From assembly GCF_013122565.1 (NCBI RefSeq), contig NZ_CP053258.1: a stretch of 64,000 nt of DNA. The stretch is one strand, 5' to 3'. Positions within the stretch are counted from its first letter, which is position 1; every line of letters starts with the position of its first letter. Origin of the DNA: Escherichia coli. GTDB lineage: Bacteria; Pseudomonadota; Gammaproteobacteria; Enterobacterales; Enterobacteriaceae. Below the pieces are notes generated by a model. The model made no database searches and was not told where the DNA came from. It was given only the letters and a program-made list of their open reading frames with translations. Positions 1 to 64,000 of this stretch are shown here, in pieces. A program made the position numbers and the translations under genes.

Positions 1-10104: not shown

Positions 10105-11448
10105 TTATCCCGCGTAAGGACCAAGATGGAATGTTGCAGCGATAAATTTCAGAACTTCACAAATAGCCGGCCATACGGTTGCCCAGTCAAATATTCCTGT
10201 CCAGCCAACGCCATTTTCAGCAAGCCCGGTTAACGGAATTGCCCACACCGTACCGAAGGTCTGAATAATACCCAGCAAGAACGTACAGATAATTACGGAG
10301 CGGTATCCACCCATGCGGTTTGCTAATACGCCAATCGGGCCGCCTGAGAAAAATAACGGTACAAAGCCTGGCAATACCATAATGGGGCTGTGGATCAGCA
10401 ATAAGATACCCATCGAGAAAATGGTGCCAAAAGTACAGAAGACAAAACCTAACGTTGCGGCATTGGGTGAAAAAGGCAACAGCGCGGCGACATCGACGGC
10501 GGGAATAGCGTTAGGTATAAAGCGATCCTGCCAGCCTTTAAACGAACCGTTAATTTCACCGACCATCATGCGCACGCCCTGCAGCAGAATGACCATGTAC
10601 ATGGAGAACTGTAAGCCCAGGTTGATGATATAGATGTACCAGGGCTTGCCTTTCGCCATTAACTGGACATTATCGATACCCGTTGAGAGCAGGAAGCCAC
10701 CAACAAACAGCGTCATCACAATGGCGATAGCCGTTACGTTGTGGTTAAAAATCGCCAGCCAGCCGGGGAGTTTCAGGTTTTCAGCATCGTGTTTTTCCGG
10801 GTCGCCAAATTTATGCGCGAATTTGGAGAAAAACCACAATCCCAACATCTGGTTATGGGCAATGGTAAAACCGGCATCTTTAGTCACTTTGGCAATGGGT
10901 TTAACAATGAGCGTGGTGGAGAAAGCCCAGAATATCCCCGTTAATACCCCGGCGATAATAATCGATGTAGTCCAGCTAAATCCTAACCAAAAAACGATTA
11001 ACCATAATACTGCCTGAGAATGTGACACCCCGGTATTACCGGTCAGGAATATTCCTTTGGCACCGGTATAGCGACCAAACAGCACCAGTAAGAGGTTGGT
11101 AAAAAACGCCAGAACAAATACATACCCTACATAACCAAAATTATCCCCCAACGCAATTTGCGTTGCGGCTTTCATGGCGTAGGAATCCATTAAATAACCG
11201 TGAACGCCATAGGCTTTACTTACCGCTTCCGCCACCGGTTTAAAGGTTGCGGAAAACTGAAAACCACCAAATAACACCATCATTAATCCCACCATGGCGC
11301 TGACCATGCCGGTGATTATTTTGATGGGTGATTTCTTATCAAGGGCATAACCAATGCCCACCAGCAAACCAATTAATATTGCCGGTTCGGTTAAAAACGT
11401 TTGAATAACATCTATGAATTTGGCAAACATCGTCGGAACGCCCTCCAT
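10105..11448 (-). CDS. PTS system IIC permease (SgaT/UlaA family-like)
   Basis: 447-aa polytopic membrane ORF resembling UlaA-type IIC; exact start uncertain. Confidence 0.75.
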   Translation of the reverse strand: MEGVPTMFAKFIDVIQTFLTEPAILIGLLVGIGYALDKKSPIKIITGMVSAMVGLMMVLFGGFQFSATFKPVAEAVSKAYGVHGYLMDSYAMKAATQIALGDNFGYVGYVFVLAFFTNLLLVLFGRYTGAKGIFLTGNTGVSHSQAVLWLIVFWLGFSWTTSIIIAGVLTGIFWAFSTTLIVKPIAKVTKDAGFTIAHNQMLGLWFFSKFAHKFGDPEKHDAENLKLPGWLAIFNHNVTAIAIVMTLFVGGFLLSTGIDNVQLMAKGKPWYIYIINLGLQFSMYMVILLQGVRMMVGEINGSFKGWQDRFIPNAIPAVDVAALLPFSPNAATLGFVFCTFGTIFSMGILLLIHSPIMVLPGFVPLFFSGGPIGVLANRMGGYRSVIICTFLLGIIQTFGTVWAIPLTGLAENGVGWTGIFDWATVWPAICEVLKFIAATFHLGPYAG

Positions 11449-11634
11449 AAGCGTACATTTCCGTTGTCAATGCATGAACCTTCTGCTGACGTTAATAATG
11501 CTTCAGGAAATTTTTATGTTTCGTTAAGCGATGCCTCTGCATGTATTCGGTAAATGCACTGTAGTAATCAAAACAGTTCAATTAAAGATCTAATTTGATT
11601 ATTTGTGATTTGATTTGCAAAAATAGAGCAATAT

Positions 11635-11680
11635 ATAACCGTGATCGATCGGTTATTATTAATCGATCGATCACGGTTAT
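11635..11680. promoter_or_regulatory. perfect 17-bp inverted repeat (ataaccgtgatcgatcg / cgatcgatcacggttat) with 12-bp AT spacer
   Basis: Seen directly; lies between PTS operon start and rlmC 3' end; could be an operator or rlmC terminator hairpin. Confidence 0.5.
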
Positions 11681-11728
11681 TATTTGGAATGGATGTATGC
11701 CGAAGTGATATTGATTTGAGTGATGTAT

Positions 11729-12856
11729 TTACATTTTTACCAGCAGCGTCAGCACTTCATAGTGCGCTGTGTGCGGGAACATATCAAAAAGCTGTACCCG
11801 TTCGATGCGGTAACCTAGCAGTTCGCGGATATCTTTCGCCATGGTTTGGGCGTTACAGCTGGAGTAGATAATAAAACGCGGTGCCATCGTTGAGAGATAA
11901 TCACACAGCGGTTTACCAATGCCGCGGCGCGGCGGGTTAACCAGCACCAGCTCCGGCACCTCCCCCTGAGCGGTGGCAAACTGAGTGGAGTCCAGCGCCT
12001 GAAATTGCAAACGCGTTAAGCCCAGTTCAGCGGCTGACTGCTTTGCACAGGCAATGGCCTCTGGCGCAATTTCGATCCCGGTTAACTGCATGTCAGGCGT
12101 CGCGCAGTGTAAACCAAAGCCACCCACACCGCAGAACAGATCCCACATATGTTTAACCGGCAGCTGTCGTACCCAGTCGCGCGCGGTGGCGTACAGCTGG
12201 CTGGCGACCGCCGGATTCGTCTGGAAGAAACTTTGCGGACGGATCCACAGCGGTACGTCATTAAAACGCTCTGCCAGCGCCTGATGTTCGGTCAGGTAGA
12301 TCTCCGTCTCCCCTTCCATAATCGCCATATGTACCGGCTGAATATTGACGGTAATAACTTTCAGCTGCGGTAGTTGCTCGTGTAACCACGGCAGCGCCTT
12401 ACGCAGTTGCGCCAGCTTGGTATCAGAACGCAGTACAAAGCGCAGCATCATGCCGCCATCGCTCTGGCTTTCGGTCAGCAGAATGTATTTCAGTTCGCCA
12501 CGCTTACGCGCCACGTTGTAGGGCGTTAACCCCGCTCGGGCGATAAACGGTTTTAGCGCCGCAAAAACGGGCGCAAATGAGGCAGGATAAAGCGGGCAGT
12601 CACAAAGGTCTTCCGGTGTGCCGTCGCGATGCAGCATACCGAGCAGTGGTTTTTCAACGCTACCACTCACCACCATTTTGGCTTTATTACGAAACCCTTG
12701 TTCCGGGCCTGACACCGGCGCGCACCATTCCTCAACCGGAAAGTCGGCGAGCAGATTTTTAAGATCGGCGGTTTTAGCGGAGAGTTGCTCTGGAATCGGC
12801 TGCGTTATCCACTGACAGGAACGACAGCGACCCGCGTCGTAAAGTGCGCACTGCAT
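11729..12856 (-). CDS. rlmC: 23S rRNA (uracil747-C5)-methyltransferase RlmC
   Basis: 375-aa [19 protein letters not shown]... Fe-S Cys cluster plus SAM MTase motifs; matches RlmC. Confidence 0.9.
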
Positions 12857-12896
12857 ACATTGACCTTCACATCATCAGGGGCGACGATTATACACA

Positions 12897-13385
12897 TTAT
12901 TGCAACTGGAAGAACCGCCGACTGGTCGAGGGAACGAACAGCAGCATCAAGATGAGCATATCCGGCAACTTCTGCAGCATCAGACTATGGAAGATTTCAC
13001 GTTTTGATTCACCGGGAATGCTGAACAGCTCCGGATAACCATACCCCAGCGAAGCCGCCCACAAATAACTTGCGGCCGTGATTTGTGTCAGCAGATATAG
13101 CCAGCGCGCCCAGCGACGCCCTTTCACCAGTGAAAACGCACACCAGATCTCAATGAAAACCAGCACCAGACTGCTTAAAAAGACCAGCGTTAAGCTCCAG
13201 GTTTGTACGCTGCGATGAATGAACTCACCAATACCGCGCACGCCCAGCGTATTGAAAATCATCAGCACGTCGAGGCCACGGATCATAATAATGGCGAGCG
13301 CCGCTACCTGCACCAGCGCAGGCACATTCAGGCGAGCATGAGATGAAGATGTTTTCTTAAAAAATCCCAACGTTTCGTCTTCCAT
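12897..13385 (-). CDS. ybjO: inner membrane protein YbjO
   Basis: 162-aa membrane ORF, synteny. Confidence 0.85.
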   Translation of the reverse strand: MEDETLGFFKKTSSSHARLNVPALVQVAALAIIMIRGLDVLMIFNTLGVRGIGEFIHRSVQTWSLTLVFLSSLVLVFIEIWCAFSLVKGRRWARWLYLLTQITAASYLWAASLGYGYPELFSIPGESKREIFHSLMLQKLPDMLILMLLFVPSTSRRFFQLQ

Positions 13386-13444
13386 GAAAACAATGCCGCG
13401 ACATGCGCGGCATTATGTAGCCAGGTTGGCAAATTTTAGTGTCT

Positions 13445-14290
13445 TCAGCCACGTCTTGCACGCTGGATATCGCGTATCCGCTGTTTTTCTGCGCGAGCCA
13501 TCAGATACCAGGCGATAAATCCGACAATTCCGACCGCGCCGAGGATTAATGTTGCCAGGGCGTTGATTTCCGGATTCACCCCCATCCGCACGCTGGAAAA
13601 AACCAGCATCGGTAACGTGGTGGCTCCCGGCCCGGAAACAAAGCTGGCGATCACCAGATCATCAAGCGACAAAGTAAAAGCCAGTAACCAGCCAGAAATG
13701 ATCGCGGGCATGATCATCGGTAGCGTAATGACGAAAAACACTTTCAGCGGCGTCGCACCGAGATCCATCGCTGCTTCTTCTATCGAGCGATCCAGTTCCC
13801 GCAGACGCGACGAAATAACGACTGCCACATAAGCCGTACAGAAAGTGACATGCGCCAGCCAGATGGTGAGCATACCGCGGTCCGCAGGCCAGCCAATGGC
13901 ATGAGCAAGCGCGACGAATAATAACAACAGCGACAAGCCCGTGATGACATCTGGCATTACCAGCGGCGCGGTGATCATAAAGGCAAAGCCATTTGATCCG
14001 CGAAACCTGCCAAAGCGCACCAGCACCACCGCCGCAATAGTCCCGAGGATCGCCGCCGCCGTTGCCGCACAGGCAGCAATTGTCAGGCTTAAACCAACCG
14101 CACTCATCATCGCGTCATCGCGCAATAACTCACCATACCAGCGCGTTGACCAGCCGGCCCACACCGTCACCAGCTTCGAGCTGTTAAACGAATAGATAAC
14201 CAGCATCAGCATTGGCGCGTAGAGAAAGGTGAAGCCCAGCAGCAAAATCACAATCCGCCAGGGCGAACGAACAACCGGTAAATTATTCAT
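13445..14290 (-). CDS. potI: putrescine ABC transporter permease PotI
   Basis: MNNLPVVRSPWRIVILLLGF...; start at Met15 of ORF, overlapping potH stop. Confidence 0.9.
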   Translation of the reverse strand: MNNLPVVRSPWRIVILLLGFTFLYAPMLMLVIYSFNSSKLVTVWAGWSTRWYGELLRDDAMMSAVGLSLTIAACAATAAAILGTIAAVVLVRFGRFRGSNGFAFMITAPLVMPDVITGLSLLLLFVALAHAIGWPADRGMLTIWLAHVTFCTAYVAVVISSRLRELDRSIEEAAMDLGATPLKVFFVITLPMIMPAIISGWLLAFTLSLDDLVIASFVSGPGATTLPMLVFSSVRMGVNPEINALATLILGAVGIVGFIAWYLMARAEKQRIRDIQRARRG

Positions 14291-15240
14291 CCGTGTTCTC
14301 CCACGCTTTTTTGCTGGTGTTTGTGAAACCACATTATCGGCACAATTAGCAGCAGCAACATGATGATCGCTACCGCCGAGGCCACCGGCCAGTCGCGGTT
14401 ATTGAAAAACTCTTGCCATAGCACGCGCCCGATCATGATGCTGTCCGGGCCACCGAGCAGTTCCGGGATCACAAACTCGCCCACAGCCGGGATAAACACC
14501 AGCATCGATCCGGCAATAATCCCGCCTTTGGTCAGCGGCACGATCACAGTAAAGAACGTTTTCAGCGGTCGAGCGCCGAGATCCAGTGCTGCTTCCACCA
14601 GCGAATAATCAATACGAATCAACGCGGTATAAATCGGCAGTACCATAAACGGCACGTAAGCGTAAACAATGCCGATATAAACGGCCAGATTGGTATGCAG
14701 AATGGTCAGCGGTTGATCGATAACCCCCAGCCACAGCAGAAAATTATTCAGCACACCGTTGTTTTTTAATATTCCCATCCAGGCGTAGACACGAATCAGA
14801 AACGAGGTCCACGACGGCAGGATCACCAGTAGTAATAAGATATTACGGGTCGAAGGCTTACTGTGCGCCACCGCCCACGCCAGCGGATAGCCGATCAGTA
14901 AACAGCAAATAGTCGAAATCGCCGCCACCTGTAACGACTGGAGATAAGCATCAAAATAGAGCGGATCGTCGGTCAGTTGCAGAAAATTACCGAGATTAAG
15001 AGTGATGGAAAGTTGCCCGTCAGCCCACTCCATCAGTTCGGTATAAGGTGGAATAGCGCGCGCCATCTCTGCCAGGCTTATTTTAAAGACAATCAGAAAT
15101 GGCAGCAGAAACAGCAAGATCAACCAGATATACGGCAACGCAATGACCAGTTTGCGCCCATGCTTCATTTGCAGCTGCGACAACCACAGCTTAAATCCGC
15201 CCGGCGGTTTCGACTGGGCAGCAGGTTCAAGTGTACTCAT
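14287..15240 (-). CDS. potH: putrescine ABC transporter permease PotH
   Basis: 317-aa membrane ORF; pot operon order. Confidence 0.9.
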   Translation of the reverse strand: MSTLEPAAQSKPPGGFKLWLSQLQMKHGRKLVIALPYIWLILLFLLPFLIVFKISLAEMARAIPPYTELMEWADGQLSITLNLGNFLQLTDDPLYFDAYLQSLQVAAISTICCLLIGYPLAWAVAHSKPSTRNILLLLVILPSWTSFLIRVYAWMGILKNNGVLNNFLLWLGVIDQPLTILHTNLAVYIGIVYAYVPFMVLPIYTALIRIDYSLVEAALDLGARPLKTFFTVIVPLTKGGIIAGSMLVFIPAVGEFVIPELLGGPDSIMIGRVLWQEFFNNRDWPVASAVAIIMLLLLIVPIMWFHKHQQKSVGEHG

Positions 15241-15249
15241 CTTTGCTCC

Positions 15250-16383
15250 TTAAACCGTCAGCACCACACAGCTGTCCACTTCCCAGCACAAACGCACTTC
15301 GTCGCCCCAGGTGGGTAACCCTTTACGATGACGATGGGCGTTTTGTAGCTGGGCGCTAATCATCTGCCCACTTTTCAGACGAACGTGATACACCGAAAGA
15401 TCGCCGAGATAGGCAATGTGTATCACCTCCCCCACCGCGAAGTTACAACCATTGGCGGGCGGCTCTTCGCAAAGCATGATTTTTTCCGGACGCAGCGCTA
15501 CGTGTACCGGCACGTTATCGACCACTGAAGCATCCGCATCGACTTTCAATGGATGCACCAGTCCCGGCGAATAAAGCACCAGACCATCATCCTGACGCTC
15601 TTTGAGTACACCTTCAAAGACATTAACCGAACCGATAAATTCAGCGCTGTAGCGGGTGGTCGGATGCTCGTAGATCTCTTCCGGTTCGCCAATCTGGACA
15701 AATTTCCCACGATTCATAATGGCGATACGCCCCGCCATGGTCATCGCCTCTTCCTGATCGTGAGTAACCATCACGCAGGTCACACCGACGCGCTCCAGAA
15801 TATCCACCACTTCAAGCTGCATCCGGTCACGCAGCTTTTTATCCAGCGCGCCCATCGGCTCATCGAGCAGTAATAGTTTCGGGCGCTTGGCAAGGCTTCT
15901 GGCCAGGGCCACACGCTGTCGCTGACCACCGGAAAGCTGATGCGGTTTGCGTTTGGCGAACTCCTGCATATGCACCAGCCCGAGCATCTCATTGACCCGG
16001 CTGGCAATTTCCGCTTTCGGTAGTTTGTCCTGTTTCAGGCCAAAAGCGATGTTCTGTTCCACGGTCATATGCGGAAACAGCGCGTAAGACTGAAACATCA
16101 TATTGATGGGGCGCAGGTAAGGCGGCACCTGTGACAAATCGACGCCATCGAGCATTATCTGCCCGGCAGAAGGTTGTTCAAAACCTGCCAGCATACGCAG
16201 CAGCGTGGACTTGCCACAGCCGGATGCGCCCAGCAGCGCGAATATTTCGCCTTTATAGATGGTCAGGCTGACATCATCCACCGCATGTTGACCATCGTAG
16301 GATTTAGTCAGATTACGGATTTCTAAAAGCGGCGTCAGCGCCTTACGGGTTTTCGCCTGCGGGCGAGGGATAGCGTCATTCAC
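15250..16383 (-). CDS. potG: putrescine ABC transporter ATP-binding protein PotG
   Basis: ABC ATPase motifs (GASGCGKST, LSGGQRQR); probable GTG start giving 377 aa (..NDAIPRPQ..). Confidence 0.88.
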   Translation of the reverse strand: MNDAIPRPQAKTRKALTPLLEIRNLTKSYDGQHAVDDVSLTIYKGEIFALLGASGCGKSTLLRMLAGFEQPSAGQIMLDGVDLSQVPPYLRPINMMFQSYALFPHMTVEQNIAFGLKQDKLPKAEIASRVNEMLGLVHMQEFAKRKPHQLSGGQRQRVALARSLAKRPKLLLLDEPMGALDKKLRDRMQLEVVDILERVGVTCVMVTHDQEEAMTMAGRIAIMNRGKFVQIGEPEEIYEHPTTRYSAEFIGSVNVFEGVLKERQDDGLVLYSPGLVHPLKVDADASVVDNVPVHVALRPEKIMLCEEPPANGCNFAVGEVIHIAYLGDLSVYHVRLKSGQMISAQLQNAHRHRKGLPTWGDEVRLCWEVDSCVVLTV

Positions 16384-16477
16384 GGCTGCTCTCCGGCATT
16401 GAATGTGTGCAAGCGCACCATGATGGTGCGAATTGCCGGCGGGTGTGGTGCACCCGTCCAGCATCTACGACTGCGGA

Positions 16478-17590
16478 TTATTTTCCGCTCTTCACTTTGG
16501 TCCACGCGCGGGTGCGCACACGGTCGATTTTCGGGTCCTGCACTTTCAGAGTGAACATCTTCGCACGGACATCCGCAGGCGGATAAATACCCGGGTTCTC
16601 ACGGACTTCCGCACTCACCAGCGGCGTGGCTGCTTTATTGGCGTTAGCATAGAACACATGGTCAGAGATATGTGCCACCACATCCGGACGCAGCAGGTAA
16701 TTCAGGAACTGATAGGCTTCGTCTTTATTTTTGGCATCGGCAGGCATGGCGAATACATCAAAGAACGCCATCGCCCCTTCTTTTGGAATCGAGAACGAGA
16801 CATTCACGCCATTCTTCGCTTCCTTCGCGCGGTTTGACGCCTGCCAGACATCACCTGCCCAACCGATAGCGACGCAAATATCGCCGTTTGCCAGGTCGTT
16901 AATGTATTGAGATGAATGGAAATAACGAATGTTCGGGCGCAGCTTTAACAGCAGATCGGTTGCCGGTCCGGTGTAATCATCTGCTTTAGTGCTGTTGGGA
17001 TCTTTGCCGAGATAATTCAGCACGGTAGCAAAAACTTCTTCAGGCGCATCGAGGAAAGAGACGCCACAGCTTTTCAGTTTTTCCAGATTTTCAGGCTTGA
17101 GGATCAAGTCCCAGCTATCGACGGGCGCGTTTTCGCCCAGCACCGCTTTAACTTTATCGACGTTATAGCCAATCCCGGTCGTCGCCCACATATAGGGCAT
17201 AGCAAATTTATTGTCGGGATCGTGTTTGGCGACCAACTTCAGAAGCTCCGGATCGAGATTCTTCCACTCCGGCAATTTGCTTTTGTCCAGCGGCTGGAAA
17301 ACTCCCGCTGTCAGCTGGCGTTCAAGAAAGCTTGCTGACGGCACTACCAGGTCAAAGCCGGTGCTACCCGCCATTAATTTGCCTTCCAGTACTTCGTTAG
17401 AGTCGAAAACATCGTAGACGACTTTAATACCGGTTTCTTTTTCAAAATTGGCCACCGTGTCCGGGGCGATATAATCAGACCAGTTATAAATGTGGAGTGT
17501 TTTTTGTTCAGCCGCGAGCGTGCTGACAGAGACGGCCATCAGAGCACCCGCAACCAGACCCGATAGCCATTTTTTATTTAAGGCGGTCAT
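16478..17590 (-). CDS. potF: putrescine-binding periplasmic protein PotF
   Basis: MTALNKKWLSGLVAGALMAVSVSTLAAEQ...; start at Met51 of ORF. Confidence 0.9.
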   Translation of the reverse strand: MTALNKKWLSGLVAGALMAVSVSTLAAEQKTLHIYNWSDYIAPDTVANFEKETGIKVVYDVFDSNEVLEGKLMAGSTGFDLVVPSASFLERQLTAGVFQPLDKSKLPEWKNLDPELLKLVAKHDPDNKFAMPYMWATTGIGYNVDKVKAVLGENAPVDSWDLILKPENLEKLKSCGVSFLDAPEEVFATVLNYLGKDPNSTKADDYTGPATDLLLKLRPNIRYFHSSQYINDLANGDICVAIGWAGDVWQASNRAKEAKNGVNVSFSIPKEGAMAFFDVFAMPADAKNKDEAYQFLNYLLRPDVVAHISDHVFYANANKAATPLVSAEVRENPGIYPPADVRAKMFTLKVQDPKIDRVRTRAWTKVKSGK

Positions 17591-17940
17591 ATCTCTTTCC
17601 TTCTGAAAGTTCGTTAACAAACGAACAAAAGTTGTCACACTGAAAGATATGCAATAAACGTGCATATTTTTTATCGGCGCGGTGTAAGAAAAGAGAACTC
17701 TCTCCCGGCCAGCACTGCTCGCTATATAAAAGCATCGCAAGAATAACTTTAGCCAGGGTTTGAGACTATAGCTCGGATTAAAAAACGGTATTTAACAAAT
17801 TTTTATGCGTATTTGCTCTATGTGATAAAGCCAAATCGACACAAGAGAAGTGAAATAATCTTTAAGAAAAGGTTAAAAACAGCAGATAATTTTGCAGCGC
17901 GCAGTCACTGCGGCAGCGACTGCGTGCTCGAAAGGAGTTA

Positions 17941-18417
17941 TCAGTGGAGAAAATAGTTTTCGGTAACGTTGTTTTGCCCTTCATCGTCAGTCGGTAACAG
18001 CAGTTGATGGGCATTAGCTTCAAGAATAACCATCGAAATCTGCTCTTCGCTCTGACGCACGAACCATGCAAACTGCTCATAGGTTACGCCCTGCATAACG
18101 GATAAAGACTGGCAAACCACCAGCTTTGGCAGATTATCATCCTGCATATCAAGAAATGCTTTCACAGTCAGCGAACTGGCATTGATGGCAGATAAATCCG
18201 CCGCCAGCGGCAATACGGCTGAAGGTCGGACTTCAGCCATGGCAGAAAACAGGATCGTGTTATCGATCAGATCGATTTTGGCATCAAAGACACCGTCGAA
18301 ATTCTGCATATGGGGCAGATGCAGAGCCTGACAGTTATCACATTCAAAAAAACTCATCCCCAGGTCATCGAGCCATTGACGCAACGTATCCAGACCAGGA
18401 ACGACCAGCGATGTCAT
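17941..18417 (-). CDS. ybjN: YbjN (putative sensory transduction regulator family)
   Basis: MTSLVVPGLDTLRQWLDD... matches YbjN; start at internal Met. Confidence 0.88.
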   Translation of the reverse strand: MTSLVVPGLDTLRQWLDDLGMSFFECDNCQALHLPHMQNFDGVFDAKIDLIDNTILFSAMAEVRPSAVLPLAADLSAINASSLTVKAFLDMQDDNLPKLVVCQSLSVMQGVTYEQFAWFVRQSEEQISMVILEANAHQLLLPTDDEGQNNVTENYFLH

Positions 18418-18504
18418 AATTTTGTACAACCTCTTCCGATAAAAAGACCGGCACAGCTTACGCAAAAAGCGCAGGCAAAACCATGATCAGTAATGTGATT
18501 GCGA

Positions 18505-19407
18505 CTAACCACCCGTTTTCAGGCAATATTCTGTCGTAGCGTGGCGTTCGATCCAGCGGATCATTTTACCCGCGATGTCGATACCGGTGGTTTTTTCTAT
18601 TCCTTCCAGCCCCGGCGACGCATTCACCTCCATCACCAACGGCCCGCGATTAGCACGCAGAATATCCACACCAGCAACGTCCAGCGCCATCGTTCGCGCG
18701 GCTTTTATCGCGATTTCACGCTCCTGTGGTGTGATACTGGCGACGCTTGCCGCGCCGCCACGATGCAAATTGGAACGAAAATCGCCCTCTTTCGCCCGTC
18801 GTTCAATCGCAGCGACCACTTCATCGCCAACAACCAGACAGCGGATATCGCACCCTTGCGCCTCTTTGATATATTCCTGCACCAGAATATGCGCGTTCAG
18901 ACCGCGAAAAGCGTCAATCACGCTTTCGGCCGCCTGACGCGTCTCCGCCAGCACGACGCCAATTCCCTGCGTGCCTTCAACCAACTTGACCACCAGCGGC
19001 GCACCACCGACCATGTCGATTAAATCGCTGGTATCATCCGGCGAATGCGCAATGCCCGTGACAGGCAGGTCGATGCCCTGACGCGCCAGCAGTTGCATGG
19101 AACGCAATTTGTCACGCGCCCGGGCAATGGCGACCGACTCATTGAGCGGATAGCTCCCCAGCATCTCGAACTGGCGCAGTGCCGCCGTCCCATAAAAGGT
19201 AATGGCGGTGCCAATACGCGGGATCACTGCGTCAAAATGGGGTAACTTGCGGCCTTTGTAGTGAATAGAAGACGCCGCAGGATTTATGTTCATGTAGCAA
19301 GAAAGCGGATCAAGAATTTCAACCAGGTGACCGCGCTGTATAGCGGCTTCACGCAGCCGCTTACACGAATAGAGCGTTCCATCCCGGGACAATATGGCAA
19401 TTTTCAC
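18505..19407 (-). CDS. rimK: ribosomal protein S6 glutamate ligase RimK
   Basis: 300-aa ATP-grasp [21 protein letters not shown]... Confidence 0.92.
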
Positions 19408-19467
19408 CCTGCACCTCTCTGTCAGACCTGGTCAAAAGCCCGCGTATCATACATCGACGTGGCGGTT

Positions 19468-20190
19468 TTAGCGCGTCGCCCAACCCTGTTTGTGCAAATA
19501 ATCCAGAATAAATGGGCGGCTTTCTTTAATGATTGTTCGGCGGATATGATCGCTCCAGGTATCCCGGCGATTATTGCTGCCACGTGTGAGGTAATATTCC
19601 GCCAGTTGCTCGTCATACTGCGCCAGTTCGTCTTTATCCAGCGGTTGATAGCTGTTTTCATGCACCAAAATGGAGGCCGGTAAACGCGGCTTAAGATCTG
19701 GATTATCCGCAGGCCAGCCAAGGCACAGCCCAAACAGCGGCAGAACATGCTGCGGTAATTTCAGCAGTTCCGTCACCGCTTCAATATTATTGCGCAGGCC
19801 GCCGATATATACCCCGCCCAATCCCAGCGATTCCGCTGCGGTTAATGCATTCTGCGCCATCATTGCCGTATCAACGACACCGAGCAACAGTTGTTCCGCC
19901 AGGCCGAGCTGAGCATCCGGACAGATCTGTAAATGGCGGTTAAAGTCGGCACAGAACACCCAAAACTCCGCCGCTTGCGCTACGTGTTTTTGCCCGCCGG
20001 TCAGCGTCACCAGTTCTTCACGTAACGCTTTGTCGGTAATGCGAATAATGCTACTGCACTGCAAAAAACTGGAACTGGACGTCGCACGGGCGCTGTTAAT
20101 AATCGCCTCACGCTGCGCTTCGGAAATGGGTTCATCAGTGAAATGGCGAATGGAGCGATGGCCACAAATAAGTTCAATGGTTGGCGTCAT
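19468..20190 (-). CDS. nfsA: oxygen-insensitive NADPH nitroreductase NfsA
   Basis: 240-aa ORF MTPTIELICGHRSIRHFTDEPISEAQ... Confidence 0.92.
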   Translation of the reverse strand: MTPTIELICGHRSIRHFTDEPISEAQREAIINSARATSSSSFLQCSSIIRITDKALREELVTLTGGQKHVAQAAEFWVFCADFNRHLQICPDAQLGLAEQLLLGVVDTAMMAQNALTAAESLGLGGVYIGGLRNNIEAVTELLKLPQHVLPLFGLCLGWPADNPDLKPRLPASILVHENSYQPLDKDELAQYDEQLAEYYLTRGSNNRRDTWSDHIRRTIIKESRPFILDYLHKQGWATR

Positions 20191-20461
20191 TATCTTTTTC
20201 TCTTTCTGAACGTGAATATTGCGTTGGGCGGTTCATCAGCTGTGGGGCAAGACGTTTTGCCACCTGAAGAATAACCACCACCGCAGCGGGAAGCATGAGC
20301 AAAACACCGAGAAAAATCATCAGAATCTGCACTTCTGGCCGAGAAAATGGCTCAGGCAGCGACAGGGAGTCGCTTACCGACAGCAGCGCCACCGCCAGCA
20401 ACATCATTCCGATCAATTCCAGTATCAACACGCTTTTAGGCAATTTACCGATCGCGCGCAT
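20174..20461 (-). CDS. ybjC: small membrane protein YbjC
   Basis: 95-aa ORF upstream of and overlapping nfsA; synteny. Confidence 0.85.
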   Translation of the reverse strand: MRAIGKLPKSVLILELIGMMLLAVALLSVSDSLSLPEPFSRPEVQILMIFLGVLLMLPAAVVVILQVAKRLAPQLMNRPTQYSRSEREKDNDANH

Positions 20462-20620
20462 ACGCTTCCCTCTGCAAAGTGAGCCTTCAGTCTAAAACTT
20501 TTCACTGTATTGTGTTTAACAGTTATAGCTTTTAGCAATTAATGCAACAGGTTAAACCTACTTTCAGCGAATACATTTTAGCGTGATCATTACAGGCATA
20601 AATCTATGAGGAGAGAAATA

Positions 20621-20878
20621 ATGCAAACCGTTATTTTTGGTCGTTCGGGTTGCCCTTACTGTGTGCGTGCAAAAGATCTGGCTGAGAAATTGAGCAATGA
20701 ACGCGATGATTTTCAGTATCAGTATGTAGATATTCGTGCGGAAGGGATCACTAAAGAAGATCTACAACAAAAGGCAGGTAAACCCGTAGAAACCGTGCCG
20801 CAGATTTTTGTCGATCAGCAACATATCGGCGGCTATACCGATTTTGCTGCATGGGTGAAAGAAAATCTGGACGCCTGA
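20621..20878 (+). CDS. grxA: glutaredoxin 1
   Basis: MQTVIFGRSGCPYCVRAKDLA... CPYC active site; 85 aa. Confidence 0.92.
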   Translation: MQTVIFGRSGCPYCVRAKDLAEKLSNERDDFQYQYVDIRAEGITKEDLQQKAGKPVETVPQIFVDQQHIGGYTDFAAWVKENLDA

Positions 20879-20883
20879 TCGTC

Positions 20884-20926
20884 TGACAAGCCCTCGCGTT
20901 GAGGGCTTTACTGATTTTTTCTGTGC
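20884..20926. terminator. bidirectional rho-independent terminator between grxA and ybjM
   Basis: hairpin aagccctcgcgttgagggctt followed by T-run; convergent genes on both sides. Confidence 0.65.
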
Positions 20927-21285
20927 TGTGGTTTAAACAAGCTGCTGATAAATAAGAAACACAGTGCCCCCAGCGCACACCAGAACACCGCGCTTAGTAA
21001 CCATGCCAGCTCTTGCCAGAATGAGCGGGTCGGTGAAAAAAACAGCCGCATAATAAGCATTGAACAGGGTGCCGCCAGCATTGCGCCAAACAGAGGTTTC
21101 AGGACTTCTCTACGCTGTGAAAAGAAACTGGCAACTGCTCCAGGAAGAATGAAAAACAGCAAGCCGATTTCAGGATGCCCGGCAGCCCGAAAAGCGCCTT
21201 TCATGTGCGTCGCCAGAAAAAGGCACACCACAATGAAGAGGACAAAACAGCAGATTGCCCCCGCCCAACGTTGTTTATGTTTCAC
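20908..21285 (-). CDS. ybjM: inner membrane protein YbjM
   Basis: 125-aa membrane ORF, synteny. Confidence 0.85.
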   Translation of the reverse strand: MKHKQRWAGAICCFVLFIVVCLFLATHMKGAFRAAGHPEIGLLFFILPGAVASFFSQRREVLKPLFGAMLAAPCSMLIMRLFFSPTRSFWQELAWLLSAVFWCALGALCFLFISSLFKPQHRKNQ

Positions 21286-21554
21286 TCGTTCCTCCTGACA
21301 CTGCGTCTATCGAACACATTTTTCGCCAGTGTGGCGTTCAGTAAGATAAAGCCGCTTCGCATTCCATGCTAATATAGGCCAACGCAATTCATATAGCCGT
21401 TGATACCTAATGTGATTACACTAGTAAAATATATTGTTACTTTACTATCGTTTAGGTGCGCTGAATGAATCTGCGCCCTGAATTCTGGTAAAAAACATTA
21501 TCGTAAATTACCATTTCTTTCAACAGCTTACTAGTAAACAAGAAGTTAGCCTCC

Positions 21555-23240
21555 GTGAATATAAACGTCGCCGAATTGTTAAATGGGAATTACATTCTGT
21601 TATTATTTGTGGTCCTCGCGCTTGGGCTATGTCTCGGAAAGTTACGACTTGGTTCGATCCAACTGGGTAATTCCATTGGCGTTTTAGTCGTATCGCTGTT
21701 ATTAGGCCAACAACATTTCAGCATTAACACCGACGCGCTTAATCTTGGCTTTATGCTGTTTATTTTCTGCGTCGGGGTCGAAGCCGGACCGAACTTTTTT
21801 TCCATTTTTTTTCGCGATGGGAAAAATTACCTAATGTTAGCACTGGTGATGGTTGGCAGTGCGCTGGTGATCGCCTTAGGGTTAGGTAAGCTGTTTGGCT
21901 GGGATATTGGCCTGACGGCCGGTATGTTAGCCGGCTCTATGACGTCGACACCGGTTCTGGTCGGTGCTGGCGATACACTGCGTCATTCCGGCATGGAAAG
22001 CAGGCAGCTCTCACTGGCGCTGGATAATCTGAGCCTCGGCTATGCCTTAACCTATTTAATCGGTCTGGTGAGTTTGATTGTTGGTGCGCGTTACTTGCCG
22101 AAATTGCAGCATCAGGACTTACAGACCAGCGCCCAGCAAATCGCCCGCGAACGTGGCCTGGACACTGATGCCAACCGTAAGGTTTATTTACCGGTGATCC
22201 GCGCCTATCGCGTCGGCCCGGAGCTGGTGGCCTGGACCGACGGCAAAAATCTGCGTGAACTGGGTATTTATCGACAAACCGGCTGCTACATTGAACGTAT
22301 TCGACGTAACGGGATTCTGGCAAATCCAGACGGTGATGCCGTGCTACAAATGGGCGATGAAATAGCGTTAGTAGGCTATCCCGACGCCCATGCCCGACTC
22401 GATCCCAGCTTCCGTAACGGTAAAGAAGTTTTCGATCGTGACCTTCTCGACATGCGTATCGTCACTGAAGAAGTGGTCGTTAAAAACCATAACGCTGTAG
22501 GTAAACGTCTCGCACAACTGAAGTTGACCGATCACGGTTGCTTCCTTAACCGCGTCATTCGTAGCCAGATTGAGATGCCGATAGATGACAACGTCGTGCT
22601 TAACAAAGGTGACGTTTTACAAGTCAGCGGCGATGCCCGCCGCGTAAAAACCATCGCCGATCGCATCGGCTTTATCTCGATTCACAGCCAGGTCACTGAC
22701 CTGCTGGCATTCTGCGCCTTCTTTGTTATTGGGCTGATGATCGGGATGATCACCTTCCAGTTCAGCACATTCAGTTTCGGCATGGGGAACGCTGCCGGGT
22801 TGTTATTCGCCGGAATTATGCTGGGCTTTATGCGTGCTAACCACCCGACCTTCGGTTACATTCCGCAAGGTGCATTAAGCATGGTGAAAGAGTTCGGCTT
22901 GATGGTGTTTATGGCAGGCGTTGGTCTGAGCGCCGGTAGCGGTATTAATAACGGCCTGGGCGCGATTGGCGGTCAAATGTTGATTGCCGGATTGATTGTC
23001 AGTCTGGTGCCCGTGGTTATCTGTTTCTTGTTCGGTGCTTATGTATTGCGAATGAACCGCGCACTGTTGTTCGGCGCAATGATGGGCGCACGCACCTGCG
23101 CGCCGGCAATGGAGATCATCAGTGATACAGCTCGCAGTAACATCCCGGCGCTGGGCTATGCGGGCACCTACGCAATCGCCAACGTCCTGCTGACGCTGGC
23201 AGGGACAATCATCGTCATGGTATGGCCAGGATTAGGATAA
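21555..23240 (+). CDS. ybjL: putative transport protein YbjL (AAE family, TrkA-C domains)
   Basis: 561-aa ORF (V/M)[19 protein letters not shown]..., probable GTG start. Confidence 0.9.
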
Positions 23241-23384
23241 AACTGAAGTTGCCCTGAAAATGAAATTTTTTTGCACAACCGCAGAACTTTTCCGCAGGGC
23301 ATCAGTCTTAATTAGTGCCACTGCTTTTCTTTGATGTCCCCATTTTGTGGAGCCCATCAACCCCGCCATTTCGGTTCAAGGTTG

Positions 23385-23411
23385 GTGGGTTTTTTGTTGC
23401 CTGAAATTTAT
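23385..23411. repeat. attL core direct repeat gtgggttttttgttgcctgaaatttat
   Basis: 26/27 identical to copy at 58558..58584. Confidence 0.75.
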
Positions 23412-23475
23412 GCCTTTTAAAATCATGATGTTAGAAGCACTGTTTTTTAACGATGGCGACAAAATGGCGGCAGCG

Positions 23476-23694
23476 TCAAAGAGAGAGCGCCACCTGTCCT
23501 GATTTCATTGGATGCGGCTGAACCGGATTTGACTCTTTTGGCGTTGCAATCGAACGAACAAAAGTTTCATGGGTAACAAAAGTATGGCTGCAGTTAATGT
23601 TCTGGCACTGGTTGTAACGCTCTTTGGTCAATGAAGATACCTGAAAACTGCTGCGAGTATGGGCGGCACTTCCACACAGTGGGCAAATCATCAT
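23476..23694 (-). CDS. ogr: Ogr-family zinc-finger late transcription activator
   Basis: MMICPLCGSAAHTRSS...CQNINCSHTF Cys4 pattern like P2 Ogr. Confidence 0.85.
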   Translation of the reverse strand: MMICPLCGSAAHTRSSFQVSSLTKERYNQCQNINCSHTFVTHETFVRSIATPKESNPVQPHPMKSGQVALSL

Positions 23695-23784
23695 TTTTCG
23701 AGTTCTCCCCATTTTTGCTAAATTCACAATAATGATACCGCATTATTCCATTTTGCAAACTTAAAAGTTCTCCATTGCGAAGAA

Positions 23785-24885
23785 TCATTCCATTTCGAAA
23801 TCATCAATCCTCACTTCGAGCTCCAGACTGGTTGTAAAACCGTTATCGGGGCTGACGGTATGCGTCAGAGTCGTAATGGTCCATTCCGCATCATCTATCG
23901 GCTGTTTAAAGCCACTGACCTTCACAGGCATTTCTGTGTAGAGATCTGCCCGCCCTTCCGCCAGTTGTAGCGAGAATGATGCAACGCCGCGTTGCAGGCG
24001 TTCCCACTGCATTTTCGCTGCCCGTTCAGCGTTGCTCCGGTTGGCATAAGTGCGATTAAGTACCAGCACGTTTTCATCCGTACCCACCAGGTAATCGCCC
24101 TGCTTCGCTTCCGGCTCTTTCTTCTGCTTTGCGGTCCTGCGCTTACGCTTCACCGTGGTGCTTTCTTTCTTCGCGGGTTCGCGGGTATGCAACCAACTGG
24201 CAATTACGCCCGTATAGGCTCCGCGATCTGCCAGGGTAAAGCGGTGACTGTCGCCGTCCTTGCGTGTGATAGTGATCACCGGCAGAGGTTTACCGCTGGC
24301 GCTTTTGCCCTGTCCCTGCCGGATGAATAACAGATTGCCATTTTTCACCGACGCAATAGCACCGTACTGGCGCGCCAGCCGCATCAGAAAACTGCCGTCA
24401 CTCTCATTGGTCTGGTCTATATGTTCCACGGGCTTATCCGACAGGTCTTTACCCAGTGCCATCTTCAGCTTGTGCCGCGCGGCTATTTCCTTCACCACTT
24501 CCCCGACAGTGGTCTTGTGCCACGATTTTTCACGGCGGGTATTCAGCGTTTCCCTAAAATCAGCACTTCGCGCCCGGATAGTCAGGCGATCCGGTGCGCC
24601 AGTGTGTTCAATCTCGTCCACCGTGAATGCCCCTTTCGGGAAAAGCGGCTGCCCCTTCCAGCCCAGCGCCAGCGTGATGACCGCACCACGGCGCGGCAGC
24701 ACGATTTTTCCGTCGGCGTCGTCCAGCTCCAGATCAAGCTGGTCTGCTTCAAAGCCCCGATTGTCCGTCAACGTCAGACTCATCAGGCGGTTATCCAGCA
24801 CAGTGGTGATATCCTTCCCCTCAATACTGATGCTGAATGCGGGAGTTTTGTTGCATTTGTTAAGCAGTTCAGAGCTGAAATTCAC
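23785..24885 (-). CDS. D: tail protein D (late control gene D)
   Basis: 366-aa ORF at P2 gene D position; remembered similarity. Confidence 0.8.
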   Translation of the reverse strand: MNFSSELLNKCNKTPAFSISIEGKDITTVLDNRLMSLTLTDNRGFEADQLDLELDDADGKIVLPRRGAVITLALGWKGQPLFPKGAFTVDEIEHTGAPDRLTIRARSADFRETLNTRREKSWHKTTVGEVVKEIAARHKLKMALGKDLSDKPVEHIDQTNESDGSFLMRLARQYGAIASVKNGNLLFIRQGQGKSASGKPLPVITITRKDGDSHRFTLADRGAYTGVIASWLHTREPAKKESTTVKRKRRTAKQKKEPEAKQGDYLVGTDENVLVLNRTYANRSNAERAAKMQWERLQRGVASFSLQLAEGRADLYTEMPVKVSGFKQPIDDAEWTITTLTHTVSPDNGFTTSLELEVRIDDFEME

Positions 24886-25367
24886 GACAGCAGCCCTCCC
24901 ACCGTTTTACTGATATCGCTTAAGGCAGACGTTGCCGTATCCTGCAAATTATTCAGTTGAGTACTGAGATCACCGAACATATCGGACAGGGATTCATCCA
25001 CCCGTTTGAGCGACAGGGTAAACTCAATCCGGCGCGGCATACCATCGCGGAAAAACTCCGTTTTAGTCTGATTCAGTCCCTCAATCACATACATGCCGTA
25101 AATCGTGCCGCTGCCTTCAATCAGGGGCCATGCTTTTCCCTGTTCTGCCATCTGCTCCAGAGCCAGCAACGACAGCCTGCCGCCCGTTATCTCCGGCATA
25201 AGAACACCAGAAAGCGTCAGCATGTCGTTGTCCGGTCCCAGAAACTGCGTGGACGGACGACGGTTTACCCGGCTGTTTGCCGCATGTCGCCAGCTGCGTT
25301 GATACTGCAGTTCCTGATACGGAACGGTGCGCAGCATAAACGCGTACAATCCCAGCACCATCATCAT
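24882..25367 (-). CDS. U: tail protein U
   Basis: 161-aa ORF at P2 gene U position. Confidence 0.8.
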   Translation of the reverse strand: MMMVLGLYAFMLRTVPYQELQYQRSWRHAANSRVNRRPSTQFLGPDNDMLTLSGVLMPEITGGRLSLLALEQMAEQGKAWPLIEGSGTIYGMYVIEGLNQTKTEFFRDGMPRRIEFTLSLKRVDESLSDMFGDLSTQLNNLQDTATSALSDISKTVGGLLS

Positions 25368-28300
25368 GCGTCGTATCCCCCCTGATCGCTGTAGTTACTC
25401 CTGGCTTTTGCCTTCAGCCTGCGTTCACGTTCATCAAGCTGGCGTGCCACCTCCCGCGCAATATCCTGCGCACTTTGTCCTGGCTGCGTCTGAATGATGA
25501 TCTGCGTCGGTGCCTCAATCCGGTGAACGGGCGGCACAGTGGCTGCACGACTCACCATCGCTTCGCCGCCTTTCGCGGGAAGTGCCAAAGGATGCAACGG
25601 TGGAAGTTCTGCAGGCGCGGCAGCAACGCCCATCATTCCGGCAACAACGGCAGCCAGTGCAGCTGTATTTCTCCGGCTGGTCACATTTGCCGGGCCGTTA
25701 ACAATTTCCGGCCCGTTTTCACCGACGATGCCAAACTGCCCGCGCGGGATATAGCCGCCGCTGTCATACATCCCCGCAAAGCCATATCCCCATGACGGAA
25801 AACCACCCGATGGCATCATCACTTTACCGTCTGCATTCACCGTCGCAGGTTGCTGACGCGTCACTCTTTCCGGCAGTTTCGCCTTTGCAGCCTCTTTACT
25901 GACAATGCCGAGTTTCTCCAGCAACCAGGAAACGCCGGATTTCAGGGAGTCCAGCGGATGCATGACCATATTCAGCCCTTCCGCCAGTGCCTCCCCGAAT
26001 CGTCGCCCCATTGCCGCTGCGCTCTGCAGTTCGGCAGAGGTCGACTTAACGGGCGTCAGCAGATCAGTAAACCAGCCCCACAACGCCTGCACTTTGTCGC
26101 CAATCCACTGAAACACAGGCTTAAGTGGTTCGAATGCTGCACTGATGGGACCTGCCGCCGCTTTGAATCCTTCCACCACACCAGCGAGAAATGCGGTGAT
26201 GGGTTGCCAGTATTTCCAGACAACCAGCGCCACGCCCGCCAGTGCAGTAACCACAAGACCTATCGGACTGAGCAGAGCACCTAACAGACCAGATATGGCA
26301 TACAGGGCAACGCGCAGCATCGCCAGCGGACCGGATGCCAGTACTCGCAGCACCGAGCCTGCGGCAGCCAGTCCACCGCGTAGTGCTGCCAGTGGATTCA
26401 TAAACATCACAGCAACAGCACGTAAACCGGATAATCCAGACCGCAACAGTGCAACCGGCACACCTGCTACAGTTTTCAGGACATTCCCCGTCAGTGATGC
26501 CGTGCGGCGCAAAGACGACAACGGCGCAGTAAGTAAACCCGCTGCGTTGCCCGATGAAGCAAGCCCGCGTCGCAGCAGTGCCAGTGGAGCGCCAGCTAAC
26601 CAGGACAACGCGCTGCTGGTTCGTGTTACTGCTGCCGTAACGGAAGATAACGTTTTGATACCCAGCACAGAGAATCCCAGACGGATGACTGCCAGCGGCC
26701 CCAGCACTGCAGCCAGCGCCACCGCTAAGGTGCCGAGGCCTACGGTAACCGCAGCCACAACAGCAGCTACTTTCATCAGTGTGCCTGTCAGTTCCGGGTT
26801 AGCTTCCACCCAGCGGCGCAACGCCCCCGTGATGCTTTTCACCGTGTACAGAATATCCATCAGCGGCTGGCGCAGCATTTCGCCCAGGCTGCTGAAGGTG
26901 TTCTGCGCTCCGGTTTTGACCAGCAACCACTGAGCGGAAAGTGAGTCCTTGTTAATGTCGGATTCTTTCTGCATGGAACCGAGCGCATCATTGCCCGCTG
27001 TCAGTTTTAGCTGGCGCTGCAGTTCCGGAAGGTTGTTTGCCAGTTTCGCCGCATCATCACCAAACTCTTTACCAAACAACATGGTCATGGCAGACAGACG
27101 CTTGTCCTGCGGCAGTGCGTTCACCTTCTCCAGCACACGCTGGATAGTTCCCATCGCATCCTTCGTCATCTGCTTTTCAATCACTTCAGGATTGAGTTTC
27201 AGCAGATTCATCCCTTCAAAGAAACTCTTGCTTTGCATGGTGGCAATGGACAATTCACGCACCATCGCGTTTGCTGCACTGGCTGCAACCTCCGGCGCAG
27301 CGCCCAGTGTCAGAAAGGTGGAACCCAGTGCCGCCGCTTTACGATAATCCAGACGGTCAGCCACACCGCCCAGACGTTGCATCACATCAATGATGTCCGC
27401 CCCTTTCGACATGGCGTTATCATCCAGATAGTTCAGCGCATCGCCGAGCTGTTCAATATTGCGGGTTGGTATTTTGTAGAGCTGGGCGATTTTCCCCAGA
27501 CTTTCTGACAGTTCATCCGCTGGCAGCTCAAAGGCTGTTGCCGCCTTTGCTGCCGTACTGGCGAAGGCCAGCAGGTCACGTTTCTGGTCTTCCCAGCTGT
27601 CGTCAGGGTTTGCGACGTTCATGCGCGCACCACCTTCAACCAGTGCAGCGAAGTCCACCGCACCGTTTTCCATCGGCAACTGTTCGCTGGCAGCCTTGAT
27701 GGCATCCTGCATTTCATAAAAACGTGCAGTGCGGTTGCCATTATCGTCACGCAGACCATTGACCTGCTTTGCCACACCTTTCATGGCATCTTCCATGCTG
27801 GTATAGCTTTTTACTGCCGCCATCACTGGCGCACCCATTGCCAGCCCTGCAGCCGTGGTAGTGGCTCCGGCTCCTGCGATGCGATCGCGCACTTCAAGCC
27901 GTCTTGAGTATTGTTCTCTGGCAGCGTTCATCCGTGCCTGTTGTTCACCCAGACGTTTAAGTGCTTTTTGCTGGCCCTCCAGTGCCTGCCTTGTTTCTTC
28001 AGCATTTTTCTTAAGTTCTCGCTGGGCACTACTGAGTTGTCTGGTATCAATCCCTGATTCTTTAAGTGCCTGACGTTGTCTCTGGACCGCCCCCAACAAG
28101 CCGTTATAGGTCTGCTGAAGTTCCTGTACTCGTGTTTTGGCCTGACTGAATAACTTTGCCTGCGCGGCGGTTGGCCTGTTAGTGGCAGCAAATTGTGTGG
28201 CGAGTTTTGCCGCCTCTTCGCGGGCTGCGTTCAGGTTGTTGGCTGTTATGGCTAGTTGCGAGCGCGTCTTGCGAAATTCATCAATTCTGCCAGCCTGCTT

Positions 28301-28441
28301 ATTCAGTTCTTTGAGGCTGTTTCGGGTATTCTGAATTGCGCCAGCCAGCTCTTTCGAACTGGCCTGTGCAGCACGGAATGGGCGGGTGAGTTTGTCAACC
28401 GCATTAAGAATGACCTGCAGGCGCAGGTTATTATCACTCAT
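25364..28441 (-). CDS. T: tail tape measure protein T
   Basis: 1025-aa Ala-rich, coiled-coil and repeat-rich ORF; position between E' and U. Confidence 0.85.
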   Translation of the reverse strand: MSDNNLRLQVILNAVDKLTRPFRAAQASSKELAGAIQNTRNSLKELNKQAGRIDEFRKTRSQLAITANNLNAAREEAAKLATQFAATNRPTAAQAKLFSQAKTRVQELQQTYNGLLGAVQRQRQALKESGIDTRQLSSAQRELKKNAEETRQALEGQQKALKRLGEQQARMNAAREQYSRRLEVRDRIAGAGATTTAAGLAMGAPVMAAVKSYTSMEDAMKGVAKQVNGLRDDNGNRTARFYEMQDAIKAASEQLPMENGAVDFAALVEGGARMNVANPDDSWEDQKRDLLAFASTAAKAATAFELPADELSESLGKIAQLYKIPTRNIEQLGDALNYLDDNAMSKGADIIDVMQRLGGVADRLDYRKAAALGSTFLTLGAAPEVAASAANAMVRELSIATMQSKSFFEGMNLLKLNPEVIEKQMTKDAMGTIQRVLEKVNALPQDKRLSAMTMLFGKEFGDDAAKLANNLPELQRQLKLTAGNDALGSMQKESDINKDSLSAQWLLVKTGAQNTFSSLGEMLRQPLMDILYTVKSITGALRRWVEANPELTGTLMKVAAVVAAVTVGLGTLAVALAAVLGPLAVIRLGFSVLGIKTLSSVTAAVTRTSSALSWLAGAPLALLRRGLASSGNAAGLLTAPLSSLRRTASLTGNVLKTVAGVPVALLRSGLSGLRAVAVMFMNPLAALRGGLAAAGSVLRVLASGPLAMLRVALYAISGLLGALLSPIGLVVTALAGVALVVWKYWQPITAFLAGVVEGFKAAAGPISAAFEPLKPVFQWIGDKVQALWGWFTDLLTPVKSTSAELQSAAAMGRRFGEALAEGLNMVMHPLDSLKSGVSWLLEKLGIVSKEAAKAKLPERVTRQQPATVNADGKVMMPSGGFPSWGYGFAGMYDSGGYIPRGQFGIVGENGPEIVNGPANVTSRRNTAALAAVVAGMMGVAAAPAELPPLHPLALPAKGGEAMVSRAATVPPVHRIEAPTQIIIQTQPGQSAQDIAREVARQLDERERRLKAKARSNYSDQGGYDA

Positions 28442-28870
28442 CGTTGGCCCCGCTTCTCTGAATCGCTTTATACCGCCATTCCAGCACTTCGGTCAGCGGC
28501 ATAACGTCAGTAACGGATGGCGGCCAATGAAAGATGGTGGCGATATCAGCCACCAGATCGTCAACCGTCAGGCTGTCGGTAAACCGGCAAGTACCGACTT
28601 CTTCAACAAAAAAGTGACAACCTCAACCGACATAGCGGTGAGATCTGCCGGGTCCATCTCTGCAATTTCCTGTGCAGTCAGTGCCGGGCTGGAGATGCGG
28701 GGGATCACGGTCATCATCGCGTTCACATCCATATCCATAATAGCCTGCAGGCGTGTACCGCGCAGTGCACCGGACTGCGGTTTACGCAGCACAATTTCGG
28801 TGATTTCCGTTTTACCGCGCTTGATAGGGGTATCCAGTTGAATAGTCTTTTCAGTCTGCTTATCGCTCAT
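28434..28870 (-). CDS. E+E': E+E' fusion product via programmed -1 ribosomal frameshift (predicted)
   Basis: Slippery heptamer T_TTT_TTG (minus strand 28613..28607) in E frame; -1 frame stays open about 57 codons to TGA overlapping T start (gATGAGTGA). Confidence 0.6.
28568..28870 (-). CDS. E: tail assembly chaperone E
   Basis: 100-aa ORF ending ..VVTFLLKKSVLAGLPTA; contains slippery TTTTTTG. Confidence 0.8.
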   Translation of the reverse strand: MSDKQTEKTIQLDTPIKRGKTEITEIVLRKPQSGALRGTRLQAIMDMDVNAMMTVIPRISSPALTAQEIAEMDPADLTAMSVEVVTFLLKKSVLAGLPTA

Positions 28871-28924
28871 TTTTCTGTCCTGTAAATTGGGTTCTGGCGC
28901 GGAATCCCGCGCTGCTCAGATACA

Positions 28925-29440
28925 TCAAAGGCCGAGGGCGTTGCGGTGCGCTTCCATCAGGTCCACGCCGTCCACAATTTCCACCATGTTGATAAGGTCC
29001 ACTTCATAGAGCACCTCACCATTGATAGTCAGCTTCGCGTAGCTGTTGGTACTGGTCACTTTGGTGGTGTTGCTTTCGCCCGTCTTCCACTCGCCGGAAT
29101 CCACTTCTTTGTGACGTCCACGCACCACAAGCTCCACGGCCTGCACTTCTCCGGTATCGTCACGCTGGATAGAGCCGGTAAAGCGCAACTGGATGCCATC
29201 CACCGTGGCTTTGCCCATCTGCTTAAACAGCAGCAGTTCAGTACCACCAATGGAAAATTCTGTGTCCAGCGCACTGTCATCAAGCCCCAGATCCACATCA
29301 ACTGCACCAGGCATTCCGCCGCCGCGATACTTCTCATATTTGCGGGTGAATTTCGGCAGCGTCAGCGACTCTACGATCCCCTGCCAGTTGTTCCCGTCGT
29401 TAAACAGGTTCAGATGTTTTAATTTGCGTGGTAAAGCCAT
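28925..29440 (-). CDS. FII: tail tube protein FII
   Basis: 171-aa ORF at P2 FII position. Confidence 0.85.
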   Translation of the reverse strand: MALPRKLKHLNLFNDGNNWQGIVESLTLPKFTRKYEKYRGGGMPGAVDVDLGLDDSALDTEFSIGGTELLLFKQMGKATVDGIQLRFTGSIQRDDTGEVQAVELVVRGRHKEVDSGEWKTGESNTTKVTSTNSYAKLTINGEVLYEVDLINMVEIVDGVDLMEAHRNALGL

Positions 29441-29449
29441 GTTATCCCC

Positions 29450-30622
29450 TTACGCGCTGACCTGGCTGGCGAAATTCACCAGGTACTGATCGGTGATGCG
29501 CTGGCGCAGCATCAGATTTTCAAGTGGTGGCACTGGCGTGTAGTCATAGTCGATGGTGAGTTTTCCGGCTTTCAGCGTGTCTTTGTCGTTCACTGACTCG
29601 TCCAGCCAGCAATCACCACCAATGAGATAGCCCTGACTGACCAGGCTGCGCATTTTGGCGCGGATGCCCTCGATAATGTCGCGCGCCAGCGACGGGTTCA
29701 GCGGTTTGTCCACCGCCCACATGTGCGCTTCTGCCATTGTGTCCGTCAGCACCTGCGCCGTGCGGGTGTAGTTTTCGAAGGCAAAAAGCGGATCATCGCT
29801 CAGACAGCGGGAACCCCAGAAGCGGAAACCATCCTTGCGCACAAGCGTGGTGACGTCGTTCTGGTTAAGCAGTCCCGCATCGGTTGCCGGGTCCTGCAGA
29901 TCCCAGAACACATCAGCAGAAATTCCGGTGACACCGTTCACGCCCACGTTGGACAGGCTTTTGTGCCACCCGGTCTGCTCATCAATTTTGGCGCGCAGAC
30001 CGAGCGCACGAGCGGTGGCATATGCCGTTGCTTCGGCATTCAGCACCGTGTCCCAGCCAGTAAAGTCAGGCCAGATCAGCATCCCTTCGCGCTGGCTGAA
30101 GTTTTCGCGGTAAGTGATCGCCTCCTGCACTGTCTTGCAGCCATACGCTGACAGGTAAGCAAACCCACGCAGGCTTTGCGCCACTCTCAGCAACTCAGTC
30201 GCAACGGCTTTGTTATCGTGGCCTGGCACGCCGAGAATGCGCGGTTTAACGCCGAGCTGTAACTGGGCAGATAACAGAGCTTTCATGCCTGTTTTTTTAC
30301 CTTCAGCAGTCACTGCGCCGATGATATTGGTCGTGGTTTCTTCTTCCGTTTCCCCCTGCGGCACACGCACAACAACGGTCACGGGTTTTGCCTGGTCAGC
30401 GATGGCATCCAGCGAACGGGCCAGCGTGCCGGACTCACCCGCTTTACCGCTGGCAGTCAGCACATCAGTGATCAGCACGGGTTTATTAAGAGGAAACATT
30501 TTTGCATCGGCATCATCGCCCGTGCAGACCATACCCACGATGGCGGTGCTCACCGTGGTAATGGATCGGGTGCCTTCGTTGACTTCAACAACGCGCACTC
30601 CGTGGTGGTAATCCTGAGCCAT
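29450..30622 (-). CDS. FI: tail sheath protein FI
   Basis: 390-aa ORF at P2 FI position. Confidence 0.85.
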
Positions 30623-30698
30623 AGTGGCGAACCTCCTGATTGGATTAGGCTTCGCCCTATGTTGAAGTGATTGTGCCTGACAAACAGCTAAGCGCAGT

Positions 30699-30716
30699 TG
30701 TGTCGTTATTCACACA
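30699..30716 (-). promoter_or_regulatory. Ogr-type late promoter dyad TGT-N12-ACA upstream of FI operon
   Basis: tgtgtcgttattcacaca about 80 bp upstream of FI start. Confidence 0.5.
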
Positions 30717-30764
30717 AAATAACGGTATTTGTCCGCTTACAGGAAAAATCAAAATAATGCTGAC

Positions 30765-31336
30765 TCAGGGCGATTCATTGTTCTCATTCGCCAGAAATTT
30801 TCTATAAATGGTAGAAACGCCCACATCAAAAATCAGTGCAATACGCTGTCTTGATTCTCCGGCCTCGAGTAAACGTCCAATCTGTGCCCACTGTTCGGTA
30901 GTCAACTTAGGACGGCGTCCACCTACTCTGCCTTTAGCACGAGCTGCAGCCAGCCCTTCCCTGGTACGTTCAACTATCAGTTCGCGTTCCATTTCAGCCA
31001 GGGCACCCATGACATGAAAAAAGAAACGGCCCATTGGGGTACTGGTATCAATACTGTCAGTCAGACTTCTGAAATTCACGCCGCGCTGGCGCAACTCTTC
31101 TATCAGAGTAACAAGATGCGCATACTGCGCCCCAACCTGTCCAGCTTCCAGACAACCAGTGTGTCACCTGCCGATAGTGTCCTGAGCAGCTTTTTCAGCC
31201 CTGGTCTGTCGGACTTGGTGCCACTGATTTTATCCTCAAAAATCCGCTCACATCCCGCGCAGTTCAGTGCATTACGTTGCAAATCGGTGTTCTGGTCATT
31301 TGTTGACACGCGTACATAGCCAATAAGCATGATCAT
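30765..31336 (-). pseudogene. Hin/Gin/Pin-family serine DNA invertase, disrupted by frameshift
   Basis: N-terminal 77-aa ORF (MIMLIGYVRVSTNDQ.. catalytic Ser) ends at in-frame TGA; C-terminal 109 aa continue in another frame; about 1-nt indel near 31117. Confidence 0.7.
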
Positions 31337-31387
31337 CCCTCTGAATAAAAACCGGAGATGATGCCAGTTAGCCGTAATCTCTGCATT

Positions 31388-31412
31388 TTCATAAACGTTG
31401 GTTTGGGAGAAG
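31388..31412. repeat. invertase crossover site (gix/cix-like), right copy
   Basis: ttcataaacgttggtttgggagaag; 15-bp perfect inverted repeat of the site at 33216..33240. Confidence 0.65.
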
Positions 31413-31756
31413 CGGCGAAAAGGGATGTGGGCACAGGAGATAATCAGATACCGGATATGGGAGCATTCGCTTCTGGTTCGGGATGGTTCAGGCTACCAGG
31501 TGGATATATTGTTCAGTTTGGCACTTTTTCAGGAAACACGACCCGCTTTATCAGTGGACACTTCCCTATACCATTCCCTAATCAGCCGATGGTTTCAGTC
31601 AGTGTTATGTCTGATGCCGTTCAGTCAGACCCGTCGATTCCTGCCCCGCAGGTTTTGTCTGTAAATTTTGAACATATCAGTAATTCAGCGTGGCGTGTGG
31701 CAACCAGTGATATCTCACAGCAATACAGATTCAGTTATATTTCGATAGGACGGTAG
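31413..31756 (+). CDS. alternative tail-fibre C-terminal variable segment (silent in this orientation)
   Basis: Plus-strand frame shares ..GLGE.. junction with H at the crossover site; no independent start. Confidence 0.5.
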
Positions 31757-31758
31757 AA

Positions 31759-32199
31759 ATGCAGAAATATATTTTCAGTGCCGATAAAAATGCGTTTTTC
31801 CCTGTGGAGCTTAAAATCGCTTATCAGGAATCCGGCGAATGGCCCGATGATGGAATCGAAATTGACGACACTGTTGCCGCCGAATTTATGAAGGAAGCAC
31901 CAGAAGGAAAATACAGAGGTGTCATCGACGGAATGCCTGCATGGATTGATATTCCACCGCCAACTCATGAGGAACAAATTGCCGCAGCCGAATTGGAAAA
32001 GCAGCAATTGATTAATCAGGTCAACGAATACATAAACAGTAAGCAATGGCCTGGTAAAGCGGCGATTGGTCGCCTGAAAGGTGAGGAACTGGCGCAATAT
32101 AATTTGTGGCTGGATTATCTGGACACACTGGAACTGGTCGATACTTCCGGTGCGCCAGATATTGAATGGCCTACGCCTCCGGCAGTTCAGGCCAGATGA
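31759..32199 (+). CDS. tail fibre assembly protein (alternative, Tfa')
   Basis: 146-aa ORF with conserved Tfa C-terminal pattern (..WPTPP..). Confidence 0.7.
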   Translation: MQKYIFSADKNAFFPVELKIAYQESGEWPDDGIEIDDTVAAEFMKEAPEGKYRGVIDGMPAWIDIPPPTHEEQIAAAELEKQQLINQVNEYINSKQWPGKAAIGRLKGEELAQYNLWLDYLDTLELVDTSGAPDIEWPTPPAVQAR

Positions 32200-32764
32200 C
32201 ATCCGGCGCAGTGCTGGTATCTGTTACCGTCACCGCGTCAATATAATCCAGCACGGCGTTAAGTCGGGTTGTTTCTGCCTGCGTCAGCTTCCGCCCGGCC
32301 TGTAATTTCAGTTGAATCAGACTGATGGAAGCCATTGCAGCATCGATCAGCGACTGGCGCTGTGCTTCTGCCGCGTCTACTGCGGCACTATGCTGTGCCT
32401 CAGTATCTGTCACCCATTTCTCACCATCCCATTTATCGTATGGCGTTAACGGTGAAAGCGTGACATAACCGTCTTTGATGGCACCGATATAATCCACTGT
32501 AACAGCTGCGCCATTTTCTGTTGAGTAAACAGTCTCATTGCGATGGTCTTCTTCATGGCTCCATCCCTTACCCGTAAATACTGCCACTCTTCCCGGAATG
32601 TATTCGCCCGGGTCAATACCAGTGGAACAGGCGGGCATACTTACGCCAGTATTAATATATTCATCAGACCAGCCAGTATATTCATACGTAACTGCCTCAT
32701 AATAAAAACAACGCATATTACCAGGTACTGTAGCCAGCCCATTTTCATCAAAAACAGGTTTCAT
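32171..32764 (-). CDS. G: tail fibre assembly protein G
   Basis: 197-aa ORF directly downstream of H; Tfa-like C-terminus (..VIWPELPEA). Confidence 0.75.
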   Translation of the reverse strand: MKPVFDENGLATVPGNMRCFYYEAVTYEYTGWSDEYINTGVSMPACSTGIDPGEYIPGRVAVFTGKGWSHEEDHRNETVYSTENGAAVTVDYIGAIKDGYVTLSPLTPYDKWDGEKWVTDTEAQHSAAVDAAEAQRQSLIDAAMASISLIQLKLQAGRKLTQAETTRLNAVLDYIDAVTVTDTSTAPDVIWPELPEA

Positions 32765-34278
32765 TATGCAGCCCTCACAATATAATTAAAGGCGATGTTA
32801 CGTGGACGGTTTTCATTAGCTGTTGGCACGACACGAGAGGCGTCGAATCCAAGGTCATCGGTTTTGCCTATAGCAGTTGTGTTATTCGCCATTGTCGCTG
32901 ATCGTGTTCCTGCATCGTAAAAAGCCCCTCTGATTGCATCAAAAGACATGCCGATCCCGCCATCTGCGAATCCCTCAATATTTCTTATTGCATCCCCCTG
33001 TGAAGATAATAATTGTCGCCCGGCATCCACTCCACGTCCGTCATCCCAGCCACGAATAAATTCACCGCGTAAATCAGGCAATTTATTTGTCGGATAAACC
33101 TTTGCCAGTTCCGGGTATTCTTCAGCAGAAAAAGCCGCACCATTGCATTTTAGCCAGCCTGTTGGCGGAGTGGCGGAAGGCCACGGGACAGGCACACCAA
33201 CGGGTAATGCCGAACCTTCTCCCAAACCAAGGTATGCGAGAAGACCAGCCACATCCTTTCCACTCAAATTGGTAAGCGTATTGTCCAGCGGTTGTTTACC
33301 TGCCAGCGCATTAAGCATTGTCGTGGCAAAGTTCGGATCATTCCCCAGTGCCGCCGCCAGTTCGTTCAGTGTATCCAGTGCCGCGGGTGCAGAACCCACC
33401 ATTGCTGCAATCGCTGATTTCACAAAAGCCGTAGTGGCAATCTGTGTATTGTTGACCGACTGCGCCGCCGTGGGGGCTGTTGGCGTTCCGGTGAGTGCCG
33501 GACTCGATAGCGGCGCTTTCAGTGCCAGCGCATTGTTAATGGTGGTACTGAATTTCGGATCATTGTTAATGGCTACAGCTATTTCTTTCAGCGTGTCCAG
33601 CGTGGCTGGCGCACCATTAATAAGAGCCGTCAGTGCCGCCTGAACAAACTCGGTGGTCGCAACCTGCGTGGTGTTATTCCCCGCCGCTGGCGTTGGCGCT
33701 TTGGGTGTCCCGGTAAACGTAGGACTTTCTTTCTGTGCATACTGTGAATGCGGGTCCGGTGCGGCAAGATGTTTTGCCATCTGATCATCTGCGTACACCT
33801 TCAGCTCCAGTACCTTATCATCCACATACTTGCGGGTTGCCAGCACTACGGCAGGGTCGATTTTCAGGGTGATATTGTCCGTGCTGCTGGTAATCAACAC
33901 CATACGCACGGTCTGGGTACGCCCGCTGCCTTCAGCCAGTTGCGGCTTATAACTTTCCGGGCAGTTGCCCACGGCAATCAATGCCCCGGACTCATCAAAC
34001 AGGCCCACTTCACGTATCCACCAACCGCCCTCGTTTTCAGGGATCACCTGTTCAGCAATAATCTGGCTGCTGTTCTGCGGGTCGATATAGAGCATATTCA
34101 GCGCAGCCCGGCGTTTCTCATTTACCAATGCTGTCTGCTTTGCGTCCGGCGTTGGCAATGTTCCACCGCCATCGCCGACCGCCATATGGGTAATTTTTAA
34201 AGGCACACCGAGCGCGGCGGCGCTGGCAAGGTTCGCCGCGCCAATATCCGTCAGCAGGGTATAAAATTTTGTGCTCAT
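32764..34278 (-). CDS. H: tail fibre protein H
   Basis: 504-aa ORF, Ala/Thr-rich repeats; P2 H position. Confidence 0.8.
   Translation of the reverse strand: MSTKFYTLLTDIGAANLASAAALGVPLKITHMAVGDGGGTLPTPDAKQTALVNEKRRAALNMLYIDPQNSSQIIAEQVIPENEGGWWIREVGLFDESGALIAVGNCPESYKPQLAEGSGRTQTVRMVLITSSTDNITLKIDPAVVLATRKYVDDKVLELKVYADDQMAKHLAAPDPHSQYAQKESPTFTGTPKAPTPAAGNNTTQVATTEFVQAALTALINGAPATLDTLKEIAVAINNDPKFSTTINNALALKAPLSSPALTGTPTAPTAAQSVNNTQIATTAFVKSAIAAMVGSAPAALDTLNELAAALGNDPNFATTMLNALAGKQPLDNTLTNLSGKDVAGLLAYLGLGEGSALPVGVPVPWPSATPPTGWLKCNGAAFSAEEYPELAKVYPTNKLPDLRGEFIRGWDDGRGVDAGRQLLSSQGDAIRNIEGFADGGIGMSFDAIRGAFYDAGTRSATMANNTTAIGKTDDLGFDASRVVPTANENRPRNIAFNYIVRAA
33216..33240. repeat. invertase crossover site, left copy inside H
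   Basis: cttctcccaaaccaaggtatgcgag; inverted copy of site at 31388..31412. Confidence 0.65.
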
Positions 34279-34880
34279 GGATTCACTCTCATTGTGTCAA
34301 TAACATGGACCGCCCCACCTTCATGCGCGGTGCCGCCGGAAATAATTGTTTCGTTGATATACGGATAGATCGTGATTTCTTCGCCAAGATAGCTGGCGGC
34401 TCCCACCCAATGCGGGCCGCTGGTCTGCAGGTTGATGGACATGCCGATCATGTGACGGCTACATGGTTTGGCATCGCTTATCAGTCGCTCAAGTTCCAGA
34501 TAGGTATCTTCAGTGATGCCCTGGTCCTGCACGCCGATATCCAGACGAAACGTGCCCGGTGCCTCTCCGGTCTGCCACCACTCAATAATGCGGATCAGAA
34601 AACCGAACGGCTCCACCACCCGCCGCACGGCACTGGTGGTCCCTTTATGCTGATGAATATAAAAAGCATCCTTCACCACCTGGCGCTTGACGCTTTCTGT
34701 CCAGCCCTCGTCCCAGCGATCCACAGAGAACGCCCAGGCGAGATAAGGCAGGAAACTGATCGGACAGGTTGCCGGATTCCACAAGTCACGCAGCGGCACC
34801 TGCAGATCAGAAATCCCGCTACAGGTCTGCGCCAGTCGGCGCTCCAGTGAAGTTGAACCCGGTGGCAGCAGACTATTCAT
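34275..34880 (-). CDS. I: baseplate assembly protein I
   Basis: 201-aa ORF at P2 I position. Confidence 0.8.
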   Translation of the reverse strand: MNSLLPPGSTSLERRLAQTCSGISDLQVPLRDLWNPATCPISFLPYLAWAFSVDRWDEGWTESVKRQVVKDAFYIHQHKGTTSAVRRVVEPFGFLIRIIEWWQTGEAPGTFRLDIGVQDQGITEDTYLELERLISDAKPCSRHMIGMSINLQTSGPHWVGAASYLGEEITIYPYINETIISGGTAHEGGAVHVIDTMRVNP

Positions 34881-35781
34881 CCGTTCCTCCGTTGGTCACG
34901 CTCCACTGCGTACATGATGCCGCCTGCGTTTTGTTCAGAACCACATCCGCCAGCGGAGAAGCCAGTTCCACACGTTGAACACCTTCAACATGCAGCGCGG
35001 CAAAAATAGCACTACGGCGAATATCCCGACCGAGCCGCGTCTGACTGGCGATGTACCTCTGCAGGCTGACTTTTGCCGCTGCCATTACCGGCTCTGCTTC
35101 CGGTCCCGGATAAAGAAAAATGGTGGCTTCCACACGGTACGGGATGATTTCTGCGCTGCGAACCGTCAGACGGTCAGCCACCGGGCGGACGTTCTCACTG
35201 TTCAGGGCTTTCTCCACCACGTCCAGTAAGTCTTTTTCTGCAGTTCCGTCGCCTTCGCGACTCAGGACAGTCAGCACCACCTCTGCAGGTGCCGGACTGG
35301 TTGCACTGGCATCCGCCACCCGACCGTCGGCGCTTCGGGCATGAAATTCATAAGCTGCAGTTGGCCCCGCAACTGAAAGTCCTTCAAAGGCTGCAGGCAC
35401 ACGCAGGCGTAACGCTTCATCACTTTCCATCACAGCCGCAACAGGCGGTACAGCGTCATCATCAGCAGGTGTCACCGTCAGGCGTTTCACGTTGTAGTTG
35501 GCAGCAATTTGGTCAAGGTCTCCGCCCATCGCGTAAGCCACCATCACCGCCTGCGCGGCTTCGTTAATGCGCTGGCGCAGAAGCAATTCACGGTAAGCGT
35601 TCTCCTGCAACAATTTGGTGACGGGTTCAGATTCAAGCTCCAGCGTACGCATCACTGCTTCCTGCTCATCTTTCGGATGAAGCGCCACAAATTCGGCCTT
35701 GCGTTCGGAAAGCAGCGTCTCAAAGTCCGGCACATCCACAATCTGCGGCGCAGGTAACTGCGAAAGGTCAATCACTGCCAT
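34873..35781 (-). CDS. J: baseplate assembly protein J
   Basis: about 302-aa ORF (start at internal Met), P2 J position. Confidence 0.8.
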   Translation of the reverse strand: MAVIDLSQLPAPQIVDVPDFETLLSERKAEFVALHPKDEQEAVMRTLELESEPVTKLLQENAYRELLLRQRINEAAQAVMVAYAMGGDLDQIAANYNVKRLTVTPADDDAVPPVAAVMESDEALRLRVPAAFEGLSVAGPTAAYEFHARSADGRVADASATSPAPAEVVLTVLSREGDGTAEKDLLDVVEKALNSENVRPVADRLTVRSAEIIPYRVEATIFLYPGPEAEPVMAAAKVSLQRYIASQTRLGRDIRRSAIFAALHVEGVQRVELASPLADVVLNKTQAASCTQWSVTNGGTDE

Positions 35782-36127
35782 TCTCTGCTCCTGTTGATAC
35801 GGAAAGGGAAACAGGCACACCGTTATTCCGCCGCCCGGTCAGCTCCACCACCATTGAACCGTCAAAATTGCTGTTGATGGTGATGGAATCCAGCGTCATC
35901 CTTGGCTCCCAGCGACTCAGCGCCACATACACTGCCGACATGACCTGCAGGTGTAATGCCGGATTTTGTGGCTGGTCTATCAGTGCCGACAGCAGGGAAC
36001 CATATTCCCGACGGGCAATGCGGCTACCCTGCGGCGTCAGCAAAATGTCCCGCACCGACTGGCGCAGATGGTCCGTGTCTGTAATAGTTTTTCCGTTGTT
36101 CTGACTCATGCCGATATACAGCGTCAT
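35768..36127 (-). CDS. W: baseplate protein W
   Basis: 119-aa ORF at P2 W position. Confidence 0.8.
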   Translation of the reverse strand: MTLYIGMSQNNGKTITDTDHLRQSVRDILLTPQGSRIARREYGSLLSALIDQPQNPALHLQVMSAVYVALSRWEPRMTLDSITINSNFDGSMVVELTGRRNNGVPVSLSVSTGAENGSD

Positions 36128-36702
36128 ACCGGGCCTCCGGTTGTATCGCCGCCTTTCAGGACGCCAGTATGCTGATGCGCATCAACCACGATCCCGTTAG
36201 AACTCATCGCTCCGCCGCCCTGGGTAACGCCACCATTGATCACAACTTCGCTGTTAATGCGCGTGCGGTCAGCCTCCAGTACAAACTCACTGGTTTTCAG
36301 GGTGATATTGTCAGCGGCCTCAATGACCATGGATTTGATGCCCCTGACATACCAGCGCCCGGTGGCGGGTTCGTATTCAAACCAGCCACCGTCTGGGTAC
36401 TCAACCACGTTGCCGTCCTCAGAGTCTGAAGGTGGTGGAAACTGATTTGAGTAGACAGCAGGCAGGGCAAACGCGGTTTCCAGATTGCCACCCAGGCTGA
36501 ACAGCACAACCTGCTCGCCCACAGACGGTTTCCACCAGGTGCGCGATTTGCCCGCGCGCAGTGTCAGCCAGTTAATCCAGTTGGTTTCGAGGTCGCCCGT
36601 TTTCACCCGACACAGCCAGTTTTCCCGGTCCACTTCGGTGACTACACCTGTGCGAATCAGATTGGTGATAAGGCGCATGATTTCGGTTAGTTGTGCATTC
36701 AT
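36124..36702 (-). CDS. V: baseplate spike protein V
   Basis: 192-aa ORF at P2 V position. Confidence 0.8.
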   Translation of the reverse strand: MNAQLTEIMRLITNLIRTGVVTEVDRENWLCRVKTGDLETNWINWLTLRAGKSRTWWKPSVGEQVVLFSLGGNLETAFALPAVYSNQFPPPSDSEDGNVVEYPDGGWFEYEPATGRWYVRGIKSMVIEAADNITLKTSEFVLEADRTRINSEVVINGGVTQGGGAMSSNGIVVDAHQHTGVLKGGDTTGGPV

Positions 36703-36750
36703 GTCGACGATATTTGCACAAACATATATTGTGGGACATTGAGTCAGAAA

Positions 36751-36768
36751 TGTATGACTTACTACACA
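36751..36768 (-). promoter_or_regulatory. Ogr-type late promoter dyad TGT-N12-ACA upstream of V operon
   Basis: tgtatgacttactacaca about 50 bp upstream of V start. Confidence 0.5.
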
Positions 36769-36795
36769 ATGTTTATCCGCGCAAAGGAGTTACAG

Positions 36796-37701
36796 ATGAC
36801 ACAAATCGGTATCTATGGATATTGCTTCACGAAAGAATTTACTTTTAAAGGAGGGACACTGATACCTCGTTACAAATCCTTTAAGGAACTAAAAGAGAAT
36901 AAATGCGATGGAAGCGAATATGTATTAAGTGGATTTTTCTCTCCCGCACATGCTTCTGAAAACACCGTCACTCAAATAATTTATGATCTTTCAGCTGTTT
37001 TAAGTTTCATTGAACAAAAAAATGTAATCATATCAAACTTCCTAGAGGAACATGAAACACCTGAAAAGTTAGATAATAATTTCCCACTAAAATTGAAGTC
37101 AAAAAGAAAGTCATCACTAGGAATAATTGTTGAAGATTACTTCTCTGAAAAGAGTCGCTCAGCGTTCATTGAGCTTGCGATGGATAAACTTCATAGAAAT
37201 ATTAATTCTCATCAAAACCCTTTTAGAACTGCGTTCTATAAGTCTATATTTTCTTTTAGGGAAAGAATGGACTATGTAGATGTTAAATACTTCCTTAATT
37301 TCTCAGCATTAGAATCCCTGTGCAGATATATCGATAACGAGTCGACATCTAGTTATACACCACAAATAATTACAAAGGTTTTAAAAGATTATGGTTTTAA
37401 TGTATCTAAAGAAGGCAACCCTGTACCACAAAGAAACGTGATTCACTATTGCACGCTTCGAAACTCTCTATTCCACAATGGAAATTATATTGGATACATT
37501 AAGAAAGATGATCCAAGCAGTATCATTAAATTAAGTGATTATTATTCAAATCTAAATTTACTTTTACCTTTAGTATTAATGAAATATATAGGATTCGATG
37601 ATGGATTAATTAACTGGGACTCATGGATAGACTATGAACCATTTCTCGCCCTCAGGCCTAAAAACTTAACTCCATCGAATGGTAAACAATCAATTAGATA
37701 G
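36796..37701 (+). CDS. hypothetical moron protein with Rx4H (HEPN-like) motif
   Basis: 301-aa ORF (MTQIGIYGYCF...), RBS aggag upstream, about 33% GC, opposite strand to flanking tail genes; ..CTLRNSLFHNG.. motif. Confidence 0.6.
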   Translation: MTQIGIYGYCFTKEFTFKGGTLIPRYKSFKELKENKCDGSEYVLSGFFSPAHASENTVTQIIYDLSAVLSFIEQKNVIISNFLEEHETPEKLDNNFPLKLKSKRKSSLGIIVEDYFSEKSRSAFIELAMDKLHRNINSHQNPFRTAFYKSIFSFRERMDYVDVKYFLNFSALESLCRYIDNESTSSYTPQIITKVLKDYGFNVSKEGNPVPQRNVIHYCTLRNSLFHNGNYIGYIKKDDPSSIIKLSDYYSNLNLLLPLVLMKYIGFDDGLINWDSWIDYEPFLALRPKNLTPSNGKQSIR

Positions 37702-38136
37702 CCAGCGCAATAATACATCGTGGGTTAAGGATTCTACGTCATCATTAATACCTAACAAACGACGCTCTGCGTAACGGACCTCCGGTCCTTTGCGACTAAC
37801 GCGATCACGCAGGCCGTAATGGTGAACACGGGCAATACGCTGCACCTTGCCTTCAAACTGTACGCTGGCAGAGTCGGCGCTGGCGGCAGTTTTCAGGTAT
37901 TTTGTGGTGCGCAGCTTTGCAAACATCTGACGTTTGATGCGCCCCTTCTTGCTACGTGCTGTTACCCTGCGCGGTTCATAACTGCTGCCATCTGGATTGC
38001 GCTGCATCCTGATATTCTGCTGCTGTGTCCGGCGCAGTTCCTGCGCCAGCTGGCGCATCATGCGGCTTCTCGTGGCTGGTTCCAGATTCGCCAGCAAGGC
38101 ACTCAGCCAGTCGTCCACCTTCTGCAGTTCAGCCAC
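37690..38136 (-). CDS. S: tail completion protein S
   Basis: 148-aa ORF at P2 S position. Confidence 0.8.
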   Translation of the reverse strand: MAELQKVDDWLSALLANLEPATRSRMMRQLAQELRRTQQQNIRMQRNPDGSSYEPRRVTARSKKGRIKRQMFAKLRTTKYLKTAASADSASVQFEGKVQRIARVHHYGLRDRVSRKGPEVRYAERRLLGINDDVESLTHDVLLRWLSN

Positions 38137-38581
38137 GTTTCACCGTCCACATTTCTTCAGGTGCATCAGGTTCCGCTACAGCTTCAACGCTCGACACACT
38201 GCCGTCAGTGCTGACCAGCACACGCTCCGTCAGTTGCAGGTTCAGGCTGATATCACAGACATCGTTGCGCAGAATATCCACCTCAAAGGTGAATAGCTTT
38301 TCCCGTAACGCCAGGTTATTGATAGCATCGGGCTGGTTATCCCTCAGCCACAGCAAAACCGGGGCCATCAGCAGATTCTGGTCGCCGCTGAAATCCTCAA
38401 TCACCACGTTCAGGGTGTAACGGTACTCCCATGACATGGAGCTGGCCCCCGTGGCAACCAGCGAACCGTTATCCACAAACAGATGCAGTTTGTCCGGGTT
38501 ATTGCGGACATAAGGCACCGCTTTATTGAGGGCGTGGCGCAGGGATTGTGGTTTGTTCACTGTTTCGCTCCTGACACGCAA
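38129..38581 (-). CDS. R: tail completion protein R
   Basis: about 150-aa ORF at P2 R position; start uncertain. Confidence 0.75.
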   Translation of the reverse strand: MRVRSETVNKPQSLRHALNKAVPYVRNNPDKLHLFVDNGSLVATGASSMSWEYRYTLNVVIEDFSGDQNLLMAPVLLWLRDNQPDAINNLALREKLFTFEVDILRNDVCDISLNLQLTERVLVSTDGSVSSVEAVAEPDAPEEMWTVKRG

Positions 38582-38813
38582 TAATCATGTCCACTTTGTC
38601 TGCACAGACCGCCCAGGCGGCCTCCGTTTCATCCAGCAACGCGTTCAGATTACCGTTAGTGCGCGGCGTTGCCTGATCCAGCCGACACGGCGTCACTCGC
38701 GGACAACCACTGACGGTAAGCTGCACCTCCGGTGAGTGTCGGACGTTCCCGCAGCCGGATAATGTCAGCAGGCAAAGGAGTATCAGCCCAGCGGCGTAAA
38801 TCCTCGTTCTCAC
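38523..38813 (-). CDS. lysC: o-spanin lipoprotein (LysC/Rz1-like)
   Basis: 96-aa ORF with lipobox LTLSGC, Pro-rich, overlapping lysB in another frame. Confidence 0.65.
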   Translation of the reverse strand: MRTRIYAAGLILLCLLTLSGCGNVRHSPEVQLTVSGCPRVTPCRLDQATPRTNGNLNALLDETEAAWAVCADKVDMIIACQERNSEQTTIPAPRPQ

Positions 38814-39084
38814 GTTTCAGTTCCTCAATCCGATGTTGTCGTTGTCTCAGCAGTGCACTGGTCTGTTCTGCTTCGGCGTAGAGCCGCGCCTGCTCCCGGT
38901 TGTTGGTTTCAGCCAGAATGGACAGACTGATCAGCTGGCTATTTTTCTTCGTTAGTTCGTGCGCTTTACTTTTCAGCGCCGCGCGCTGCGTTTCGATGGT
39001 ATGGCTGGCGCTGTTAAGCCGCCACGACTGCCAGCCCAGCGCAACGAGTGCCAGCGCCGCCACTACCGCCAGCGCACGTGTCAT
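38656..39084 (-). CDS. lysB: i-spanin (LysB/Rz-like)
   Basis: 142-aa ORF with N-terminal TM and coiled-coil. Confidence 0.75.
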   Translation of the reverse strand: MTRALAVVAALALVALGWQSWRLNSASHTIETQRAALKSKAHELTKKNSQLISLSILAETNNREQARLYAEAEQTSALLRQRQHRIEELKRENEDLRRWADTPLPADIIRLRERPTLTGGAAYRQWLSASDAVSAGSGNAAH

Positions 39085-39596
39085 AGTCCAGCTCCTTTAA
39101 GGCACCAGGCCATCTCCCGCGCACGGCGGTTATCCAGCCCCTGATTAAACACACCTTTTACATACACCCAGCGCGGCAACTGTCGGCACGCATCCGCCCA
39201 GCGCCGCTGATTGAGCAATTTCACCAGCGTGGAACTACAGGCATTGCCCGTCCCCACGTTGAAGGCAAACGACACCGTAGCGTCATACACCTTCTGCGGT
39301 GGCTGTTGCTTCACACACCTTTCCAGCGCCCGCTCCACACGCAGCACGTTGGAGATCAGCCCTTCTGCTGCCTGTCGCTCCGTGATTGTTTTGCCGGGAA
39401 TGACGCCCGATGTATTACCAATGCCGTCGGTCCAGACACCCGCGCTGCACTGATACGGCTGCAGACGACAGCCTTCGTAATCGGCGATCAGTTTCAGTCC
39501 CTCCACGGAGGTGTGAAGCTGCTGAAAACCCGGCAGCGTGGCAGCAATAGCCAGCACAGCCCCGACAAGGCAGCGTTTAACGATTGATGGATTCAT
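39081..39596 (-). CDS. K: endolysin (lysozyme family, N-terminal signal-anchor-release-like segment)
   Basis: 171-aa ORF with hydrophobic N-terminus (CLVGAVLAIAATL) followed by lysozyme-like domain. Confidence 0.8.
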   Translation of the reverse strand: MNPSIVKRCLVGAVLAIAATLPGFQQLHTSVEGLKLIADYEGCRLQPYQCSAGVWTDGIGNTSGVIPGKTITERQAAEGLISNVLRVERALERCVKQQPPQKVYDATVSFAFNVGTGNACSSTLVKLLNQRRWADACRQLPRWVYVKGVFNQGLDNRRAREMAWCLKGAGL

Positions 39597-39792
39597 AGTC
39601 CTCCCGCGAGATCTGCCCGTCGCGCAGAAGCTGGTAGGCTTTGTGTTTGTAGTACCAGTTGATAGCCAGCATCAGCACACCGATCATCAGGCCGCCCAGC
39701 GTTGAGGCATCCTTGATGGACAAATCACCCAGCCAGGCCAGCACAACGGCGATGCAATACGTGATAAAGGCGCTGATTCGCTCAAGCGTCAT
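39577..39792 (-). CDS. holin (two-TM, pinholin-like)
   Basis: 71-aa ORF with two hydrophobic helices and charged C-terminus, directly upstream of endolysin. Confidence 0.7.
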   Translation of the reverse strand: MTLERISAFITYCIAVVLAWLGDLSIKDASTLGGLMIGVLMLAINWYYKHKAYQLLRDGQISREDYESINR

Positions 39793-39795
39793 AAT

Positions 39796-39999
39796 TCAGT
39801 CCCATAGCTGGACGGTCTGCACGGTGGTGGTGGTCGGAATGTCCGGCAGCTCCACCTGCAGCCCGTGAGGTAAAAAGGGGCCAAATTCGGCAAGCCCCGG
39901 ATTTGCCTTCAGTACCTGCTCCGTGACACCCTGCGTGCGCCCGTAATGACGCCAGCAAAGCGCGTCCACCGTGTCATACTGATGCGCACGCACTTTCAT
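39796..39999 (-). CDS. X: tail protein X
   Basis: 67-aa ORF at P2 X position. Confidence 0.8.
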   Translation of the reverse strand: MKVRAHQYDTVDALCWRHYGRTQGVTEQVLKANPGLAEFGPFLPHGLQVELPDIPTTTTVQTVQLWD

Positions 40000-40526
40000 C
40001 AGATAAGCTCCACTGTGCAGTGCGGCGCATCCTGTACCCGGCAGATGGCCCAGCGGGCGTCACGCCACAAATCACCGCTGGCTTCTGCCAGTTCCTCGCC
40101 CCGCTTCACACCGGATGCCGTGGCGTCATAGTCCTGGTAACGTTCGTTGAGCATGGCGCGAGCCCAGCAGTAAACCGCGTTGAAATAGTGCTGAATTCGC
40201 TCGCTTTTCCCGTCCAGCTGTTCCGCCGGAACCTCTGCCAGCGAGGCATATCCCAGCATCTGCTGGCGTCTGCGAAACTCATACAGCTCTGCGTTGACCT
40301 CCGAAATTGCCGACAGCGCAACCTGCTTTAAACGCGGCTGCGTCACCGTGCCGTCAGTGCGCATCACACTGCGAAACTCCGACAGGTCCACATCAGGCCA
40401 GAACGGCGTATTTCTGATGATTTCCGCCTGTTCCGGTGCCTGTTCTGGCGCAACAAACTTCATGCTGCTTTCTCCTGAAATAGAGGGCGGTGGACGGGGT
40501 TTTGATGTGGCAGTGCCTTTCGCCAC
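39999..40526 (-). CDS. L: head completion protein L
   Basis: 175-aa ORF at P2 L position. Confidence 0.8.
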   Translation of the reverse strand: MAKGTATSKPRPPPSISGESSMKFVAPEQAPEQAEIIRNTPFWPDVDLSEFRSVMRTDGTVTQPRLKQVALSAISEVNAELYEFRRRQQMLGYASLAEVPAEQLDGKSERIQHYFNAVYCWARAMLNERYQDYDATASGVKRGEELAEASGDLWRDARWAICRVQDAPHCTVELI

Positions 40527-40558
40527 CCCGTGCCGCCCGTGCGCGGGGGCACGTTCTG

Positions 40559-41209
40559 TCAGCGGCTGTCATTGCGCAGTCTGCGCTCCAGCTGCTGTTT
40601 GTCTTTTTTCACGCCACAGCGGGGATCGAGCTGTAACGCATGGTTGAGATGATTAAGGGCGGAAGCCGGATTGCTTTCACTCAGGACAGCGCCAATCGCT
40701 TTATGCAGACGCGCCCGTGACTGGTCCGGCATATCCAGACCGTCTGTCAGCTCCAGCGTCTGCAGCAACAGATCGGCATCAAAGCCGGTGGCGGCAAGCA
40801 TTGCGCTCTGCGCGGCGTCTGCCATTTCCTCTGCCAGCACGGTCTGCACGTTGCGGTTACCCAGCGGCATCACCCAGCCATGACGCAGGGCATGACGCCC
40901 GATCTCCAGCGCCCCGGCATAATCTCCGGCATCAATACGCCACAGCATCACGTACATCAGCACGTCATCCTGTTGAGCGCCTCCGGCAGCCAGGACACCC
41001 TCTGCCCAGGCGGCGTACTTCGGCAGCAGCTCCACCTTGATTTCCGCTTTTTTGACCGTGGACTGAACGCCCTTGAGACGGCGGCGGTCTTCCGCCAGTT
41101 GCAGCAGCATCAGGTCATAGCCCGATGCGTGGCGAACACTGCCGCCCTCGCGGGCGGCCTGTTCAGCCTGAACGCGCAGGCGATGCTGCCGTGCGGGACT
41201 CAGGCTCAT
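40559..41209 (-). CDS. M: terminase small (endonuclease) subunit M
   Basis: 216-aa ORF at P2 M position. Confidence 0.8.
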   Translation of the reverse strand: MSLSPARQHRLRVQAEQAAREGGSVRHASGYDLMLLQLAEDRRRLKGVQSTVKKAEIKVELLPKYAAWAEGVLAAGGAQQDDVLMYVMLWRIDAGDYAGALEIGRHALRHGWVMPLGNRNVQTVLAEEMADAAQSAMLAATGFDADLLLQTLELTDGLDMPDQSRARLHKAIGAVLSESNPASALNHLNHALQLDPRCGVKKDKQQLERRLRNDSR

Positions 41210-41212
41210 GGA

Positions 41213-42271
41213 TTACGCTCCGGTTTCGGCTGCGGCGGCGCTGAAATCACCAATCTGGATATTTTCCACCAGTGCGGCGCAGCGGTAGTCCTCAACCACA
41301 TAGGCTTCGTTAACGGATTCAAAGTTTTCAATCCGGTCACGTTTCGGGTTGTCGATAACTGAACGGCGGCGGGTGTCTTCCTGCCAGTAGATGGACAGGT
41401 TATCCAGACGGGTGATCAGCAGCGCATTCGGCGGGAAGAACGGCGCACGCACGGCCTGCAGGCCACCCATGCGTTTCTGACTGATGATCATATCGGCAGC
41501 CAGTTTTTCACTGTTTTCCTGCTCTTTGTTGACCAGCGGGAAATACTTGTCAGACAGCAGTTCACGACCGCAAATCACCACCAGATCGTCATCGTCCTGG
41601 TAGACCACGTCGATAAGCTCATTGACGGCATCCATCACCACGGCGTCCAGGTTGGCATATTCGCCACCTTTCCCGACTTTCACTGCGCCCGGTGTGGTTT
41701 CACCGCCCGTGGTGGTGCTGCCCATGACGTGATCCGGTGCATCCTCACGGATTTTCTGCAGCCAGCCTTTATTCACATCCTGCAGTAGCGGGTTTTCGCT
41801 ACGGTTGGAGGTTTTCGCACGCTTCACGCCGTTAAAGCCGATCATGATGCGGTCCAGTGCCTGACGTTTCACGATGGCGTCACGGATACGCACCTGAAAA
41901 TCCTGAAACTTCGCCCACAGGTCCAGCTTCGCGTAGGTCAGCACCGTGTCAAAGTTGGTCTGCTCGCATTTATATTCCACATCGACCATCAGCGTCGGAT
42001 CGACAGGTTCACGCTCTTTCGCGGTGGTATCAGTGGTTCCGGCAATGGTGCTGCCAACTCCCAGCCCCAGCAGCTGACCGGACTGCTCAGTCACTGGCGT
42101 GACGTTAATCAGCGTCAGGAAAGCGGCGGACTGCTGGATCTGGTCTTCCAGCGTCTGCTGCACAGACGGCTCCACGGTGAATTTGCTGGACAGTTCTTCA
42201 ACTGCCACACCGTTCAGACGCGCCAGCTGCTGCAGGTAAGCGTTAAAAGCAAAGCGGGTATTCTTCTTCAT
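41213..42271 (-). CDS. N: major capsid protein N
   Basis: 352-aa ORF at P2 N position. Confidence 0.85.
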   Translation of the reverse strand: MKKNTRFAFNAYLQQLARLNGVAVEELSSKFTVEPSVQQTLEDQIQQSAAFLTLINVTPVTEQSGQLLGLGVGSTIAGTTDTTAKEREPVDPTLMVDVEYKCEQTNFDTVLTYAKLDLWAKFQDFQVRIRDAIVKRQALDRIMIGFNGVKRAKTSNRSENPLLQDVNKGWLQKIREDAPDHVMGSTTTGGETTPGAVKVGKGGEYANLDAVVMDAVNELIDVVYQDDDDLVVICGRELLSDKYFPLVNKEQENSEKLAADMIISQKRMGGLQAVRAPFFPPNALLITRLDNLSIYWQEDTRRRSVIDNPKRDRIENFESVNEAYVVEDYRCAALVENIQIGDFSAAAAETGA

Positions 42272-42287
42272 CGGGTTTTGTGCTCCA

Positions 42288-43121
42288 TCAGCAATTGGTC
42301 AGAGTGTCAGCGGGGGCGTTACCGCCTGTTGCACGCTGGCGGTAGTCCTGGCGGCTGTCTTCATGACTTAGCTTGTCCACCAGTTCGTTAAAGGCGGTCA
42401 GCTGTGCCTGCAGGGCAGTCTCCAGCTCAGACAGGCGTTCTTCCTGCTCAGACAGGGATTTTTCGGTGCGTGCGCTCAGGTTCTGCTGCTCAGTGGCGAC
42501 CAGCTCCACGGCCTTATGCACATCAGAGAACCGGGCGTCATCGGACTGCTCTTTTTTGGTAAACAGCGCCGTGACGCGGGCAAACAGGGACGGTTTGTCG
42601 TCTTGGATTTCTTCCAGTTCGATCACCGTTTCCTCTGCAGCGGTAAAGAGATTGGCAGGATTCTGCTTGCGGTTTGCCAGCGGGTTATGGGCTGCACTGG
42701 CGCTGAATGTCAGCATTTCCGTACCCAGACTGGCAGGGTCATCAGTGGCAGCCAGGCCGACCAGGTAGGCTTTGCCCGTATCAGCGAACTTCGGGCTGAC
42801 TTCCATAGAGGTGAATAATTTCTGGCCTTTTTTCACCAGTTCCACCAGGGACTCCGTTGGCTCAACGTCGGCATACAGCGCCATCTTGCCTGCCAGCGGA
42901 CCTTCCGTGATTTCTTCAGCAAACAGCGCCGTCACCTTGCCGTAGCGGTTAAAGGTGCTGTCCGGCAGATAAGACTTGATGTGCTCAAGGTTAATCAGCG
43001 CGGTATACACCGCCGGGTTGTAGCTGGCTGCCATCTGTTCCAGCCATTCACGCTGGATTTCGCGTCCGTCGGTGGTGGCACCTTCCACCCCGATGCGAAA
43101 ACGCTTTGCTTTCACTGTCAT
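42288..43121 (-). CDS. O: capsid scaffolding protein O
   Basis: 277-aa ORF, acidic coiled-coil, P2 O position. Confidence 0.8.
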   Translation of the reverse strand: MTVKAKRFRIGVEGATTDGREIQREWLEQMAASYNPAVYTALINLEHIKSYLPDSTFNRYGKVTALFAEEITEGPLAGKMALYADVEPTESLVELVKKGQKLFTSMEVSPKFADTGKAYLVGLAATDDPASLGTEMLTFSASAAHNPLANRKQNPANLFTAAEETVIELEEIQDDKPSLFARVTALFTKKEQSDDARFSDVHKAVELVATEQQNLSARTEKSLSEQEERLSELETALQAQLTAFNELVDKLSHEDSRQDYRQRATGGNAPADTLTNC

Positions 43122-43199
43122 GAGCCGTGCTCCGTTAGAAAAAACTTACTGGAGCCTTATGGTTGCGGTGATGGGGGCAGTGAAACAATGCGCGGTATT

Positions 43200-43217
43200 T
43201 GTACCGACAACCACACA
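43200..43217. promoter_or_regulatory. Ogr-type late promoter dyad TGT-N12-ACA in divergent O/P control region
   Basis: tgtaccgacaaccacaca between O and P starts. Confidence 0.5.
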
Positions 43218-43263
43218 AACCGCAGGCGGGGAAAGCCTTCATTCAAGGCTGTAGGTTTGTGCC

Positions 43264-45030
43264 ATGAACACCACACTGACACCCGCAGATCTCGATCCCC
43301 GTCGGCAGGCCATGCTGCTGTACTTTCAGGGATACCGCGTAGCCCGCATTGCTGAAATGCTGGGCGAGAAAGTTGCAACCGTTCACAGCTGGAAAAAACG
43401 CGACAAGTGGGGTGACTATGGGCCGCTGGATCAGATGCAGCTCACCACCGCCGCACGCTACTGCCAGCTCATCATGAAGGAGCACAAAGAAGGGAAAGAT
43501 TTCAAAGAGATTGACCTGCTGGCGCGCCAGTCTGAGCGCCACGCGCGGATCGGCAAGTTTAACAATGGCGGCAACGAATCCGACTTAAACCCTAACGTCG
43601 CCAACCGCAACAAAGGCCCACGCCGTCAGCCGGAAAAGAATGTTTTCACCGATGAGCAGATTGAGAAGCTGGAAGAAATCTTCCATTCCTCCATGTTCAA
43701 CTACCAGCGCCACTGGTGGGAAGCCGGAAAAACCAACCGCATCCGCAACCTGCTGAAGTCACGCCAGATCGGCGCGACCTTTTACTTTGCCCGTGAAGCC
43801 CTGATTGACGCCCTGCTGACCGGACGTAACCAGATTTTCCTTTCCGCCAGCAAGGCACAGGCCCACGTCTTTAAGCAGTACATCATCGACTTCGCCAAAG
43901 AAGTGGAGGTGGAGTTGAAAGGCGATCCGATGGTGCTTCCTAACGGGGCCACGCTTTACTTCCTCGGCACCAATGCCCGCACGGCCCAGAGTTATCACGG
44001 CAACCTGTATCTGGATGAATATTTCTGGATACCGAAATTCCAGGAGCTGCGCAAAGTGGCTTCCGGTATGGCTATTCACAAGAAATGGCGACAAACCTAT
44101 TTTTCCACGCCATCCAGCCTGACACACAGTGCTTATCCGTTCTGGTCCGGTGCGCTATTCAACCGTGGGCGCAACAAAGCCGATAAGGTGGACATCGACC
44201 TGTCCCACAGCAATCTGGCCCCCGGCCTGCTGTGCGCAGACGGGCAATACCGCCAGATTGTCACCGTGGAAGATGCAGTGCGCGGCGGATGTAACCTGTT
44301 CGACCTCGATCAGTTACGCATGGAGTACAGCCCGGACGAATACCAGAACCTGCTGATGTGCGAGTTTGTGGACGATCTCGCGTCTGTGTTCCCACTCAGC
44401 GAGCTGCAGGCGTGCATGGTGGACAGCTGGGAAGTCTGGACCGACTTTCATGCACTGGCACTGCGCCCATTTGGCTGGCGCGAAGTGTGGATCGGTTATG
44501 ACCCGGCGAAAGGTACGCAGAACGGCGACAGTGCCGGATGCGTGGTGGTGGCACCGCCAGCCGTGCCGGGCGGCAAGTTCCGCATTCTTGAGCGTTACCA
44601 GTGGCGCGGGATGGACTTTCGCGCCCAGGCTGACGCCATCAAAAAACTGACCGAACAGTACAACGTGACCTATATCGGCATCGACTCAACCGGCGTTGGT
44701 CACGGGGTTTATGAGAACGTGAAAGCGTTCTTTCCTGCCGTCCGGGAGTTTGTCTACAACCCCAACGTTAAAAACGCCCTGGTACTCAAGGCCTACGACA
44801 TTATCAGCCACCGCCGTCTGGAGTTTGACGCCGGGCACACCGACATTGCGCAGTCATTCATGGCAATCCGTCGCGCCACCACCGCCAGTGGCAACCGCCC
44901 GACCTATGAAGCCAGCCGCAGCGAAGAAGCCAGCCACGCCGATCTGGCCTGGGCAACGATGCACGCACTGTTTAACGAACCGCTGCAGGGCGAATCCGCC
45001 AATACCAGCAATATTGTGGAGATTTTTTGA
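43264..45030 (+). CDS. P: terminase large (ATPase) subunit P
   Basis: 588-aa ORF at P2 P position. Confidence 0.85.
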   Translation: MNTTLTPADLDPRRQAMLLYFQGYRVARIAEMLGEKVATVHSWKKRDKWGDYGPLDQMQLTTAARYCQLIMKEHKEGKDFKEIDLLARQSERHARIGKFNNGGNESDLNPNVANRNKGPRRQPEKNVFTDEQIEKLEEIFHSSMFNYQRHWWEAGKTNRIRNLLKSRQIGATFYFAREALIDALLTGRNQIFLSASKAQAHVFKQYIIDFAKEVEVELKGDPMVLPNGATLYFLGTNARTAQSYHGNLYLDEYFWIPKFQELRKVASGMAIHKKWRQTYFSTPSSLTHSAYPFWSGALFNRGRNKADKVDIDLSHSNLAPGLLCADGQYRQIVTVEDAVRGGCNLFDLDQLRMEYSPDEYQNLLMCEFVDDLASVFPLSELQACMVDSWEVWTDFHALALRPFGWREVWIGYDPAKGTQNGDSAGCVVVAPPAVPGGKFRILERYQWRGMDFRAQADAIKKLTEQYNVTYIGIDSTGVGHGVYENVKAFFPAVREFVYNPNVKNALVLKAYDIISHRRLEFDAGHTDIAQSFMAIRRATTASGNRPTYEASRSEEASHADLAWATMHALFNEPLQGESANTSNIVEIF

Positions 45031-46064
45031 TGGGAAAGAGTAAGAAGAACCGAGCTGCGGCGACGAAACAGATCCAGCTTAAAAGTCAAACTACAGCCGA
45101 AGCATTCAGCTTCGGCGATCCCGTTCCTGTTCTGGACCGCCGAGAATTACTGGACTATGTGGAATGCGTACAGATGGACCGTTGGTATGAGCCGCCCGTC
45201 AGCTTTGACGGACTGGCGCGCACCTTCCGCGCTGCAGTGCATCACAGTTCCCCGATTGCAGTAAAGTGCAACATTCTGACCAGTACCTACATCCCTCACC
45301 CGCTGCTCAGCCAGCAGGCTTTTTCACGTTTTGTGCAGGACTATCTGGTATTTGGTAACGCCTACCTGGAGAAACGCACGAACCGATTCGGTGAAGTTAT
45401 CGCCCTTGAGCCTGTGCTGGCAAAATACACCCGACGCGGGTTAGACCTGGATACCTACTGGTTTGTGCAATACGGCATGACTACACAGCCGTATCAGTTC
45501 ACGAAAGGCAGCATTTTTCACCTGATGGAACCGGATATCAACCAAGAGATCTACGGCCTGCCCGGTTATCTTTCTGCCATTCCGTCAGCCCTGCTCAACG
45601 AGTCCGCCACGCTGTTCCGCCGCAAGTATTACATTAACGGCAGCCACGCAGGCTTCATCATGTACATGACCGACGCCGCGCAGAACCAGGAGGATGTAAA
45701 CAACCTCCGTAACGCGATGAAAAGCGCCAAAGGACCAGGCAACTTCCGTAACCTGTTTATGTACTCGCCGAACGGCAAAAAGGACGGGCTTCAGATCATC
45801 CCATTGTCTGAAGTCGCGGCAAAGGATGAGTTTCTGAATATCAAAAATGTTAGTCGCGATGACATGATGGCGGCACACCGCGTGCCGCCGCAAATGATGG
45901 GGATTATGCCTAATAATGTTGGGGGGTTTGGGGATGTGGAGAAAGCGAGTATGGTATTTGTGAGGAATGAATTAATTCCTCTACAAAGGCGTTTAGAAGA
46001 GCTTAATTTGTGGCTAGAAGAGGAAGCCATAAAATTCAAACCATACAATTTATCAGATAATTAG
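45027..46064 (+). CDS. Q: portal protein Q
   Basis: 345-aa ORF overlapping P stop, P2 Q position. Confidence 0.85.
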   Translation: MMGKSKKNRAAATKQIQLKSQTTAEAFSFGDPVPVLDRRELLDYVECVQMDRWYEPPVSFDGLARTFRAAVHHSSPIAVKCNILTSTYIPHPLLSQQAFSRFVQDYLVFGNAYLEKRTNRFGEVIALEPVLAKYTRRGLDLDTYWFVQYGMTTQPYQFTKGSIFHLMEPDINQEIYGLPGYLSAIPSALLNESATLFRRKYYINGSHAGFIMYMTDAAQNQEDVNNLRNAMKSAKGPGNFRNLFMYSPNGKKDGLQIIPLSEVAAKDEFLNIKNVSRDDMMAAHRVPPQMMGIMPNNVGGFGDVEKASMVFVRNELIPLQRRLEELNLWLEEEAIKFKPYNLSDN

Positions 46065-46071
46065 AATCATG

Positions 46072-46108
46072 GCCCTAGTATATTATCATTTTCACTAGGG
46101 CTTTCTTT
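46072..46108. terminator. hairpin plus T-rich tract between convergent Q and retron RT
   Basis: gccctagt..actagggc stem followed by tttctttct. Confidence 0.5.
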
Positions 46109-47869
46109 CTATATGCTGCATATTTTTTTATAATGTTCAAAAACATCTTTAAAAGTGTTGAGTATTATTTCAAAACCACTAAAATCAACTTTTCGTTTTT
46201 TATCCCTAACTACTTTCACAGAGAAAACATGTTTCCCATATTCAGTTTTTGAGTCCCCATCGTTCTTTTTGTTAAATTTTTTACCACCAAGAATAGTTGA
46301 TAATACATCATGAGTAAAAAGATCTTCCATCGCAGTCTGCTCACCAGTAGCACTTAAAGGCGTTAGAATGATATAGAGATTTTTAAAGACATGGATAAAT
46401 CTCATTTTTCTCATTTTATTGGTATCATCGGGGCAGCTCTTAACATTATTTTTAAGGAAATTCAAAATCTCATTAGAACCAGAATCGTTGTCCAATACCA
46501 TGATAACCGGGTGCTTAGGAATGCTTCCATAGTAGCTTGAATATTCATCCATATATCTTTCGATGAATTTTTTAAGATCTGCGCTACCTCCAGACATATT
46601 AATAAAATAACTTGACTTCTCATCAGATTTAAAAATATTCAAGTTGATATCATTTCCTTTACCGTCTGTGCTTTTCTTGAGCAACTCAGGAAATTTGGCA
46701 GAAAGTGAACGAATAGCTGATTTTAAATATACTCGATCAGTTTTGCCTTCTGTCAAGATTGTCGGGGAAGCATGTCCATGAAAAAACTTGTAGTAAATAA
46801 ATTTACTATATGCCTTCTCTCGTACATTCAGCTTTAACCTGTAGTTTTTTAATGTAATATGAATAGGCGCATATTTTTCAGGCTGTTTACTTATTTTATC
46901 TTGTATGTTATTAAATTTATCAATCTGGTCAATAAACCCAAATCTTCCCTCTAGTTTTTCGATACTCCCCACGACTAGCTTACCATCTTCATCAGGTAGC
47001 TTATATTCTCCCTTACTATAAAGTGAATGAGCTAATGCTCTTGTTTTATTCGAATATTTCCTATCAACGTTAACAAATCTATTTATAGTAAGTCCCGTAA
47101 CTTCTTGTCTCGTGGATTTGTACGAGATCCTTGTTTTAGCATCATTAATATCAAAACCAGCACGTTTTATTTCACTGACAAGAATGCTCCCCAAGACAAC
47201 CCCCTCAGGAAGAGATATTGCCAAATCGGTAGGAAATTCTTTTTTATTAGTTGAAAACGTGATGTCATCGGCATAACGACTATATGAACAACCTAAACTC
47301 TTTGCTAATTTAGCTAATCTAATATCCATAATGCTACAAATTAAGTTTGTTATCACTGGAGAACACGGGCTACCCTGAGGCAAACTTCCCTTATAGCATG
47401 CGGCTTTAGCTAAAGTAGTGGCGACAATCGGATTTAATAAGAAATCCCTATTGGATAGGAAGTACCCTCTCACTCGCCCAAAATTAAAGCTTTTGAAAAA
47501 ATCCTTAAGATCAATATTGAGTATTATATTTTTCCCACGATGTCTGAAAGCATTGGAAATTATTGACTTATTTCTTTCAAAACCAAAGGAGTAATTGTTT
47601 TTAATTTTTTTAATTTTGAAAGTTTCATCTCTACACTCCATTAAAAGATCGGCTATTCGTCTTTGGAGATCTTTCAAACTATCTTCTGGCGCAGAAATCA
47701 ATCTGACTCCCTTACCTTTTTTTGGAATAGAGAAATCTTTATACTGATTATCAGTACCAATTCTGTAAAGAATATTCGTTAAAAACACCAACTTAACATC
47801 TAGCAATTTTGCCAAGTCAGCACGAGATGCTGCGACTTTCAAAAGTAGTAATTTAGAAGTTGCGACCAT
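46109..47869 (-). CDS. ret: retron-type reverse transcriptase with C-terminal Toprim-like domain (Ec67/Retron-Eco2-like)
   Basis: 586-aa ORF; RT motifs [12 protein letters not shown] and YADD; C-terminal ..ILTEGKTD.. and ..VLDNDSG.. resemble Toprim E and DxD motifs; about 33% GC. Confidence 0.8.
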
Positions 47870-47908
47870 AATTATATTTTATCGTAGAAGTTAGTAAGAG
47901 AGGAAGAA

Positions 47909-48037
47909 CGCATGTAGGCACTCCTTCGCACAGCACAACGGCCCTATAGCGACGAAACAAGGATGTCAGGGATGCGATTCCACCTGCCATTAAAATCACT
48001 GGTTGTGATACACAACCAACAAATCTGCCTACATGCG
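47909..48037 (-). ncRNA. msr-msd: putative retron msr-msd non-coding RNA
   Basis: 12-bp perfect inverted repeats cgcatgtaggca (47909..47920) and tgcctacatgcg (48026..48037) flank a 105-nt region 40 nt upstream of RT start; G follows a1; internal hairpin ggttgtg-ata-cacaacc. Confidence 0.5.
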
Positions 48038-48105
48038 CATAAATGAAACTACCATTTCAACGTCTTCATTTCCAGTAATATATTTCAAATATCTACACTG
48101 AGCGC

Positions 48106-48124
48106 GCGCTCGTATCCCCGCCAC
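48106..48124 (-). other. putative cos (cohesive-end) site
   Basis: Minus strand GGCGTGGCGGGGATACGAG; first 13 nt match the P2/186 cos 5' motif GGCG(A/T)GGCGGGGA as I remember it. Confidence 0.4.
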
Positions 48125-48158
48125 GCCTGCCCGCTTTATGTAGTGGTTTTCATGCAGG

Positions 48159-48228
48159 TGCATGATCTACGCAAAAGCCCGCCAGTTCTGGCGGGCCTTA
48201 GCAAAAACGATCCTCAAACGATCATGCA
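48159..48228. other. compound palindromic structure (9-bp outer IR enclosing a 9-bp GC hairpin)
   Basis: tgcatgatc...gcccgccag tt ctggcgggc...gatcatgca seen directly; function unknown. Confidence 0.4.
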
Positions 48229-48469
48229 ATCTCATGCAGCATAGACATGCACAGACGAGTAAAGCGAATCGGACCTTACGCAAGGTGAACTCCTCAGCGG
48301 GCATAATCAGTATGTCGGAAGATCTCTAAAAATAAATAATTCGGTTAACAGGTATGCTTACAAAAGCATATATTTGATTAAAAATCATGTAAGGGGGAGG
48401 ATCTCAAACTGAATCGCCACGGGTTTTACAAATTTCGATAGTCTCTCTAACGTTTCGGCTGAGGTCAAA

Positions 48470-48895
48470 ATGAAAAGCTTTTACGTATTAATTTTAATTC
48501 TGGTTGCAAGCTTTGTTAGCGTCCCAGTTCAGGCGGTAACAGCTAAAAACTATGAGAAAGGAACTAAAGCTCAACAGAAATCAATATCTTACCTTTCATG
48601 TGCATTCTATGGCAGTAGCACACAATTAGATCCTAGCTACACGGAGCAAGTACCTACAGCCGATATCAAGATATTACAGAAAGCAGCTTACCACGCTTAC
48701 AACGATGCGCTCTCATACTTTGGCTATGAGGAACCAGATCACGAACAACGCATAATTGATTATGCTGAATTTGTGGCGTCGCAAGAAGCTGTGTTATGGG
48801 ATAAGCCGGGAATGAATGGAAAGCAGGTAACACTAATTGCTCGTTCTCTCTACAATGAGAGTAACTGTAACTTGTTACTGGACTCAATTAAGTAG
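48470..48895 (+). CDS. hypothetical secreted protein (signal peptide)
   Basis: 141-aa ORF MKSFYVLILILVASFVSVPVQA...; AT-rich; opposite strand to neighbours. Confidence 0.6.
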   Translation: MKSFYVLILILVASFVSVPVQAVTAKNYEKGTKAQQKSISYLSCAFYGSSTQLDPSYTEQVPTADIKILQKAAYHAYNDALSYFGYEEPDHEQRIIDYAEFVASQEAVLWDKPGMNGKQVTLIARSLYNESNCNLLLDSIK

Positions 48896-49054
48896 GAAAA
48901 AGATGGTATTTTGCCCGTAGTTTCAACCTTAATCTCCGAACCTGTCGCAGAACGGGCGTTCACTCATCAAATAAACGCCACACCTAACGCCTCACTGTAC
49001 TCGTTGTTCAACCTTGCTGACGCCAGAACCAAGTTCAGACGCCAGCAACTTTTC

Positions 49055-49288
49055 TTAATGCAGCCAGCTGTCGTCTTCCCACACCTTCTGCATAATCTTC
49101 ATCACTTGTTTTCTTTCTTCGTCCAGTTGCAGTCCGGTCAGTTCCACACCGTTAGAGCTACCTTTGCGGATGCGAATTACCGTTTTGGGATACAGGGGGC
49201 GCAGATTGCGGTAAAGCTCGGATTCAAGGGCGTCCAGGGTAGACTGGCTAATCTTCTGCTCTTTATCGATCATTATTTCAATGCGCAT
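49055..49288 (-). CDS. DinI-like protein (Tum/antirepressor C-terminal-domain-like)
   Basis: 77-aa ORF MRIEIMIDKEQKISQSTLDALESEL...WEDDSWL resembling the DinI family; GAGGTGA RBS upstream. Confidence 0.7.
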   Translation of the reverse strand: MRIEIMIDKEQKISQSTLDALESELYRNLRPLYPKTVIRIRKGSSNGVELTGLQLDEERKQVMKIMQKVWEDDSWLH

Positions 49289-49298
49289 AAAGGTCACC

Positions 49299-49487
49299 TC
49301 AGCTGATGACATCCATTGAGCGGTTGTATTCGTGGGTTCTGATTTTTGCCATGAGTTCATCAGTCAATTCAGAAACCCACTGCAGAGCCAGCCCCTTCTC
49401 TTCATCACTACACTCACTAGCCGCTACAAGCTTAAGAAAAAAATCAATGCGCTGGAGCTTCAAAGACTCCAAAAAATAGTCCTGCAT
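49299..49487 (-). CDS. hypothetical small protein (first gene of LexA-box-associated operon)
   Basis: 62-aa ORF just upstream of the DinI-like gene. Confidence 0.5.
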   Translation of the reverse strand: MQDYFLESLKLQRIDFFLKLVAASECSDEEKGLALQWVSELTDELMAKIRTHEYNRSMDVIS

Positions 49488-49529
49488 CTTTCCTCCTATG
49501 ACACCAAAGCAATACTGTATATATAACCA

Positions 49530-49545
49530 CTGTTTATATTTACAG
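49530..49545. promoter_or_regulatory. LexA box (CTGT-N8-ACAG)
   Basis: ctgtttatatttacag 43 bp upstream of the 62-aa ORF start; adjacent half-site tactgtatatat. Confidence 0.7.
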
Positions 49546-49639
49546 TATATAATAATCTTACTGATGTAAAACGTTTTTTTACGTTCATCAGCCTGAAATG
49601 CCTGGTATTATTAAGAGCACGAATTGTTAACCCGCGTAA

Positions 49640-52054
49640 TTAATACAGGTTCCGCCACTTATCATCTTCCTGCAAACGCTGGTTCCGATAGAAGATACGC
49701 AGGCCTGCTCCTGACGGAATACTGCCGCCGCGAAGGAGTAAATCGACCTCTTTCTCGCTGCCATCAAATCCTCTGGACTTCAGTTCATAGACGAGCTGCT
49801 GTCGCTGATGGTCTGTAATTCGCTGTTTGTAGTCTTTACGCCGTTTCGGTTTCACCAGGCGTAACCTTGCAGCCAGTTCCCGGCGCTCTTTTTTGCTCAT
49901 ACTGTGCAGGTATTCGTGCAACTCCTTGTCATCCATGCGGGTAATGTCCGTTCTGGTATCCCCATCAGCTGATTTGTCTTTCCCTTGTTGGTTCAAATTT
50001 TCAGCAAGGGGACAGTTATTGCCACGAGTCCAAGGGGCGCAAGCGCCCTGGTCGGCTACCGCCTCCTGAACGTCAACGGCTTTACGAACCATTTTCCACT
50101 TCACTGCATGAGTGCAGATCTTGCCCTCTGCAATGGGTGACCAGATGCCATAAATACGAATGCCGTGATCGCCATAGGCGGTCGGCTCTTCGTTAATTTC
50201 ATAAGCAGTTCTGATGAGGTGATATTTGCGGGGAACCAGTACGCCGCCCTGCTTCATGATGTAAGTGGCAAAACAACCAGCATCAGCAGCAGCCAGGATT
50301 GCATCAAGGCGCGGGTTATCCAGTACCGGCGCACCTGCTTTTTTGTCCCCCTGTTGCCTTGCCGCCTGACCAGCCAACAATCGCAGTTCACGGTAAGCCT
50401 GACGCCCCGGAATGCCAAAGAAGCGGAATTGCTGAACACGATGCAAAGACGCCCAGGCATTCACGTATTCAGCGTTATCACGCAGAGATTTACCCGTTTC
50501 CTTGCTGATCTCGCCAGCCAGACCACGCCCGTCAATGTTCTTACTGATGTATTTCGCGATGTAGCTTGTTGGCGTACCTTTGCGCGGGTTTATCAGCTCA
50601 GACTTAAAGCGTGGTCCCGTGTTATTACCCAGCTCCTCGCGGTCTTCACGAATGGCAAACTTACGCAACAAAGCAGTAATGGCTCGGCGATCTTTTTTGC
50701 GCATAAAACACAACAGGTGCCAGTGCACTGTACCGTCATGATGCGGCTCAGCCACCCGCACGCCATACCAGCGCAATCCGGCTTTGTGCATCGCTTTACG
50801 AAATGCAGCAAACATGCCGACCAGATAATCACTGCTTTGTCTTACCGTCGCGTTTGTCCAGGTCGGGTTTGGTCTGCCGTTATTTAGCGTGGAATGGAAA
50901 CGTGACGGACAGGTGATGGTGTAGAAAACGGCGCAGTCACCGCGCATTTCCGCGATAAGCTCCAGACCTTTAACACAGGCCATCATCTCATTGCGGCGAT
51001 GCGCAGGGTTGCTGCTGCTGGCGTTTACCACGTCTTCCATATCCAGCGTGTCGCCGTCTTCGTTCACCAGTTCATGAGAACGAAAAAACTCCAGCGACTT
51101 ACGGCGCTGCTCACGTTTATGCATCACGGCTTCATAGCTGACATAGGGAGATGCTTTTTTGCTGACCAGGCAGACAGCGCGCAACTGCTCTTCCCGCCAT
51201 TCGCAACGCATCTTCCATAATTTCCGATACCACCAGTCGGCGCACAACATACGCGCCAGCGAACCCGGAATGAGTTCATAGGGCACGGGTTTACGGCGGT
51301 TTCTTTTCCGGCGGAGTTGCTCAAACGCAGGTGGGATGACATCCAGTCGCAGGGTTTCTGCTGCCACCCTTTCCCATGTCTTGCGGATTTCTTCTGGCTT
51401 AACGTCATCGGTGGCATACAAATCGCCACAAGCTGCATCAAGGCACATGCTCATATGCGCAGCTACCAGGGTGGACAGGCGTTTCACCTGATCCTGACTC
51501 ATTTCAGGCAGGATCAGCAGGCCGTCCAGCCCTTCCTGGCTCGCCATAAAGCGAAAAGCAGTGGATAGCTGACTGTCGCGTACATGCTCCAGCCGTTCCA
51601 GACATGGCTTAATCGTCTCACGCAAATAGCGGGAATAAGCCTTTGGCCTGCCCAGGCTGCTGAAGTATTCAATACGTTGCATCAGCGGCTTGCTGATATG
51701 GGAAGGCTGGGCGTTAACGTCCGCCAGAATGACCATGTCTGGATTAAAACGCTGCTGCTCATGCGCCAGCTTTGCCCGGCTAATGAGCTTATCCTGCTCT
51801 ATTTCGCGTTGGACAGGATCACGGGATTCATTAAAGAAATAACGCTCCCAGACCTGATCACTCAGAGCCTCGCGGCGCAGTTGTTCCTGCTCGTTATCGG
51901 CAGCGTACAGAGTGATCAGGTTTGAAAGCGCAGAAACCGGCGCAACTTCCGCCGGGTCCAGATAAGGGTTAATGGCCTTTTTCGGGCTGTTCCATGAGAA
52001 TGCTGCGGCGACCTCGTTAAAGCCGCTGCAGTTGTTCATATCATCATGGCTCAT
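49640..52054 (-). CDS. A: replication initiation protein A (rolling-circle nickase)
   Basis: 804-aa ORF at P2/186 gene A position. Confidence 0.85.
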
Positions 52055-52908
52055 GCACGCACTCCGTACATGGCAGAACTATCCACGCCACGCGAAGGAT
52101 CAAATCCCACCCAGCAGCGCGCCCCGGAAACAGCAATGATTTCTGTTGCAGATTTACTCTCGCCAGCCGACACGCCGATGCTGCGTTTTGCCTTGATGTA
52201 GTGGTGAGTGAAATTGCGATACAGCGAACGAATCAGGGATGTGTCACTGTTAGAAACAATGACCGGATGTCCTTCAGATGCTCGATGTTCAAGAACGGAT
52301 GCCAGGTGATACTGGTCATCTTCAGTGAAACCATCAGTGTGATAGCCGGAAAACGTACCGTCATACGGCGGATCGCAATACACCACATCCCCCGCCTTCA
52401 ACATCGCCAGCGTTTCATCAAAGCTGGCGCAGATAAACGTTGCCCGCTGGGCTTTTTCTGCAAATGCGCGAATTTCTTTTTCAGGGAAATACGGATTTTT
52501 ATAATTACCGTAGGGAATGTTGAAATGCCCGCTCTTGTTATAGCGACATAAACCACGGTAACCGTGACGATTGAGATACAGGAAATATACCGCTTTCATG
52601 AAATCAGTAATTTCAGTGGAGTAATTAAACTCCTGCCTTATGTTGTAATAAGCCACCTCCCTGTTTGCGATCTCAAATAAAACTCTGGCGCGAGATATAA
52701 ACGATTCACAATCAGCGGCAACCTTTTTATAGAGGTTGATTAAATCAAGATTAATATCCGCAACCAGATAGCTTGGATAATCCGTCTCCATCATCACAGC
52801 ACAGGAACCCGCGAAAGGTTCAACCAGTCGCGGGCCAGCAGGAAGGTGTTTTTTCAGTTCGGACATAATTGCGGTTTTATTTCCCGCCCATTTCAGGATG
52901 GTGCTCAT
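52051..52908 (-). CDS. DNA adenine methyltransferase (Dam-like, phage-encoded)
   Basis: [11 protein letters not shown]..., DPPY catalytic motif, [16 protein letters not shown]; resembles E. coli Dam. Confidence 0.85.
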
Positions 52909-53132
52909 ACAGCACCTCCGTTGTAATGTTTGCCTTTCAGCTCTGCGATTTCCTGACAGGTAATGCAAAGCTGCACTCCCGGAATGGCGCGGCGTCGTGC
53001 TGGCGGAATTGGCGCTTCACATTCAATGCAAAGTACGCGTGACACGCCCGGTGATTTGGCACGGGCTGCACGGATATGGCGCTGGCGTTCTTCTTCAACG
53101 CGCTGCTGTACGAGATCCATTGCATCAGCCAT
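52905..53132 (-). CDS. TraR/DksA-family C4 zinc-finger protein
   Basis: 75-aa ORF with CIECEAPI...CITCQ. Confidence 0.7.
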   Translation of the reverse strand: MADAMDLVQQRVEEERQRHIRAARAKSPGVSRVLCIECEAPIPPARRRAIPGVQLCITCQEIAELKGKHYNGGAV

Positions 53133-53371
53133 TAGTGGATCTCCTGCGCTTCGTTCTGGATTGCTTCAGCAGTGACACGCAGCAGTTCTGCCGCTTCGAC
53201 GTGGTTTAGCTGGCGGGATGTGATATGACACGCCAGGCTATCAAGGCGAGCTGCCATTGCTTCAGCCCTTGCCCGGCGCTCTTCCAGACGAGCCTCTGTC
53301 AGTAAAATATTAAGCCCTGCGTCATCCGGTCCGGTTTTAGTCGTGAGGGTTTCAATATTACGCATAATCAA
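53132..53371 (-). CDS. hypothetical phage early protein
   Basis: 79-aa ORF in early operon. Confidence 0.5.
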   Translation of the reverse strand: MIMRNIETLTTKTGPDDAGLNILLTEARLEERRARAEAMAARLDSLACHITSRQLNHVEAAELLRVTAEAIQNEAQEIH

Positions 53372-53432
53372 TTCTCCTGAATTTAGATAAAGGAATGCCC
53401 GGCGGGTTTACGCCATGAATTTCATTAGTTGG

Positions 53433-53774
53433 TTAATTCGGCATGGTTAGCCGTCTGGGAAATAAGCTCACCACTGCACGAAAATGATTCATTGCTTTAA
53501 TCAGCTCCCGCTTTTCGTCAGTGGTCAGCTCATTAATGCTGATGCTATGACGTTCAGCTGGAATTTTTGCCATAAAGAATATAGCAGCTAGTGCCCGTTT
53601 ATTTTGTTCATTATTGATATCCCGTGGATCACGCATATCTTTAATAAACCGCTCAAGCTCTGACTCAATATTCAGGCCAAAAACTTTCGCCCTTAATTCC
53701 GCTATGTGATTAAGTCCATTCAGGCGTTCACCGGGGCTTAATGGAACAGTCGCCGCAGCGCCATTAATTGCCAT
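53433..53774 (-). CDS. hypothetical phage early protein
   Basis: 113-aa ORF in early operon. Confidence 0.5.
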   Translation of the reverse strand: MAINGAAATVPLSPGERLNGLNHIAELRAKVFGLNIESELERFIKDMRDPRDINNEQNKRALAAIFFMAKIPAERHSISINELTTDEKRELIKAMNHFRAVVSLFPRRLTMPN

Positions 53775-53796
53775 AATTCATATCCCCAAAACGCAA

Positions 53797-54021
53797 CTAT
53801 CGTTCTTTGTTCTTACGGTAACGTTCAAGAGGAGATACATTTTTTCGTATCGTCTCTTTAACCTGCTCTCCCCGTAAAAACGTCCCATCCTTTAACGCGA
53901 AAAAGTAACTGCCATCGCCCGACAATGACGGATAGCAACAGAGCAAATCATCTTCAGGTACTGAATAACTCTCCCCTCTGTAACGAAACTGATAAACCAC
54001 TTCACTTTCTGCCGCATACAT
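53797..54021 (-). CDS. hypothetical phage early protein
   Basis: 74-aa ORF. Confidence 0.45.
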   Translation of the reverse strand: MYAAESEVVYQFRYRGESYSVPEDDLLCCYPSLSGDGSYFFALKDGTFLRGEQVKETIRKNVSPLERYRKNKER

Positions 54022-54188
54022 TTGGACTTTCTCCGTTTCCTCATGGTCAATTCAGACAGCAATTCATCTTGTGAATGACATGGATGCCAGCGTTTTCCAT
54101 CCTCACCCGTGATCCAGCCGTGACCGTAGTGCATTGCCGGGCTTTGTTTTACCAGCAGCGATGCAAATGATGGTTCTTTCGTCAGCAT
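53892..54188 (-). CDS. hypothetical protein (overlaps previous ORF in another frame; uncertain)
   Basis: 98-aa ORF with GAGGTG RBS. Confidence 0.3.
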   Translation of the reverse strand: MLTKEPSFASLLVKQSPAMHYGHGWITGEDGKRWHPCHSQDELLSELTMRKRRKSKCMRQKVKWFISFVTEGRVIQYLKMICSVAIRHCRAMAVTFSR

Positions 54189-54195
54189 AAGCACC

Positions 54196-54705
54196 TCACA
54201 GCAAACCGAATGAAGCACCGAGGCCAGTCACGGTATCAACTGCACTCGCCATCGCAGGGTTAGCCTGTAAACGGGCCTGCAATGAAACAGCAGCCAACGC
54301 CATCAGTCGTGTTACAGAGTTAATGCTGCTGATAGCATCACGACGACCTGCACTGGTTTTTACATCGCCAGATACCGCACCTGCAGCAACACGCCCGATC
54401 TCTGCGGTTGCACTCATGACGTAATGTGGCAGTTTCTCTTTTGCCACCTCATTAATCGGTACGCATGGCAGGCAGTGAATCTGAGCCAGAAAACCATCTA
54501 CCAGCGTTGAATCTTCAGTCAGATCGGTAAGCAGCCAGATTTCTGGTGCGGTTAATAAATGAGGTTGAGCCGGGTTCAGCTTGTTCCGCAGAATCTGCAC
54601 ATTCATGCCAGCACGTTCTGCCAGTTGCACCAGGTTGTGGCGCAGCGCGAATGCACGACAGGCTTCATCAAAATGTGGATGTTTGGAAACTTGGTAATCA
54701 AACAT
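54196..54705 (-). CDS. B: replication protein B-like
   Basis: [25 protein letters not shown]... at gene B position. Confidence 0.7.
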
Positions 54706-54737
54706 GGTCGACACCTCTGATGTATCCCAAAATGGAA

Positions 54738-54959
54738 CTAGTTGAATACAACATTGCAATCAGTAAGTGCATCAACGGTAAGAGCAGCAAGGTTGATCAT
54801 TACTTTTTCTCTTTTCTTGTCTTTACGAAGACGATGCCGAGGAATGCGACCATCCGCCAACATATCGTTGATTGTGTCGATTGAAAGACCAGTAAGTTCG
54901 CTATAACGCTCGATTGTGACGTGTGGCGTATTCAGAGTTATTGAAATGTTAGGGGTCAT
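54738..54959 (-). CDS. Apl/Cox-like excisionase and transcriptional regulator
   Basis: 73-aa ORF, first gene of lytic operon, divergent from cI. Confidence 0.6.
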
Positions 54960-55009
54960 GATGCAACATCTCCTATTGGCTTGTGGTGAGCCTGTAGTAA
55001 TCGCGACAA

Positions 55010-55025
55010 GTACCCAATTGGGTAC
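55010..55025. promoter_or_regulatory. perfect 16-bp palindrome GTACCCAATTGGGTAC in immunity switch region
   Basis: Between divergent apl/cox-like and cI starts; candidate operator. Confidence 0.5.
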
Positions 55026-55054
55026 AAAACTGATACTAGGATCGCAAAAGAGAT

Positions 55055-55651
55055 ATGTCAACATCAAAGTACCCAAGTGAGATCAAAATAAATCCCAATA
55101 AAGGTGGTAAGGCTGCGATTGAGCGATTAGTCGAAGCCTATGGCTTTACGACACGACAGGCTTTAGCTGATCACTTGGAAGTATCAAAAAGCACACTAGC
55201 GAACAGGTATTTGCGGGATACATTTCCTGCTGACTGGATAATCCAATGTGCTCTTGAAACAGGAACCTCCCTCAAATGGTTAACTACCGGACAAGGCCTT
55301 AAGCAAAGCTCGCTGACAGCAGCTACAGAAGAGCTTGTTAAGTTTCGCCTTGCCGCAGGCAAAATGATTGAAGACGGTTCATATGTCTTCGATTCATCAT
55401 TTCTTCCTGCAAACCTTTCATCACCAATTGTTATTCAGGATGGACTCGTCACATACATTTGTGATCAAAAATTTTCTGAAGTACTTGATGGAAACTGGTT
55501 AATCAATATCGACGGAACCTATTCCATTCGAAAAATCACAAGGCTTCCTAAAGGAATGATTAAAATTACAACAGCAGAGAATAGCTTTGAATGTGCATTT
55601 TCTGATATTGAAGTGGTTGCTTGTATAAGAAGTACAATAGTCTCGAATTAA
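55055..55651 (+). CDS. cI: CI-type immunity repressor (186-like)
   Basis: 198-aa ORF, HTH N-terminal region; divergent from lytic operon. Confidence 0.75.
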   Translation: MSTSKYPSEIKINPNKGGKAAIERLVEAYGFTTRQALADHLEVSKSTLANRYLRDTFPADWIIQCALETGTSLKWLTTGQGLKQSSLTAATEELVKFRLAAGKMIEDGSYVFDSSFLPANLSSPIVIQDGLVTYICDQKFSEVLDGNWLINIDGTYSIRKITRLPKGMIKITTAENSFECAFSDIEVVACIRSTIVSN

Positions 55652-55671
55652 TATAGTAAAAGGATTTTAAA

Positions 55672-57348
55672 ATGAATTCATTTGCCATCGTTATACTCTT
55701 ATTAGCATTTCTCGCCCCTGTTCTAGCTGTAATATTATTTAAACAAAGTAAAAAACACAAAGCGGCTATAGATAACCTGACAGCTAACAACATAGCCCTT
55801 TCTAACCAACTGATTGAAAATCAAGAAAAACTAGCACAGACCGTACGAGAATTATCAGATCTTGAAGGGCGAGCAGCACCATTGTGGCAATACGAAGAAT
55901 TGCACAGCGCAGTAATGGATGCAGAGAATAAGATAAAAAATGCGGACTCAATAGCCAAGCAAAAAATAGATGAAGCCCAAATTAAGGCGGCTAAAACAGT
56001 AAACGAAGCAAATTATCAAGCTCAGATAACAATAAGCAACGCTAATAGCGAAGCTATAGCAATCACCAAAGACGCTCGCGATGCACGCCTGAAAGCCAAA
56101 GAACGTCTTGATAATGCTAATAATAAAGCAAATGAGCTAATCTCAAATGCTAATGACAATGCAGTAAAAATTATTTCTGATGCAGAAGAAAGAGCAAAGG
56201 AGATTGCTGGTTCAGCATATGAAGCTAAAGAGTTTGCAGAAAAATATGAAGCAGTTGCAAAATCAATGAAAAATAAAATTGAAGGTTATGGTGATGAATG
56301 GATCATCCCTAACCGTAGTGTACTTGATGAGCTGGCAGAAAATTATGAATTTACAGATGCAGGCAAGGAATTACAAAAAGCCAGAGAGTTAACCAAATCA
56401 TTAATAAAAACTAATAAAGCTGCTTCGTGTGATTATGTTGAGCAAAACAGGCGTAATACTGCCATAAACTTTGTTTTGGATGCCTTCAATGGAAGAGTTG
56501 ACAGTATTTTATCAAAAGTCAAACACAACAATTTTGGAAAACTTTCCCAAGAAATAAAAGATGCATTTCAACTAGTAAATTACAATGGCTCTGCCTTTAG
56601 GTCCGCAAAAATAAGTGACATCTATCTTCAGGCAAGACTCAACGAGCTAAAATGGGGTGTAGCAGTTAATGAAATTATGCTCGAAGAAAAAGAAGAGCAA
56701 AGAAGGATTAAAGAACAGCTTCGTGAAGAGGAAAGAGCTCGTAGAGAATATGAAAAAGCGATAAAAGAAGCTGAAAAAGAAGAAAAAGCTATTCAGCAAG
56801 CTATAAATAAAGCAACGAAAGAACTTATGCTTGCAAATGAAGAACAACGCTTAGCTTTAGAGCAAAAAATAGCTGAACTACAGTTAAAATATGAAGAAGC
56901 TGAAGCTAAAAATCAACGAGCTATTTCTATGGCTCAACAAACCAGATCAGGCCACGTCTATATCATTAGTAATATTGGTTCATTTGGCGAAGATGTATAT
57001 AAAATTGGAATGACACGCCGCCTTGAACCACTTGATCGTGTTCGTGAACTCGGAGATGCTAGTGTTCCTTTTTCGTTCGATGTTCATGCGATGATTTATA
57101 GTGATGATGCACCATCATTAGAAAACCATCTGCATAAAGTTTTCAACGAAAAGCAGGTCAATAAAATTAACTCACGAAAAGAGTTTTTTAACGTAAATTT
57201 AAAAGAAATCAAATCAGTTATTGAAGACATGAACATCAACGCCCACTGGACAATGTTTGCAGAGGCGAAAGAATATAGAGAGTCTCTAGCTATTGAGCAG
57301 GAGCGCAAAGCAGCCACTTCCGCCAACGATGAACTACATGTTGCTTAG
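55672..57348 (+). CDS. membrane-anchored coiled-coil protein with C-terminal T5orf172/GIY-YIG-like domain
   Basis: 558-aa ORF; N-terminal TM; long coiled-coil repeats; C-terminal GHVYIISN...YKIGMTRR...RVRELG; about 37% GC; between cI and int. Confidence 0.65.
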   Translation: MNSFAIVILLLAFLAPVLAVILFKQSKKHKAAIDNLTANNIALSNQLIENQEKLAQTVRELSDLEGRAAPLWQYEELHSAVMDAENKIKNADSIAKQKIDEAQIKAAKTVNEANYQAQITISNANSEAIAITKDARDARLKAKERLDNANNKANELISNANDNAVKIISDAEERAKEIAGSAYEAKEFAEKYEAVAKSMKNKIEGYGDEWIIPNRSVLDELAENYEFTDAGKELQKARELTKSLIKTNKAASCDYVEQNRRNTAINFVLDAFNGRVDSILSKVKHNNFGKLSQEIKDAFQLVNYNGSAFRSAKISDIYLQARLNELKWGVAVNEIMLEEKEEQRRIKEQLREEERARREYEKAIKEAEKEEKAIQQAINKATKELMLANEEQRLALEQKIAELQLKYEEAEAKNQRAISMAQQTRSGHVYIISNIGSFGEDVYKIGMTRRLEPLDRVRELGDASVPFSFDVHAMIYSDDAPSLENHLHKVFNEKQVNKINSRKEFFNVNLKEIKSVIEDMNINAHWTMFAEAKEYRESLAIEQERKAATSANDELHVA

Positions 57349-57430
57349 CAATGTATGTTTCATAGTAATCACACATTGATTACTGGTTACATATACAGTT
57401 AAATTTAGCCCTCTGATATGAGGGCTTTTT

Positions 57431-58486
57431 ATGGCAGTACGAAAACTAACCACAGGGAAATGGCTTTGCGAATGTTACCCCGCCGGACGTAGCGGACGCC
57501 GTGTGCGTAAACAATTCGCCACCAAAGGCGAAGCACTGGCCTTCGAGCGATACACCATGGGGGAAATAGAAGCAAAGCCCTGGCTGGGCGAATCAGTGGA
57601 TCGTCGGACACTGAAAGATATGGTTGAGCTATGGTTCAAATTACATGGCAAATCTCTTACTGCCGGACAGCATGTCTACAACAAGCTGCTGTTGATGGTT
57701 GACGCCTTGGGAAATCCCCTTGCAACTGATCTCACCTCAAAAATGTTTGCTCACTATCGCGATAAACGCCTTACTGGTGAAATCTACTTCAGTGAAAAAT
57801 GGAAGAAAGGAGCAAGCCCAGTTACTGTTAACCTGGAGCAAAGCCATCTAAGCAGCGTTTTCAGAGAACTTTCCCGCCTGGGTGAATGGACACTTCCAAA
57901 CCCATTAGAGAAGATGCGCAAATTCACTATCGCAGAAAAGGAAATGGCATGGCTTACACATGAGCAGATTATCGAATTACTGTCTGACTGCAAACGTCAG
58001 AACCCAATTCTGGCACTGGTGGTAAAAATATGTCTAAGTACAGGCGCACGTTGGCGAGAAGCAATCAATCTTACCCGCTCACAGGTCACCAAGTACCGAA
58101 TCACCTTTGTGAGAACGAAGGGGAAGAAAAACAGAAGCATCCCTATCAGTAAAGAGCTTTATGAAGAGATCATGGCGCTCGATGGGTTCAATTTCTTCAC
58201 AGACTGCTATTTTCAATTTTTATCCGTGATGGAAAAAACGTCTATCGTTCTCCCTCGCGGTCAACTGACACACGTTCTGCGCCATACGTTTGCGGCGCAC
58301 TTCATGATGTCGGGTGGAAACATCTTGGCCTTACAAAAAATTCTCGGACACCACGATATAAAAATGACTATGCGTTATGCGCATCTGGCACCGGATCATT
58401 TGGAAACGGCGCTCCGTTTCAATCCACTGGCAACGTTACCAAATGGCGACAAAGTGGCGGCAGCGGTTGGCATTACCCCGCAATAA
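57431..58486 (+). CDS. int: tyrosine integrase (P2/186 family)
   Basis: 351-aa ORF with R..HxxR..Y catalytic pattern (TGARWREA...LRHTFAAHF...MRYAH). Confidence 0.85.
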   Translation: MAVRKLTTGKWLCECYPAGRSGRRVRKQFATKGEALAFERYTMGEIEAKPWLGESVDRRTLKDMVELWFKLHGKSLTAGQHVYNKLLLMVDALGNPLATDLTSKMFAHYRDKRLTGEIYFSEKWKKGASPVTVNLEQSHLSSVFRELSRLGEWTLPNPLEKMRKFTIAEKEMAWLTHEQIIELLSDCKRQNPILALVVKICLSTGARWREAINLTRSQVTKYRITFVRTKGKKNRSIPISKELYEEIMALDGFNFFTDCYFQFLSVMEKTSIVLPRGQLTHVLRHTFAAHFMMSGGNILALQKILGHHDIKMTMRYAHLAPDHLETALRFNPLATLPNGDKVAAAVGITPQ

Positions 58487-58557
58487 CCACCACTGACCAC
58501 CACATTAAGTTATTGTTTTTTATCTAACTTATTGTTTTTATTAACCCATTTAGATAA

Positions 58558-58584
58558 GTGGGTTTTTTGTTGCCTAAAATTTAT
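58558..58584. repeat. attR core direct repeat gtgggttttttgttgcctaaaatttat
   Basis: 26/27 identical to attL copy; 3 bp from rcdA stop. Confidence 0.75.
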
Positions 58585-58587
58585 CTA

Positions 58588-59124
58588 CTACCCTGCAACC
58601 CTCTCAACCATCCTCAAAATCTCCTCGCGCGATAGCGGCTTACGGTCGGTGACAAAATGCAGCGTCATCCCCTCAATAAACGCATCAAGCGCGCGGGCGG
58701 TTCCGGGTTCAAACCATTGTTCGAGCGTTTGCTGACTGCGCTGCATCCAGTTTTGCATTACCGTTTTTAATAGCGGTTTTCGGCTAGCCAGCGCGTAGAG
58801 CTGGTACATCAGCTCCATGTTATCCGGCGTTGCCACCTGTGAGCTGTAGATCATATCGGTGATAGCCTGGCATGCGCCTTGAGCATCACGAACATCGCTA
58901 AAAAATGCCTGATATTGCCGGGACATGATCTCAGTAAAACTGCTGAACGCCTCCAGCAACAACTCATCAATTCCTGAAAAATAGTAGGTCATCGATCCCA
59001 ACGGTACCCCGGCAAGGGTAGCAATTTTGCGGTGCGTAACAGCATGTATTCCGTAAAGTTTCACCGCCTCCAGCGTGGCCTGGATAATTTTTTCTCGCCG
59101 TTGCGGATCGTTAGCGCGACGCAT
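58588..59124 (-). CDS. rcdA: TetR-family regulator RcdA (YbjK)
   Basis: [25 protein letters not shown]... Confidence 0.88.
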
Positions 59125-59207
59125 GTCATTTCCTCTCTCTGCAATTGTGTACAAATGTACACAACCTTGCTAATGTTGTCTTCCCTCTTCTTATTTTGAC
59201 GTGATCT

Positions 59208-60416
59208 ATGACCGTAAATTCTTCACGTAATGCATTGAAACGCCGAACCTGGGCGCTGTTTATGTTCTTCTTTTTGCCAGGCCTGTTAATGGCGTCCTGG
59301 GCAACCCGTACGCCTGCTATCCGCGATATTCTCTCTGTCTCGATCGCTGAAATGGGCGGTGTTCTCTTTGGTCTGTCGATCGGTTCGATGAGCGGTATTC
59401 TCTGCTCGGCGTGGTTAGTGAAACGCTTTGGGACACGTAATGTCATCCTGGTCACGATGTCCTGCGCATTGATCGGGATGATGATATTAAGTCTGGCACT
59501 CTGGCTGACATCGCCCCTGCTCTTCGCGGTTGGTCTCGGTGTCTTTGGGGCAAGTTTTGGTTCTGCGGAAGTGGCGATAAACGTTGAAGGTGCCGCCGTT
59601 GAGCGAGAAATGAATAAAACGGTTTTGCCGATGATGCACGGTTTTTATAGCCTGGGCACGCTGGCAGGCGCTGGTGTCGGGATGGCACTGACGGCCTTTG
59701 GCGTTCCGGCAACGGTGCACATTTTATTGGCGGCGCTGGTGGGCATCGCGCCTATTTATATCGCCATTCAGGCAATCCCTGACGGTACGGGCAAAAATGC
59801 TGCCGATGGCACCCAGCATGGCGAAAAAGGCGTACCTTTTTATCGCGATATCCAGTTGCTGTTGATTGGTGTTGTAGTGCTGGCGATGGCCTTTGCCGAA
59901 GGTTCTGCCAACGACTGGTTACCCTTATTAATGGTTGACGGTCACGGTTTTAGCCCTACTTCCGGCTCGCTGATTTATGCCGGTTTTACCCTGGGGATGA
60001 CCGTTGGACGCTTCACCGGCGGTTGGTTCATCGACCGTTACAGTCGCGTTGCCGTGGTTCGTGCCAGTGCACTAATGGGGGCGTTGGGTATTGGGCTGAT
60101 TATTTTTGTCGATAGCGCCTGGGTCGCTGGGGTGTCTGTTGTACTCTGGGGACTGGGTGCCTCGCTGGGCTTCCCGCTGACCATTTCTGCCGCCAGCGAT
60201 ACCGGCCCCGATGCACCAACCCGCGTCAGTGTGGTAGCAACGACCGGTTATCTGGCTTTCCTCGTCGGGCCGCCGCTGCTGGGCTATCTCGGCGAACATT
60301 ATGGATTACGTAGTGCAATGCTGGTTGTACTGGCGCTGGTTATTCTCGCGGCTATTGTCGCGAAAGCCGTCGCCAAACCCGATACCAAAACGCAAACGGC
60401 GATGGAGAATAGTTGA
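59208..60416 (+). CDS. ybjJ: MFS transporter YbjJ
   Basis: 402-aa 12-TM ORF, synteny. Confidence 0.85.

Positions 60417-64000: not shown

Follow-up and report, generated by a model that had tools for sequence, protein, structure and literature searches.

The lysis region of bacteriophage P2 consists of the genes Y, K, lysA, lysB and lysC, which lie in the late O operon between the tail genes X and R. P2 Y is 93 aa long, P2 K is a soluble, lambda-R-like protein that has no TMD, and lysA is annotated as nonessential. In phage P1 the endolysin Lyz is controlled by a well-established cysteine chemistry, in which a caging disulfide is formed and later released, and its two states are represented by PDB entries titled as the active enzyme (1XJT) and the secreted inactive enzyme (1XJU). 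Phage 21 combines a small two-TMD holin, S21, with an N-terminally anchored GH24 lysozyme, R21; S21 is produced from a dual start (S71 antiholin), has a TMD1 rich in Gly, Ala, Ser and Thr, and carries a face of small residues in TMD2 that has a functional role. A third relevant system is that of HP1, a Haemophilus phage of the Peduoviridae, for which experiments established that Hol is a pinholin and Lys a SAR endolysin (PMC7312051). A SAR endolysin gene usually has a pinholin gene as its neighbour (PMC9025707, PMC9239132). For the KP12 copy of the cassette described below, a P1 Lyz-like SAR endolysin and overlapped spanins of the P2 type have been reported (PMC9902359).

The locus studied here lies in a window of 64,000 nt from Escherichia coli (contig NZ_CP053258.1, assembly GCF_013122565.1), the window being the whole stretch of DNA that was analysed. 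It is part of an intact-looking P2/186-like prophage (approximately 23385-58575) that is bounded at each end by an 18-bp att repeat and has a complete set of head, tail and replication genes as well as CI and integrase. A preliminary description had placed a lysis cassette at 38523-39792, and reading of the ORFs confirmed its coordinates: four ORFs on the minus strand between the tail genes X and R (Table 1), inside a late head/tail operon with the order O-N-M-L-X-holin-endolysin-lysB/lysC-R-S. The products of all four ORFs match curated lysis families, and all four are also found in PHROG lysis families; these matches lie well outside what chance would produce. We consider it very probable that the cassette is a four-gene lysis module of the P2/186-like prophage, comprising a holin, a SAR endolysin and two overlapped spanin genes that act as in the mechanism proposed below. 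A scan of 36000-43400 for promoters and terminators gave nothing informative within the cassette. Separately, an Rfam search returned no match for a retron msr RNA, and a 301-aa ORF had no significant match in BFVD.

Table 1. Positions in the window of the cassette genes, their sequence features and the flanking tail genes
Feature	Coordinates	Strand	Remarks
Tail gene X	39796..39999	-	PF05489, E 5e-34; stop 3 nt before holin start; 61% identity to P2 X
Holin, 71 aa, class II, HP1-family	39577..39792	-	single ATG start; 20-nt overlap with endolysin start
Endolysin, 171 aa, GH24 lysozyme, predicted P1 Lyz (SAR) type	39081..39596	-	ATG start after GGGAGGA; PF00959
Putative SAR (signal-arrest-release) segment, C9-F24	39525..39572	-	CLVGAVLAIAATLPGF; from hydropathy; K7-R8 on N-side
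Predicted catalytic triad and caging Cys, E41-G-C43-x6-C50-x5-T56	39429..39476	-	residue-by-residue alignment to 1XJT
i-spanin, 142 aa, LysB equivalog	38656..39084	-	AAGGAG 7 nt upstream of start; start overlaps endolysin stop (ATGA)
o-spanin, 96 aa, LysC equivalog	38523..38813	-	GTG start, GAGGA 8 nt upstream; overlaps gene R
o-spanin lipobox, L18-S19-G20-C21	38751..38762	-	read from translation
Tail completion gene R	38129..38560	-	PF06891, E 2e-46; 54% identity to P2 R

The cassette occupies the same position in the late operon as the lysis region of P2, and, judged from sequence homology, lysB, lysC, X, R and S are orthologues of the P2 genes. The i-spanin shares 34% identity with P2 LysB (E 3e-9) and the o-spanin 41% identity over 92 aa with P2 LysC (E 6e-24). 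In contrast, P2 Y and P2 K are unrelated to the cassette holin and endolysin: BLASTP gave an E of 0.002 between the holin and Y, covering TMD residues only, and of 0.12 between the endolysin and K. The P2 gene lysA has no counterpart, and the cassette contains no lysA ORF. The proposed comparison with P2 Y/K/lysB/lysC thus holds for the two spanin genes and fails for Y and K, and, with homologues of Y, K and lysA missing, the locus is not a P2 cassette sensu stricto. On the sequence relationships set out below, the holin-endolysin pair is a module swap, in which an HP1-type holin and a P1 Lyz-type SAR lysozyme replace Y, K and lysA. This P2-like lineage carries an HP1/P1-type holin-endolysin module grafted on to P2-type spanins.

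The i-spanin scores 175.5 bits against TIGR03495 phage_LysB (cut-off 92.75) and matches phrog_89 (E 5e-46); it has an N-terminal TMD at approximately residues 4-20 by hydropathy, followed by a helical periplasmic domain, and contains no Cys. The o-spanin scores 121 bits against NF038368 P2_Rz1 (cut-off 27) and matches the LysC family PF23793 (E 4.8e-15). It starts in the +1 frame, 271 nt inside the i-spanin gene; the two genes have 158 nt in common, and the o-spanin ORF continues for 133 nt past the i-spanin stop. The o-spanin ORF was correctly recognized as starting out of frame within the i-spanin gene, but its description as embedded was wrong, and the architecture is 'overlapped', as defined in PMC6139136 and as in P2, where lysC also encodes 96 aa in the +1 frame and is overlapped rather than embedded. 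Because the lipobox has Gly at +2, the lipoprotein is predicted to be sorted to the outer membrane. The mature form would be 76 aa long with four Cys (C37, C43, C70 and C80), in keeping with the rule that one of the spanin subunits must supply one or more periplasmic Cys so that an intermolecular disulfide can form (PMC6139136).

The o-spanin gene had also been said to run into R, and this is borne out. The GTG at 38560, which is preceded by AGGAG, is most likely the start of R, giving an overlap of 38 nt with the 3′ end of the o-spanin gene that equals the lysC/R overlap of P2. The longest R ORF begins instead at the TTG at 38581, which would give an overlap of 59 nt.

The endolysin belongs to PF00959, the GH24/T4-lysozyme-like muramidases (E 4.5e-40), and shares 99% identity with an E. 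coli 'lysozyme' cluster of 1753 members. P1 Lyz is its best match in both sequence and fold: 1XJT is the best solved-structure sequence match (E 2.1e-26), at approximately 35% identity, with an 11-residue insertion in the C-terminal lobe of P1 Lyz. The catalytic and caging positions are alike, E41, C43, C50 and T56 of the endolysin being congruent with E42, C44, C51 and T57 of P1 Lyz, and this motif is invariant in the family alignment. Both proteins also have a Cys within the N-terminal hydrophobic segment; C9 of the endolysin stands at the very start of the segment, three to four positions ahead of P1 C13 in the alignment. R21 differs in its catalytic motif, E-x8-D-x5-T, and in being regulated by active-site refolding rather than by a cysteine cage. 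HP1 Lys resembles the cassette endolysin in being a P1 Lyz-like SAR lysozyme (34% identity, E 2e-27). A Lyz103-type cage, in which a Cys directly precedes the catalytic Glu, was rejected, residue 40 being Tyr.

The hydrophobic N-terminal segment attributed to the endolysin is evident from hydropathy. It is preceded by the positively charged K7-R8, as expected of a type II anchor orientation, Ala, Gly, Thr and Pro make up 8 of its 16 residues, and it is the weakest of the four membrane segments of the cassette on the same measure (best 17-mer KD 1.95, summed Hessa dG +3.1). A lipoprotein reading of this N-terminus was rejected because Cys9 precedes, rather than follows, the hydrophobic run. The AF2 model of the endolysin (pLDDT 92.6) has the full-length active P1 Lyz structure 1XJT as its top fold match (TM 0.85, 173 columns), an agreement to be expected in part, since the structures used to train AF2 include P1 Lyz and the input alignment contained the P1 Lyz sequence. 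The next matches are the full-length SAR endolysins RrrD and R21 (R21 TM 0.78), whereas the SAR-less inactive form 1XJU reaches a TM of only 0.58. The aligned cysteines, the conserved N-terminus and the modelled fold support the prediction that this is a SAR endolysin, as the preliminary description had it, and one of the P1 Lyz type.

The 71-aa holin has two transmembrane helices, as first reported, at approximately residues 6-22 and 30-48 by hydropathy, and a charged C-terminal tail, KHKAYQLLRDGQISREDYESINR. It scores 36.7 bits against the HP1 holin family PF16080 (cut-off 28.8), matches the phrog_20 holins (E 1.9e-26), and reaches 23.2 bits against the P21 S family PF04971, below the cut-off of 26. 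HP1 Hol falls in the same Pfam family, and the HP1 hol-lys genes resemble the cassette in that they overlap each other, lack a dual start and are followed by a LysB-like gene; the HP1 cassette is placed after the tail tube gene, whereas the cassette in the window is between X and R. BLASTP produced no alignment between the holin and S21, and the relationship was revealed only by profile comparison: hhalign matched the holin family profile to S21 with a probability of 95.5% (E 1.4e-8) across TMD1, loop and TMD2. The corresponding probability for HP1 Hol was 88.8%, with a BLASTP E of 0.19 and approximately 21% identity. In the S21 alignment, S30, G34 and G38 of TMD2 fall on G40, S44 and G48, forming a small-xxx-small-xxx-small face, and G34 is nearly invariant across the holin family. 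On profile comparison, then, the holin is a remote homologue of the phage 21 pinholin.

The main alternative for the endolysin is that its N-terminus is an ordinary Sec signal peptide that is cleaved, so that the enzyme is secreted as a soluble periplasmic lysozyme. The hydrophobic core of just 16 residues and the K-R n-region are indeed signal-peptide-like, A16-I-A18 is an A-x-A motif that a predictor may take for a signal-peptidase site, and SignalP and HMMER both assigned a signal peptide to the N-terminus of the homologous HP1 Lys (PMC7312051). However, the A-x-A motif sits within the hydrophobic run, with no polar c-region, and cleavage would discard Cys9, yet all 7 Cys of the endolysin, Cys9 included, are invariant among 18 diverged relatives (51-93% identity), and the N-terminal Cys and C43 are present in 115 of 119 close homologues. 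Residues 1-24 are as well conserved as the enzyme body (0.72-0.74 versus 0.70), and residues 11-30 form part of the packed fold (pLDDT 92-95) in an AF2 model that resembles full-length active P1 Lyz and not the SAR-less form, which for P1 Lyz is the inactive one according to the title of 1XJU. A soluble relative of the endolysin, at the viral locus L075, has jointly lost the TMD, the N-terminal Cys and the caging Cys (position 43 is Leu) and has kept the catalytic C50. A cleaved signal peptide is therefore very improbable, and from the conservation of the segment and its confident packing as in 1XJT we infer that it stays uncleaved. Still less credible is the suggestion that the whole cassette is a relic of a defective prophage, neither expressed nor functional any longer. 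The cassette does sit in a prophage in a bacterial chromosome and is without lysA, which most of its relatives have; but all four of its ORFs have their full length and share 97-99% identity with their counterparts in the phage record Cartapus, itself without lysA, the gene is annotated as nonessential in P2, Shine-Dalgarno sequences and overlaps suiting translational coupling are intact, and the surrounding prophage has the complete gene set and att repeats noted above.

How the holin acts is a finer question. It might be a conventional class II hole-former, or at least work without S21-style exit of TMD1, its partnership with a SAR endolysin being incidental, as for P1 LydA with Lyz; P1 encodes the partners LydA, LydC and LydD differently from the cassette, and a SAR endolysin can be triggered by any membrane-depolarising holin (PMC9025707). 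The composition of TMD1, ISAFITYCIAVVLAWLG, speaks for this reading. The segment (KD 2.12, summed dG -0.56) exceeds TMD2 in hydrophobicity and, by a much wider margin, TMD1 of S21 (KD 0.49), its Gly/Ala/Ser/Thr fraction is 0.35 compared with 0.65, and it is the third most hydrophobic among 55 family variants, so that the weak hydrophobicity and Gly/Ala/Ser/Thr richness of a SAR-like TMD1 are lacking. The first helix of HP1 Hol, in contrast, is weakly hydrophobic. At the centre of the S21 mechanism, TMD1 leaves the bilayer spontaneously; this is doubtful for the cassette holin because its TMD1 is strongly hydrophobic, and pairwise similarity to S21 and HP1 Hol is negligible. The dual start of S21 is likewise lacking, the gene having a single ATG, 3 nt past the stop of X, and no in-frame start further upstream; with neither a dual start nor lysA, no antiholin is evident.

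Against a conventional hole-former stand the membership of the holin in PF16080, the founder of which, HP1 Hol, showed pinholin behaviour in experiments, being lethal without causing lysis or any leakage of beta-galactosidase (PMC7312051); the profile match to S21, which includes the spacing of small residues in TMD2; and the 55 family variants, in which TMD1 forms a continuum from S21-like to hydrophobic. The genomic context, as a proxy for holes too narrow to pass a soluble endolysin, points the same way. In a motif scan, a SAR/Cys-triad lysozyme partnered relatives of the holin in 77 of 80 viral loci, although these counts are not independent events because the loci are mostly of one P2-like lineage, and at L075, the one locus where the lysozyme is soluble, a separate lambda-S class I holin (PF05106) is encoded in addition. 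The claimed pairing of a SAR endolysin with a pinholin is in line with these loci. A conventional mode of action is thus unlikely, and homology supports a pinholin-like holin; the pinholin label holds on these grounds and is less apt for the composition of TMD1. It is conceivable, if doubtful, that the cassette holin represents an enterobacterial branch of the HP1/S21 holin superfamily with a stably membrane-embedded TMD1 and no antiholin here, in which release of the SAR endolysin may be gated unlike the TMD1 exit of S21.

Our data are consistent with a model in which the endolysin would be exported by Sec and remain tethered, its weakly hydrophobic SAR segment at the N-terminus holding it in the inner membrane. 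By analogy with P1 Lyz, the tethered enzyme would be inactive, a C43-C50 disulfide caging the catalytic Cys50. The HP1-family holin would build up in the membrane until, at a critical level, small lesions collapse the proton-motive force, whereupon the SAR segment could exit the bilayer, Cys9 could attack the caging disulfide and free Cys50, and the refolded enzyme would degrade the murein. Lysis would be completed by fusion of the two membranes by the LysB i-spanin in the inner membrane and the LysC o-spanin, an outer-membrane lipoprotein.

The module itself is already known. Of 5426 complete E. coli genomes, 1037 (approximately one in five) carry it, and in these RefSeq correctly names the genes as lysozyme, LysB, LysC and HP1 family phage holin, and a near-identical copy is in the literature. 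The order X-holin-endolysin-lysB/lysC-R is collinear with the window in Cartapus (NC_070909, Elveevirus, Peduoviridae), in the Klebsiella phages KP12 and 4LV2017 and in the E. coli phages 813R9 and 500465-1; among the matches listed, nucleotide identity across the X-to-R stretch is 94.5-97.1% (Cartapus 97%, KP12 94.7%). KP12, 4LV2017, 813R9 and 500465-1 differ from the window cassette in a diverged 5′ part of lysB and in an extra 376-bp gene between endolysin and lysB, which encodes a 125-aa lysA-like membrane protein (NF038378, phrog_162). These natural lysA-plus and lysA-minus variants of approximately 95% identical cassettes would provide a ready-made test of the role of the lysA-like protein, and the presence or absence of lysA and the hydrophobic TMD1 of the holin are small questions for specialists in phage lysis. 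For annotation, the value of the analysis lies in fixing the true starts of lysC and of the endolysin, the latter at the ATG at 39596 so that the SAR segment is included; several deposited phage annotations omit lysC or begin the endolysin 13 codons late.

The preliminary description had placed the lysis cassette exactly, and four minus-strand ORFs, consecutive or overlapping, were found within 38523-39792. All four genes pass a curated family threshold, and all four products match PHROG lysis families. Tail gene X flanks the cassette on one side, and the tail-completion genes R (PF06891) and S (PF05069) on the other. Read directly from the strand, the endolysin ATG at 39596 is preceded by a strong Shine-Dalgarno sequence (GGGAGGA), the i-spanin start by AAGGAG (7 nt 5′), the o-spanin GTG start by GAGGA (8 nt 5′), and a GTG at 38560, the likeliest start of R, by AGGAG (7 nt 5′). 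The holin and endolysin genes overlap by 20 nt, and the endolysin and i-spanin genes meet in an ATGA overlap. The o-spanin gene starts 271 nt inside the i-spanin gene in the +1 frame, has 158 nt in common with it and overlaps R by 38 nt at its 3′ end. Its placement out of frame in the i-spanin gene and running into R was thus described correctly, but it had been called ‘embedded’, the sole descriptive error in an observation otherwise confirmed as a whole. Because the o-spanin gene runs 133 nt beyond the i-spanin stop, the published definitions of ‘overlapped’ and ‘embedded’ spanin architectures (PMC6139136) class this pair as overlapped.

Coordinates and family matches of the lysis cassette, its flanking gene X and the prophage accessory loci
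Feature	Coordinates	Strand	Length	Match
Holin	39577-39792	-	71 aa	PF16080 (HP1 holin family), 36.7 bits; cut-off 28.8
Endolysin	39081-39596	-	171 aa	PF00959, E 4.5e-40
i-spanin	38656-39084	-	142 aa	TIGR03495 phage_LysB, 175.5 bits; cut-off 92.75
o-spanin	38523-38813	-	96 aa	PF23793 LysC; NF038368 P2_Rz1, 121 bits; cut-off 27
Tail gene X	39796-39999			PF05489
Retron Ec67-family reverse transcriptase fused to Toprim nuclease	46109-47869	-	586 aa	PADLOC RT-Toprim_I-C, 706 bits; NF038237, 686 bits
Two small ORFs between retron and replication gene A	48470-49306	+	141 and 131 aa	
PD-Lambda-1 anti-phage protein	55672-57348	+	558 aa	DUF4041 and T5orf172/MUG113; PADLOC E 3e-120

The endolysin begins MNPSIVKR, followed by CLVGAVLAIAATLPGF, an Ala/Gly-rich segment of 16 residues with a positive N-flank; on the Hessa scale no other membrane segment in the cassette is weaker (+3.1). 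Its best sequence match among solved structures is the active, full-length P1 Lyz (1XJT, E 2.1e-26), and residues E41, C43, C50 and T56 align with E42, C44, C51 and T57 of that enzyme. From the 2005 work of Xu et al. on 1XJT and 1XJU, the catalytic Cys51 of tethered P1 Lyz is reportedly caged by a disulfide to Cys44, and the cage is said to be resolved by Cys13 of the released signal-arrest-release (SAR) domain. An N-terminal Cys is found in 115 of 119 close endolysin homologues, all seven endolysin cysteines are invariant among 18 relatives (51-93% identity), and residues 1-24 (0.72-0.74) match the enzyme body (0.70) in conservation. A soluble GH24 lysozyme encoded on one viral contig, L075, serves as a natural control for these features: it retains the catalytic Cys, while its hydrophobic segment and both other cysteines, N-terminal and caging, are absent together.

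The internal A16-I-A18 motif of the endolysin could be read as a signal-peptide cleavage site, and SignalP calls a signal peptide in Lys of Haemophilus phage HP1. The AF2 model of the endolysin (pLDDT 92.6; 92-95 over residues 11-30) finds its best fold match in full-length 1XJT (TM 0.85, 173 columns), partly expected because P1 Lyz was in the AF2 training data and its sequence in the input alignment. The next matches are the full-length SAR endolysins RrrD and R21 (of phage 21), as against 0.58 for 1XJU, the secreted, SAR-less and inactive form. Sequence and model together argue, short of proving non-cleavage, that the N-terminal segment would be a functional part of the enzyme rather than a discarded signal peptide, and assignment to the P1 Lyz cysteine-cage type is supported.

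The holin has a single start codon and, by hydropathy, two helices (residues 6-22 and about 30-48) followed by a charged tail. Its match to the P21 holin S family falls below threshold, BLASTP detected no similarity to the phage 21 pinholin S21 and barely any to HP1 Hol (E 0.19), and a whole-library HMMER search returned only 40 representative relatives. In profile comparison, the alignment of holin relatives matched S21 (a sequence 100% identical to phage 21) over both helices with a probability of 95.5% (E 1.4e-8), and HP1 Hol with a probability of 88.8%; in the S21 alignment, S30, G34 and G38 sit opposite small residues in TMD2. HP1 Hol, the founder of PF16080, is lethal without causing lysis, allows no beta-galactosidase leakage, is needed for lysis in its own host and has a P1 Lyz-like SAR endolysin as partner (PMC7312051). 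The HP1 SAR endolysin is 34% identical to that of the cassette. Unlike TMD1 of S21 (KD 0.49) and distant family members, which is Gly/Ala/Ser/Thr-rich, TMD1 of the cassette holin is strongly hydrophobic, ranking third among 55 variants (KD 2.12). Since the S21 mechanism requires TMD1 to exit the bilayer, the label ‘pinholin-like’ rests on descent and partner, which justify it; a SAR-like TMD1, the defining physical feature, is lacking. The preliminary reading of a SAR endolysin paired with a pinholin-like holin is supported, refined by the overlapped spanins and the cysteine-cage type of the endolysin.

The comparison covered 80 viral contigs with genes for holin relatives; these belong mostly to one P2-like lineage, so that the counts are not independent. 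Of the 80, 77 encode a GH24 lysozyme that has the E-x-C...C motif together with a hydrophobic segment and a Cys upstream. Two have no lysozyme near the holin relative, and one, L075, has the soluble enzyme. In that contig an inserted class I holin of the lambda-S type (PF05106) separates the small holin from the lysozyme. Such a distribution would be expected were the small holin unable to free a soluble enzyme. The five-gene L075 cassette (2977-4671) encodes, in order, a 59-aa HP1-family holin, the PF05106 holin, the soluble GH24 lysozyme and overlapped LysB/LysC-like spanins, a two-holin arrangement reminiscent of P1.

In P2 the order is X-Y-K-lysA-lysB-lysC-R-S, a terminator, orf30 on the opposite strand, and V. 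The comparison with P2 that the preliminary description had proposed revealed homology of the i-spanin to LysB (E 3e-9), of the o-spanin to LysC (41% identity, E 6e-24) and of tail genes X, R and S (61, 54 and 38% identity), whereas the holin and endolysin are unrelated to their counterparts Y and K, and no lysA is present in the cassette. On this pattern the cassette is a mosaic of an HP1/P1-type holin-endolysin pair and P2-type spanins. A lysA-like gene of 376 bp, whose product is a 125-aa membrane protein, occurs in relatives and is missing from the window and from Escherichia phage Cartapus (NC_070909); carriers and these two differ as well in the adjoining 5′ part of lysB. In most relatives the gene (NF038378, phrog_162) lies between the endolysin gene and lysB, for example at 1919-2296 of relative L002 and in P0015 and similar proteins. 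Many single-member 296-aa ‘lysozyme’ ORFs in the database run from the endolysin on into the lysA-like gene (171 + 125 aa) and probably represent frameshift or assembly variants.

The lysis cassette is already known, and ordinary. A 1.6-kb stretch is 97.1% identical to Cartapus (Elveevirus, Peduoviridae) and 94-96% identical to Klebsiella phages KP12 and 4LV2017 and several E. coli phages. The cassette is present in 1037 of 5426 complete E. coli genomes, in which RefSeq names its genes lysozyme, LysB, LysC, HP1 family phage holin and tail protein X. The KP12 module has been published as one that combines overlapped spanins of the P2 type with a SAR endolysin resembling P1 Lyz, and the purified KP12 endolysin gave spot-lysis (PMC9902359).

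Of more interest than the lysis cassette are three accessory loci of the prophage: a retron, PD-Lambda-1 and a 301-aa gene. The P2/186-like prophage extends over about 23385-58575 (roughly 35 kb) and is bounded by an 18-bp direct repeat, GTGGGTTTTTTGTTGCCT, at 23385-23402 and 58558-58575. The left copy coincides with the terminator end of the gene for the RybB sRNA (RF00110, 23320-23398), which places the prophage integration site at the 3′ end of rybB. The retron RT-Toprim gene occupies the low-GC gpA-gpQ hotspot (described in PMC9122126), the site of old and tin in P2; an Rfam search of the upstream interval 47700-48600 gave no msr/msd RNA. The two small ORFs had no Pfam or PADLOC match, and the first alone matched a PHROG family (phrog_7437, unknown function); they may be accessory genes of the retron or additional cargo of the hotspot. 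The PD-Lambda-1 gene lies between the genes for the CI repressor (55055-55651) and the integrase (57431-58486). The unannotated 301-aa gene sits in the orf30 slot; the confident AF2 model of its product bears a resemblance to HEPN proteins, and an R-x4-H motif is invariant in its family.

Follow-up and report, generated by a model that had tools for sequence, protein, structure and literature searches.

A retron of the Ec67 family next to the cos site of a 186/P2-like prophage in Escherichia coli

Introduction

Retron-Eco2 (Ec67) is a type I-C1 retron of E. coli for which structures are available (9I2F, 9I2G, 9S1F and 9LM3). It is described as a trimeric, msDNA-caged complex in which tRNA cleavage is triggered by nucleases (PMC12916289, PMC12405507). 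The priming nucleotide of Eco2 is G15 (PMC12916289), and a CAGA context of the priming G is typical for Ec67 (PMC6868368). In the protein, E374, D378, D460 and D462 are catalytic (PMC12405507, PMC12916289) and S513 is a metal-B ligand (PMC12405507); EGxxD together with DxD is the signature of types I-C1 and I-C3, while I-C2 has DxE (PMC7736814). The phage nuclease DenB cuts Eco2 msDNA before dC15, 17, 31 and 37 (PMC12916289). The Ec67 family is already well studied, and the retron described here, found in a 64-kb stretch of DNA (the window, meaning the whole stretch that was analysed), is a sibling of that known system with nothing new in kind.

Several other systems share parts of this organization. 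Retron-Eco1 (Ec86), of type II-A, resembles the window locus in having a retron reverse transcriptase (RT) and an msr-msd ncRNA, but it employs a separate effector protein and has no Toprim fusion, and its RT matches that of the window with just E = 1.7e-35 over residues 13–286. Ec86 is reported to replace the same ~180 bp, from cos to the packaging-gene terminator, in a 186-related prophage (PMC6868368); for the position of Ec67 and Ec86 next to cos, that paper cites Dodd and Egan. Types XII (RT-TIR) and XI (RT-protease) are single-protein fusion retrons (PMC7736814) with RT domains that are sister to that of the window (PADLOC over the RT part: RT-TIR_XII, 4e-96; RT-Protease_XI, 3e-93). Their RT is fused to a TIR domain or a protease where the window has Toprim, and the NCBIfam TIR model scores the window protein at 264 bits, below its cut-off of 600. 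Finally, the OLD-family Toprim nucleases, which include P2 Old, Gabija GajA, PARIS AriB and the retron I-B effectors (PMC12405507, PMC9122126), have in common with Ec67-family retrons a Toprim core (E, DxD, two-metal site) and an anti-phage role by abortive infection. P2 old even occupies the same gpA-gpQ hotspot as the window retron (PMC9122126). Unlike OLD-family proteins, the window protein has no ABC ATPase sensor, and its Toprim domain is fused to the RT and presumably gated by msDNA; the I-C Toprim is a lineage of its own (PMC7736814).

Results

The protein is an RT-Toprim fusion with intact active sites

The protein-coding part of the locus comprises the following features.

46109..47869, minus strand: RT-Toprim fusion gene, 586 aa, retron Ec67 family type I-C (ORF and family models)
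47264..47275, minus strand: YADD, RT residues 199–202 (invariant in 48/48 family members; numbering identical in the Eco2 structure, PMC12916289)
46112..46771, minus strand: C-terminal Toprim nuclease domain, about residues 367–586 (residues read from the translation, family alignment)

A preliminary description of this DNA had proposed a 586-aa RT carrying YADD and QGxxxSP motifs, assigned it to a described retron family and noted Toprim-like E and DxD motifs at its C terminus. All three points held. The second RT motif reads QGSPCSP (residues 165–171), and the ORF passes NCBIfam model NF038237 (retron_Ec67_fus) with 685.9 bits against a cut-off of 450. Its best PADLOC model is RT-Toprim_I-C (6.4e-213). 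The top PDB matches are retron RTs, the best of them the 'Retron Ec67 protein' (9lm3/9i2f; E = 4e-288), gap-free over residues 1–583. The exact protein is present on 119 public contigs from several enterobacterial species, and databases already use the family name for it.

Pfam found RVT_1 (residues 48–262, 8e-27) as its only match in the ORF and did not detect a Toprim domain; we assign that domain from the published catalytic residues (PMC12405507, PMC12916289) and from the way the protein aligns, free of gaps, with the solved Ec67 protein. The EGxxD signature is present as E374-G-K-T-D378 and DxD as D460-N-D462, and E374, G375, D378, D460, D462, E515 and K546 are all invariant in 48/48 family members. 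Residue 513 is Ala in the window protein. We considered this as an inactivating change, given the role of S513 in Eco2, and dropped the idea, since Ala occurs at this position more often than any other residue in the family (20/48 members). The 'catalytic K562' of PMC12405507 was likewise set aside, residue 562 being Asp in both Ec67 and the window and the invariant Lys being K546; we take the number 562 to come from a different protein.

The GC content of the RT-Toprim gene is 33.6%, as against 49.8% for the window. The fusion gene and its ncRNA have cos on one side and portal gene Q on the other, and no gene for a separate effector accompanies them. Reading the sequence by eye revealed no clear Shine-Dalgarno sequence before the RT-Toprim ATG.

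A retron ncRNA lies directly upstream of the RT gene

Upstream of the fusion gene, and on the same strand, the window contains the elements of a retron ncRNA.

47909..48039, minus strand: retron ncRNA, msr-msd (covariance model and fold; 5′ end by analogy with Ec67, the branching G being nucleotide 15)
48026..48037, minus strand: a1 arm of the terminal inverted repeat (helix 1; 11/12 pairs with compensatory changes, 99.2% of cells paired)
47909..47920, minus strand: a2 arm of the terminal inverted repeat (12/12 complementary to a1)
48025, minus strand: predicted branching (priming) guanosine in CAGA context, the first base after a1
48000..48018, minus strand: msr hairpin with an 8-bp stem (48000–48007/48011–48018) and a 3-nt loop (inverted-repeat scan and covariation)
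47922..47988, minus strand: msd template (register transferred from Ec67 without indels)

The perfect 12-bp repeat enclosing 105 nt and the msr-like hairpin were recovered as first described; pairing of the arms reaches 13 bp if one extra pair is allowed. The repeat had been placed 40 nt upstream of the RT, and although its upstream position is correct, a2 and the ATG are 39 nt apart by measurement. The G first after a1 also stood up: A-G-A following a1, which includes the position of G48025, is invariant in 43/43 distinct ncRNA sequences. The distinct ncRNAs likewise share an invariant A-G-T that closes the template at its 3′ end and directly precedes a2. An msDNA of 67 nt is predicted, which would correspond to the plus strand from 47922 to 47988, 5′-TCCTTCGCACAGCACAACGG...CCACCTGCC-3′.

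The ncRNA folds at -53.2 kcal/mol (z = -3.96). A second stem in the minimum-energy RNA fold, GUGAUUUUA/UGGAAUCGC, was dropped, as a by-hand comparison found no such pairing in the Ec67-type sequence. DNA folds of the msDNA are weak (-4.9 kcal/mol for the window, -6.2 for Ec67) and differ in register, and we draw no structural conclusion from them. A scan of positions 45000–49500 against Rfam 15 at E <= 1 gave 0 matches.

Conservation, and not the repeat by itself, identifies the ncRNA

Homologues were sought in IMG/VR with an alignment; a contig scan with the single protein as query had returned 142 pattern matches and 0 relatives. At the homologous loci an a1/a2 repeat followed by GA lies 14–70 nt upstream of the RT match. 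Absence of conserved repeats from such loci had been named beforehand as grounds for abandoning the retron assignment; instead, the repeats are kept with compensatory substitutions. For the a1/a2 and msr helices together, 99% of cells are paired across the 43 distinct sequences and 16/19 pairs show compensatory changes. None of 500 shuffles reached the observed values, and slid controls pair just 28–44%. The homologous ncRNAs were chosen with the help of the a1/a2 helix, which makes the pairing statistics of that helix partly circular. No such circularity affects the msr hairpin (helix 2; 5/7 pairs compensatory, 98.7% of cells paired) or the covariance-model test. The covariance-model search proposed in the preliminary description was run with a model, R1, built from 39 more distant members, the window locus and its close relatives being excluded. 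It matched 47909–48037 on the minus strand with 99 bits (E = 2.5e-25) and full-length model coverage; elsewhere in the 64 kb it gave one 11-bit noise match.

Random sequence contains a perfect 12-nt inverted repeat with a 60–250 nt gap at a mean of 1.01 per 64 kb (100 resamples), and the window has 1. The repeat by itself is therefore not significant. What gives it meaning is that it lies just upstream of a retron RT and shares its strand, that homologous loci keep it through compensatory changes, and that the covariance model matches independently.

The window retron differs in sequence from Ec67

The preliminary description had matched the locus to Ec67 by its length, prophage family and co-resident Dam gene. 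These likenesses, and the position next to cos, are real (PMC6868368, PMC9122126), but the allele is not that of Ec67. Alignment to Ec67, another check suggested there, was carried out using a homologous locus (L002) whose protein is canonical Ec67 (1325 bits to the PDB chain). The window protein is 70% identical to it, and about as similar to the solved Ec67 structure, to which it aligns without gaps. Eco2 is likewise a 586-aa RT-Toprim fusion with equal numbering of YADD, EGxxD and DxD; its ncRNA, a1 and a2 included, is likewise 129 nt long, aligns without indels and has the priming G in CAGA; and its msDNA has the 67 nt predicted for the window, the first 16 nt being identical. At the nucleotide level the RT genes are 69% identical, the ncRNAs 86.8% and the flanking spacers 57–66%. 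We rejected identity with Ec67 itself given the 70% amino-acid identity and the 17/129 ncRNA and 11/67 msDNA positions that differ; judged by its sequence, the window retron is a sibling allele of Ec67.

The msDNA differences fall at positions 17, 19, 23, 30–32, 36, 44, 46, 52 and 61. With the register transferred, all four cut positions published for DenB (15, 17, 31 and 37) are dC in the Ec67-type sequence. The window msDNA keeps dC15 and dC37, but positions 17 and 31 are dA, as is the position before dC37, which is T in Ec67. At 47915, in a2, Ec67-type loci carry G instead of the window's A, and the resulting U.G, in place of U-A, is compatible with pairing. In the protein, the trimer-contact loop (residues 325–347) is identical at 10/23 positions (43%) compared with 70% overall. 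The least conserved 23-aa segments, starting at 322/323 and at 564 (near the C terminus), tie at 8/23 identical, and those starting at 322/323 overlap this loop.

The cassette lies between cos and portal gene Q

The surroundings of the retron are those of a 186/P2-like prophage.

45027..46064: portal gene Q (prophage context)
46071..46102, unstranded: 9-bp GC-rich hairpin, followed by TTTCTTTCT on the plus strand, between the convergent RT and portal genes
about 48099..48155, unstranded: cos-homologous stretch of the prophage (100% match to phage Cartapus, 'putative cos site, homologous to the cos of P2 phage')
49640..52054: replication gene A (phrog_91)
52051..52968, minus strand: prophage Dam methyltransferase (TIGR00571, 321.6 bits against a cut-off of 114.85)

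The retron sits on the Q side of cos, between gene A and portal Q, in agreement with the earlier placement at the P2 tin/old locus: gpA-gpQ is a defence hotspot of P2, which carries old and tin there (PMC9122126). This is precisely where Ec67 and Ec86 are described to lie (PMC6868368). The insertion site (cos to Q in a 186-like prophage) and the neighbours Dam, A and DinI are shared with Ec67, and the order Dam, A, orf, DinI, cos, ncRNA, RT, Q, P is common to the window and the Ec67 loci. Dam likewise lies upstream of gene A in three homologous loci (L001, L002 and L083).

An identity profile puts the right-hand limit of the cassette at ~48097. The hairpin at 46071..46102 folds at -18.1 kcal/mol (z = -5.56); its stem also follows the RT in a Raoultella locus (L084) with a different neighbourhood and is absent from Ec67-type loci, where the post-RT terminator hairpin differs. 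It is likely a terminator and part of the cassette. A possible ncRNA promoter, read from the sequence, is TGGAAA, 17 nt, TGgTAGTTT (extended -10) at 48046..48074 on the minus strand, which would start transcription at ~48039. TGGAAA, TG and TAnTTT are kept relative to Ec67-type loci, the spacer around them being 62–66% identical; a consensus promoter/terminator scan listed no promoter in the cos-msr spacer. The same scan labels the msr hairpin as a terminator-like site.

The whole cassette recurs at 99.7–100% identity in a second prophage with different flanks, which argues for recent spread and maintenance. Among 5,426 complete E. coli genomes, the window allele occurs in 0 and Ec67-type alleles in 13.

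Discussion

We conclude, with a probability of roughly 0.92, that the window carries an intact type I-C1 retron of the Ec67/Eco2 family as cargo of a 186/P2-like prophage, most likely working by the mechanism of Eco2. A short transcript starting ~70 nt from cos would fold so that a1 (48026–48037) pairs with a2 (47909–47920), a pairing shown by covariation. By analogy with Ec67, the RT would prime from the 2′-OH of G48025 and copy the msd from 47988 to 47922 into a branched 67-nt msDNA. The Eco2 structures suggest that RT-Toprim and msDNA would then assemble as a trimer, with the Toprim nuclease caged by the msDNA. As in Eco2, cutting of the msDNA by a phage nuclease (DenB, A1) would free the Toprim domain, which would nick tRNAs, stop translation and abort the infection. 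The prophage would in this way shield its host against competing phages.

Since the msDNA, the DenB sites and the trimer-contact loop have diverged, trigger range and details of assembly may differ from those of Eco2. Taken further, the window allele could be a functionally distinct sibling of Eco2, of the same family and mechanism, in which the trimer hub, made up of contact loop 325–347 and msDNA nt 29–50, and the DenB-cut nucleotides diverged together and shifted the trigger, phage range or assembly. We regard this sequence-based proposal as tentative and rather improbable. In its favour, dC is lost at DenB sites 17 and 31 and the T before dC37 is changed, 6/11 msDNA differences fall in nt 29–50, the three-way-junction segment (PMC12916289), and few protein segments have diverged as far as the trimer-contact loop. 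On the other hand, DenB, an endonuclease acting on dC, has loose specificity, and many dC are left, among them dC15 and dC37; Eco2 is activated by DNase I alone (PMC12916289), so that any msDNA damage may suffice; and divergence of a loop and of weakly paired DNA can be neutral drift.

Far less probable is an inactive relic, with RT and ncRNA still recognisable but msDNA production and defence lost. The want of an obvious Shine-Dalgarno sequence or scan-detected promoter and the Ala at 513 would fit such a reading; against it, the ORF is full length with every catalytic residue intact, the ncRNA arms pair perfectly and score 99 bits over the full model, the exact protein occurs on 119 public contigs and the near-identical cassette recurs in a second prophage, and Ala513 is the commonest residue in the family. 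That the RT belongs instead to a group II intron, DRT or Abi system, the repeat being a chance or regulatory palindrome near cos, is refuted by family models and covariation despite the chance frequency of such repeats and the empty Rfam scan: the group II model TIGR04416 scores 47.1 bits against a cut-off of 300 and Drt2 36.6 against 390, so that the clustering with non-retron RTs once named as a reason for rejection is not seen, the PDB places the protein with retron RTs, the repeat co-varies in 43 homologous sequences and the msr hairpin does so independently, and the C terminus is Toprim, with no intron RNA domains and no maturase or endonuclease domains.

Retaining the reading of an intact Ec67-family retron, the locus leaves the understanding of retrons unchanged. 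A natural variant of Eco2 at 70% identity, with differences clustered at the trimer hub and the DenB sites, may nonetheless serve as a probe of msDNA trigger sensitivity. Were it a distinct sibling, the phage nucleases that trip the system could change, or co-assembly with Ec67-type retrons could be prevented, and arms-race selection would be acting on the msDNA sensor surface. The practical value lies mostly in annotation: this is a complete Ec67-family retron whose ncRNA pipelines omit, as the preliminary description had anticipated. The ncRNA is unannotated in RefSeq Ec67 loci as well, and Rfam is without a family for the locus despite very clean covariation across the 43 distinct sequences. 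At canonical Ec67 loci, the RT start codon in RefSeq is extended across the ncRNA.

The RT-Toprim protein belongs to the retron Ec67 family

The retron module, which consists of an RT-Toprim gene and an upstream msr-msd ncRNA, lies on the minus strand and comprises the following features.

Retron features
48026–48037, minus strand: a1 arm of the terminal inverted repeat, 12/12 complementary to a2
48000–48018, minus strand: msr hairpin, 8 bp, just inside the repeat
47909–47920, minus strand: a2 arm, 12/12 complementary to a1
47869 (ATG) to 46109 (end), minus strand: RT-Toprim ORF, 586 aa, from ORF calling
46071–46102: 9-bp GC-rich hairpin 3′ of the RT (fold −18.1 kcal/mol, z = −5.56)

The preliminary description had named RT motifs, Toprim-like E and DxD motifs, the inverted repeat, the hairpin and a G after a1, and each is present where it had placed them; in the protein these are QGSPCSP (residues 165–171), YADD (199–202), E374-G-K-T-D378 and D460-N-D462. 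Its assignment to the Ec67 (Eco2) family is borne out by the NCBIfam model "retron Ec67 family RNA-directed DNA polymerase/endonuclease" (685.9 bits, cut-off 450) and by the best PDB match, "Retron Ec67 protein" (9LM3, 9I2F, 9I2G, 9S1F; E = 4e-288), which aligns without gaps, window residues 1–583 to 1–583. The best PADLOC models are RT-Toprim_I-C (6e-213). A group II intron RT was rejected at 47 bits against a model cut-off of 300, as was Drt2 at 36.6 bits against 390.

Pfam detects RVT_1 only, so the Toprim call rests on alignment to the solved structure and on published catalytic residues. By the criteria of Mestre et al. (PMC7736814), EGxxD combined with DxD is the signature of I-C1/I-C3. 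YADD, E374, G375, K376, D378, D460, D462, G464, E515 and K546 are invariant in a 48-member family alignment. Among the named sites, only residue 513 differs from Ec67, with Ala in place of Ser; Ala is the most frequent residue there in the family (20/48 members). As read from its sequence, the gene is intact with all catalytic residues present; its GC content is 33.6%, vs 49.8% for the window. A "catalytic lysine K562" is named in PMC12405507, but residue 562 is Asp in both Ec67 and the window protein; the lysine that does not vary within the family is K546, part of the motif YGKH.

Covariation in the ncRNA

The two arms enclose 105 nt, a2 ends 39 nt before the ATG, and a1 is followed by a G (48025). 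About one perfect 12-nt inverted repeat with a 60–250 nt gap is expected by chance per 64 kb, so the repeat alone is no evidence. The family alignment was used to scan IMG/VR and gave 80 loci. Those of RT-Toprim type have GA after the best inverted repeat within the 330 nt that precede the RT. These homologous repeats end 14–70 nt before the RT match, span approximately 122–143 nt and are highly variable in sequence (for example CGCATGTAGGCA, GGTGTGCAGGCA, GGTTTATGGGCA and GGTCTATAAACA).

Across 43 distinct ncRNAs (alignment A3), 99% of cells in the a1/a2 helix and msr hairpin are paired and 16 of 19 pairs show compensatory double changes, although the a1/a2 statistics are partly circular because that helix was the selection criterion for homologues. 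None of 500 shuffles matched the observed pairing values, and sliding the partner by 1–3 columns as a control left 28–44% of cells paired. The msr hairpin, unused in selection, has 98.7% of cells paired and compensatory changes in 5 of its 7 pairs, and RNAalifold independently recovered the same two helices. The inverted repeats singled out in the preliminary description are thus conserved in homologous loci. For an independent test, a covariance model was built from 39 members, with the window and the three sequences most similar to it withheld; this model found 47909–48037 (minus strand) with full model coverage (99 bits, E = 2.5e-25), and the only other match in the 64 kb scored 11 bits. 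A-G-A after a1 and A-G-T directly before a2 are invariant among the 43 ncRNAs, and the priming G of the window has the CAGA context stated for Ec67 (PMC6868368). At the sequence level, selection has preserved the priming G together with the closing helix and the msr hairpin.

No Rfam 15 family matches the ncRNA region at E ≤ 1. As the preliminary description had anticipated, annotation misses the ncRNA, no such feature being present in the RefSeq records of two E. coli Ec67-type loci, L001 and L002. Their RT genes are annotated as 626 or 646 aa (L001 4171–6051, L002 3922–6047), starting 120–180 nt 5′ of the true ATG and so covering the msd or the entire ncRNA. L002 additionally has a "hypothetical protein" just upstream (3922–4116), which overlaps the beginning of this overlong RT CDS.

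Predicted msDNA and proposed mechanism

The msDNA register was transferred from Ec67, in which nucleotide 15 is the priming G and reverse transcription stops opposite G52 (PMC12916289). Applied to the Ec67-type sequence, this register yields a 67-nt msDNA with dC at 15, 17, 31 and 37; the exact agreement with the DenB cut positions reported in the literature validates the register. The predicted window msDNA is also 67 nt (plus strand, 47922 to 47988) and differs from Ec67 at positions 17, 19, 23, 30, 31, 32, 36, 44, 46, 52 and 61. Two of the four cut-site cytosines, dC17 and dC31, are replaced by dA, and A also replaces the T that precedes dC37.

We consider it very probable (roughly 0.92), by analogy with Eco2, that the locus is a functional family member with an Eco2-like mechanism. 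By the Eco2 scheme (PMC12916289, PMC12405507), synthesis would be primed at the 2′-OH of the G, and the RT would make a 67-nt msDNA that cages the Toprim domain in an assembled trimer. Cleavage by phage nucleases (DenB, A1) would be followed by msDNA decay, exposure of the Toprim site and nicking of tRNA acceptor stems, leading to translation arrest and abortive infection.

Six of the 11 msDNA changes fall in nt 29–50, the segment that in the Eco2 trimer forms the central DNA three-way junction (PMC12916289). The trimer-contact loop, residues 325–347, is the only protein–protein interface in that complex (PMC12916289); here the window protein is identical to Ec67 at 10/23 residues, against 70% overall. 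Two 23-aa segments of the protein, beginning at residues 322 and 323, overlap this loop and tie with the one beginning at 564, near the C terminus, as least conserved (8/23 identical). The loop region (residues 322–347, approximately 46829–46906) and the junction segment (msd 47939–47960), two of the parts most diverged from Ec67, meet in the Eco2 structure. Their joint divergence may reflect drift or selection on a sensor surface; a shift in trigger range or in assembly specificity relative to Eco2 is conceivable but rather unlikely.

Comparison with Ec67 and spread of the allele

Ec67-type loci occur in 13 of 5,426 complete E. coli genomes, all with approximately 72% DNA identity to the window, and the window allele in none of the 5,426. 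The L002 protein is canonical Ec67 (1325 bits to the PDB chain, residues 1–586) and is 70% identical to the window protein. The ncRNAs are of equal length without indels and differ at 17/129 positions. Identity to L002 is 86.8% for the ncRNA, 69% for RT DNA and 57–66% for the adjacent spacers, so constraint on the ncRNA exceeds that on the sequence around it. Terminase P (98%), gene A (95%) and portal Q (90%) are closer, and by this comparison the retron cassette is a module swapped within a prophage that is otherwise similar.

In an E. coli draft genome (L083), 46065–48097 is 99.7–100% identical and the flanks differ (Q 93%). The exact protein, publicly named "MULTISPECIES: retron Ec67 family...", is found on 119 public contigs from E. 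coli, Shigella, Citrobacter and Enterobacter. Family, mechanism, ncRNA architecture, prophage site and exact protein sequence are already in the literature or databases; the ncRNA annotation and predicted msDNA of this allele are previously unrecorded.

A 90% relative of the RT occurs in Raoultella. This R. ornithinolytica locus (L084, GCA_040425645.1, 5834–7830) carries the same cassette, with three differences in the ncRNA, and shares its likely terminator hairpin, 46071–46102 in the window, which thus accompanies the cassette into a different neighbourhood. The setting is not a P2-like prophage. It is an island with a DUF927-domain protein, AlpA and Bro-N, a DUF4238 gene lying nearby, and this content suggests a satellite-like island, so the module seems to pass from one type of mobile element to another.

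Prophage context and insertion site

Neighbouring prophage features
52051–52968, minus strand: Dam (TIGR00571, 321.6 bits)
49640–52054, minus strand: replication gene A
between gene A and the DinI-like gene, minus strand: 62-aa ORF
49055–49360, minus strand: DinI-like gene
48470–48895, plus strand: 141-aa ORF with a hydrophobic N-terminal stretch (possible signal peptide); phrog_7437, function unknown
about 48099–48155: cos
45027–46064: portal Q, convergent with the RT, then terminase P

Read along the minus strand, the order is Dam, A, the 62-aa ORF, the DinI-like gene, the opposite-strand 141-aa ORF, cos, ncRNA, RT-Toprim, convergent Q and P, and it is common to E. coli Ec67 loci. According to Dodd and Egan (1996), as relayed in PMC6868368, Ec67 and Ec86 replace approximately 180 bp between cos and the packaging-gene terminator of a 186-related prophage. 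The window retron occupies this site, inside the gpA–gpQ hotspot where P2 old and tin are located and retrons have been catalogued (PMC9122126). As a statement about the hotspot, the "P2 tin/old variable locus" of the preliminary description is therefore correct; the precise position is the Q side of cos. On the A side, the segment 48330–49054, which holds the 141-aa ORF, forms a second variable cargo slot of this hotspot: L001 lacks it, and in L002 and L083 it is only approximately 63% identical.

The prophage is approximately 35 kb, with its integrase at 57431–58486, and is flanked by chromosomal ybjL-type (21555–23240) and TetR/MFS (58588–60416) genes. The flank regions (4000–9000, 19468–23240 and 58588–60416) contain the art operon and nfsA-like, ybjL-like and TetR/MFS genes, and their best full-length matches in complete E. 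coli genomes are 97.4% identical. Retron Ec67 likewise maps to about 19 min, where these genes lie. Between a CI-type repressor (55055–55651) and the integrase, a 558-aa ORF (55672–57348, plus strand) matches PADLOC PD-Lambda-1 at 3e-120 and also phrog_1847, and is a candidate second anti-phage gene of the prophage.

Follow-up and report, generated by a model that had tools for sequence, protein, structure and literature searches.

Where does a P2-like prophage of Escherichia coli cut its DNA for packaging when a retron lies close by, and does the retron travel inside the virion? The question is raised by a gap of about 600 bp next to the retron, in a window of 64,000 nucleotides (the whole stretch of DNA analysed, from contig NZ_CP053258.1 of assembly GCF_013122565.1). 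A sequence-only reading of the window had proposed that the gap is non-coding, that its minus strand holds a motif resembling the 19-nt cohesive end of phages P2 and 186, and that a compound palindrome nearby might be a terminase-binding element, a terminator or a small RNA. We argue here, from homology, the register of short repeated boxes, covariation and gene context, that positions 48102-48252 are the cos of a P2-family (Peduoviridae, Fels-2/186-like) prophage, with boxes in the right arm that are probably accessory sites and an inner hairpin that is probably a terminator. We put the probability of this reading at about 85%.

A P2-like prophage with a retron

The window holds a 35.2-kb prophage, apparently intact, in the E. 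coli chromosome. It is bounded by 27-bp direct repeats, taken as the att sites, at 23385-23411 and 58558-58584, a repeat match with the partners 35,173 bp apart. The second repeat adjoins an integrase gene (57431-58486), and the flank beyond it is E. coli core chromosome, the mdfA-ybjG region. The spacing of the repeats falls within the genome sizes of the family, 33.6-39 kb. Over 27.2-54.7 kb the window can be aligned collinearly with an annotated P2-like prophage in E. coli E308 (91-98% identity), in a block that takes in tail, lysis and head genes, the terminase endonuclease subunit, capsid, scaffold, terminase ATPase and portal. The packaging, head, tail and lysis genes of the prophage are all collinear with those of E308, and all are open.

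The packaging genes can be placed individually. The homolog of P2 M, the terminase endonuclease or small subunit gene, lies on the minus strand at 40559-41209, collinear with the E308 gene annotated 'terminase endonuclease subunit'. The homolog of P2 P, the ATPase or large subunit gene, lies on the plus strand at 43264-45030 and is collinear, at 96.5%, with the E308 'terminase ATPase subunit family protein'. The portal gene, homolog of P2 Q, follows on the same strand at 45027-46064 (TIGR01540, 364 bits, in agreement with the RefSeq annotation of the homologous locus). Just past the Q stop codon, at 46071-46109 on the plus strand, a terminator-like hairpin can be read from the sequence, GGCCCTAGT...ACTAGGGC followed by TTTCTTTC; it corresponds in position to tQ of P2 and tW of 186.

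Around the site the genes are arranged as in the P2 family. The capsid gene N and the scaffold gene O, on the minus strand, are followed by terminase P and portal Q on the plus strand (43264-46064), the T-run hairpin, the retron reverse transcriptase (RT) gene on the minus strand, msr-msd, and cos. Beyond cos come a 141-aa ORF on the plus strand and then, on the minus strand, a DinI-like gene, a 62-aa ORF and the replication endonuclease gene. The DinI-like gene (49055-49288), which resembles tum of 186, is the last gene of an operon transcribed toward cos. The 141-aa ORF (48470-48895) has a signal-peptide-like N-terminus, appears as right-arm cargo and is transcribed away from cos; profile searches gave no family match for it, and a promoter-like site for it lies at 48345-48374.

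The cos core and its cohesive end

Is the 19-nt motif truly a P2-family cohesive end? The sequence GGCGTGGCGGGGATACGAG is the reverse complement of 48109-48127 and is read on the minus strand from 48127 to 48109; the motif had been seen correctly, with its start placed at 48106, 3 nt off. The likeness to P2 and 186 is borne out by comparison with annotated ends: the window agrees with 186 cos, GGCGTGGCGGGGAAAGCAT, at 15 of 19 positions, and with P2 cosL, GGCGAGGCGGGGAAAGCAC, at 14 of 19. The first 13 nt, GGCGTGGCGGGGA, have a single exact occurrence in the window, where about 0.18 matches would be expected by chance even with one mismatch allowed. When up to 3 mismatches were allowed, the 186 19-mer gave no match in the window, because the site has 4 mismatches to 186, all in the 3' third (the last six positions). 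The full 19-mer is identical, at 19 of 19 positions, to the cos published for SEN8, an infectious phage of Salmonella (PMC5427200), where it is annotated as 'putative' and also forms the start of the SEN8 record, and the Fels-2 locus carries exactly the same 19-mer.

A pattern scan of IMG/VR with AAAACC-N17-GGCGNGGCGGGG returned 120 loci. The 112 usable matches, together with P2, 186, P4 and the window itself, gave 116 cos sequences for comparison, among which the 19-mer of the window is the commonest variant (38 of 116, the window counted among the 38).

The similarity extends well past the cohesive end. When the record ends of P2, 186 and P4 are joined, the layout of a 55-bp core is obtained, in which the 19 nt are flanked by 29 bp of the right arm and by 7 bp of the left arm (CGCGCGC). 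This core aligns without gaps to the minus strand of the window at 48102-48156, with identities of 42/55 to P2, 44/55 to 186 and 43/55 to P4, which is the outcome that the cos proposal had called for. A 55-bp core conserved among P2-family cos regions was described by Ziermann and Calendar (1990, Gene 96:9), as cited in PMC5694545 and PMC9594776. The near-invariant columns of the core are common to the window and 62 other loci. When all 600 bp of the gap were compared by BLAST with 50,697 phage records, similarity was confined to 48094-48252, at 92-97% identity in 92 records, which come from P2-like phages of Klebsiella, Escherichia, Salmonella and Yersinia. In keeping with a non-coding gap, near-identical RefSeq E. 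coli loci annotate no CDS there.

The predicted nicks, placed from the annotations of 186, PSP3 and EtG, fall at 48128/48127 on the minus strand and 48109/48108 on the plus strand, and would leave 5' overhangs of 19 nt. The records of SEN8 and of Erwinia phage EtG terminate exactly with the base that precedes the 19-mer, at the predicted nick. How would the site be used? After excision and replication, terminase, made up of gpP (43264-45030) and gpM (40559-41209), would recognise the core at 48102-48156 and nick it in staggered fashion at both ends of GGCGTGGCGGGGATACGAG, generating the 19-nt 5' cohesive ends.

The retron between portal and cos

The retron occupies 46109-48037. Its RT gene, on the minus strand at 46109-47869, encodes a 586-aa protein of the Ec67 family in which the RT is fused to a Toprim nuclease domain; NCBIfam NF038237 (retron_Ec67_fus) matches with 685.9 bits (cutoff 450), and PADLOC calls the RT as RT-Toprim_I-C with 706 bits. 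The msr/msd segment, on the same strand at 47909-48037, is framed by 12-bp a1/a2 inverted repeats at 47909-47920 and 48026-48037, complementary at 12 of 12 positions. The msr is collinear with that of an E. coli locus annotated as 'retron Ec67 family', and an Rfam scan of 45500-50000 at E <= 1 returned no match for the retron msr. The retron promoter must lie in 48038-48101, adjoining the left arm of cos.

With the P2-family order of N, O, P, Q, cargo, cos, DinI-like gene and replication endonuclease, the retron sits between Q and cos. The sequence-only reading had proposed that it lies there, within the packaged genome, and this is supported by the P2-family gene order inside the 35.2-kb att-bounded prophage. 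The slot itself has sharp edges. In four loci, namely the window, E308 (which carries a P-loop NTPase gene), FHI_NMBU_11 (an Ec67-family retron) and SEN8, variable cargo begins 7-8 bp past the 19-mer, at the edge of the 55-bp core; in the window the distance is 8 bp. The right end of the slot is at the core, and the left boundary is the T-run hairpin at 46071-46109. In other E. coli genomes the same slot holds P-loop NTPase, HIRAN, DUF262 or RES genes. The distance from cos to portal in the IMG/VR set is about 176 bp in most P2-type loci and 0.8-3.3 kb in most Fels-2-type loci. The cos-adjacent locus between gpA and gpQ is a hotspot of variable anti-phage systems, retrons included (Rousset et al. 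2022, PMC9122126).

The DNA to the left of the core, up to the terminator of the portal gene, is on this evidence the interchangeable cargo slot of the family. From the topology of the site and from precedent, we infer that the Ec67-family retron would be packaged at the extreme left end of the virion DNA, as its first ~2 kb.

Might the cos instead be an unused relic in a defective prophage, with a retron that is never packaged? Many P2-like prophages in E. coli are cryptic, and the combination of retron and exact cos-Q cassette was found at high identity in none of 5,426 complete E. coli genomes. The state of the site and of the prophage speaks for function, however. The core agrees with the Fels-2-type consensus at all strongly conserved positions, and its 19-mer is that of an infectious phage, SEN8; the prophage keeps open, collinear genes for packaging, head, tail and lysis, as well as its integrase gene and the att repeat at either end, and its genome length fits the capsid. 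A relic seems to us improbable, and a working cos remains the preferred interpretation.

Repeated boxes in the right arm

What, then, is the palindrome beside the core? Both of its inverted repeats are real. A repeat finder returns an outer pair, TGCATGATC at 48159-48167 and GATCATGCA at 48220-48228, complementary at 9 of 9 positions, and an inner pair, GCCCGCCAG at 48177-48185 and CTGGCGGGC at 48188-48196. The picture of a 9-bp hairpin nested in a 9-bp repeat did not survive closer measurement: the inner arms are just 2 nt apart, so that the stem that can form has 8 bp and a loop of 4 nt, and the centres of the outer and inner repeats are at 48193.5 and 48186.5. Nor did the distance of forty base pairs from the cohesive end, which is 31 bp from the 19-mer to the outer repeat and 49 bp to the hairpin. 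A single nested palindrome or cruciform is ruled out by the 7 bp between the centres and by the fact that the outer 9-bp match is not family-wide. The outer repeat owes its full 9 bp to a GATC at -40 (positions are counted from the nick), which is present in 3 of 46 Fels-2-type representatives, and TGCA at -101 is present in 8 of the 46; what the Fels-2 type keeps of the outer repeat is just the 7-bp TGCATGA/TCATGCA.

One would think little of such a repeat alone, as by our estimate about 0.2 repeats of 9 bp are expected per 600 bp. The repeats are meaningful because they are conserved, through the match over 48094-48252 and through a register that is kept across the family. The left arm of the outer repeat is a TGCA(T) box at -35 with its flanking bases, and the right arm is a box at -101 plus GATC. 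These are two of five boxes on the minus strand. The proximal boxes, in 48153-48162, are at -29 (48153-48156) and -35 (48159-48162); the distal boxes, in 48225-48251, are at -101 (48225-48228), -111 (48235-48238) and -124 (48248-48251). Among 92 dereplicated right arms, TGCA stands at -124, -111, -101, -35 and -29 in 62, 59, 36, 82 and 93%, respectively, over a background of 2.8% per position. In a MAFFT alignment of 63 sequences of less than 90% identity, GCAT is at least 90% conserved at three boxes, those at -111 and -101 included.

The register of the boxes is common to P2, 186, P4 and Fels-2-type arms. Reading outward-in, the right arms of P2, 186, P4, Fels-2 and the window all have three distal boxes, a central segment, two proximal boxes, AAAACC and the nick. 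The spacing between distal and proximal boxes is 66 bp and is invariant, and the right-hand edge of the conservation seen by BLAST, 48252, is at the -124 box. Four of the five boxes lie outside the 55-bp core in the form in which Ziermann and Calendar (1990) is cited in PMC5694545 and PMC9594776.

By analogy with cosB of phage λ, the TGCA boxes most probably serve terminase as accessory sites, for recognition or for architecture, and are the best candidate contacts for its small subunit. The outer arms, as two of the five boxes held at fixed distances, would share in that accessory role, and for these outer boxes the earlier suggestion of a terminase-binding element is plausible.

We also considered packaging regulated by Dam methylation, as conserved GATC sites occur at -96 and -85. 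These sites follow the lineage, as does a phage dam gene, and inside the lineage the two are not linked (among Fels-2-type loci, 17 have GATC sites and dam, 7 have GATC without dam, and 3 have dam without GATC), and this candidate was rejected.

The inner hairpin

The inner repeat forms a GC hairpin on the minus strand at 48173-48196, that is, at -69 to -50 from the nick. Its stem pairs 48189-48196 with 48177-48184 around a GAAC loop, and TTTT follows at 48176-48173. The minus-strand RNA folds at -27.6 kcal/mol (z = -5.1), with an 8-bp GC stem that reaches 11 pairs when extended; the T-run is short, TTTT and then GCG. The pairing is a family trait. A hairpin of at least 5 bp is present at -69 to -50 in 38 of 46 Fels-2-type representatives, 30 of them with at least 4 T toward cos, and the loops vary freely (GAAC, GTAC, GTAT, GTTC, GGAA and others). 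Of the aligned cells that belong to the 8-pair structure, 73.4% are paired, as against 62.3 ± 1.2% when shuffled, and none of 500 shuffles came as high. The covariation score is 0.287, compared with 0.07-0.14 for slid controls, and double changes occur in all 8 pairs, figures to be read with the caveat that the sequences are related and that the structure was taken from one among them.

Is this a terminator? In Fels-2-type phages the T-run faces cos, and for that reason the hairpin looks like an intrinsic terminator. The flanking genes fit this. The Fels-2 operon A-orf-dinI-STM2726 runs toward cos and ends 105 bp short of the hairpin, and in cargo-free loci the DinI-like stop codon is 137 bp upstream of it; with a cos-facing T-run and operons heading toward cos, the element reads as a terminator that shields cos. 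The Fels-2 and cargo-free loci thus have a co-oriented unit upstream, while in the window the divergent 141-aa ORF separates the DinI-like gene from the hairpin. Since this nearest right-arm gene (48470-48895) points away, the hairpin of the window is without an immediately adjacent upstream gene. Among the roles suggested earlier for the palindrome, terminator suits the inner hairpin, predicted as a GC stem-loop followed by UUUU on the minus strand, and probably the hairpin is the intrinsic terminator of the early/DinI operon. The stem and TTTT would stop transcripts of the replication/DinI operon that otherwise would cross cos into the retron, antisense to Q-P.

A consensus terminator scan did not list the hairpin at 48177-48196, probably because greedy stem extension, with G-T pairs allowed, uses up the T-run. 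The same scan flagged a weak 5-bp plus-strand hairpin at 48131-48146, inside the core, and its pairing is not conserved in Fels-2-type sequences.

Another possibility is that the hairpin is chiefly a component of cos at the DNA level, such as a dyad site for terminase or a host protein, a cruciform or a spacer, and that its terminator look is secondary. The element holds its position at exactly -69 to -50 in Fels-2-type, P4 and 186-type arms although the surroundings have diverged, and the spacing of distal and proximal boxes on either side of it does not vary. In its core, CGCCAG..CTGGCG, not just the pairing but also the sequence is conserved. In the P4-type arms the same coordinates are taken by another stem, CCGCGCC/GGCGCGG, and the 186-type arms have a 5-bp remnant, CGCCA/TGGCG, at the hairpin position; both are without a T-run, and 186 has its own terminator, t95b, further upstream. 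The right arm of P2, however, has no hairpin at -69 to -50, and yet P2 terminase packages both P2 and P4 (PMC9122126), so the hairpin must be dispensable for recognition. The freely varying loop and the covarying outer pairs are typical of a folded single strand, and a T-run facing cos in 30 of the 38 Fels-2-type hairpins is likewise at odds with a purely DNA-level element. We therefore hold a mainly DNA-level role to be rather unlikely and keep to the terminator as the likelier reading. With no hairpin in P2, and no T-run in 186 and P4, termination is not a universal reason for a paired element at this place.

Could the palindrome encode a small regulatory RNA, or be part of a 55-aa ORF at 48162-48329? 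Stable folds are found on both strands, and a weak minus-strand promoter-like site at 48519-48491 could drive an RNA of about 320 nt that ends at the hairpin. That site matches at 9 of 12 positions, about 300 nt upstream and inside the 141-aa ORF, in a scan whose site count was no higher than in shuffles. Conservation among phages stops at 48252, so that such a transcript would be mostly non-conserved, and the Rfam scan of 45500-50000 gave no family match even at E <= 1; the small RNA suggested earlier thus finds no support. RefSeq has no CDS here, and conservation tracks the boxes and the paired columns rather than codons. To the RNA and ORF explanations together we give almost no weight next to that of a terminator. 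As a gene, the 55-aa ORF was rejected, being unannotated in the RefSeq homologues and conserved in a box-like, not a codon-like, manner.

Implications for P2-family packaging

The main value of the present analysis is in annotation, as it fixes the packaging site and the predicted virion ends of the prophage. Nothing of the 600-bp gap is left over, since it divides into msr/msd and the promoter that drives the retron, the core of cos, its accessory right arm and a promoter for a cargo gene. As for the retron, it belongs to the usual cargo of a known cos-portal hotspot and so would be carried along with the phage.

Longer cos flanks improved the transduction of P2/P4 cosmids (PMC9594776), which is a hint in favour of terminase contacts at the boxes; a conserved right arm that reaches about 125 bp beyond the nick fits that result, and bears on P2/P4 cosmids and transducing particles. 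How large, then, is the functional cos of the P2 family and P4? A tentative proposal, which we consider rather less than even odds, is that it is larger than 55 bp, with the five boxes and the hairpin making up a cosB-like terminase-assembly module of about 125 bp, and the hairpin acting also as an insulator terminator in the Fels-2 type. If so, the 66 bp that separate distal from proximal boxes would reflect a constraint of the architecture, one that could be put to the test.

Comparison with known systems

The basic cos structure of P2, P4 and 186 is preserved in the window. All have a 19-nt 5' cohesive end that starts GGCG(A/T)GGCGGGG, a right-arm flank of AAAACC...AAGCGGGC(A/G) and a left arm with GCGCGC, and in all of them cos is placed between the portal gene and the right-end genes. 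The differences lie in the last 6 positions of the 19-mer (ATACGAG here, AAAGCAC/T there) and in the right arm of the window, which has a stronger hairpin, with a T-run. Among the closest known sites are those of the Felsduovirus phages Fels-2 and SEN8, whose right arms are 94% and 90% identical to that of the window, respectively, over about 140 bp that include the hairpin and boxes. Both also hold cargo genes between cos and the portal gene, though other ones, namely a 565-aa ORF in Fels-2 and, in SEN8, genes for a hypothetical protein and an HNH endonuclease, and the host is Salmonella rather than E. coli.

Two further comparisons concern the right arm. In its logic the site resembles λ cos, with cosN and a cosB that has R sites and an IHF site, in that a nick site is flanked on one side by short repeated boxes at fixed spacing, which could serve to order the binding of the terminase small subunit. 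There is no sequence similarity between the two, the λ overhang is 12 nt as against 19 nt here, and a contact between the boxes and terminase is proposed here by analogy. The predicted terminator has a counterpart in t95b of 186, at the end of the p95 tum-orf97 operon, which likewise terminates an SOS/DinI-type operon that runs toward cos from the right arm. The positions differ: t95b is at about -188 to -161, upstream of the TGCA boxes, whereas the hairpin of the window, at -69 to -50, is between the distal and proximal boxes.

The retron arrangement also has clear precedents. Ec67 and Ec86 are in the same arrangement in 186-related prophages (Dodd and Egan 1996, Virology 219:115, as cited in PMC6868368, PMC5694545 and PMC7826664), and the element that carries Ec67 measures 34 kb, has direct repeats of 26 bp and includes a dam gene (Hsu et al. 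1990, as cited in PMC7826664). There, as here, a retron replaces the DNA between cos and the terminator past the portal-side packaging gene, and the window shares with these elements an RT-Toprim protein of the Ec67 family, a prophage of about 34-35 kb, direct repeats of about 26 bp and an encoded Dam methylase. It differs in that its retron is just ~78% identical, at the DNA level, to the Ec67-family loci of complete E. coli genomes. Set beside the hotspot of Rousset et al. (PMC9122126), the window is one more arrangement, with no material difference, and what it shows is known biology, a textbook cos of the P2 family beside cargo of a known type.

Cargo at the cos-portal junction

Across the IMG/VR loci L009-L128, found by pattern scan for P2-family cos, the spacing between cos and the portal gene has a bimodal distribution. 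Most P2-type loci have a spacing of about 176 bp and no cargo, and most Fels-2-type loci carry cargo in a spacing of 0.8-3.3 kb. Here the slot holds an Ec67-family retron (46109-48037) that was found at high identity in 0 of 5,426 complete E. coli genomes, where its DNA identity to Ec67-family loci is only about 78%. How far does the exchanged DNA extend? Similarity to the collinear P2-like prophage of E. coli strain E308 ends at 45987, 77 bp short of the portal stop (differing segment 45988-46064). Because similarity is lost before the stop, the swapped cassette seems, from this alignment, to take in the portal gene's AT-rich 3' end together with the portal terminator.

On the other side of cos, the right arm has GATC (Dam) sites at 48209-48212 and 48220-48223, that is, at -85 and -96 from the predicted terminase nick, and a further one at 48164-48167. 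The fixed-position pair is kept in 38 of the 46 Fels-2-type representatives among dereplicated right arms; GATC at these positions is rare among the P2, 186 and P4 types. A gene for a Dam-like methylase (52051-52968) is likewise present in the prophage, and inside the lineage no association was found between the GATC sites and a phage dam gene. Further along, at the right-arm cargo position, lies a 141-aa ORF (48470-48895, plus strand) that is convergent with a DinI-like gene, and is preceded by a promoter-like site (48345-48374) with 10/12 consensus matches. Its N-terminus, MKSFYVLILILVASFVSVPVQA, resembles a signal peptide; the ORF was assigned to no family, and certain E. coli prophages keep it at 99.9%.

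Other cargo and prophage boundaries

A segment of about 1 kb (36703-37732), flanked by the baseplate V gene and the virion-morphogenesis genes, is absent from the E308 prophage and may be an additional cargo slot. Its 336-aa ORF (36691-37701, plus strand) lies on the opposite strand, and gave zero matches in NCBIfam and PADLOC. P2 orf30 occupies the equivalent place. Between the integrase (57431-58486) and a CI-like repressor ORF (55055-55651) is a 558-aa ORF (55672-57348, plus strand) which, judged by its PADLOC match to PD-Lambda-1 (400 bits), is a second anti-phage cargo gene of the prophage; the E308 prophage instead has a GapS1 gene close to its integrase. The whole is bounded by 27-nt direct repeats (23385-23411 and 58558-58584, 26/27 identical) spaced 35,173 bp apart, in agreement with what is described for the original Ec67 element, an insert 34 kb long and flanked by 26-bp direct repeats.

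Follow-up and report, generated by a model that had tools for sequence, protein, structure and literature searches.

A tum operon in two cistrons, the probable LexA-controlled induction switch of a Fels-2/186-like prophage of Escherichia coli

In phage 186, the Tum protein inactivates the CI repressor by binding to it (Shearwin et al. 1998, as related in passages of PMC7708051 and PMC3121763), and the 186 sequence record places the gene behind p95, an SOS-dependent promoter with an annotated LexA site whose first six bases are the -10 hexamer TACTGT. The same record describes truncated, DinI-only forms of Tum as modulators of SOS induction and not as a CI inhibitor. According to the passages on tum in Lemire et al. 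2011 (PMC3121763), where Bunny et al. 2002 (PMC151935) is cited, a stop codon divides tum of Fels-2 and PSP3 into two genes, the first of which in PSP3 codes for the antirepressor. A related operon logic is outlined in the same article for Gifsy-1/2 and Fels-1 (GfoA/GftA/FsoA), where a LexA-repressed small antirepressor is encoded together with a dinI homologue and the repressor is non-cleavable. Finally, the Phollow study (Nat Microbiol 2025, PMC12055606; preprint PMC11195241) reports an in-frame 'tum' deletion in DuoHS, a prophage of E. coli HS. In the sections of PMC12055606 that deal with this mutant, the tum deletion and the lexA(Ind-) allele G85D each abolish mitomycin C-induced lysis and virion foci, and cells with the tum deletion retain an active SOS reporter.

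Here we describe a tum locus in a 64,000-nt stretch of E. coli DNA, hereafter the window. A prophage extends over about 23.5-58.5 kb of it; its structural and early regions share ~96% identity with isolated phages, so that it looks complete. This prophage is Fels-2/186-like (Peduoviridae), and the locus is very probably its SOS-induction operon, in a two-gene tumA-tumB form, with LexA as the off-switch, TumA acting against CI and TumB as an accessory. On the minus strand, the end of gpA is followed by a 152-nt intergenic region, a 62-aa ORF, a 10-nt gap and a 77-aa ORF; the location of the operon directly downstream of gene A, on the same strand, is shared with 186, PSP3, Fels-2 and HS. The features of the region are the following:

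52054..49640, minus strand: replication gene A, P2 gpA-type, 804 aa, upstream neighbour of the operon.
49565..49570, minus strand: predicted -35 hexamer TTTACA of the tum promoter, read from the sequence, 17 nt upstream of TACTGT.
49542..49547, minus strand: predicted -10 hexamer TACTGT, the first 6 nt of the LexA 20-mer, by analogy with the annotated -10 of 186 p95.
49528..49547 (minus-strand reading 49547..49528): LexA box 1, TACTGTAAATATAAACAGTG, with the core CTGT-N8-ACAG at 49530-49545.
49513..49532 (reading 49532..49513): degenerate LexA-like 20-mer CAGTGGTTATATATACAGTA, overlapping box 1 by 5 nt, of uncertain function.
49299..49487, minus strand: tumA, 62-aa ORF, antirepressor gene by analogy, with the Shine-Dalgarno sequence (SD) AGGAGG at 49492-49497.
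49055..49288, minus strand: tumB, 77-aa DinI-family gene, with the SD GAGG at 49297-49300, overlapping the tumA stop codon.
49014..49048, minus strand: stem-loop 6 nt past the tumB stop codon, without a U-run (-22.4 kcal/mol, z-score -1.4), a possible weak 3′ end.

An earlier note on this DNA had placed a canonical CTGT-N8-ACAG box 43 bp before the 62-aa ORF, and a 13-nt spacer with a ribosome-binding site between the two ORFs. Box and ORF are both there, at 49530-49545 and 49487..49299, with 42 nt between the box core and the tumA ATG. The ribosome-binding site is also real, lying over the stop codon of tumA, and the spacer measures 13 nt only if that stop codon is counted and 10 nt otherwise. 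A terminator scan gave no terminator-like site after tumB, and an intrinsic terminator at this place was rejected, given that the stem-loop has no U-run and a z-score of only -1.4.

A model of how the operon would work can be drawn from these elements. In the lysogen, host LexA would occupy the box, covering the -10 hexamer and the start site, and keep the operon off. Upon DNA damage, RecA-stimulated self-cleavage of LexA would allow the operon to be transcribed. TumA, predicted to be a two-helix protein of 62 aa, would then bind the 186-type CI encoded in the window and release the lytic promoter, so that the prophage would enter lytic growth, with CI itself remaining uncleaved. TumB, for its part, would act on RecA filaments and tune the strength or duration of the SOS signal, as an accessory and not as the trigger. 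Of this model, sequence comparison establishes the presence and conservation of the LexA box, how the promoter is laid out, which proteins are homologous and to what type CI belongs.

How good is the case for the LexA box? The core CTGT-N8-ACAG has a single match in the 64-kb window, at 49530-49545, but the bare core is not significant by itself, as it is expected 0.63 times per 64 kb and appeared at least once in 47 of 100 shuffles. This expectation is what speaks for the reading that the box is a chance AT-rich palindrome, situated in a promoter region and unbound by LexA. The complete 20-mer of box 1 agrees with the LexA consensus TACTGTATATATATACAGTA at 17 of 20 positions, and matches with three mismatches or fewer were found in 0 of 100 shuffles. 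Motif scoring, which had been proposed along with the original claim as a way to check it, gives a similar picture: with an approximate position weight matrix (PWM) made from 25 E. coli LexA boxes, box 1 scores 23.8 bits, higher than 21 of the 25 known sites in a leave-one-out comparison, and the next best 20-mer in the window has 10 bits when the LexA-like sites at 49513-49532 and 57381-57400 are left aside. Comparative conservation is a stronger argument than these shuffle and PWM statistics. A perfect CTGT-N8-ACAG is located 20-45 nt before the homologous gene in all eight diverged phages that were compared (this prophage, Fels-2, PSP3, 186, Cronobacter ESSI-2, Erwinia ENT90, Yersinia vB_YenM_324 and ESSI2_ev129); TA always precedes it, and the resulting TACTGT is identical in the eight phages despite the divergence of the flanking DNA. 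Box 1 as a whole is identical in Fels-2 and E. coli HS. With the 186 counterpart annotated as the LexA site of an SOS-dependent promoter, a score in the upper range of known sites and a position kept among diverged flanks, an accidental palindrome has an almost negligible probability, and we consider box 1 a predicted LexA operator that overlaps the operon promoter.

The promoter itself follows the layout of 186 p95, TTCACA-18-TACTGT in the phage and TTTACA-17-TACTGT in the window. A simple promoter scan did not flag it, because its -10 hexamer is atypical. Beside box 1, the degenerate 20-mer CAGTGGTTATATATACAGTA scores 18.7 bits, around the median of the known sites, with one perfect half-site and GTGG in place of CTGT in the other. 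This site is retained in Fels-2, HS and L002 (an E. coli genome), and in a MAFFT alignment it is the CAGTGGTTATATATACAGTA site, and not box 1, that aligns with the box of 186 and PSP3.

The second gene was correctly recognised in the earlier note as a member of the DinI family. TumB matches Pfam DinI (PF06183) with an E value of 8e-23 over model positions 1-63 of 63, the full length of the profile; it is 41% identical to residues 71-145 of 186 Tum, the C-terminal half (E 3e-24), and aligns over residues 1-77 with the structure of E. coli DinI, 1GHH (E 3e-6). The RefSeq label of the gene is 'DinI-like family protein', and a DinI-like module is indeed what the next cistron after tumA encodes. 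By analogy with the DinI-only forms of 186 Tum, TumB is probably a modulator.

The identity of the 62-aa ORF is less apparent. Pairwise BLASTP against 186 Tum gave no alignment, a Pfam scan of the ORF gave no match and a PDB sequence search with the TumA family profile gave no solved relative; with pairwise BLASTP and Pfam negative, the homology to 186 Tum is seen only when family profiles are used. An hhalign comparison of the TumA family with the family of the 186 Tum N-terminal half yields 96.9% probability and an E value of 1.5e-10; the 46 aligned columns are in register, starting at residue 1, and both families share the pattern E-x4-(Q/E)R(I/V)-x5-(R/K)L-x6-C-x3-(D/E)(K/R)-x2-AL-x4-E(L/I). 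The alignment to 186 tum that had been named as a check thus works directly for tumB and, for tumA, fails by BLASTP and succeeds by profile. A protein of Yersinia vB_YenM_324 bridges the two types, being 51% identical to that of 186 and 32-36% identical to the Fels-2 type. On these comparisons, the product of the 62-aa ORF and the N-terminal half of 186 Tum are remote homologues. In an AF2 model (pLDDT 85.8), TumA consists of two helices that form a hairpin, and the conserved Cys lies in the loop.

As regards closer relatives, TumA is 98.4% identical to Fels-2 STM2728 (STM2728.Fels2) and agrees at 61 of 62 positions with ECHS_RS04495, which is the gene that the 'tum' deletion of DuoHS concerns. 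The members of the family, known from Escherichia, Salmonella, Klebsiella, Enterobacter, Pectobacterium, Lonsdalea and others, are free-standing and 55-75 aa long, and none of the 66 representatives at 50% identity is a Tum-like fusion in which the small domain is followed by a DinI domain. The family built on the N-terminal 70 residues of 186 Tum also has many free-standing members, of 63-78 aa, which are called 'Tum protein' by some sources. The profile link shows that the Fels-2-type and 186-type antirepressors constitute one family, whose members have been fused to DinI, or separated from it, more than once.

Which of the two genes encodes the antirepressor? The title of the earlier note had presented the DinI-like gene as the Tum-like part, and the reading in which the DinI-like protein is the antirepressor and the small ORF an accessory or leader peptide finds some basis in the fact that the DinI-like part belongs to the Tum polypeptide in 186, and in RefSeq-style annotation, which calls all forms of 186 Tum 'RecA filament binding protein DinI'. 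The DuoHS mutant bears directly on this question. As listed in the preprint (PMC11195241), the deletion primers join a stretch ending in AGGAGGAAAGATG to TGAGGTGACTTTTATGCGCATTG, the junction primer being ATAGGAGGAAAGATG followed by TGAGGTGACTTTTATGCGCATTG; mapped to the HS sequence, this junction shows that the deleted segment coincides with the 62-aa gene, the DinI-like gene and its SD being untouched. A deletion of the small gene alone, as that study reports it, abolishes induction. Moreover, it is the upstream PSP3 gene that is reported as the antirepressor in the relevant passage of PMC3121763, the 186 record assigns the DinI-only forms to SOS modulation, and four phages (ESSI-2, ENT90, vB_YenM_324 and ev129) retain a small tumA gene behind a LexA box without any DinI gene after it. 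A DinI-like antirepressor is consequently very unlikely, and by analogy with these systems it is the small ORF that encodes the antirepressor.

On a locus that is 98% identical, others have shown that the small gene and a cleavable LexA are needed. Two limits on these experiments have to be kept in mind. The parts of the DuoHS account that describe the mutant mention no complementation, so that the deletion may in principle also have acted through tumB expression; and since lexA(Ind-) blocks the whole SOS response, its phenotype is not a proof of direct LexA binding at the box.

The arrangement as a whole resembles that of 186 tum, as had been suspected from the sequence: the operon follows gene A, the LexA 20-mer starts with the -10 hexamer TACTGT and both products are homologous to the corresponding halves of Tum. 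The sizes also agree, with 62 + 77 = 139 aa for TumA and TumB against 146 aa for 186 Tum. This agreement in length, and the existence of fused forms in 186, BIS20 and Yersinia phages, would be expected as well if the pair was a tum pseudogene broken by a frameshift or a nonsense mutation, in a prophage no longer inducible by the SOS response. However, both ORFs are intact and have an SD each; the two-gene layout is found in 987 E. coli genomes (at least 80% coverage), Fels-2, PSP3 and many Klebsiella phages; the small-protein family is free-standing, with 0 of 66 representatives fused in the manner of Tum; and DuoHS, which has the same layout, is inducible in the account cited above. A broken gene is extremely unlikely in this light. 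The proposal of the earlier note that tum might be split or frameshifted holds for the first half, with the precedent of Lemire et al. 2011 and of the PSP3 record, and not for the second, as over 1000 E. coli genomes have conserved the two cistrons undamaged. We interpret the locus as tum in two cistrons, as its sequence indicates.

The prophage also encodes a repressor:

55055..55651, plus strand: cI, 186-type immunity repressor with Pfam Phage_CI_repr and Phage_CI_C, the presumed target of TumA.

The CI of the window is 32% identical to 186 CI and matches PDB 2FJR with an E value of 5e-27. A Pfam scan gave no Peptidase_S24 match in it and assigned its C-terminal domain to Phage_CI_C; it is thus a 186-type CI without an autocleavage domain, and not a lambda-type repressor with a C-terminal domain resembling the LexA/S24 peptidases. 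This fits induction via an antirepressor and not via repressor autocleavage, and agrees with the view of the earlier note that repressor autocleavage is not the route of induction. The CI of the window shares 55% identity with that of DuoHS and 42-46% with the CIs of Fels-2 and of Klebsiella phages that carry the same TumA, and because of this divergence the pairing of TumA and CI in this prophage is an inference. Among prophages whose TumA is at least 98% identical, the N-terminal domain (NTD) of CI is 58-81% identical and its C-terminal domain 28-52%, which hints that TumA may target the N-terminal, DNA-binding domain. We do not claim that the type of TumA tracks the type of CI NTD, since the correlation is not strict over five distant phages. 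An AF2 prediction of a TumA-(G4S)6-CI fusion, run with a small paired alignment, gave a pTM of 0.45 and no confident interface, with TumA modelled at lower confidence than TumA alone.

The divergence of CI has a bearing on another explanation, namely that the operon mainly serves the host as an SOS moron, the lysogen profiting from a DinI-like modulation of RecA, and that the prophage is induced by some other route. The resemblance of TumB to host DinI would agree with it, as would the substantial differences between the CI of the window and the CIs tested with this TumA, and the case of the Salmonella prophage BTP5, for which the part of PMC7067206 concerned reports strong tum expression yet no infectious phage. 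Against it, TumA is kept at 98-100% identity across prophages, its loss blocks induction of DuoHS as described in that study, and with a 186-type CI that has no Peptidase_S24 match, no alternative SOS input to CI is visible. We regard a moron as unlikely and maintain that the operon would serve the induction of the prophage through TumA.

How does this operon appear in genome annotations? Nearly always, the locus reads 'replication endonuclease | hypothetical protein | DinI-like family protein', and in PHROGs the small protein belongs to phrog_698, of unknown function. In RefSeq, tumA is still a 'hypothetical protein', in spite of the genetics of a nearly identical copy and the earlier studies of PSP3 and Fels-2, which identify the gene. 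The gene is not rare: of 5426 complete E. coli genomes, 1125 have the 761-bp tum region, which is covered to at least 80% in 987, so that about one fifth of complete E. coli genomes carry tumA. Correct naming of tumA would help to recognise prophages that, often together with defence systems (here a retron and a PD-Lambda-1-like gene), may be mobilised by DNA-damaging antibiotics via LexA. This annotation gap, the profile link between the two types of Tum and a conserved LexA box before int are what the present analysis adds to the described switch.

The last of these elements lies at the other side of cI:

57376..57430, plus strand: putative second LexA node, made of TTGATT, the box TACTGGTTACATATACAGTT at 57381-57400, TTAAAT, a hairpin at 57407-57426 and a T-run, followed by the int ATG at 57431.

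The TACTGGTTACATATACAGTT box scores 23.7 bits with the same matrix, as strong as the tum box. It is situated after the stop codon of a PD-Lambda-1-like gene and before the start codon of int, and fills the 17-nt spacer between TTGATT and TTAAAT. The hairpin, AGCCCTC-tgatat-GAGGGCT followed by TTTTT, is terminator-like by scan; its 3′ arm holds the SD of int and the T-run is directly followed by the int ATG. Each of the nine examined elements with this type of int (the window, phage vB_EcoM-813R9, Klebsiella phages KP12 and 4LV2017, E. coli HS, E. coli B C3029 and three other E. coli genomes) has a box of 21.3-25.6 bits in this position, with invariant CTG(G/T) and ACAG cores, a variable spacer and an invariant ACATTGA upstream. 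The genes found upstream of the box vary, with at least six kinds of cargo: the PD-Lambda-1-like gene, two different hypothetical proteins, a 63-aa ORF, a KAP NTPase, and an AAA ATPase with DUF4276. Regions homologous to the upstream of int are present in 1120 of the 5426 E. coli genomes. No LexA box precedes int in Fels-2 and 186, in which int is the immediate neighbour of cI.

We tentatively propose that the prophage is wired to LexA at two points, int having a LexA-repressed promoter of its own just before the hairpin, so that excision would respond to SOS independently of CI; this proposal falls just short of being probable. Transcripts arriving from cI and from the variable defence cargo would stop at the hairpin, and the SD of int would be sequestered in it, the cargo and the terminator cutting int off from the cI transcript. 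Transcripts from the SOS promoter would start within the 5′ arm of the hairpin and escape both termination and masking of the SD, which would make int translatable. If this is true, the gap between cI and int could be used as a free cargo slot, and a functional box would represent a second SOS input, on excision, in a well-studied class of phages. The literature searched contained no description of LexA control of int in P2-like phages, which does not prove that the arrangement is new, and a search on phage vB_EcoM-813R9 and on TumA/TumB returned nothing useful. The int LexA box is the one item of this analysis that is possibly new.

Compared with the systems described at the outset, the two-cistron tum of the window is shared with Fels-2 (STM2728/STM2726.1) and PSP3, where it also stands behind a LexA box and after gene A. 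The PSP3 record describes tumA as 'similar to 5' end 186 tum; UV induction of prophage' and tumB as 'similar to dinI and 3' end of 186 tum'. PSP3 differs in that its TumA is of the 186 type and ~20% identical to the TumA of the window, whereas Fels-2 differs in that int abuts cI and lacks a LexA box upstream. E. coli DinI (1GHH) is a relative of TumB along its whole length and through Pfam DinI, but TumB is phage-borne and would be co-transcribed with an antirepressor, its effect on RecA being a prediction. The resemblance to Gifsy-1/2 and Fels-1 is one of operon logic, judged from the description; there dinI comes first, and the repressors are of the lambdoid Gifsy kind (gfoR/gtgR group, with DicA and RacR as relatives) and not of the 186 CI type.

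With 186 p95-tum, the window has in common the LexA box that starts at the -10 hexamer TACTGT, the position after gene A, the order of an antirepressor domain and a DinI-like domain, and a CI of the type that in 186 is inactivated by binding and not by cleavage. In 186, however, both domains reside in one protein of 146 aa, with DinI-only forms arising from internal starts; its N-terminal domain is only remotely similar (no BLASTP match), orf97 lies downstream, and the extra degenerate box is a feature of the window. DuoHS has the same two genes and the same promoter, with identical -35 hexamer and box 1, at the same chromosomal site by rcdA/ybjJ; the DNA of the locus is 98% identical and TumA differs at one residue. 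The differences concern CI, which is only 55% identical, and the cargo genes, since the window has a retron RT-Toprim gene after tumB and the PD-Lambda-1-like gene between cI and int. An Rfam scan of 45500-50000 gave no retron msr/msd RNA or other family at E <= 0.1. The operon of the window is, in view of these comparisons, the already known SOS switch of a P2/186-like E. coli prophage, described before in its relatives and tested genetically in a nearly identical copy.

The prophage carries the following ORFs, given in window coordinates:

46109-47869, minus strand: retron RT-Toprim, type I-C, 586 aa (PADLOC PDLC02966, E 6e-213)
48470-48895, plus strand: ORF of 141 aa whose N-terminal segment resembles a signal peptide, convergent with the DinI-family gene tumB
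55672-57348, plus strand: PD-Lambda-1 defence protein match, 558 aa, in the gap between cI and int (PADLOC PDLC03976, E 3e-120)

The retron ORF, which is of the Ec67 kind, occupies a cargo slot flanked by tumB and the portal gene, and no msr/msd RNA was recognised for it with Rfam in window 45500-50000. The 141-aa ORF had no match in PADLOC and its homologue is a hypothetical protein in RefSeq. Because the cI-int slot of other prophages holds unrelated genes (a KAP NTPase; an AAA ATPase together with DUF4276; small ORFs), this gap behaves as a cargo hotspot.

Between this cargo and int, in window 57376-57431, lies a strong LexA-like box, TACTGGTTACATATACAGTT (57381-57400), scoring 23.7 bits with an approximate weight matrix built from 25 E. 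coli boxes. The box is enclosed by a promoter-like TTGATT-17-TTAAAT, followed by a terminator-like hairpin that contains the int SD and adjoins the int ATG. In all nine examined elements with this integrase type the box is kept at the same position, preceded across them by at least six different cargo genes; Fels-2 and 186 are without a LexA-like box before int. The corresponding regions at comparison loci are:

L009: 18306-18360
L016: 8995-9052
L017-L022: also present

A degenerate LexA-like 20-mer was also observed in the tum promoter (window 49513-49532), overlapping by 5 nt the LexA box at 49528-49547; one half-site is perfect and the whole scores 18.7 bits on the same approximate matrix. 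In the MAFFT alignment the 186 and PSP3 LexA boxes line up with this degenerate site and not with the 49528-49547 box, and the site is retained in Fels-2, E. coli HS and another E. coli genome.

The LexA-boxed tumA-like gene of ESSI-2, ENT90, vB_YenM_324 and ESSI2_ev129 is not followed by a DinI-like gene, and in ESSI-2 and vB_YenM_324 it is wholly unannotated. In many TumA-family proteins, not including that of the window, the last two residues are (L/F)Q and a glycine-rich tail precedes them, for example GGLSGGGSRFQ, GGDKSGGVLQ and VSGGDISGCGTLQ (family alignment A2; L007 1189-1400; L013 85-297).

TumA alleles of the window and L009-L012 are 98-100% identical, yet the CI repressors found with them (at 55055-55651 in the window) share only 42-55% identity overall, with 58-81% in the N-terminal domain and down to 28-52% in the C-terminal domain. 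Judged from these sequences, a single antirepressor may thus act on CIs of several types; if so, crosstalk between co-resident prophages would be possible. The CI C-terminal domains are as distant from one another as from that of 186. Some CI genes also have an extra in-frame copy of the CI-type HTH domain upstream: PSP3 cI (286 aa) carries this duplication, and Klebsiella phage Kp4860-7 (L011 1-891) has it as in PSP3.

Follow-up and report, generated by a model that had tools for sequence, protein, structure and literature searches.

Based on the combined evidence of profiles, alignments, a structure model and genome comparison, the gene at 52051-52908 of the window (the whole 64,000-nucleotide stretch of Escherichia coli DNA that was analysed) is identified as a solitary Dam-family methyltransferase of a P2-like prophage. 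We consider it likely that the enzyme is active on the adenine of GATC and, when the Dam of the host is limiting, maintains the methylation of phage DNA during replication. The gene itself is ordinary and already described, being the long-known phage Dam of the "retron Ec67 / Fels-2-type". New in this analysis is the finding that P2-like phages possessing it tolerate GATC, whereas their Dam-less relatives avoid it.

Identity of the prophage methyltransferase

Open reading frame list and sequence agree on a minus-strand frame of 285 aa, running from an ATG at 52908 to a TGA stop at 52051-52053, whose product is exactly WP_171459588.1. The features of the gene discussed below are as follows.

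52051..52908, minus strand, stop included: dam, Dam-family (D12 class) N6-adenine DNA methyltransferase (open reading frame, profiles, alignment, model)
52801..52815, minus strand: AdoMet-binding motif I, F32-A-G-S-C36 (alignments)
52501..52560, minus strand: DNA-recognition hairpin region, residues 117-136, with Y117, L120, R122, P132 and Y136 (alignment, residue roles from the literature)
52363..52374, minus strand: catalytic motif IV, D179-P-P-Y182, encoded by GAT CCG CCG TAT (sequence; aligned with D181-Y184 of E. coli Dam, EcoDam)
52054..52128, minus strand: clade-specific C-terminal tail, residues 261-285 (alignments)

The protein belongs to the Dam family of the D12 class (alpha group) by profile, motif order, GATC-contacting residues and fold alike. 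Its match to Pfam PF02086 (D12 N6-adenine methyltransferase; E 1.9e-75, 254 bits at a cut-off of 22 bits) covers model positions 1-253 of 253, and NCBIfam TIGR00571 (dam) is matched with 322 bits at a cut-off of 114.85, both far beyond chance. The EcoDam structures 2g1p/4gol are matched at E 1e-73, with 47% identity to EcoDam over 257 aligned residues. The score of 287.9 bits against NF008152, the equivalog model of housekeeping Dam, falls below the cut-off of 441, and the gene is a phage paralogue distinct from the host dam. Searched with Foldseek, the AF2 model (pTM 0.76) retrieves EcoDam first (E 5e-27, TM 0.86 normalised to target); the next matches are DpnM and T4 Dam, the latter having the same fold at only ~22% identity, and all of these are GATC enzymes.

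Along the chain, F32AGSC36 is followed by the hairpin 117-136 and then by D179PPY182, so that fold, motif order, DPPY and GATC-contact residues are as in EcoDam (PDB 2G1P). Residues K6, Y117, L120, R122, P132 and Y136 are the counterparts of EcoDam K9, Y119, L122, R124, P134 and Y138, for which roles in GATC contact have been described (PMC4417163). Within the phage clade, the counterparts of K9, Y119, R124, P134 and Y138 are invariant in 58/58 sequences and that of L122 is kept in 56/58; the D, P and Y of DPPY are kept in 57/58 and its second P in 56/58. The first two DPPY codons, GAT CCG, themselves embed a GATC site. Unlike EcoDam, the prophage enzyme is phage-borne and under lytic-operon control, and it differs in several residues. 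The last Gly of the motif I signature FxGxG is Cys in 58/58 clade members; N120, described as base-contacting yet non-discriminating (PMC4417163), is Arg (R118) in 58/58; R137 is replaced by Asn (Asn or His across the clade); and five residues are deleted after DPPY. Because of the exchanges of N120 and R137, together with the deletion, kinetics or flanking-sequence preference may differ from those of EcoDam.

A further difference is the conserved tail of 25 aa, with the consensus W266-x-G-x-D270-x-[AS]-x-G-x-D276-x-[ST]-V, which host Dam does not have and which the AF2 model leaves without confident structure (pLDDT <50). Residues 266-279, predicted to be disordered, could conceivably act as a docking peptide tethering the methylase to gpA or the host replisome, although we hold this to be improbable; if true, docking would make methylation co-replicational and so permit GATC tolerance in this one P2-like lineage.

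The methyltransferase is a solitary one. No restriction endonuclease partner was found for it, its neighbours being a TraR/DksA zinc-finger gene and the gene for gpA, and a nuclease domain was absent from the eight other small or uncharacterised prophage open reading frames tested, cargo candidates included. The best PADLOC model for dam is that of an orphan methyltransferase (oMTase, 2.8e-111). The original prediction of a Dam-like adenine methyltransferase, with exactly these coordinates, a DPPY motif and orphan status, is thus borne out, as is its placement of the gene inside the early/replication operon considered below.

Operon position and distribution

The genetic context of dam is defined by the following features.

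49640..52054, minus strand: gene A, rolling-circle replication nickase, 804 aa, downstream of dam (PF05840, E 8e-128)
52905..53132, minus strand: TraR/DksA-type zinc-finger gene, upstream of dam (PF01258, E 3e-11; phrog_54)
55033..55061, minus strand: candidate pR-like early lytic promoter, TTGACA-17-TAGTAT (consensus scan; position analogous to phage 186 pR)
23385..23411, no strand assigned: left attachment-site direct repeat, 27 nt (direct repeat search)
58558..58584, no strand assigned: right attachment-site direct repeat, adjoining the integrase gene at 57431-58486 (direct repeat search)

The attachment-site repeats are identical in 26/27 positions, lie 35,173 bp apart and delimit a Fels-2/186-like prophage of 35 kb at the rcdA-side attachment site, with an integrase and P2-type structural genes. 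Facing the candidate pR, which abuts the cI gene, the operon reads apl-like, cII, DUF5347, DUF2732, traR, dam, A, and dam is the eighth open reading frame of this lytic operon. In the consensus scan, the candidate pR was the sole promoter-like site upstream of dam on this strand. Four-base ATGA overlaps join the stop of the TraR-like gene to the start of dam and the stop of dam to the start of A, and the Shine-Dalgarno sequence of A (GGAG) falls within the last dam codons. In the annotation of phage 186, translation of A requires that the open reading frame in the same slot be translated to its end. No terminator or regulatory hairpin like 186 tM1 was found at the dam-A junction, the only fold there having a z of -1.9, which is not significant.

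The arrangement suggests that transcription of dam starts at an early lytic promoter under CI repression and that its translation is coupled both to that of the preceding TraR-like gene and to that of nickase gene A, which follows. Because of this transcription and coupling, we infer that Dam would be synthesized as phage DNA replication sets in.

Comparison with related phages identifies dam as a backbone gene of the Fels-2/RE-2010/SopEPhi-type (Felsduovirus-like, 186-related) P2-like phages. It is found directly upstream of A in 80/80 IMG/VR loci having this type of gene A and is absent from 80/80 186-type and 80/80 P2-type loci. The TraR-Dam-A arrangement with overlapping stop and start recurs in RE-2010, ST437-OXA245phi4.1 and SopEPhi. 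At the nucleotide level, the gene is 97% identical to its counterparts in RE-2010 and KP12; SopEPhi Dam, at the same gene position, is 72% identical as a protein, and many Klebsiella phages have dam in that position too. Among complete E. coli genomes, 1238 of 5426 (~23%) contain the gene.

GATC tolerance and the role of the methylase

The host DNA flanking the prophage has a ratio of observed to expected GATC of 0.99, the prophage itself one of 0.75. Dam+ loci show a median of 0.79 (0.70-0.95, n=77), compared with Dam-less medians of 0.30 in the 186-type (n=70), 0.24 in the P2-type (n=76) and 0.48 in P88; as a whole, the Dam-less P2-, 186-, PSP3- and P88-type relatives are strongly GATC-avoiding (0.1-0.5). 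Shuffling of synonymous codons gave ratios of 0.71-0.82 for four Dam+ phages, 0.12-0.52 for four Dam-less ones and 1.01 for the host; at equal coding constraints Dam+ P2-like phages have ~3x the GATC density of Dam-less ones. GATC is the largest difference between Dam+ and Dam-less phages among 136 tetramers (z = 5.0), and the only one strongly released from avoidance, in a contrast that sets one Dam+ lineage against three Dam-less ones and thus comprises few independent evolutionary events, not 230. Mild depletion persists in the Dam+ phages (~0.8). From the side of genome composition, the relaxed avoidance indirectly supports an active GATC methylase that would keep replicating phage DNA methylated. 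Phages with a Dam of their own are said to escape GATC counter-selection, an observation reportedly made by McClelland in 1984 and by Deschavanne and Radman in 1991.

The counter-selection of GATC in enterobacteriophages has been ascribed to the action of MutH where phage DNA is poorly methylated (PMC5014478, citing Deschavanne & Radman 1991 and McClelland 1984), and endogenous Dam is described as limiting for high-copy DNA (bioRxiv 10.1101/2020.06.22.160242). We therefore suggest that, while host Dam is limiting, the prophage Dam would ensure full GATC methylation of phage DNA that replicates fast and is present in many copies, and that full methylation would remove the cost which un- or hemimethylated GATC incurs through MutH cutting, SeqA binding or GATC-specific restriction. 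Protection of the phage DNA from restriction was one of three roles envisaged for the enzyme at the outset; of these, the GATC tolerance favours protection at GATC, while avoidance of MutH and avoidance of restriction are both compatible with the comparative data, which do not distinguish between them.

Were restriction the sole agent, progeny DNA would be pre-methylated against MboI/DpnII-like Type II systems, with consequences for host range, and MutH and SeqA would be uninvolved. We regard this as possible, yet distinctly less probable than the broader function. The conserved GATC-reading residues and the relaxation of avoidance in Dam+ lineages only are in keeping with it, as is the finding that relatives carry other DNA-modification genes in the position upstream of A (SW3 a cytosine methyltransferase, 186 a PAPS-reductase-like gene), and phage Dam has been described in these terms (bioRxiv 10.1101/2020.06.22.160242). 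However, the known hosts (Escherichia, Salmonella, Klebsiella) all have their own Dam, which should already confer the protection. If host methylation of replicating phage DNA is incomplete, the anti-restriction explanation collapses into that of maintained methylation under limiting host Dam. To our knowledge, no GATC-specific restriction system is common in these hosts.

A regulatory use of the methylase, with GATC methylation timing phage transcription, origin use or packaging, has precedents in the pac cleavage of P1 and in Mu mom. Co-expression of dam with the replicase would suit it, and both the switch region (54795, 55040, 55081) and gene A do contain GATC sites. The sites were considered as a regulatory sign and rejected, since they do not cluster in gene A or the switch region beyond expectation (9 observed in gene A vs ~10 expected). 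Closely related phages of the 186- and P2-type follow the same programme despite having hardly any GATC and lacking Dam, and a regulatory use would leave the genome-wide relaxation of GATC avoidance unexplained; we thus find it unlikely.

Very improbable is the further role initially envisaged, an alteration of host GATC methylation in the lysogen; epigenetic switches or the mutation rate might change with it. Host physiology is known to respond to Dam dosage, and one paper speculates that an amplified related Klebsiella prophage with dam might affect resistance. However, an effect in the lysogen is made unlikely by the position of dam far down a repressed lytic operon: the consensus scan revealed no promoter-like site on the same strand between pR and dam, the annotated counterpart operon of 186 is CI-repressed with internal terminators, and the GATC sites of the host are already methylated by host Dam.

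The neighbouring retron and the Ec67 element

Two features belong to the retron, which lies ~4 kb from dam, beyond gpA and an SOS operon.

46109-47869: retron reverse transcriptase, RT-Toprim type I-C, 586 aa
~47908-48040: retron msr/msd, located by eye from inverted repeats

An Rfam scan of 44000-59000 at gathering thresholds returned no family, nor any retron ncRNA model. The reverse transcriptase is 71% identical in amino acids to the one Ec67-type enzyme seen among the 80 IMG/VR loci, and the closest complete E. coli genomes show ~87-89% nucleotide identity across the 7.2-kb stretch from retron to dam; the retron is a diverged variant of the Ec67 family.

A precedent for functional interaction, the other possibility raised in the original prediction, is the triggering of retron Sen2 by Dam overexpression via GATC methylation in msDNA (bioRxiv 10.1101/2020.06.22.160242). 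Three GATC sites occur here within 60 bp (48164, 48209, 48220), ~125-180 bp upstream of msr. Hsu et al. reportedly noted, in 1990, three GATC sites in the promoter region of the reverse transcriptase. As retron-specific elements the three upstream sites were rejected, the same DNA being present in retron-less prophages: homology of the phage backbone with these resumes at ~48080-48100 and covers all three. No GATC is found within 47669-48163, msr/msd included, leaving the msDNA template without a site. Retrons are also rare in the lineage, for dam is present in 80/80 of its loci vs an Ec67-type reverse transcriptase in 1/80 and one of any type in 5/80. A match to 80% or more of the stretch between retron and dam is seen in only 13 E. 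coli genomes vs the 1238 with dam, and in RE-2010 an AIPR/Abi gene occupies the slot where this prophage has its retron cargo. By reverse transcriptase co-occurrence and by GATC in msDNA, Dam thus fails as a retron accessory or effector. An obligate link is already largely refuted, and there is scarcely a chance that the msDNA is a substrate of Dam or that expression of the Ec67-type retron is under Dam control; adjacency of methylase and retron gives no warrant for assuming a functional link.

The "Retron Ec67 DNA adenine methylase" goes back to Hsu, Inouye & Inouye 1990 (PNAS 87:9454), the title of which claims Dam function. It is the same family member as the prophage Dam, which shares a 90%-identity cluster with a protein bearing the name "retron EC67 DNA adenine methylase". 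The Felsduovirus orthologues (RE-2010 gp10, SopEPhi orf8, and those of Klebsiella phages KP12 and 4LV2017) share with both the length of 285 aa and the TraR-Dam-A synteny. The Ec67 element is described as having '26-bp direct repeats', matching those of this prophage, and resembles it further in its size of ~34-35 kb, its repeats of 26-27 bp, its place next to rcdA/mdfA and its Ec67-type retron. Compared with the Ec67 system, the methylase shows no substantial difference and the adjoining retron is the diverged part. On the E. coli map, the rcdA/mdfA insertion site falls at ~19 min.

Described in 1990, annotated in RefSeq and found in ~23% of the complete genomes of E. coli, the gene has little weight as a discovery; the original prediction did not recognise it as one already described. 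Its importance lies in the natural contrast within one phage family, a convenient system for the unsettled cause of GATC avoidance in enterobacterial phages, be it MutH, SeqA or restriction. Like the prophage Dam, the T4 and T2 enzymes are solitary GATC adenine methylases of enterobacterial phages, and the Dam of P1 is a phage-encoded solitary GATC methylase as well. Unlike all of these, the prophage Dam is encoded by a gene of a temperate P2-like phage whose translation is coupled to that of a rolling-circle replicase gene. Klebsiella phages ST16-OXA48phi5.4 and ST147-VIM1phi7.2 carry unrelated Dam genes.

The dam gene and its enzyme

Exactly as the original prediction had it, the open reading frame at 52051-52908 encodes a Dam-like methyltransferase with a DPPY motif.

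52051-52908, minus strand: dam ORF, 285 aa, ATG at 52908, TGA stop at 52051-52053 (ORF list and sequence)
Residues 32-36, minus strand: motif I, F32AGSC36 (sequence)
Residues 179-182, minus strand: catalytic DPPY (sequence)
52054-52128, minus strand: clade-specific C-terminal tail, residues 261-285 (alignment; absent from host Dam)

In Pfam, PF02086 (D12-class N6-adenine DNA methyltransferase) spans the protein over the whole model (E 1.9e-75), and the NCBIfam model TIGR00571 'dam' reaches 322 bits (cut-off 115). The score for the housekeeping-Dam equivalog (288 bits; NCBIfam) lies below the 441-bit cut-off, which makes the protein a paralogue within the Dam family rather than the product of the host's own gene. 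The nearest solved structures are those of E. coli Dam (EcoDam; E 1e-73), and MG1655 Dam shares 47% BLASTP identity across 257 query residues. A structure search with the AlphaFold2 model (pTM 0.76) returned EcoDam first (E 5e-27, TM 0.86 normalised to target), then DpnM and T4 Dam, all three of them GATC enzymes. The residues with which EcoDam reads or opens GATC, namely K9, Y119, L122, R124, P134 and Y138 (Horton et al., PMC4417163), are all kept in the alignment as K6, Y117, L120, R122, P132 and Y136; L120 is present in 56 of 58 diverse phage-clade members and the other five are invariant. Distinct from EcoDam, the clade has Arg at the N120 position and Asn or His at the R137 position throughout, lacks five residues directly after DPPY, ends motif I in Cys instead of Gly, and carries the additional 25-residue C-terminal tail.

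Homologues of 70-97% identity keep the tail pattern W-x-G-x-D-x-[AS]-x-G-x-D-x-[ST]-V (clade alignment: W266 52/58, G268 49/58, D270 50/58, A/S272 58/58, G274 51/58, D276 53/58, S/T278 54/58, V279 49/58, V283 56/58). The final dam codons are under constraint from the Shine-Dalgarno sequence of gene A; conservation of the motif upstream of these codons looks like conservation at the level of the protein. With pLDDT <50 in the AlphaFold2 model the tail is predicted to be disordered, and we speculate that it could be a docking peptide.

The gene is already known as a widespread, annotated phage Dam. The exact protein is WP_171459588.1 in NCBI, and its 90%-identity cluster, 4038 members in size, includes a protein with the name 'retron EC67 DNA adenine methylase'. 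At 96-97% nucleotide identity, dam matches DNA (adenine) methyltransferase genes of Salmonella phage RE-2010 and many Klebsiella phages, orf8 of SopEPhi is annotated as 'similar to retron EC67 DNA adenine methylase', and 1238 of the 5426 complete E. coli genomes carry this gene.

GATC tolerance of Dam-carrying phages

A role in protecting phage DNA, proposed originally with restriction in mind, is supported in a broad sense by the GATC tolerance of phages with this dam (Dam+) compared with Dam-less relatives. Against a maximal-order Markov expectation, GATC observed/expected is 0.75 in the window prophage, 0.79 in RE-2010 and 0.99 in the host flanks; SopEPhi and ST437-OXA245phi4.1, whose Dam is ~71-72% identical to that of the window, reach 0.80 and 0.76. 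Phage 186 stands at 0.13 and a P2-like genome at 0.25 (z near -11 for both), Dam-less P88 at 0.48. Among 240 IMG/VR loci sampled around three types of gene A, dam is directly upstream of A in 80/80 loci with the window-type A, and Dam occurs in 0/160 loci with the other two types. Median ratios, for loci of at least 8 kb, are 0.79 in Dam+ loci (range 0.70-0.95, n=77), 0.30 in the 186-type (n=70) and 0.24 in the P2-type (n=76). Under a second null, with synonymous codons shuffled within genes, four Dam+ phages come out at 0.71-0.82, four Dam-less ones at 0.12-0.52 and host genes at 1.01. When all 136 strand-symmetric tetramers are compared without bias (Dam-less phages L004, L005, L007 and L008 versus the Dam-carrying window prophage, L006, L009 and L170), GATC differs most (z = 5.0). 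The second-largest difference is in GGAC/GTCC (0.63 Dam-less, 1.01 Dam-carrying), and GGCC is strongly depleted in all compared phages and host flanks (0.49-0.75). The GATC contrast as a whole sets a single Dam+ lineage against three lineages without Dam, so it involves few independent events, and it cannot tell MutH from restriction or SeqA.

Counter-selection of GATC in enterobacterial phages is attributed, in the account of PMC5014478 (citing Deschavanne & Radman 1991 and McClelland 1984), to MutH attack on fast-replicating, poorly methylated DNA, and the cell's own Dam is a limiting factor on high-copy DNA (bioRxiv 10.1101/2020.06.22.160242). The footprint fits both ideas; the contrast within the P2-like phages neatly confirms a long-standing principle and is not a discovery. 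Altered host methylation in the lysogen, also envisaged originally, is unlikely, because the host methylates its GATC sites anyway and dam lies deep in the lytic operon, CI-repressed in 186-type phages.

Prophage and early operon

The window is E. coli chromosome, with rcdA, ybjJ and mdfA flanking its right end; rcdA and mdfA lie at 19 min, where the element of Hsu, Inouye and Inouye (1990) reportedly maps as well. The P2/186-like prophage within the window (35.2 kb; integrase, 186-type CI repressor, CII, P2-type portal, terminase and tail genes, gpA replication nickase) is the same kind of prophage as that element, which PMC7826664 describes as ~34 kb with 26-bp flanking direct repeats, retron Ec67 and a Dam ORF.

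23385-23411 and 58558-58584: 27-nt direct repeats, prophage boundaries
55061-55033, minus strand: candidate pR-like promoter (consensus scan only)
49055-49285, minus strand: DinI-like gene (PF06183)

Facing the pR-like promoter are, in order, an apl-like gene, cII, two small ORFs, DUF5347, DUF2732, a TraR/DksA zinc finger, dam and A; the consensus scan found no further promoter-like site on the minus strand from pR to dam. ATGA overlaps connect the TraR stop with the dam start and the dam stop with the A start, and the GGAG Shine-Dalgarno of A is inside the last dam codons. Phage 186 is annotated with three non-essential genes in the slot between zinc-finger gene and A, and according to its record A translation apparently needs the last slot gene translated to its end; by analogy with that gene, dam would be translationally coupled to replicase gene A. 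The slot is variable among P2-like phages, often with DNA-modification-type genes: Dam in the window prophage, a cytosine methyltransferase in SW3 (MK972714.1), exonuclease-like and PAPS-reductase-like genes in phage 186 (L005 24890-26747), PAPS reductase and Dam together in one E. coli prophage (H38).

A LexA-box-like CTGT-N8-ACAG at 49530-49545 precedes a 62-aa ORF (49299-49487) and the DinI-like gene (region 49055-49560, minus strand). The arrangement is similar to those of the SOS-controlled tum operon in phage 186 and tumA/tumB in PSP3, which suggests an SOS-inducible prophage.

The retron and other cargo

46109-48040, minus strand: Ec67/Eco2-family retron (RT-Toprim + msr/msd)
~47908-48040, minus strand: msr/msd, bounded by inverted repeats ATGCGCATGTAGGCA and TGCCTACATGCGT
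48164, 48209, 48220: GATC trio inside a 60-bp span, ~125-180 bp upstream of msr

The retron (RT-Toprim of 586 aa, type I-C; PADLOC RT-Toprim_I-C, 6e-213; no matching model in Rfam) is a cargo insertion that separates the portal gene from a phage terminator; RE-2010 carries an AIPR/Abi gene in that cargo slot. The suggested interaction of Dam with it finds no support, given rare co-occurrence and the lack of GATC in msr/msd. Any retron RT is found in 5/80 Dam+ IMG/VR loci and an Ec67-type RT in 1/80; this RT, the only one of its type among the 240 P2-like loci, shares 71% amino-acid identity with that of the window. A match to 80% or more of the 7.2-kb stretch from retron to dam is seen in only 13 E. 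coli genomes versus 1238 with dam. The retron has diverged from copies elsewhere: in the closest complete E. coli genomes the whole stretch is ~87-89% identical in nucleotides. GATC is absent throughout 47669-48163, and a Sen2-type mechanism, in which Dam methylates GATC in the msDNA stem (bioRxiv 10.1101/2020.06.22.160242), therefore cannot apply.

The three GATC sites flank a GC-rich terminator-like hairpin (~48169-48197), the phage terminator. Hsu et al. (1990) reportedly noted three such sites in the promoter region of the RT; the window trio may correspond to them, though it lies in phage backbone DNA common to retron-less prophages (E. coli genome matches H39, H40).

48470-48895, plus strand: 141-aa ORF with signal-peptide-like N-terminal segment, between retron and DinI-like gene
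55672-57348, plus strand: 558-aa DUF4041 + T5orf172/MUG113 protein, between cI and int

The 141-aa ORF, without a Pfam match, is on the strand opposite to the early genes, in DNA common to retron-less prophages. The 558-aa protein matches the PADLOC defence model PD-Lambda-1 (3e-120) and its gene is a second piece of anti-phage cargo in the prophage.

Follow-up and report, generated by a model that had tools for sequence, protein, structure and literature searches.

A palindrome at the predicted lytic promoter start of a 186-like Escherichia coli prophage is probably an operator for its CI repressor

The genetic switch of a P2/186-like prophage (Peduoviridae) of Escherichia coli contains a perfect 16-bp palindrome between the immunity repressor gene, cI, and an apl/cox-like gene, which raises the question of what reads it. 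The prophage lies in a 64,000-nucleotide stretch of DNA, which we call the window. The original prediction named the palindrome as an operator for CI or for the Apl/Cox-like protein; that it is an operator and that CI is its ligand are both very probable, given its linkage to cI and a core in common with phage 186, whereas Apl is an unlikely ligand. Specifically, we propose that the palindrome, here O1, is in all likelihood the best-matching operator of the prophage's own 186-type CI, placed at the start of the lytic promoter pR. The promoter starts, the binding of CI, its cooperativity and its effect on transcriptional interference are what we infer from sequence. O1 is most likely a component that a switch of this familiar type would be expected to have, rather than an element of a novel class.

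The switch is 99.7% identical to that of Escherichia phage vB_EcoM-813R9 and 95% identical to that of Klebsiella phage KP12, and a 221-bp segment around the palindrome is matched in 396 of 5,426 complete E. coli genomes. It is flanked by two genes.

55055-55651, + strand: cI, encoding a 198-aa 186-type immunity repressor with an N-terminal HTH domain and a C-terminal oligomerisation domain (Pfam and PDB homology).
54738-54959, - strand: apl/cox-like gene, 73 aa, the first gene of the lytic operon (PHROG 575, Cox-like excisionase and repressor).

The cI product matches Phage_CI_repr (PF07022, E = 8e-32) and Phage_CI_C (PF16452, E = 3e-27) in Pfam and aligns with the 186 CI structure (PDB 2fjr) over residues 21-189 (E = 5e-27), while the apl/cox-like gene carries the annotation 'Cox protein' in vB_EcoM-813R9. 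The two genes diverge, and the 95-bp gap between them holds the palindrome. The Pfam, PDB 2fjr and PHROG 575 matches thus bear out both the predicted location in a cI/apl switch region and the names given to the genes. Beyond this pair, cII follows the apl/cox-like gene, and a 558-aa gene and then int lie downstream of cI. The 558-aa gene (55672-57348, + strand) matches the PD-Lambda-1 anti-phage defence protein (PADLOC, E = 3e-120), carries the Pfam domains DUF4041 and T5orf172/MUG113, and is annotated 'chromosome segregation ATPase' in the closest phages. Because it sits directly downstream of cI, it may be expressed from the lysogenic promoter pL in the lysogen. The att site of 186 is of the ileY type; the window contains no tRNA gene, so an att of this type is not applicable here.

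The palindrome itself is the starting point of the argument.

55010-55025, unstranded: O1, proposed main CI operator, perfect dyad GTACCCAATTGGGTAC (proposed from symmetry, conservation, 186 core and cI linkage).

As predicted, GTACCCAATTGGGTAC equals its own reverse complement, with arms of 8 bases each and no further extension. A perfect 16-bp palindrome somewhere in 64 kb is unremarkable, and the window holds three against 1.05 expected from dinucleotide-preserving shuffles. It is the location that makes GTACCCAATTGGGTAC unusual; about 0.0016 such palindromes are expected in the 95-bp cI/apl gap (1.05 x 95/64000). The remaining two, ATCCTTTATAAAGGAT and TGCGCCAGCTGGCGCA, are found at 2378-2393 and 38042-38057. 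The exact 8-mer GTACCCAA has three copies in the whole window, counting both strands, and all fall inside 55010-55076 (67 bp). When scored with a symmetric matrix made from 11 O1 variants, O1 itself reaches 26.2 bits. A literature search on the 16-mer, its core and the near-palindrome of 186 found no phage paper.

What the palindrome could regulate depends on where the promoters lie, and two were predicted around it.

-35 TTGACA 55061-55056, 17-bp spacer, -10 TAGTAT 55038-55033, - strand: pR, predicted lytic promoter (10/12 consensus matches).
-35 TTGAAA 54941-54946 (within apl codons), 17-bp spacer, -10 CAACAT 54964-54969, + strand: pL, predicted lysogenic promoter (186 homology).

The -35 hexamer of pR overlaps the cI ATG, and its leftward transcripts are predicted to start at about 55025. 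TTGACA-17-TAGTAT is the only strong sigma-70 match in a consensus scan of 54600-55400; its hexamers are kept across the family, and the same layout recurs in the related locus L068, in Escherichia phage Cartapus and in Klebsiella phage Kp4847-2. The scan of the same interval missed pL, as expected of a weak promoter. Here the guide is 186, in which the annotated pL has its -10 just outside apl and its -35 within apl, facing pR. The annotated sequence (TTGCGA-17-CATGAT) aligns with TTGAAA-17-CAACAT of the window and places the pL start at about 54975, opposite the annotated 186 start; L068 has TTGATA-17-CAAAAT at this position. With these predicted starts, the palindrome would span about +1 to +16 of pR, a 10/12-consensus promoter kept in relatives, and about +36 to +51 of pL. 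We therefore depart from the original prediction on geometry. The promoters were described as divergent, but the strong pR points leftward from the cI side and the homologue of 186 pL points rightward from the apl side, so that the two are predicted to face each other with starts about 50 bp apart. Nor is the palindrome central between them, as had been proposed, but at the pR start end of their overlap. A face-to-face arrangement of pR and pL is known in 186 and other P2-like phages (PMC7498355, PMC3448106).

Conservation was assessed by scanning IMG/VR with the CI protein, which gave 80 loci at 100-47% identity, 61 of them with a window-type switch; these 61 yielded 39 distinct gap-free haplotypes. 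O1 is kept as GTnCCCAnnTGGGnAC in the 39 haplotypes, with the consensus GTnCCCA-nn-TGGGnAC. Positions 1, 2, 4-8, 11-13, 15 and 16 are invariant or nearly so, and variation is concentrated at the symmetric pair 3/14 and the central base 9, as would be expected if a dimer reads the dyad. GTCCCCAAATGGGAAC is the commonest form, and the perfect palindrome occurs in only 3 of the 39 haplotypes. The dyad symmetry of the arms is conserved, then, and its perfection is not. Constraint extends well beyond O1.

54960-55099, unstranded: 140-bp block under DNA-level constraint (intergenic region and first 15 cI codons), containing the predicted pL start, O1, pR, O2 and O3.

At third-codon positions, cI codons 1-15 show 0-4 minor alleles of 39, and codons 16-40 mostly 10-22. 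The block is highly conserved as a whole, so that site-specific constraint is only partly separable from constraint on the promoters and leader. At its cI end lies the half-site-like ATCCCAAT (55092-55099, cI codons 13-15), whose third positions are frozen too; it lies at a distance of 22 bp from the centre of O3, and no partner arm is apparent.

Two further candidate sites, O2 and O3, lie within this block.

55039-55054, unstranded: O2 candidate, degenerate dyad GATCGCAAAAGAGATA in the pR spacer (weak, proposed from alignment to the 186 central operator).
55069-55084, unstranded: O3 candidate, GTACCCAAGTGAGATC, an exact left half-site with the right arm TGAGATC (cI codons 5-10, about pR -44 to -59).

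The O2 candidate GATCGCAAAAGAGATA aligns with the central operator of 186, ATCTCCCAATTGAGAGAT. The pR spacer around it is nearly invariant, with a single commonly variable column (55047) beside the O2 dyad centre, and L068, Cartapus and Kp4847-2 have clear dyads at the O2 position. O3 starts 59 bp from O1 and holds the third exact copy of GTACCCAA (at 55069), and its right arm resembles the TGAGAGA arm of 186; its one commonly variable base, 55077, is the second of its two central bases. The three commonly variable columns 55018, 55047 and 55077 thus belong to the central dinucleotides of O1, O2 and O3, whose centres at 55017.5, 55046.5 and 55076.5 are spaced by 29 and 30 bp. Beyond O1, the 11-variant matrix brings out only two sites in the window, O3 with 11.4 bits and 58435-58450 with 12.9 bits, against a mean of 12.8 for the best shuffled hit.

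Scans of the window with the O1 matrix and the core found no significant equivalent of FL or FR, the distal operators that flank the 186 switch at a distance of about 300 bp. One sequence in the gap between apl and cII may nevertheless be considered.

54722-54738, unstranded: possible FR-like distal site, GTATCCCAAAATGGAAC (apl/cII gap; uncertain).

GTATCCCAAAATGGAAC agrees with the commonest O1 variant at 12 of 16 positions, and FR of 186 is annotated at the same location. It is kept in the family while its flanks vary, and it is kept also in phages with another type of CI. It overlaps the -10 of pE, as placed by offset from 186, so a promoter -10 fits too. The 10-mer CAAAATGGAA has only two exact copies in the window. 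One (54728-54737, + strand) is in this apl/cII gap, the site of the FR operator and the pE -10 in 186, and is family-conserved between variable flanks; the other (23746-23755, - strand) is upstream of an ogr/B-like late activator gene (23476-23727). In 186, CI also binds pB, upstream of the late activator gene. CAAAATGGAA could represent a second class of CI site or a common promoter element. Other candidates were set aside. The degenerate core C[ACT]CA-NN-TG[GTA]G occurs five times in the window, two of them in the switch, but pairs no more than 60 bp apart also arise in 28 of 300 shuffles, and we do not use it as evidence. Cores with one mismatch at 54913, 55275 and 55458 are at chance density (94 per 64 kb). 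Within apl, ACGCTCGATTGTGACG (54906-54921; ACGCTCAATTGTGAC[A/G] in most relatives) fits the degenerate operator core 104 bp from O1; it is coding sequence and present with either type of CI, and is probably coincidental.

Natural swaps between switches show which gene the palindrome accompanies. An identical Apl (100%, 74/74 positions including the stop) is encoded by L003, L004, L069 and L072-L085, a set of Klebsiella-type relatives that includes Klebsiella phages ST11-VIM1phi8.4 and 4LV2017, all without the palindrome. Apl therefore works without it. Their agreement with the window stops at about 55007, where the palindrome has its left edge; beyond that point come a tandem-HTH CI and other operator-like repeats (cTTCACAtttcGG..., GGATCACAaatcGG...). 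Conversely, all single-HTH loci with the recognition helix SKSTLANRY of the window retain O1 and O3, even though identity in the C-terminal domain of CI falls to 27-44%. Linkage to cI could partly reflect physical proximity. The loci L068 and L071 have an unrelated Apl (14/74 identical) and a single-HTH CI whose recognition helix, SKSTMANRY, is almost that of the window. L068 has three sites that fit the pattern with zero mismatches, GTTCACATCTGGGTAC, GTCCACATATGGGAAG and GTTCACAGATGGGTAC, with centres 30 and 29 bp apart; around its TTGACA-17-TAGTAT promoter they occupy pR +1, the spacer and the opening codons of cI. The layout is the same in L071, where the first site differs by one variant base.

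More distant switches follow a similar plan with other sequences. Cartapus (L086, 437-451) has its own perfect 15-bp palindrome, ATCTTGATTCAAGAT, in the pR spacer, and in Kp4847-2 (L088, 408-453) the 16-mers ATTCAATATTTGATAC and ATCCAATATTTGATAC occur at a spacing of 30 bp, one immediately past the -10 and one within the spacer. Like the window, the switches of L068, Kp4847-2/SopEPhi and Cartapus place a TTGACA or TTGACG -35 at or beside the cI start; the -10 is TAGTAT in L068 and Kp4847-2/SopEPhi and TAATGT in Cartapus. All have phage-specific dyads at pR +1, in the spacer or at both. Their operator sequences differ from that of the window, so these phages are presumably heteroimmune, and the recurrence of the positions hints at a three-position operator layout common to the 186-type family.

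The tandem-HTH switches have features of their own. Their CI (for example L003, 1849-2784) is 312-323 aa long, with the helices SQSTMANRY and SKSTLANRY, and their pR region has asymmetric repeats of the TTCACA-nn-TCGG type, which could be read by both HTH domains of one CI chain. Another tandem-HTH CI, in L045 and L046 (about 1510-1525), has the near-perfect palindrome GTCCCCAATTGGGAAC in the coding sequence of its inter-domain linker, a position equivalent to O3 of the window (cI codons 5-10). This suggests that an extra HTH may have been added upstream of the ancestral cI start and operator.

Could the palindrome instead be bound specifically by the Apl/Cox-like protein, so that pR and pL would both be repressed from a site lying between them? 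We consider this very unlikely. The palindrome does fall in the interval from the predicted pL start to that of pR, which in 186 is bound by Apl (annotated at 23056-23123, from pR -7 onward), and the weak matrix hit at 58435-58450 (12.9 bits) falls near the int end, close to the expected att. Shuffled sequence, however, yields best hits of about that score, the palindrome is missing from phages whose Apl is 100% identical, and L068 has a site of this type despite its unrelated Apl. In 186, monomeric Apl recognises 6-bp direct repeats spaced by 10-11 bp, not a dyad, and requires three or more adjacent ones (PMC7498355), whereas the window element is a single inverted repeat. Because 186 CI reads inverted repeats and 186 Apl direct repeats, the dyad fits CI rather than Apl. 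Non-specific spreading of Apl over the palindrome DNA is possible.

A role at the RNA level, with the palindrome forming a terminal hairpin that stabilises or regulates the 5′ end of the pR (apl) transcript, strikes us as highly improbable. Such a hairpin is physically plausible. The predicted pR leader has a folding energy of -21 kcal/mol (z = -2.94), and in this fold the palindrome makes a 6-bp stem at the extreme 5′ end, at least three G-C pairs are kept in every variant, and in the pR RNA positions 3/14 form a G-U wobble in the commonest variant and C-G in one variant. Yet 3/14 can pair in only 23 of the 39 haplotypes, where allele frequencies alone predict about 49%, and there is no significant compensatory signal; on the pL strand, pairing at 3/14 is limited to 6 of the 39, and the structure of the pL leader is unexceptional (z = -1.07). 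In L068, the corresponding site pairs poorly (by pairing count) yet fits the half-site pattern, O3 is equally constrained without hairpin symmetry, and hairpin potential is inherent in any dyad operator. The hairpin could be a secondary property of the O1 site. We regard as extremely improbable that the palindrome arose by chance, or is a passenger in a conserved leader, and has no specific function. Three perfect 16-bp palindromes in the window where about one is expected, perfect symmetry in just 3 of 39 haplotypes and conservation of the whole region would be compatible with this; against it stand the expectation of about 0.0016 in the 95-bp gap, the additional exact half-site 59 bp away, the symmetric variation, the 186-like core and the analogous sites that presumably heteroimmune relatives have at the same promoter positions.

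As the main and most likely the strongest CI operator, O1 would be bound by a CI dimer through two HTH domains, one on each GTnCCCA arm. A CI oligomer, proposed because the C-terminal domain is 186-like, would bind cooperatively at O1, O2 and O3, occupy pR from about -59 to +16 and keep RNA polymerase out. Shutting off pR would silence apl-cII-replication transcription in the lysogen and should also relieve transcriptional interference on the weak pL that faces it some 50 bp away, as in 186. Transcripts from pL would have to read through the CI-bound sites to reach cI; the weakness of 186 CI as a roadblock to elongating polymerase makes this plausible (bioRxiv 10.1101/2021.10.29.466366). The pR operator spacing of about 30 bp, found with the CI of the window, of L068 and of Kp4847-2/SopEPhi, might mean that the CI oligomer engages DNA in another register than in 186, although we hold this idea only tentatively and think it rather doubtful. 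That register would be the geometry of 'three turns per dimer, about 180 bp wrapped' which Wang et al. 2013 raised to account for their wrapping lengths (PMC3675496). If the 30-bp spacing is real, such switches, together with the tandem-HTH CI on an identical Apl/leader, would be test cases for the operator phasing of wheel repressors. More broadly, a concrete putative operator, GTnCCCA-nn-TGGGnAC, can be assigned to the immunity type of hundreds of E. coli genomes, the promoter geometry is corrected, and a testable three-site model is given. The value lies mainly in annotation and in the comparison of CI 'wheel' repressors, and what is known of the switch mechanism is unchanged.

The closest known system is that of 186. 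Both have a homologous repressor, an inverted-repeat operator and sites over the lytic promoter beside the cI start codon; pR and pL are face-to-face in both, and apl, cII and int are in the same order. The CI operators at the pR of 186 were described by Dodd and Egan 1996 (as cited in PMC3675496), and 186 CI recognises inverted repeats of two types via one HTH (PMC1904268). In the GenBank record of 186 (NC_001317), 23011-23067 (57 bp) is annotated as 'three binding sites for CI repressor', and the near-palindrome ATCTCCCAATTGAGAGAT is exactly central in this region. Comparison with the 186 operators, which the original prediction had put forward, gave a divided answer. The core C-CAATTG-G is common to the window palindrome and ATCTCCCAATTGAGAGAT, but the outer arm bases differ (GTAC in the window, TCTC in 186), as expected of different immunity. 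The best site is predicted at pR +1 to +16 in the window and is in the spacer in 186, where the annotated CI region ends near pR +5, which puts O1 further downstream than any operator annotated in 186. Candidate operators are spaced 29-30 bp apart in the window against the two helical turns reported for 186 (PMC3675496). The intergenic gap is 95 bp in the window and 129 bp in 186, whose similar but less compact layout has the pR -35 15-20 bp outside the cI start codon instead of overlapping the ATG. Unlike 186, the window has no clear FL and has the PD-Lambda-1 gene inserted between cI and int.

The operators of 186 Apl and P2 Cox resemble O1 in lying between two facing promoters in a P2-like switch, and a homologous small HTH excisionase-repressor is encoded in the window. 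Those operators, however, consist of short direct repeats at intervals of one helical turn, to which monomers bind, and they recur at att. The window element is one dyad, and it does not follow the apl gene from phage to phage. Elsewhere in the window, ACCACCAC-TG-ACCACCAC directly after the int stop (58486-58503) forms direct repeats 10 bp apart, and the apl-linked part of the switch has CACCACA and ACTACA 11 bp apart on the minus strand (54982-54998). Both pairs are candidates for direct repeats of the Apl type, the first at att and the second at the switch, though only suggestive ones. The C operators of P2 have the same role as that proposed for O1, in that an immunity repressor blocks the early promoter of a P2-like switch. 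P2 C is a 99-aa protein unrelated to 186-type CI and binds two direct repeats (PMC2995052, PMC1904268). The two switches would thus differ in their means, with C and direct repeats in P2 and a 186-type CI and a dyad in the window.
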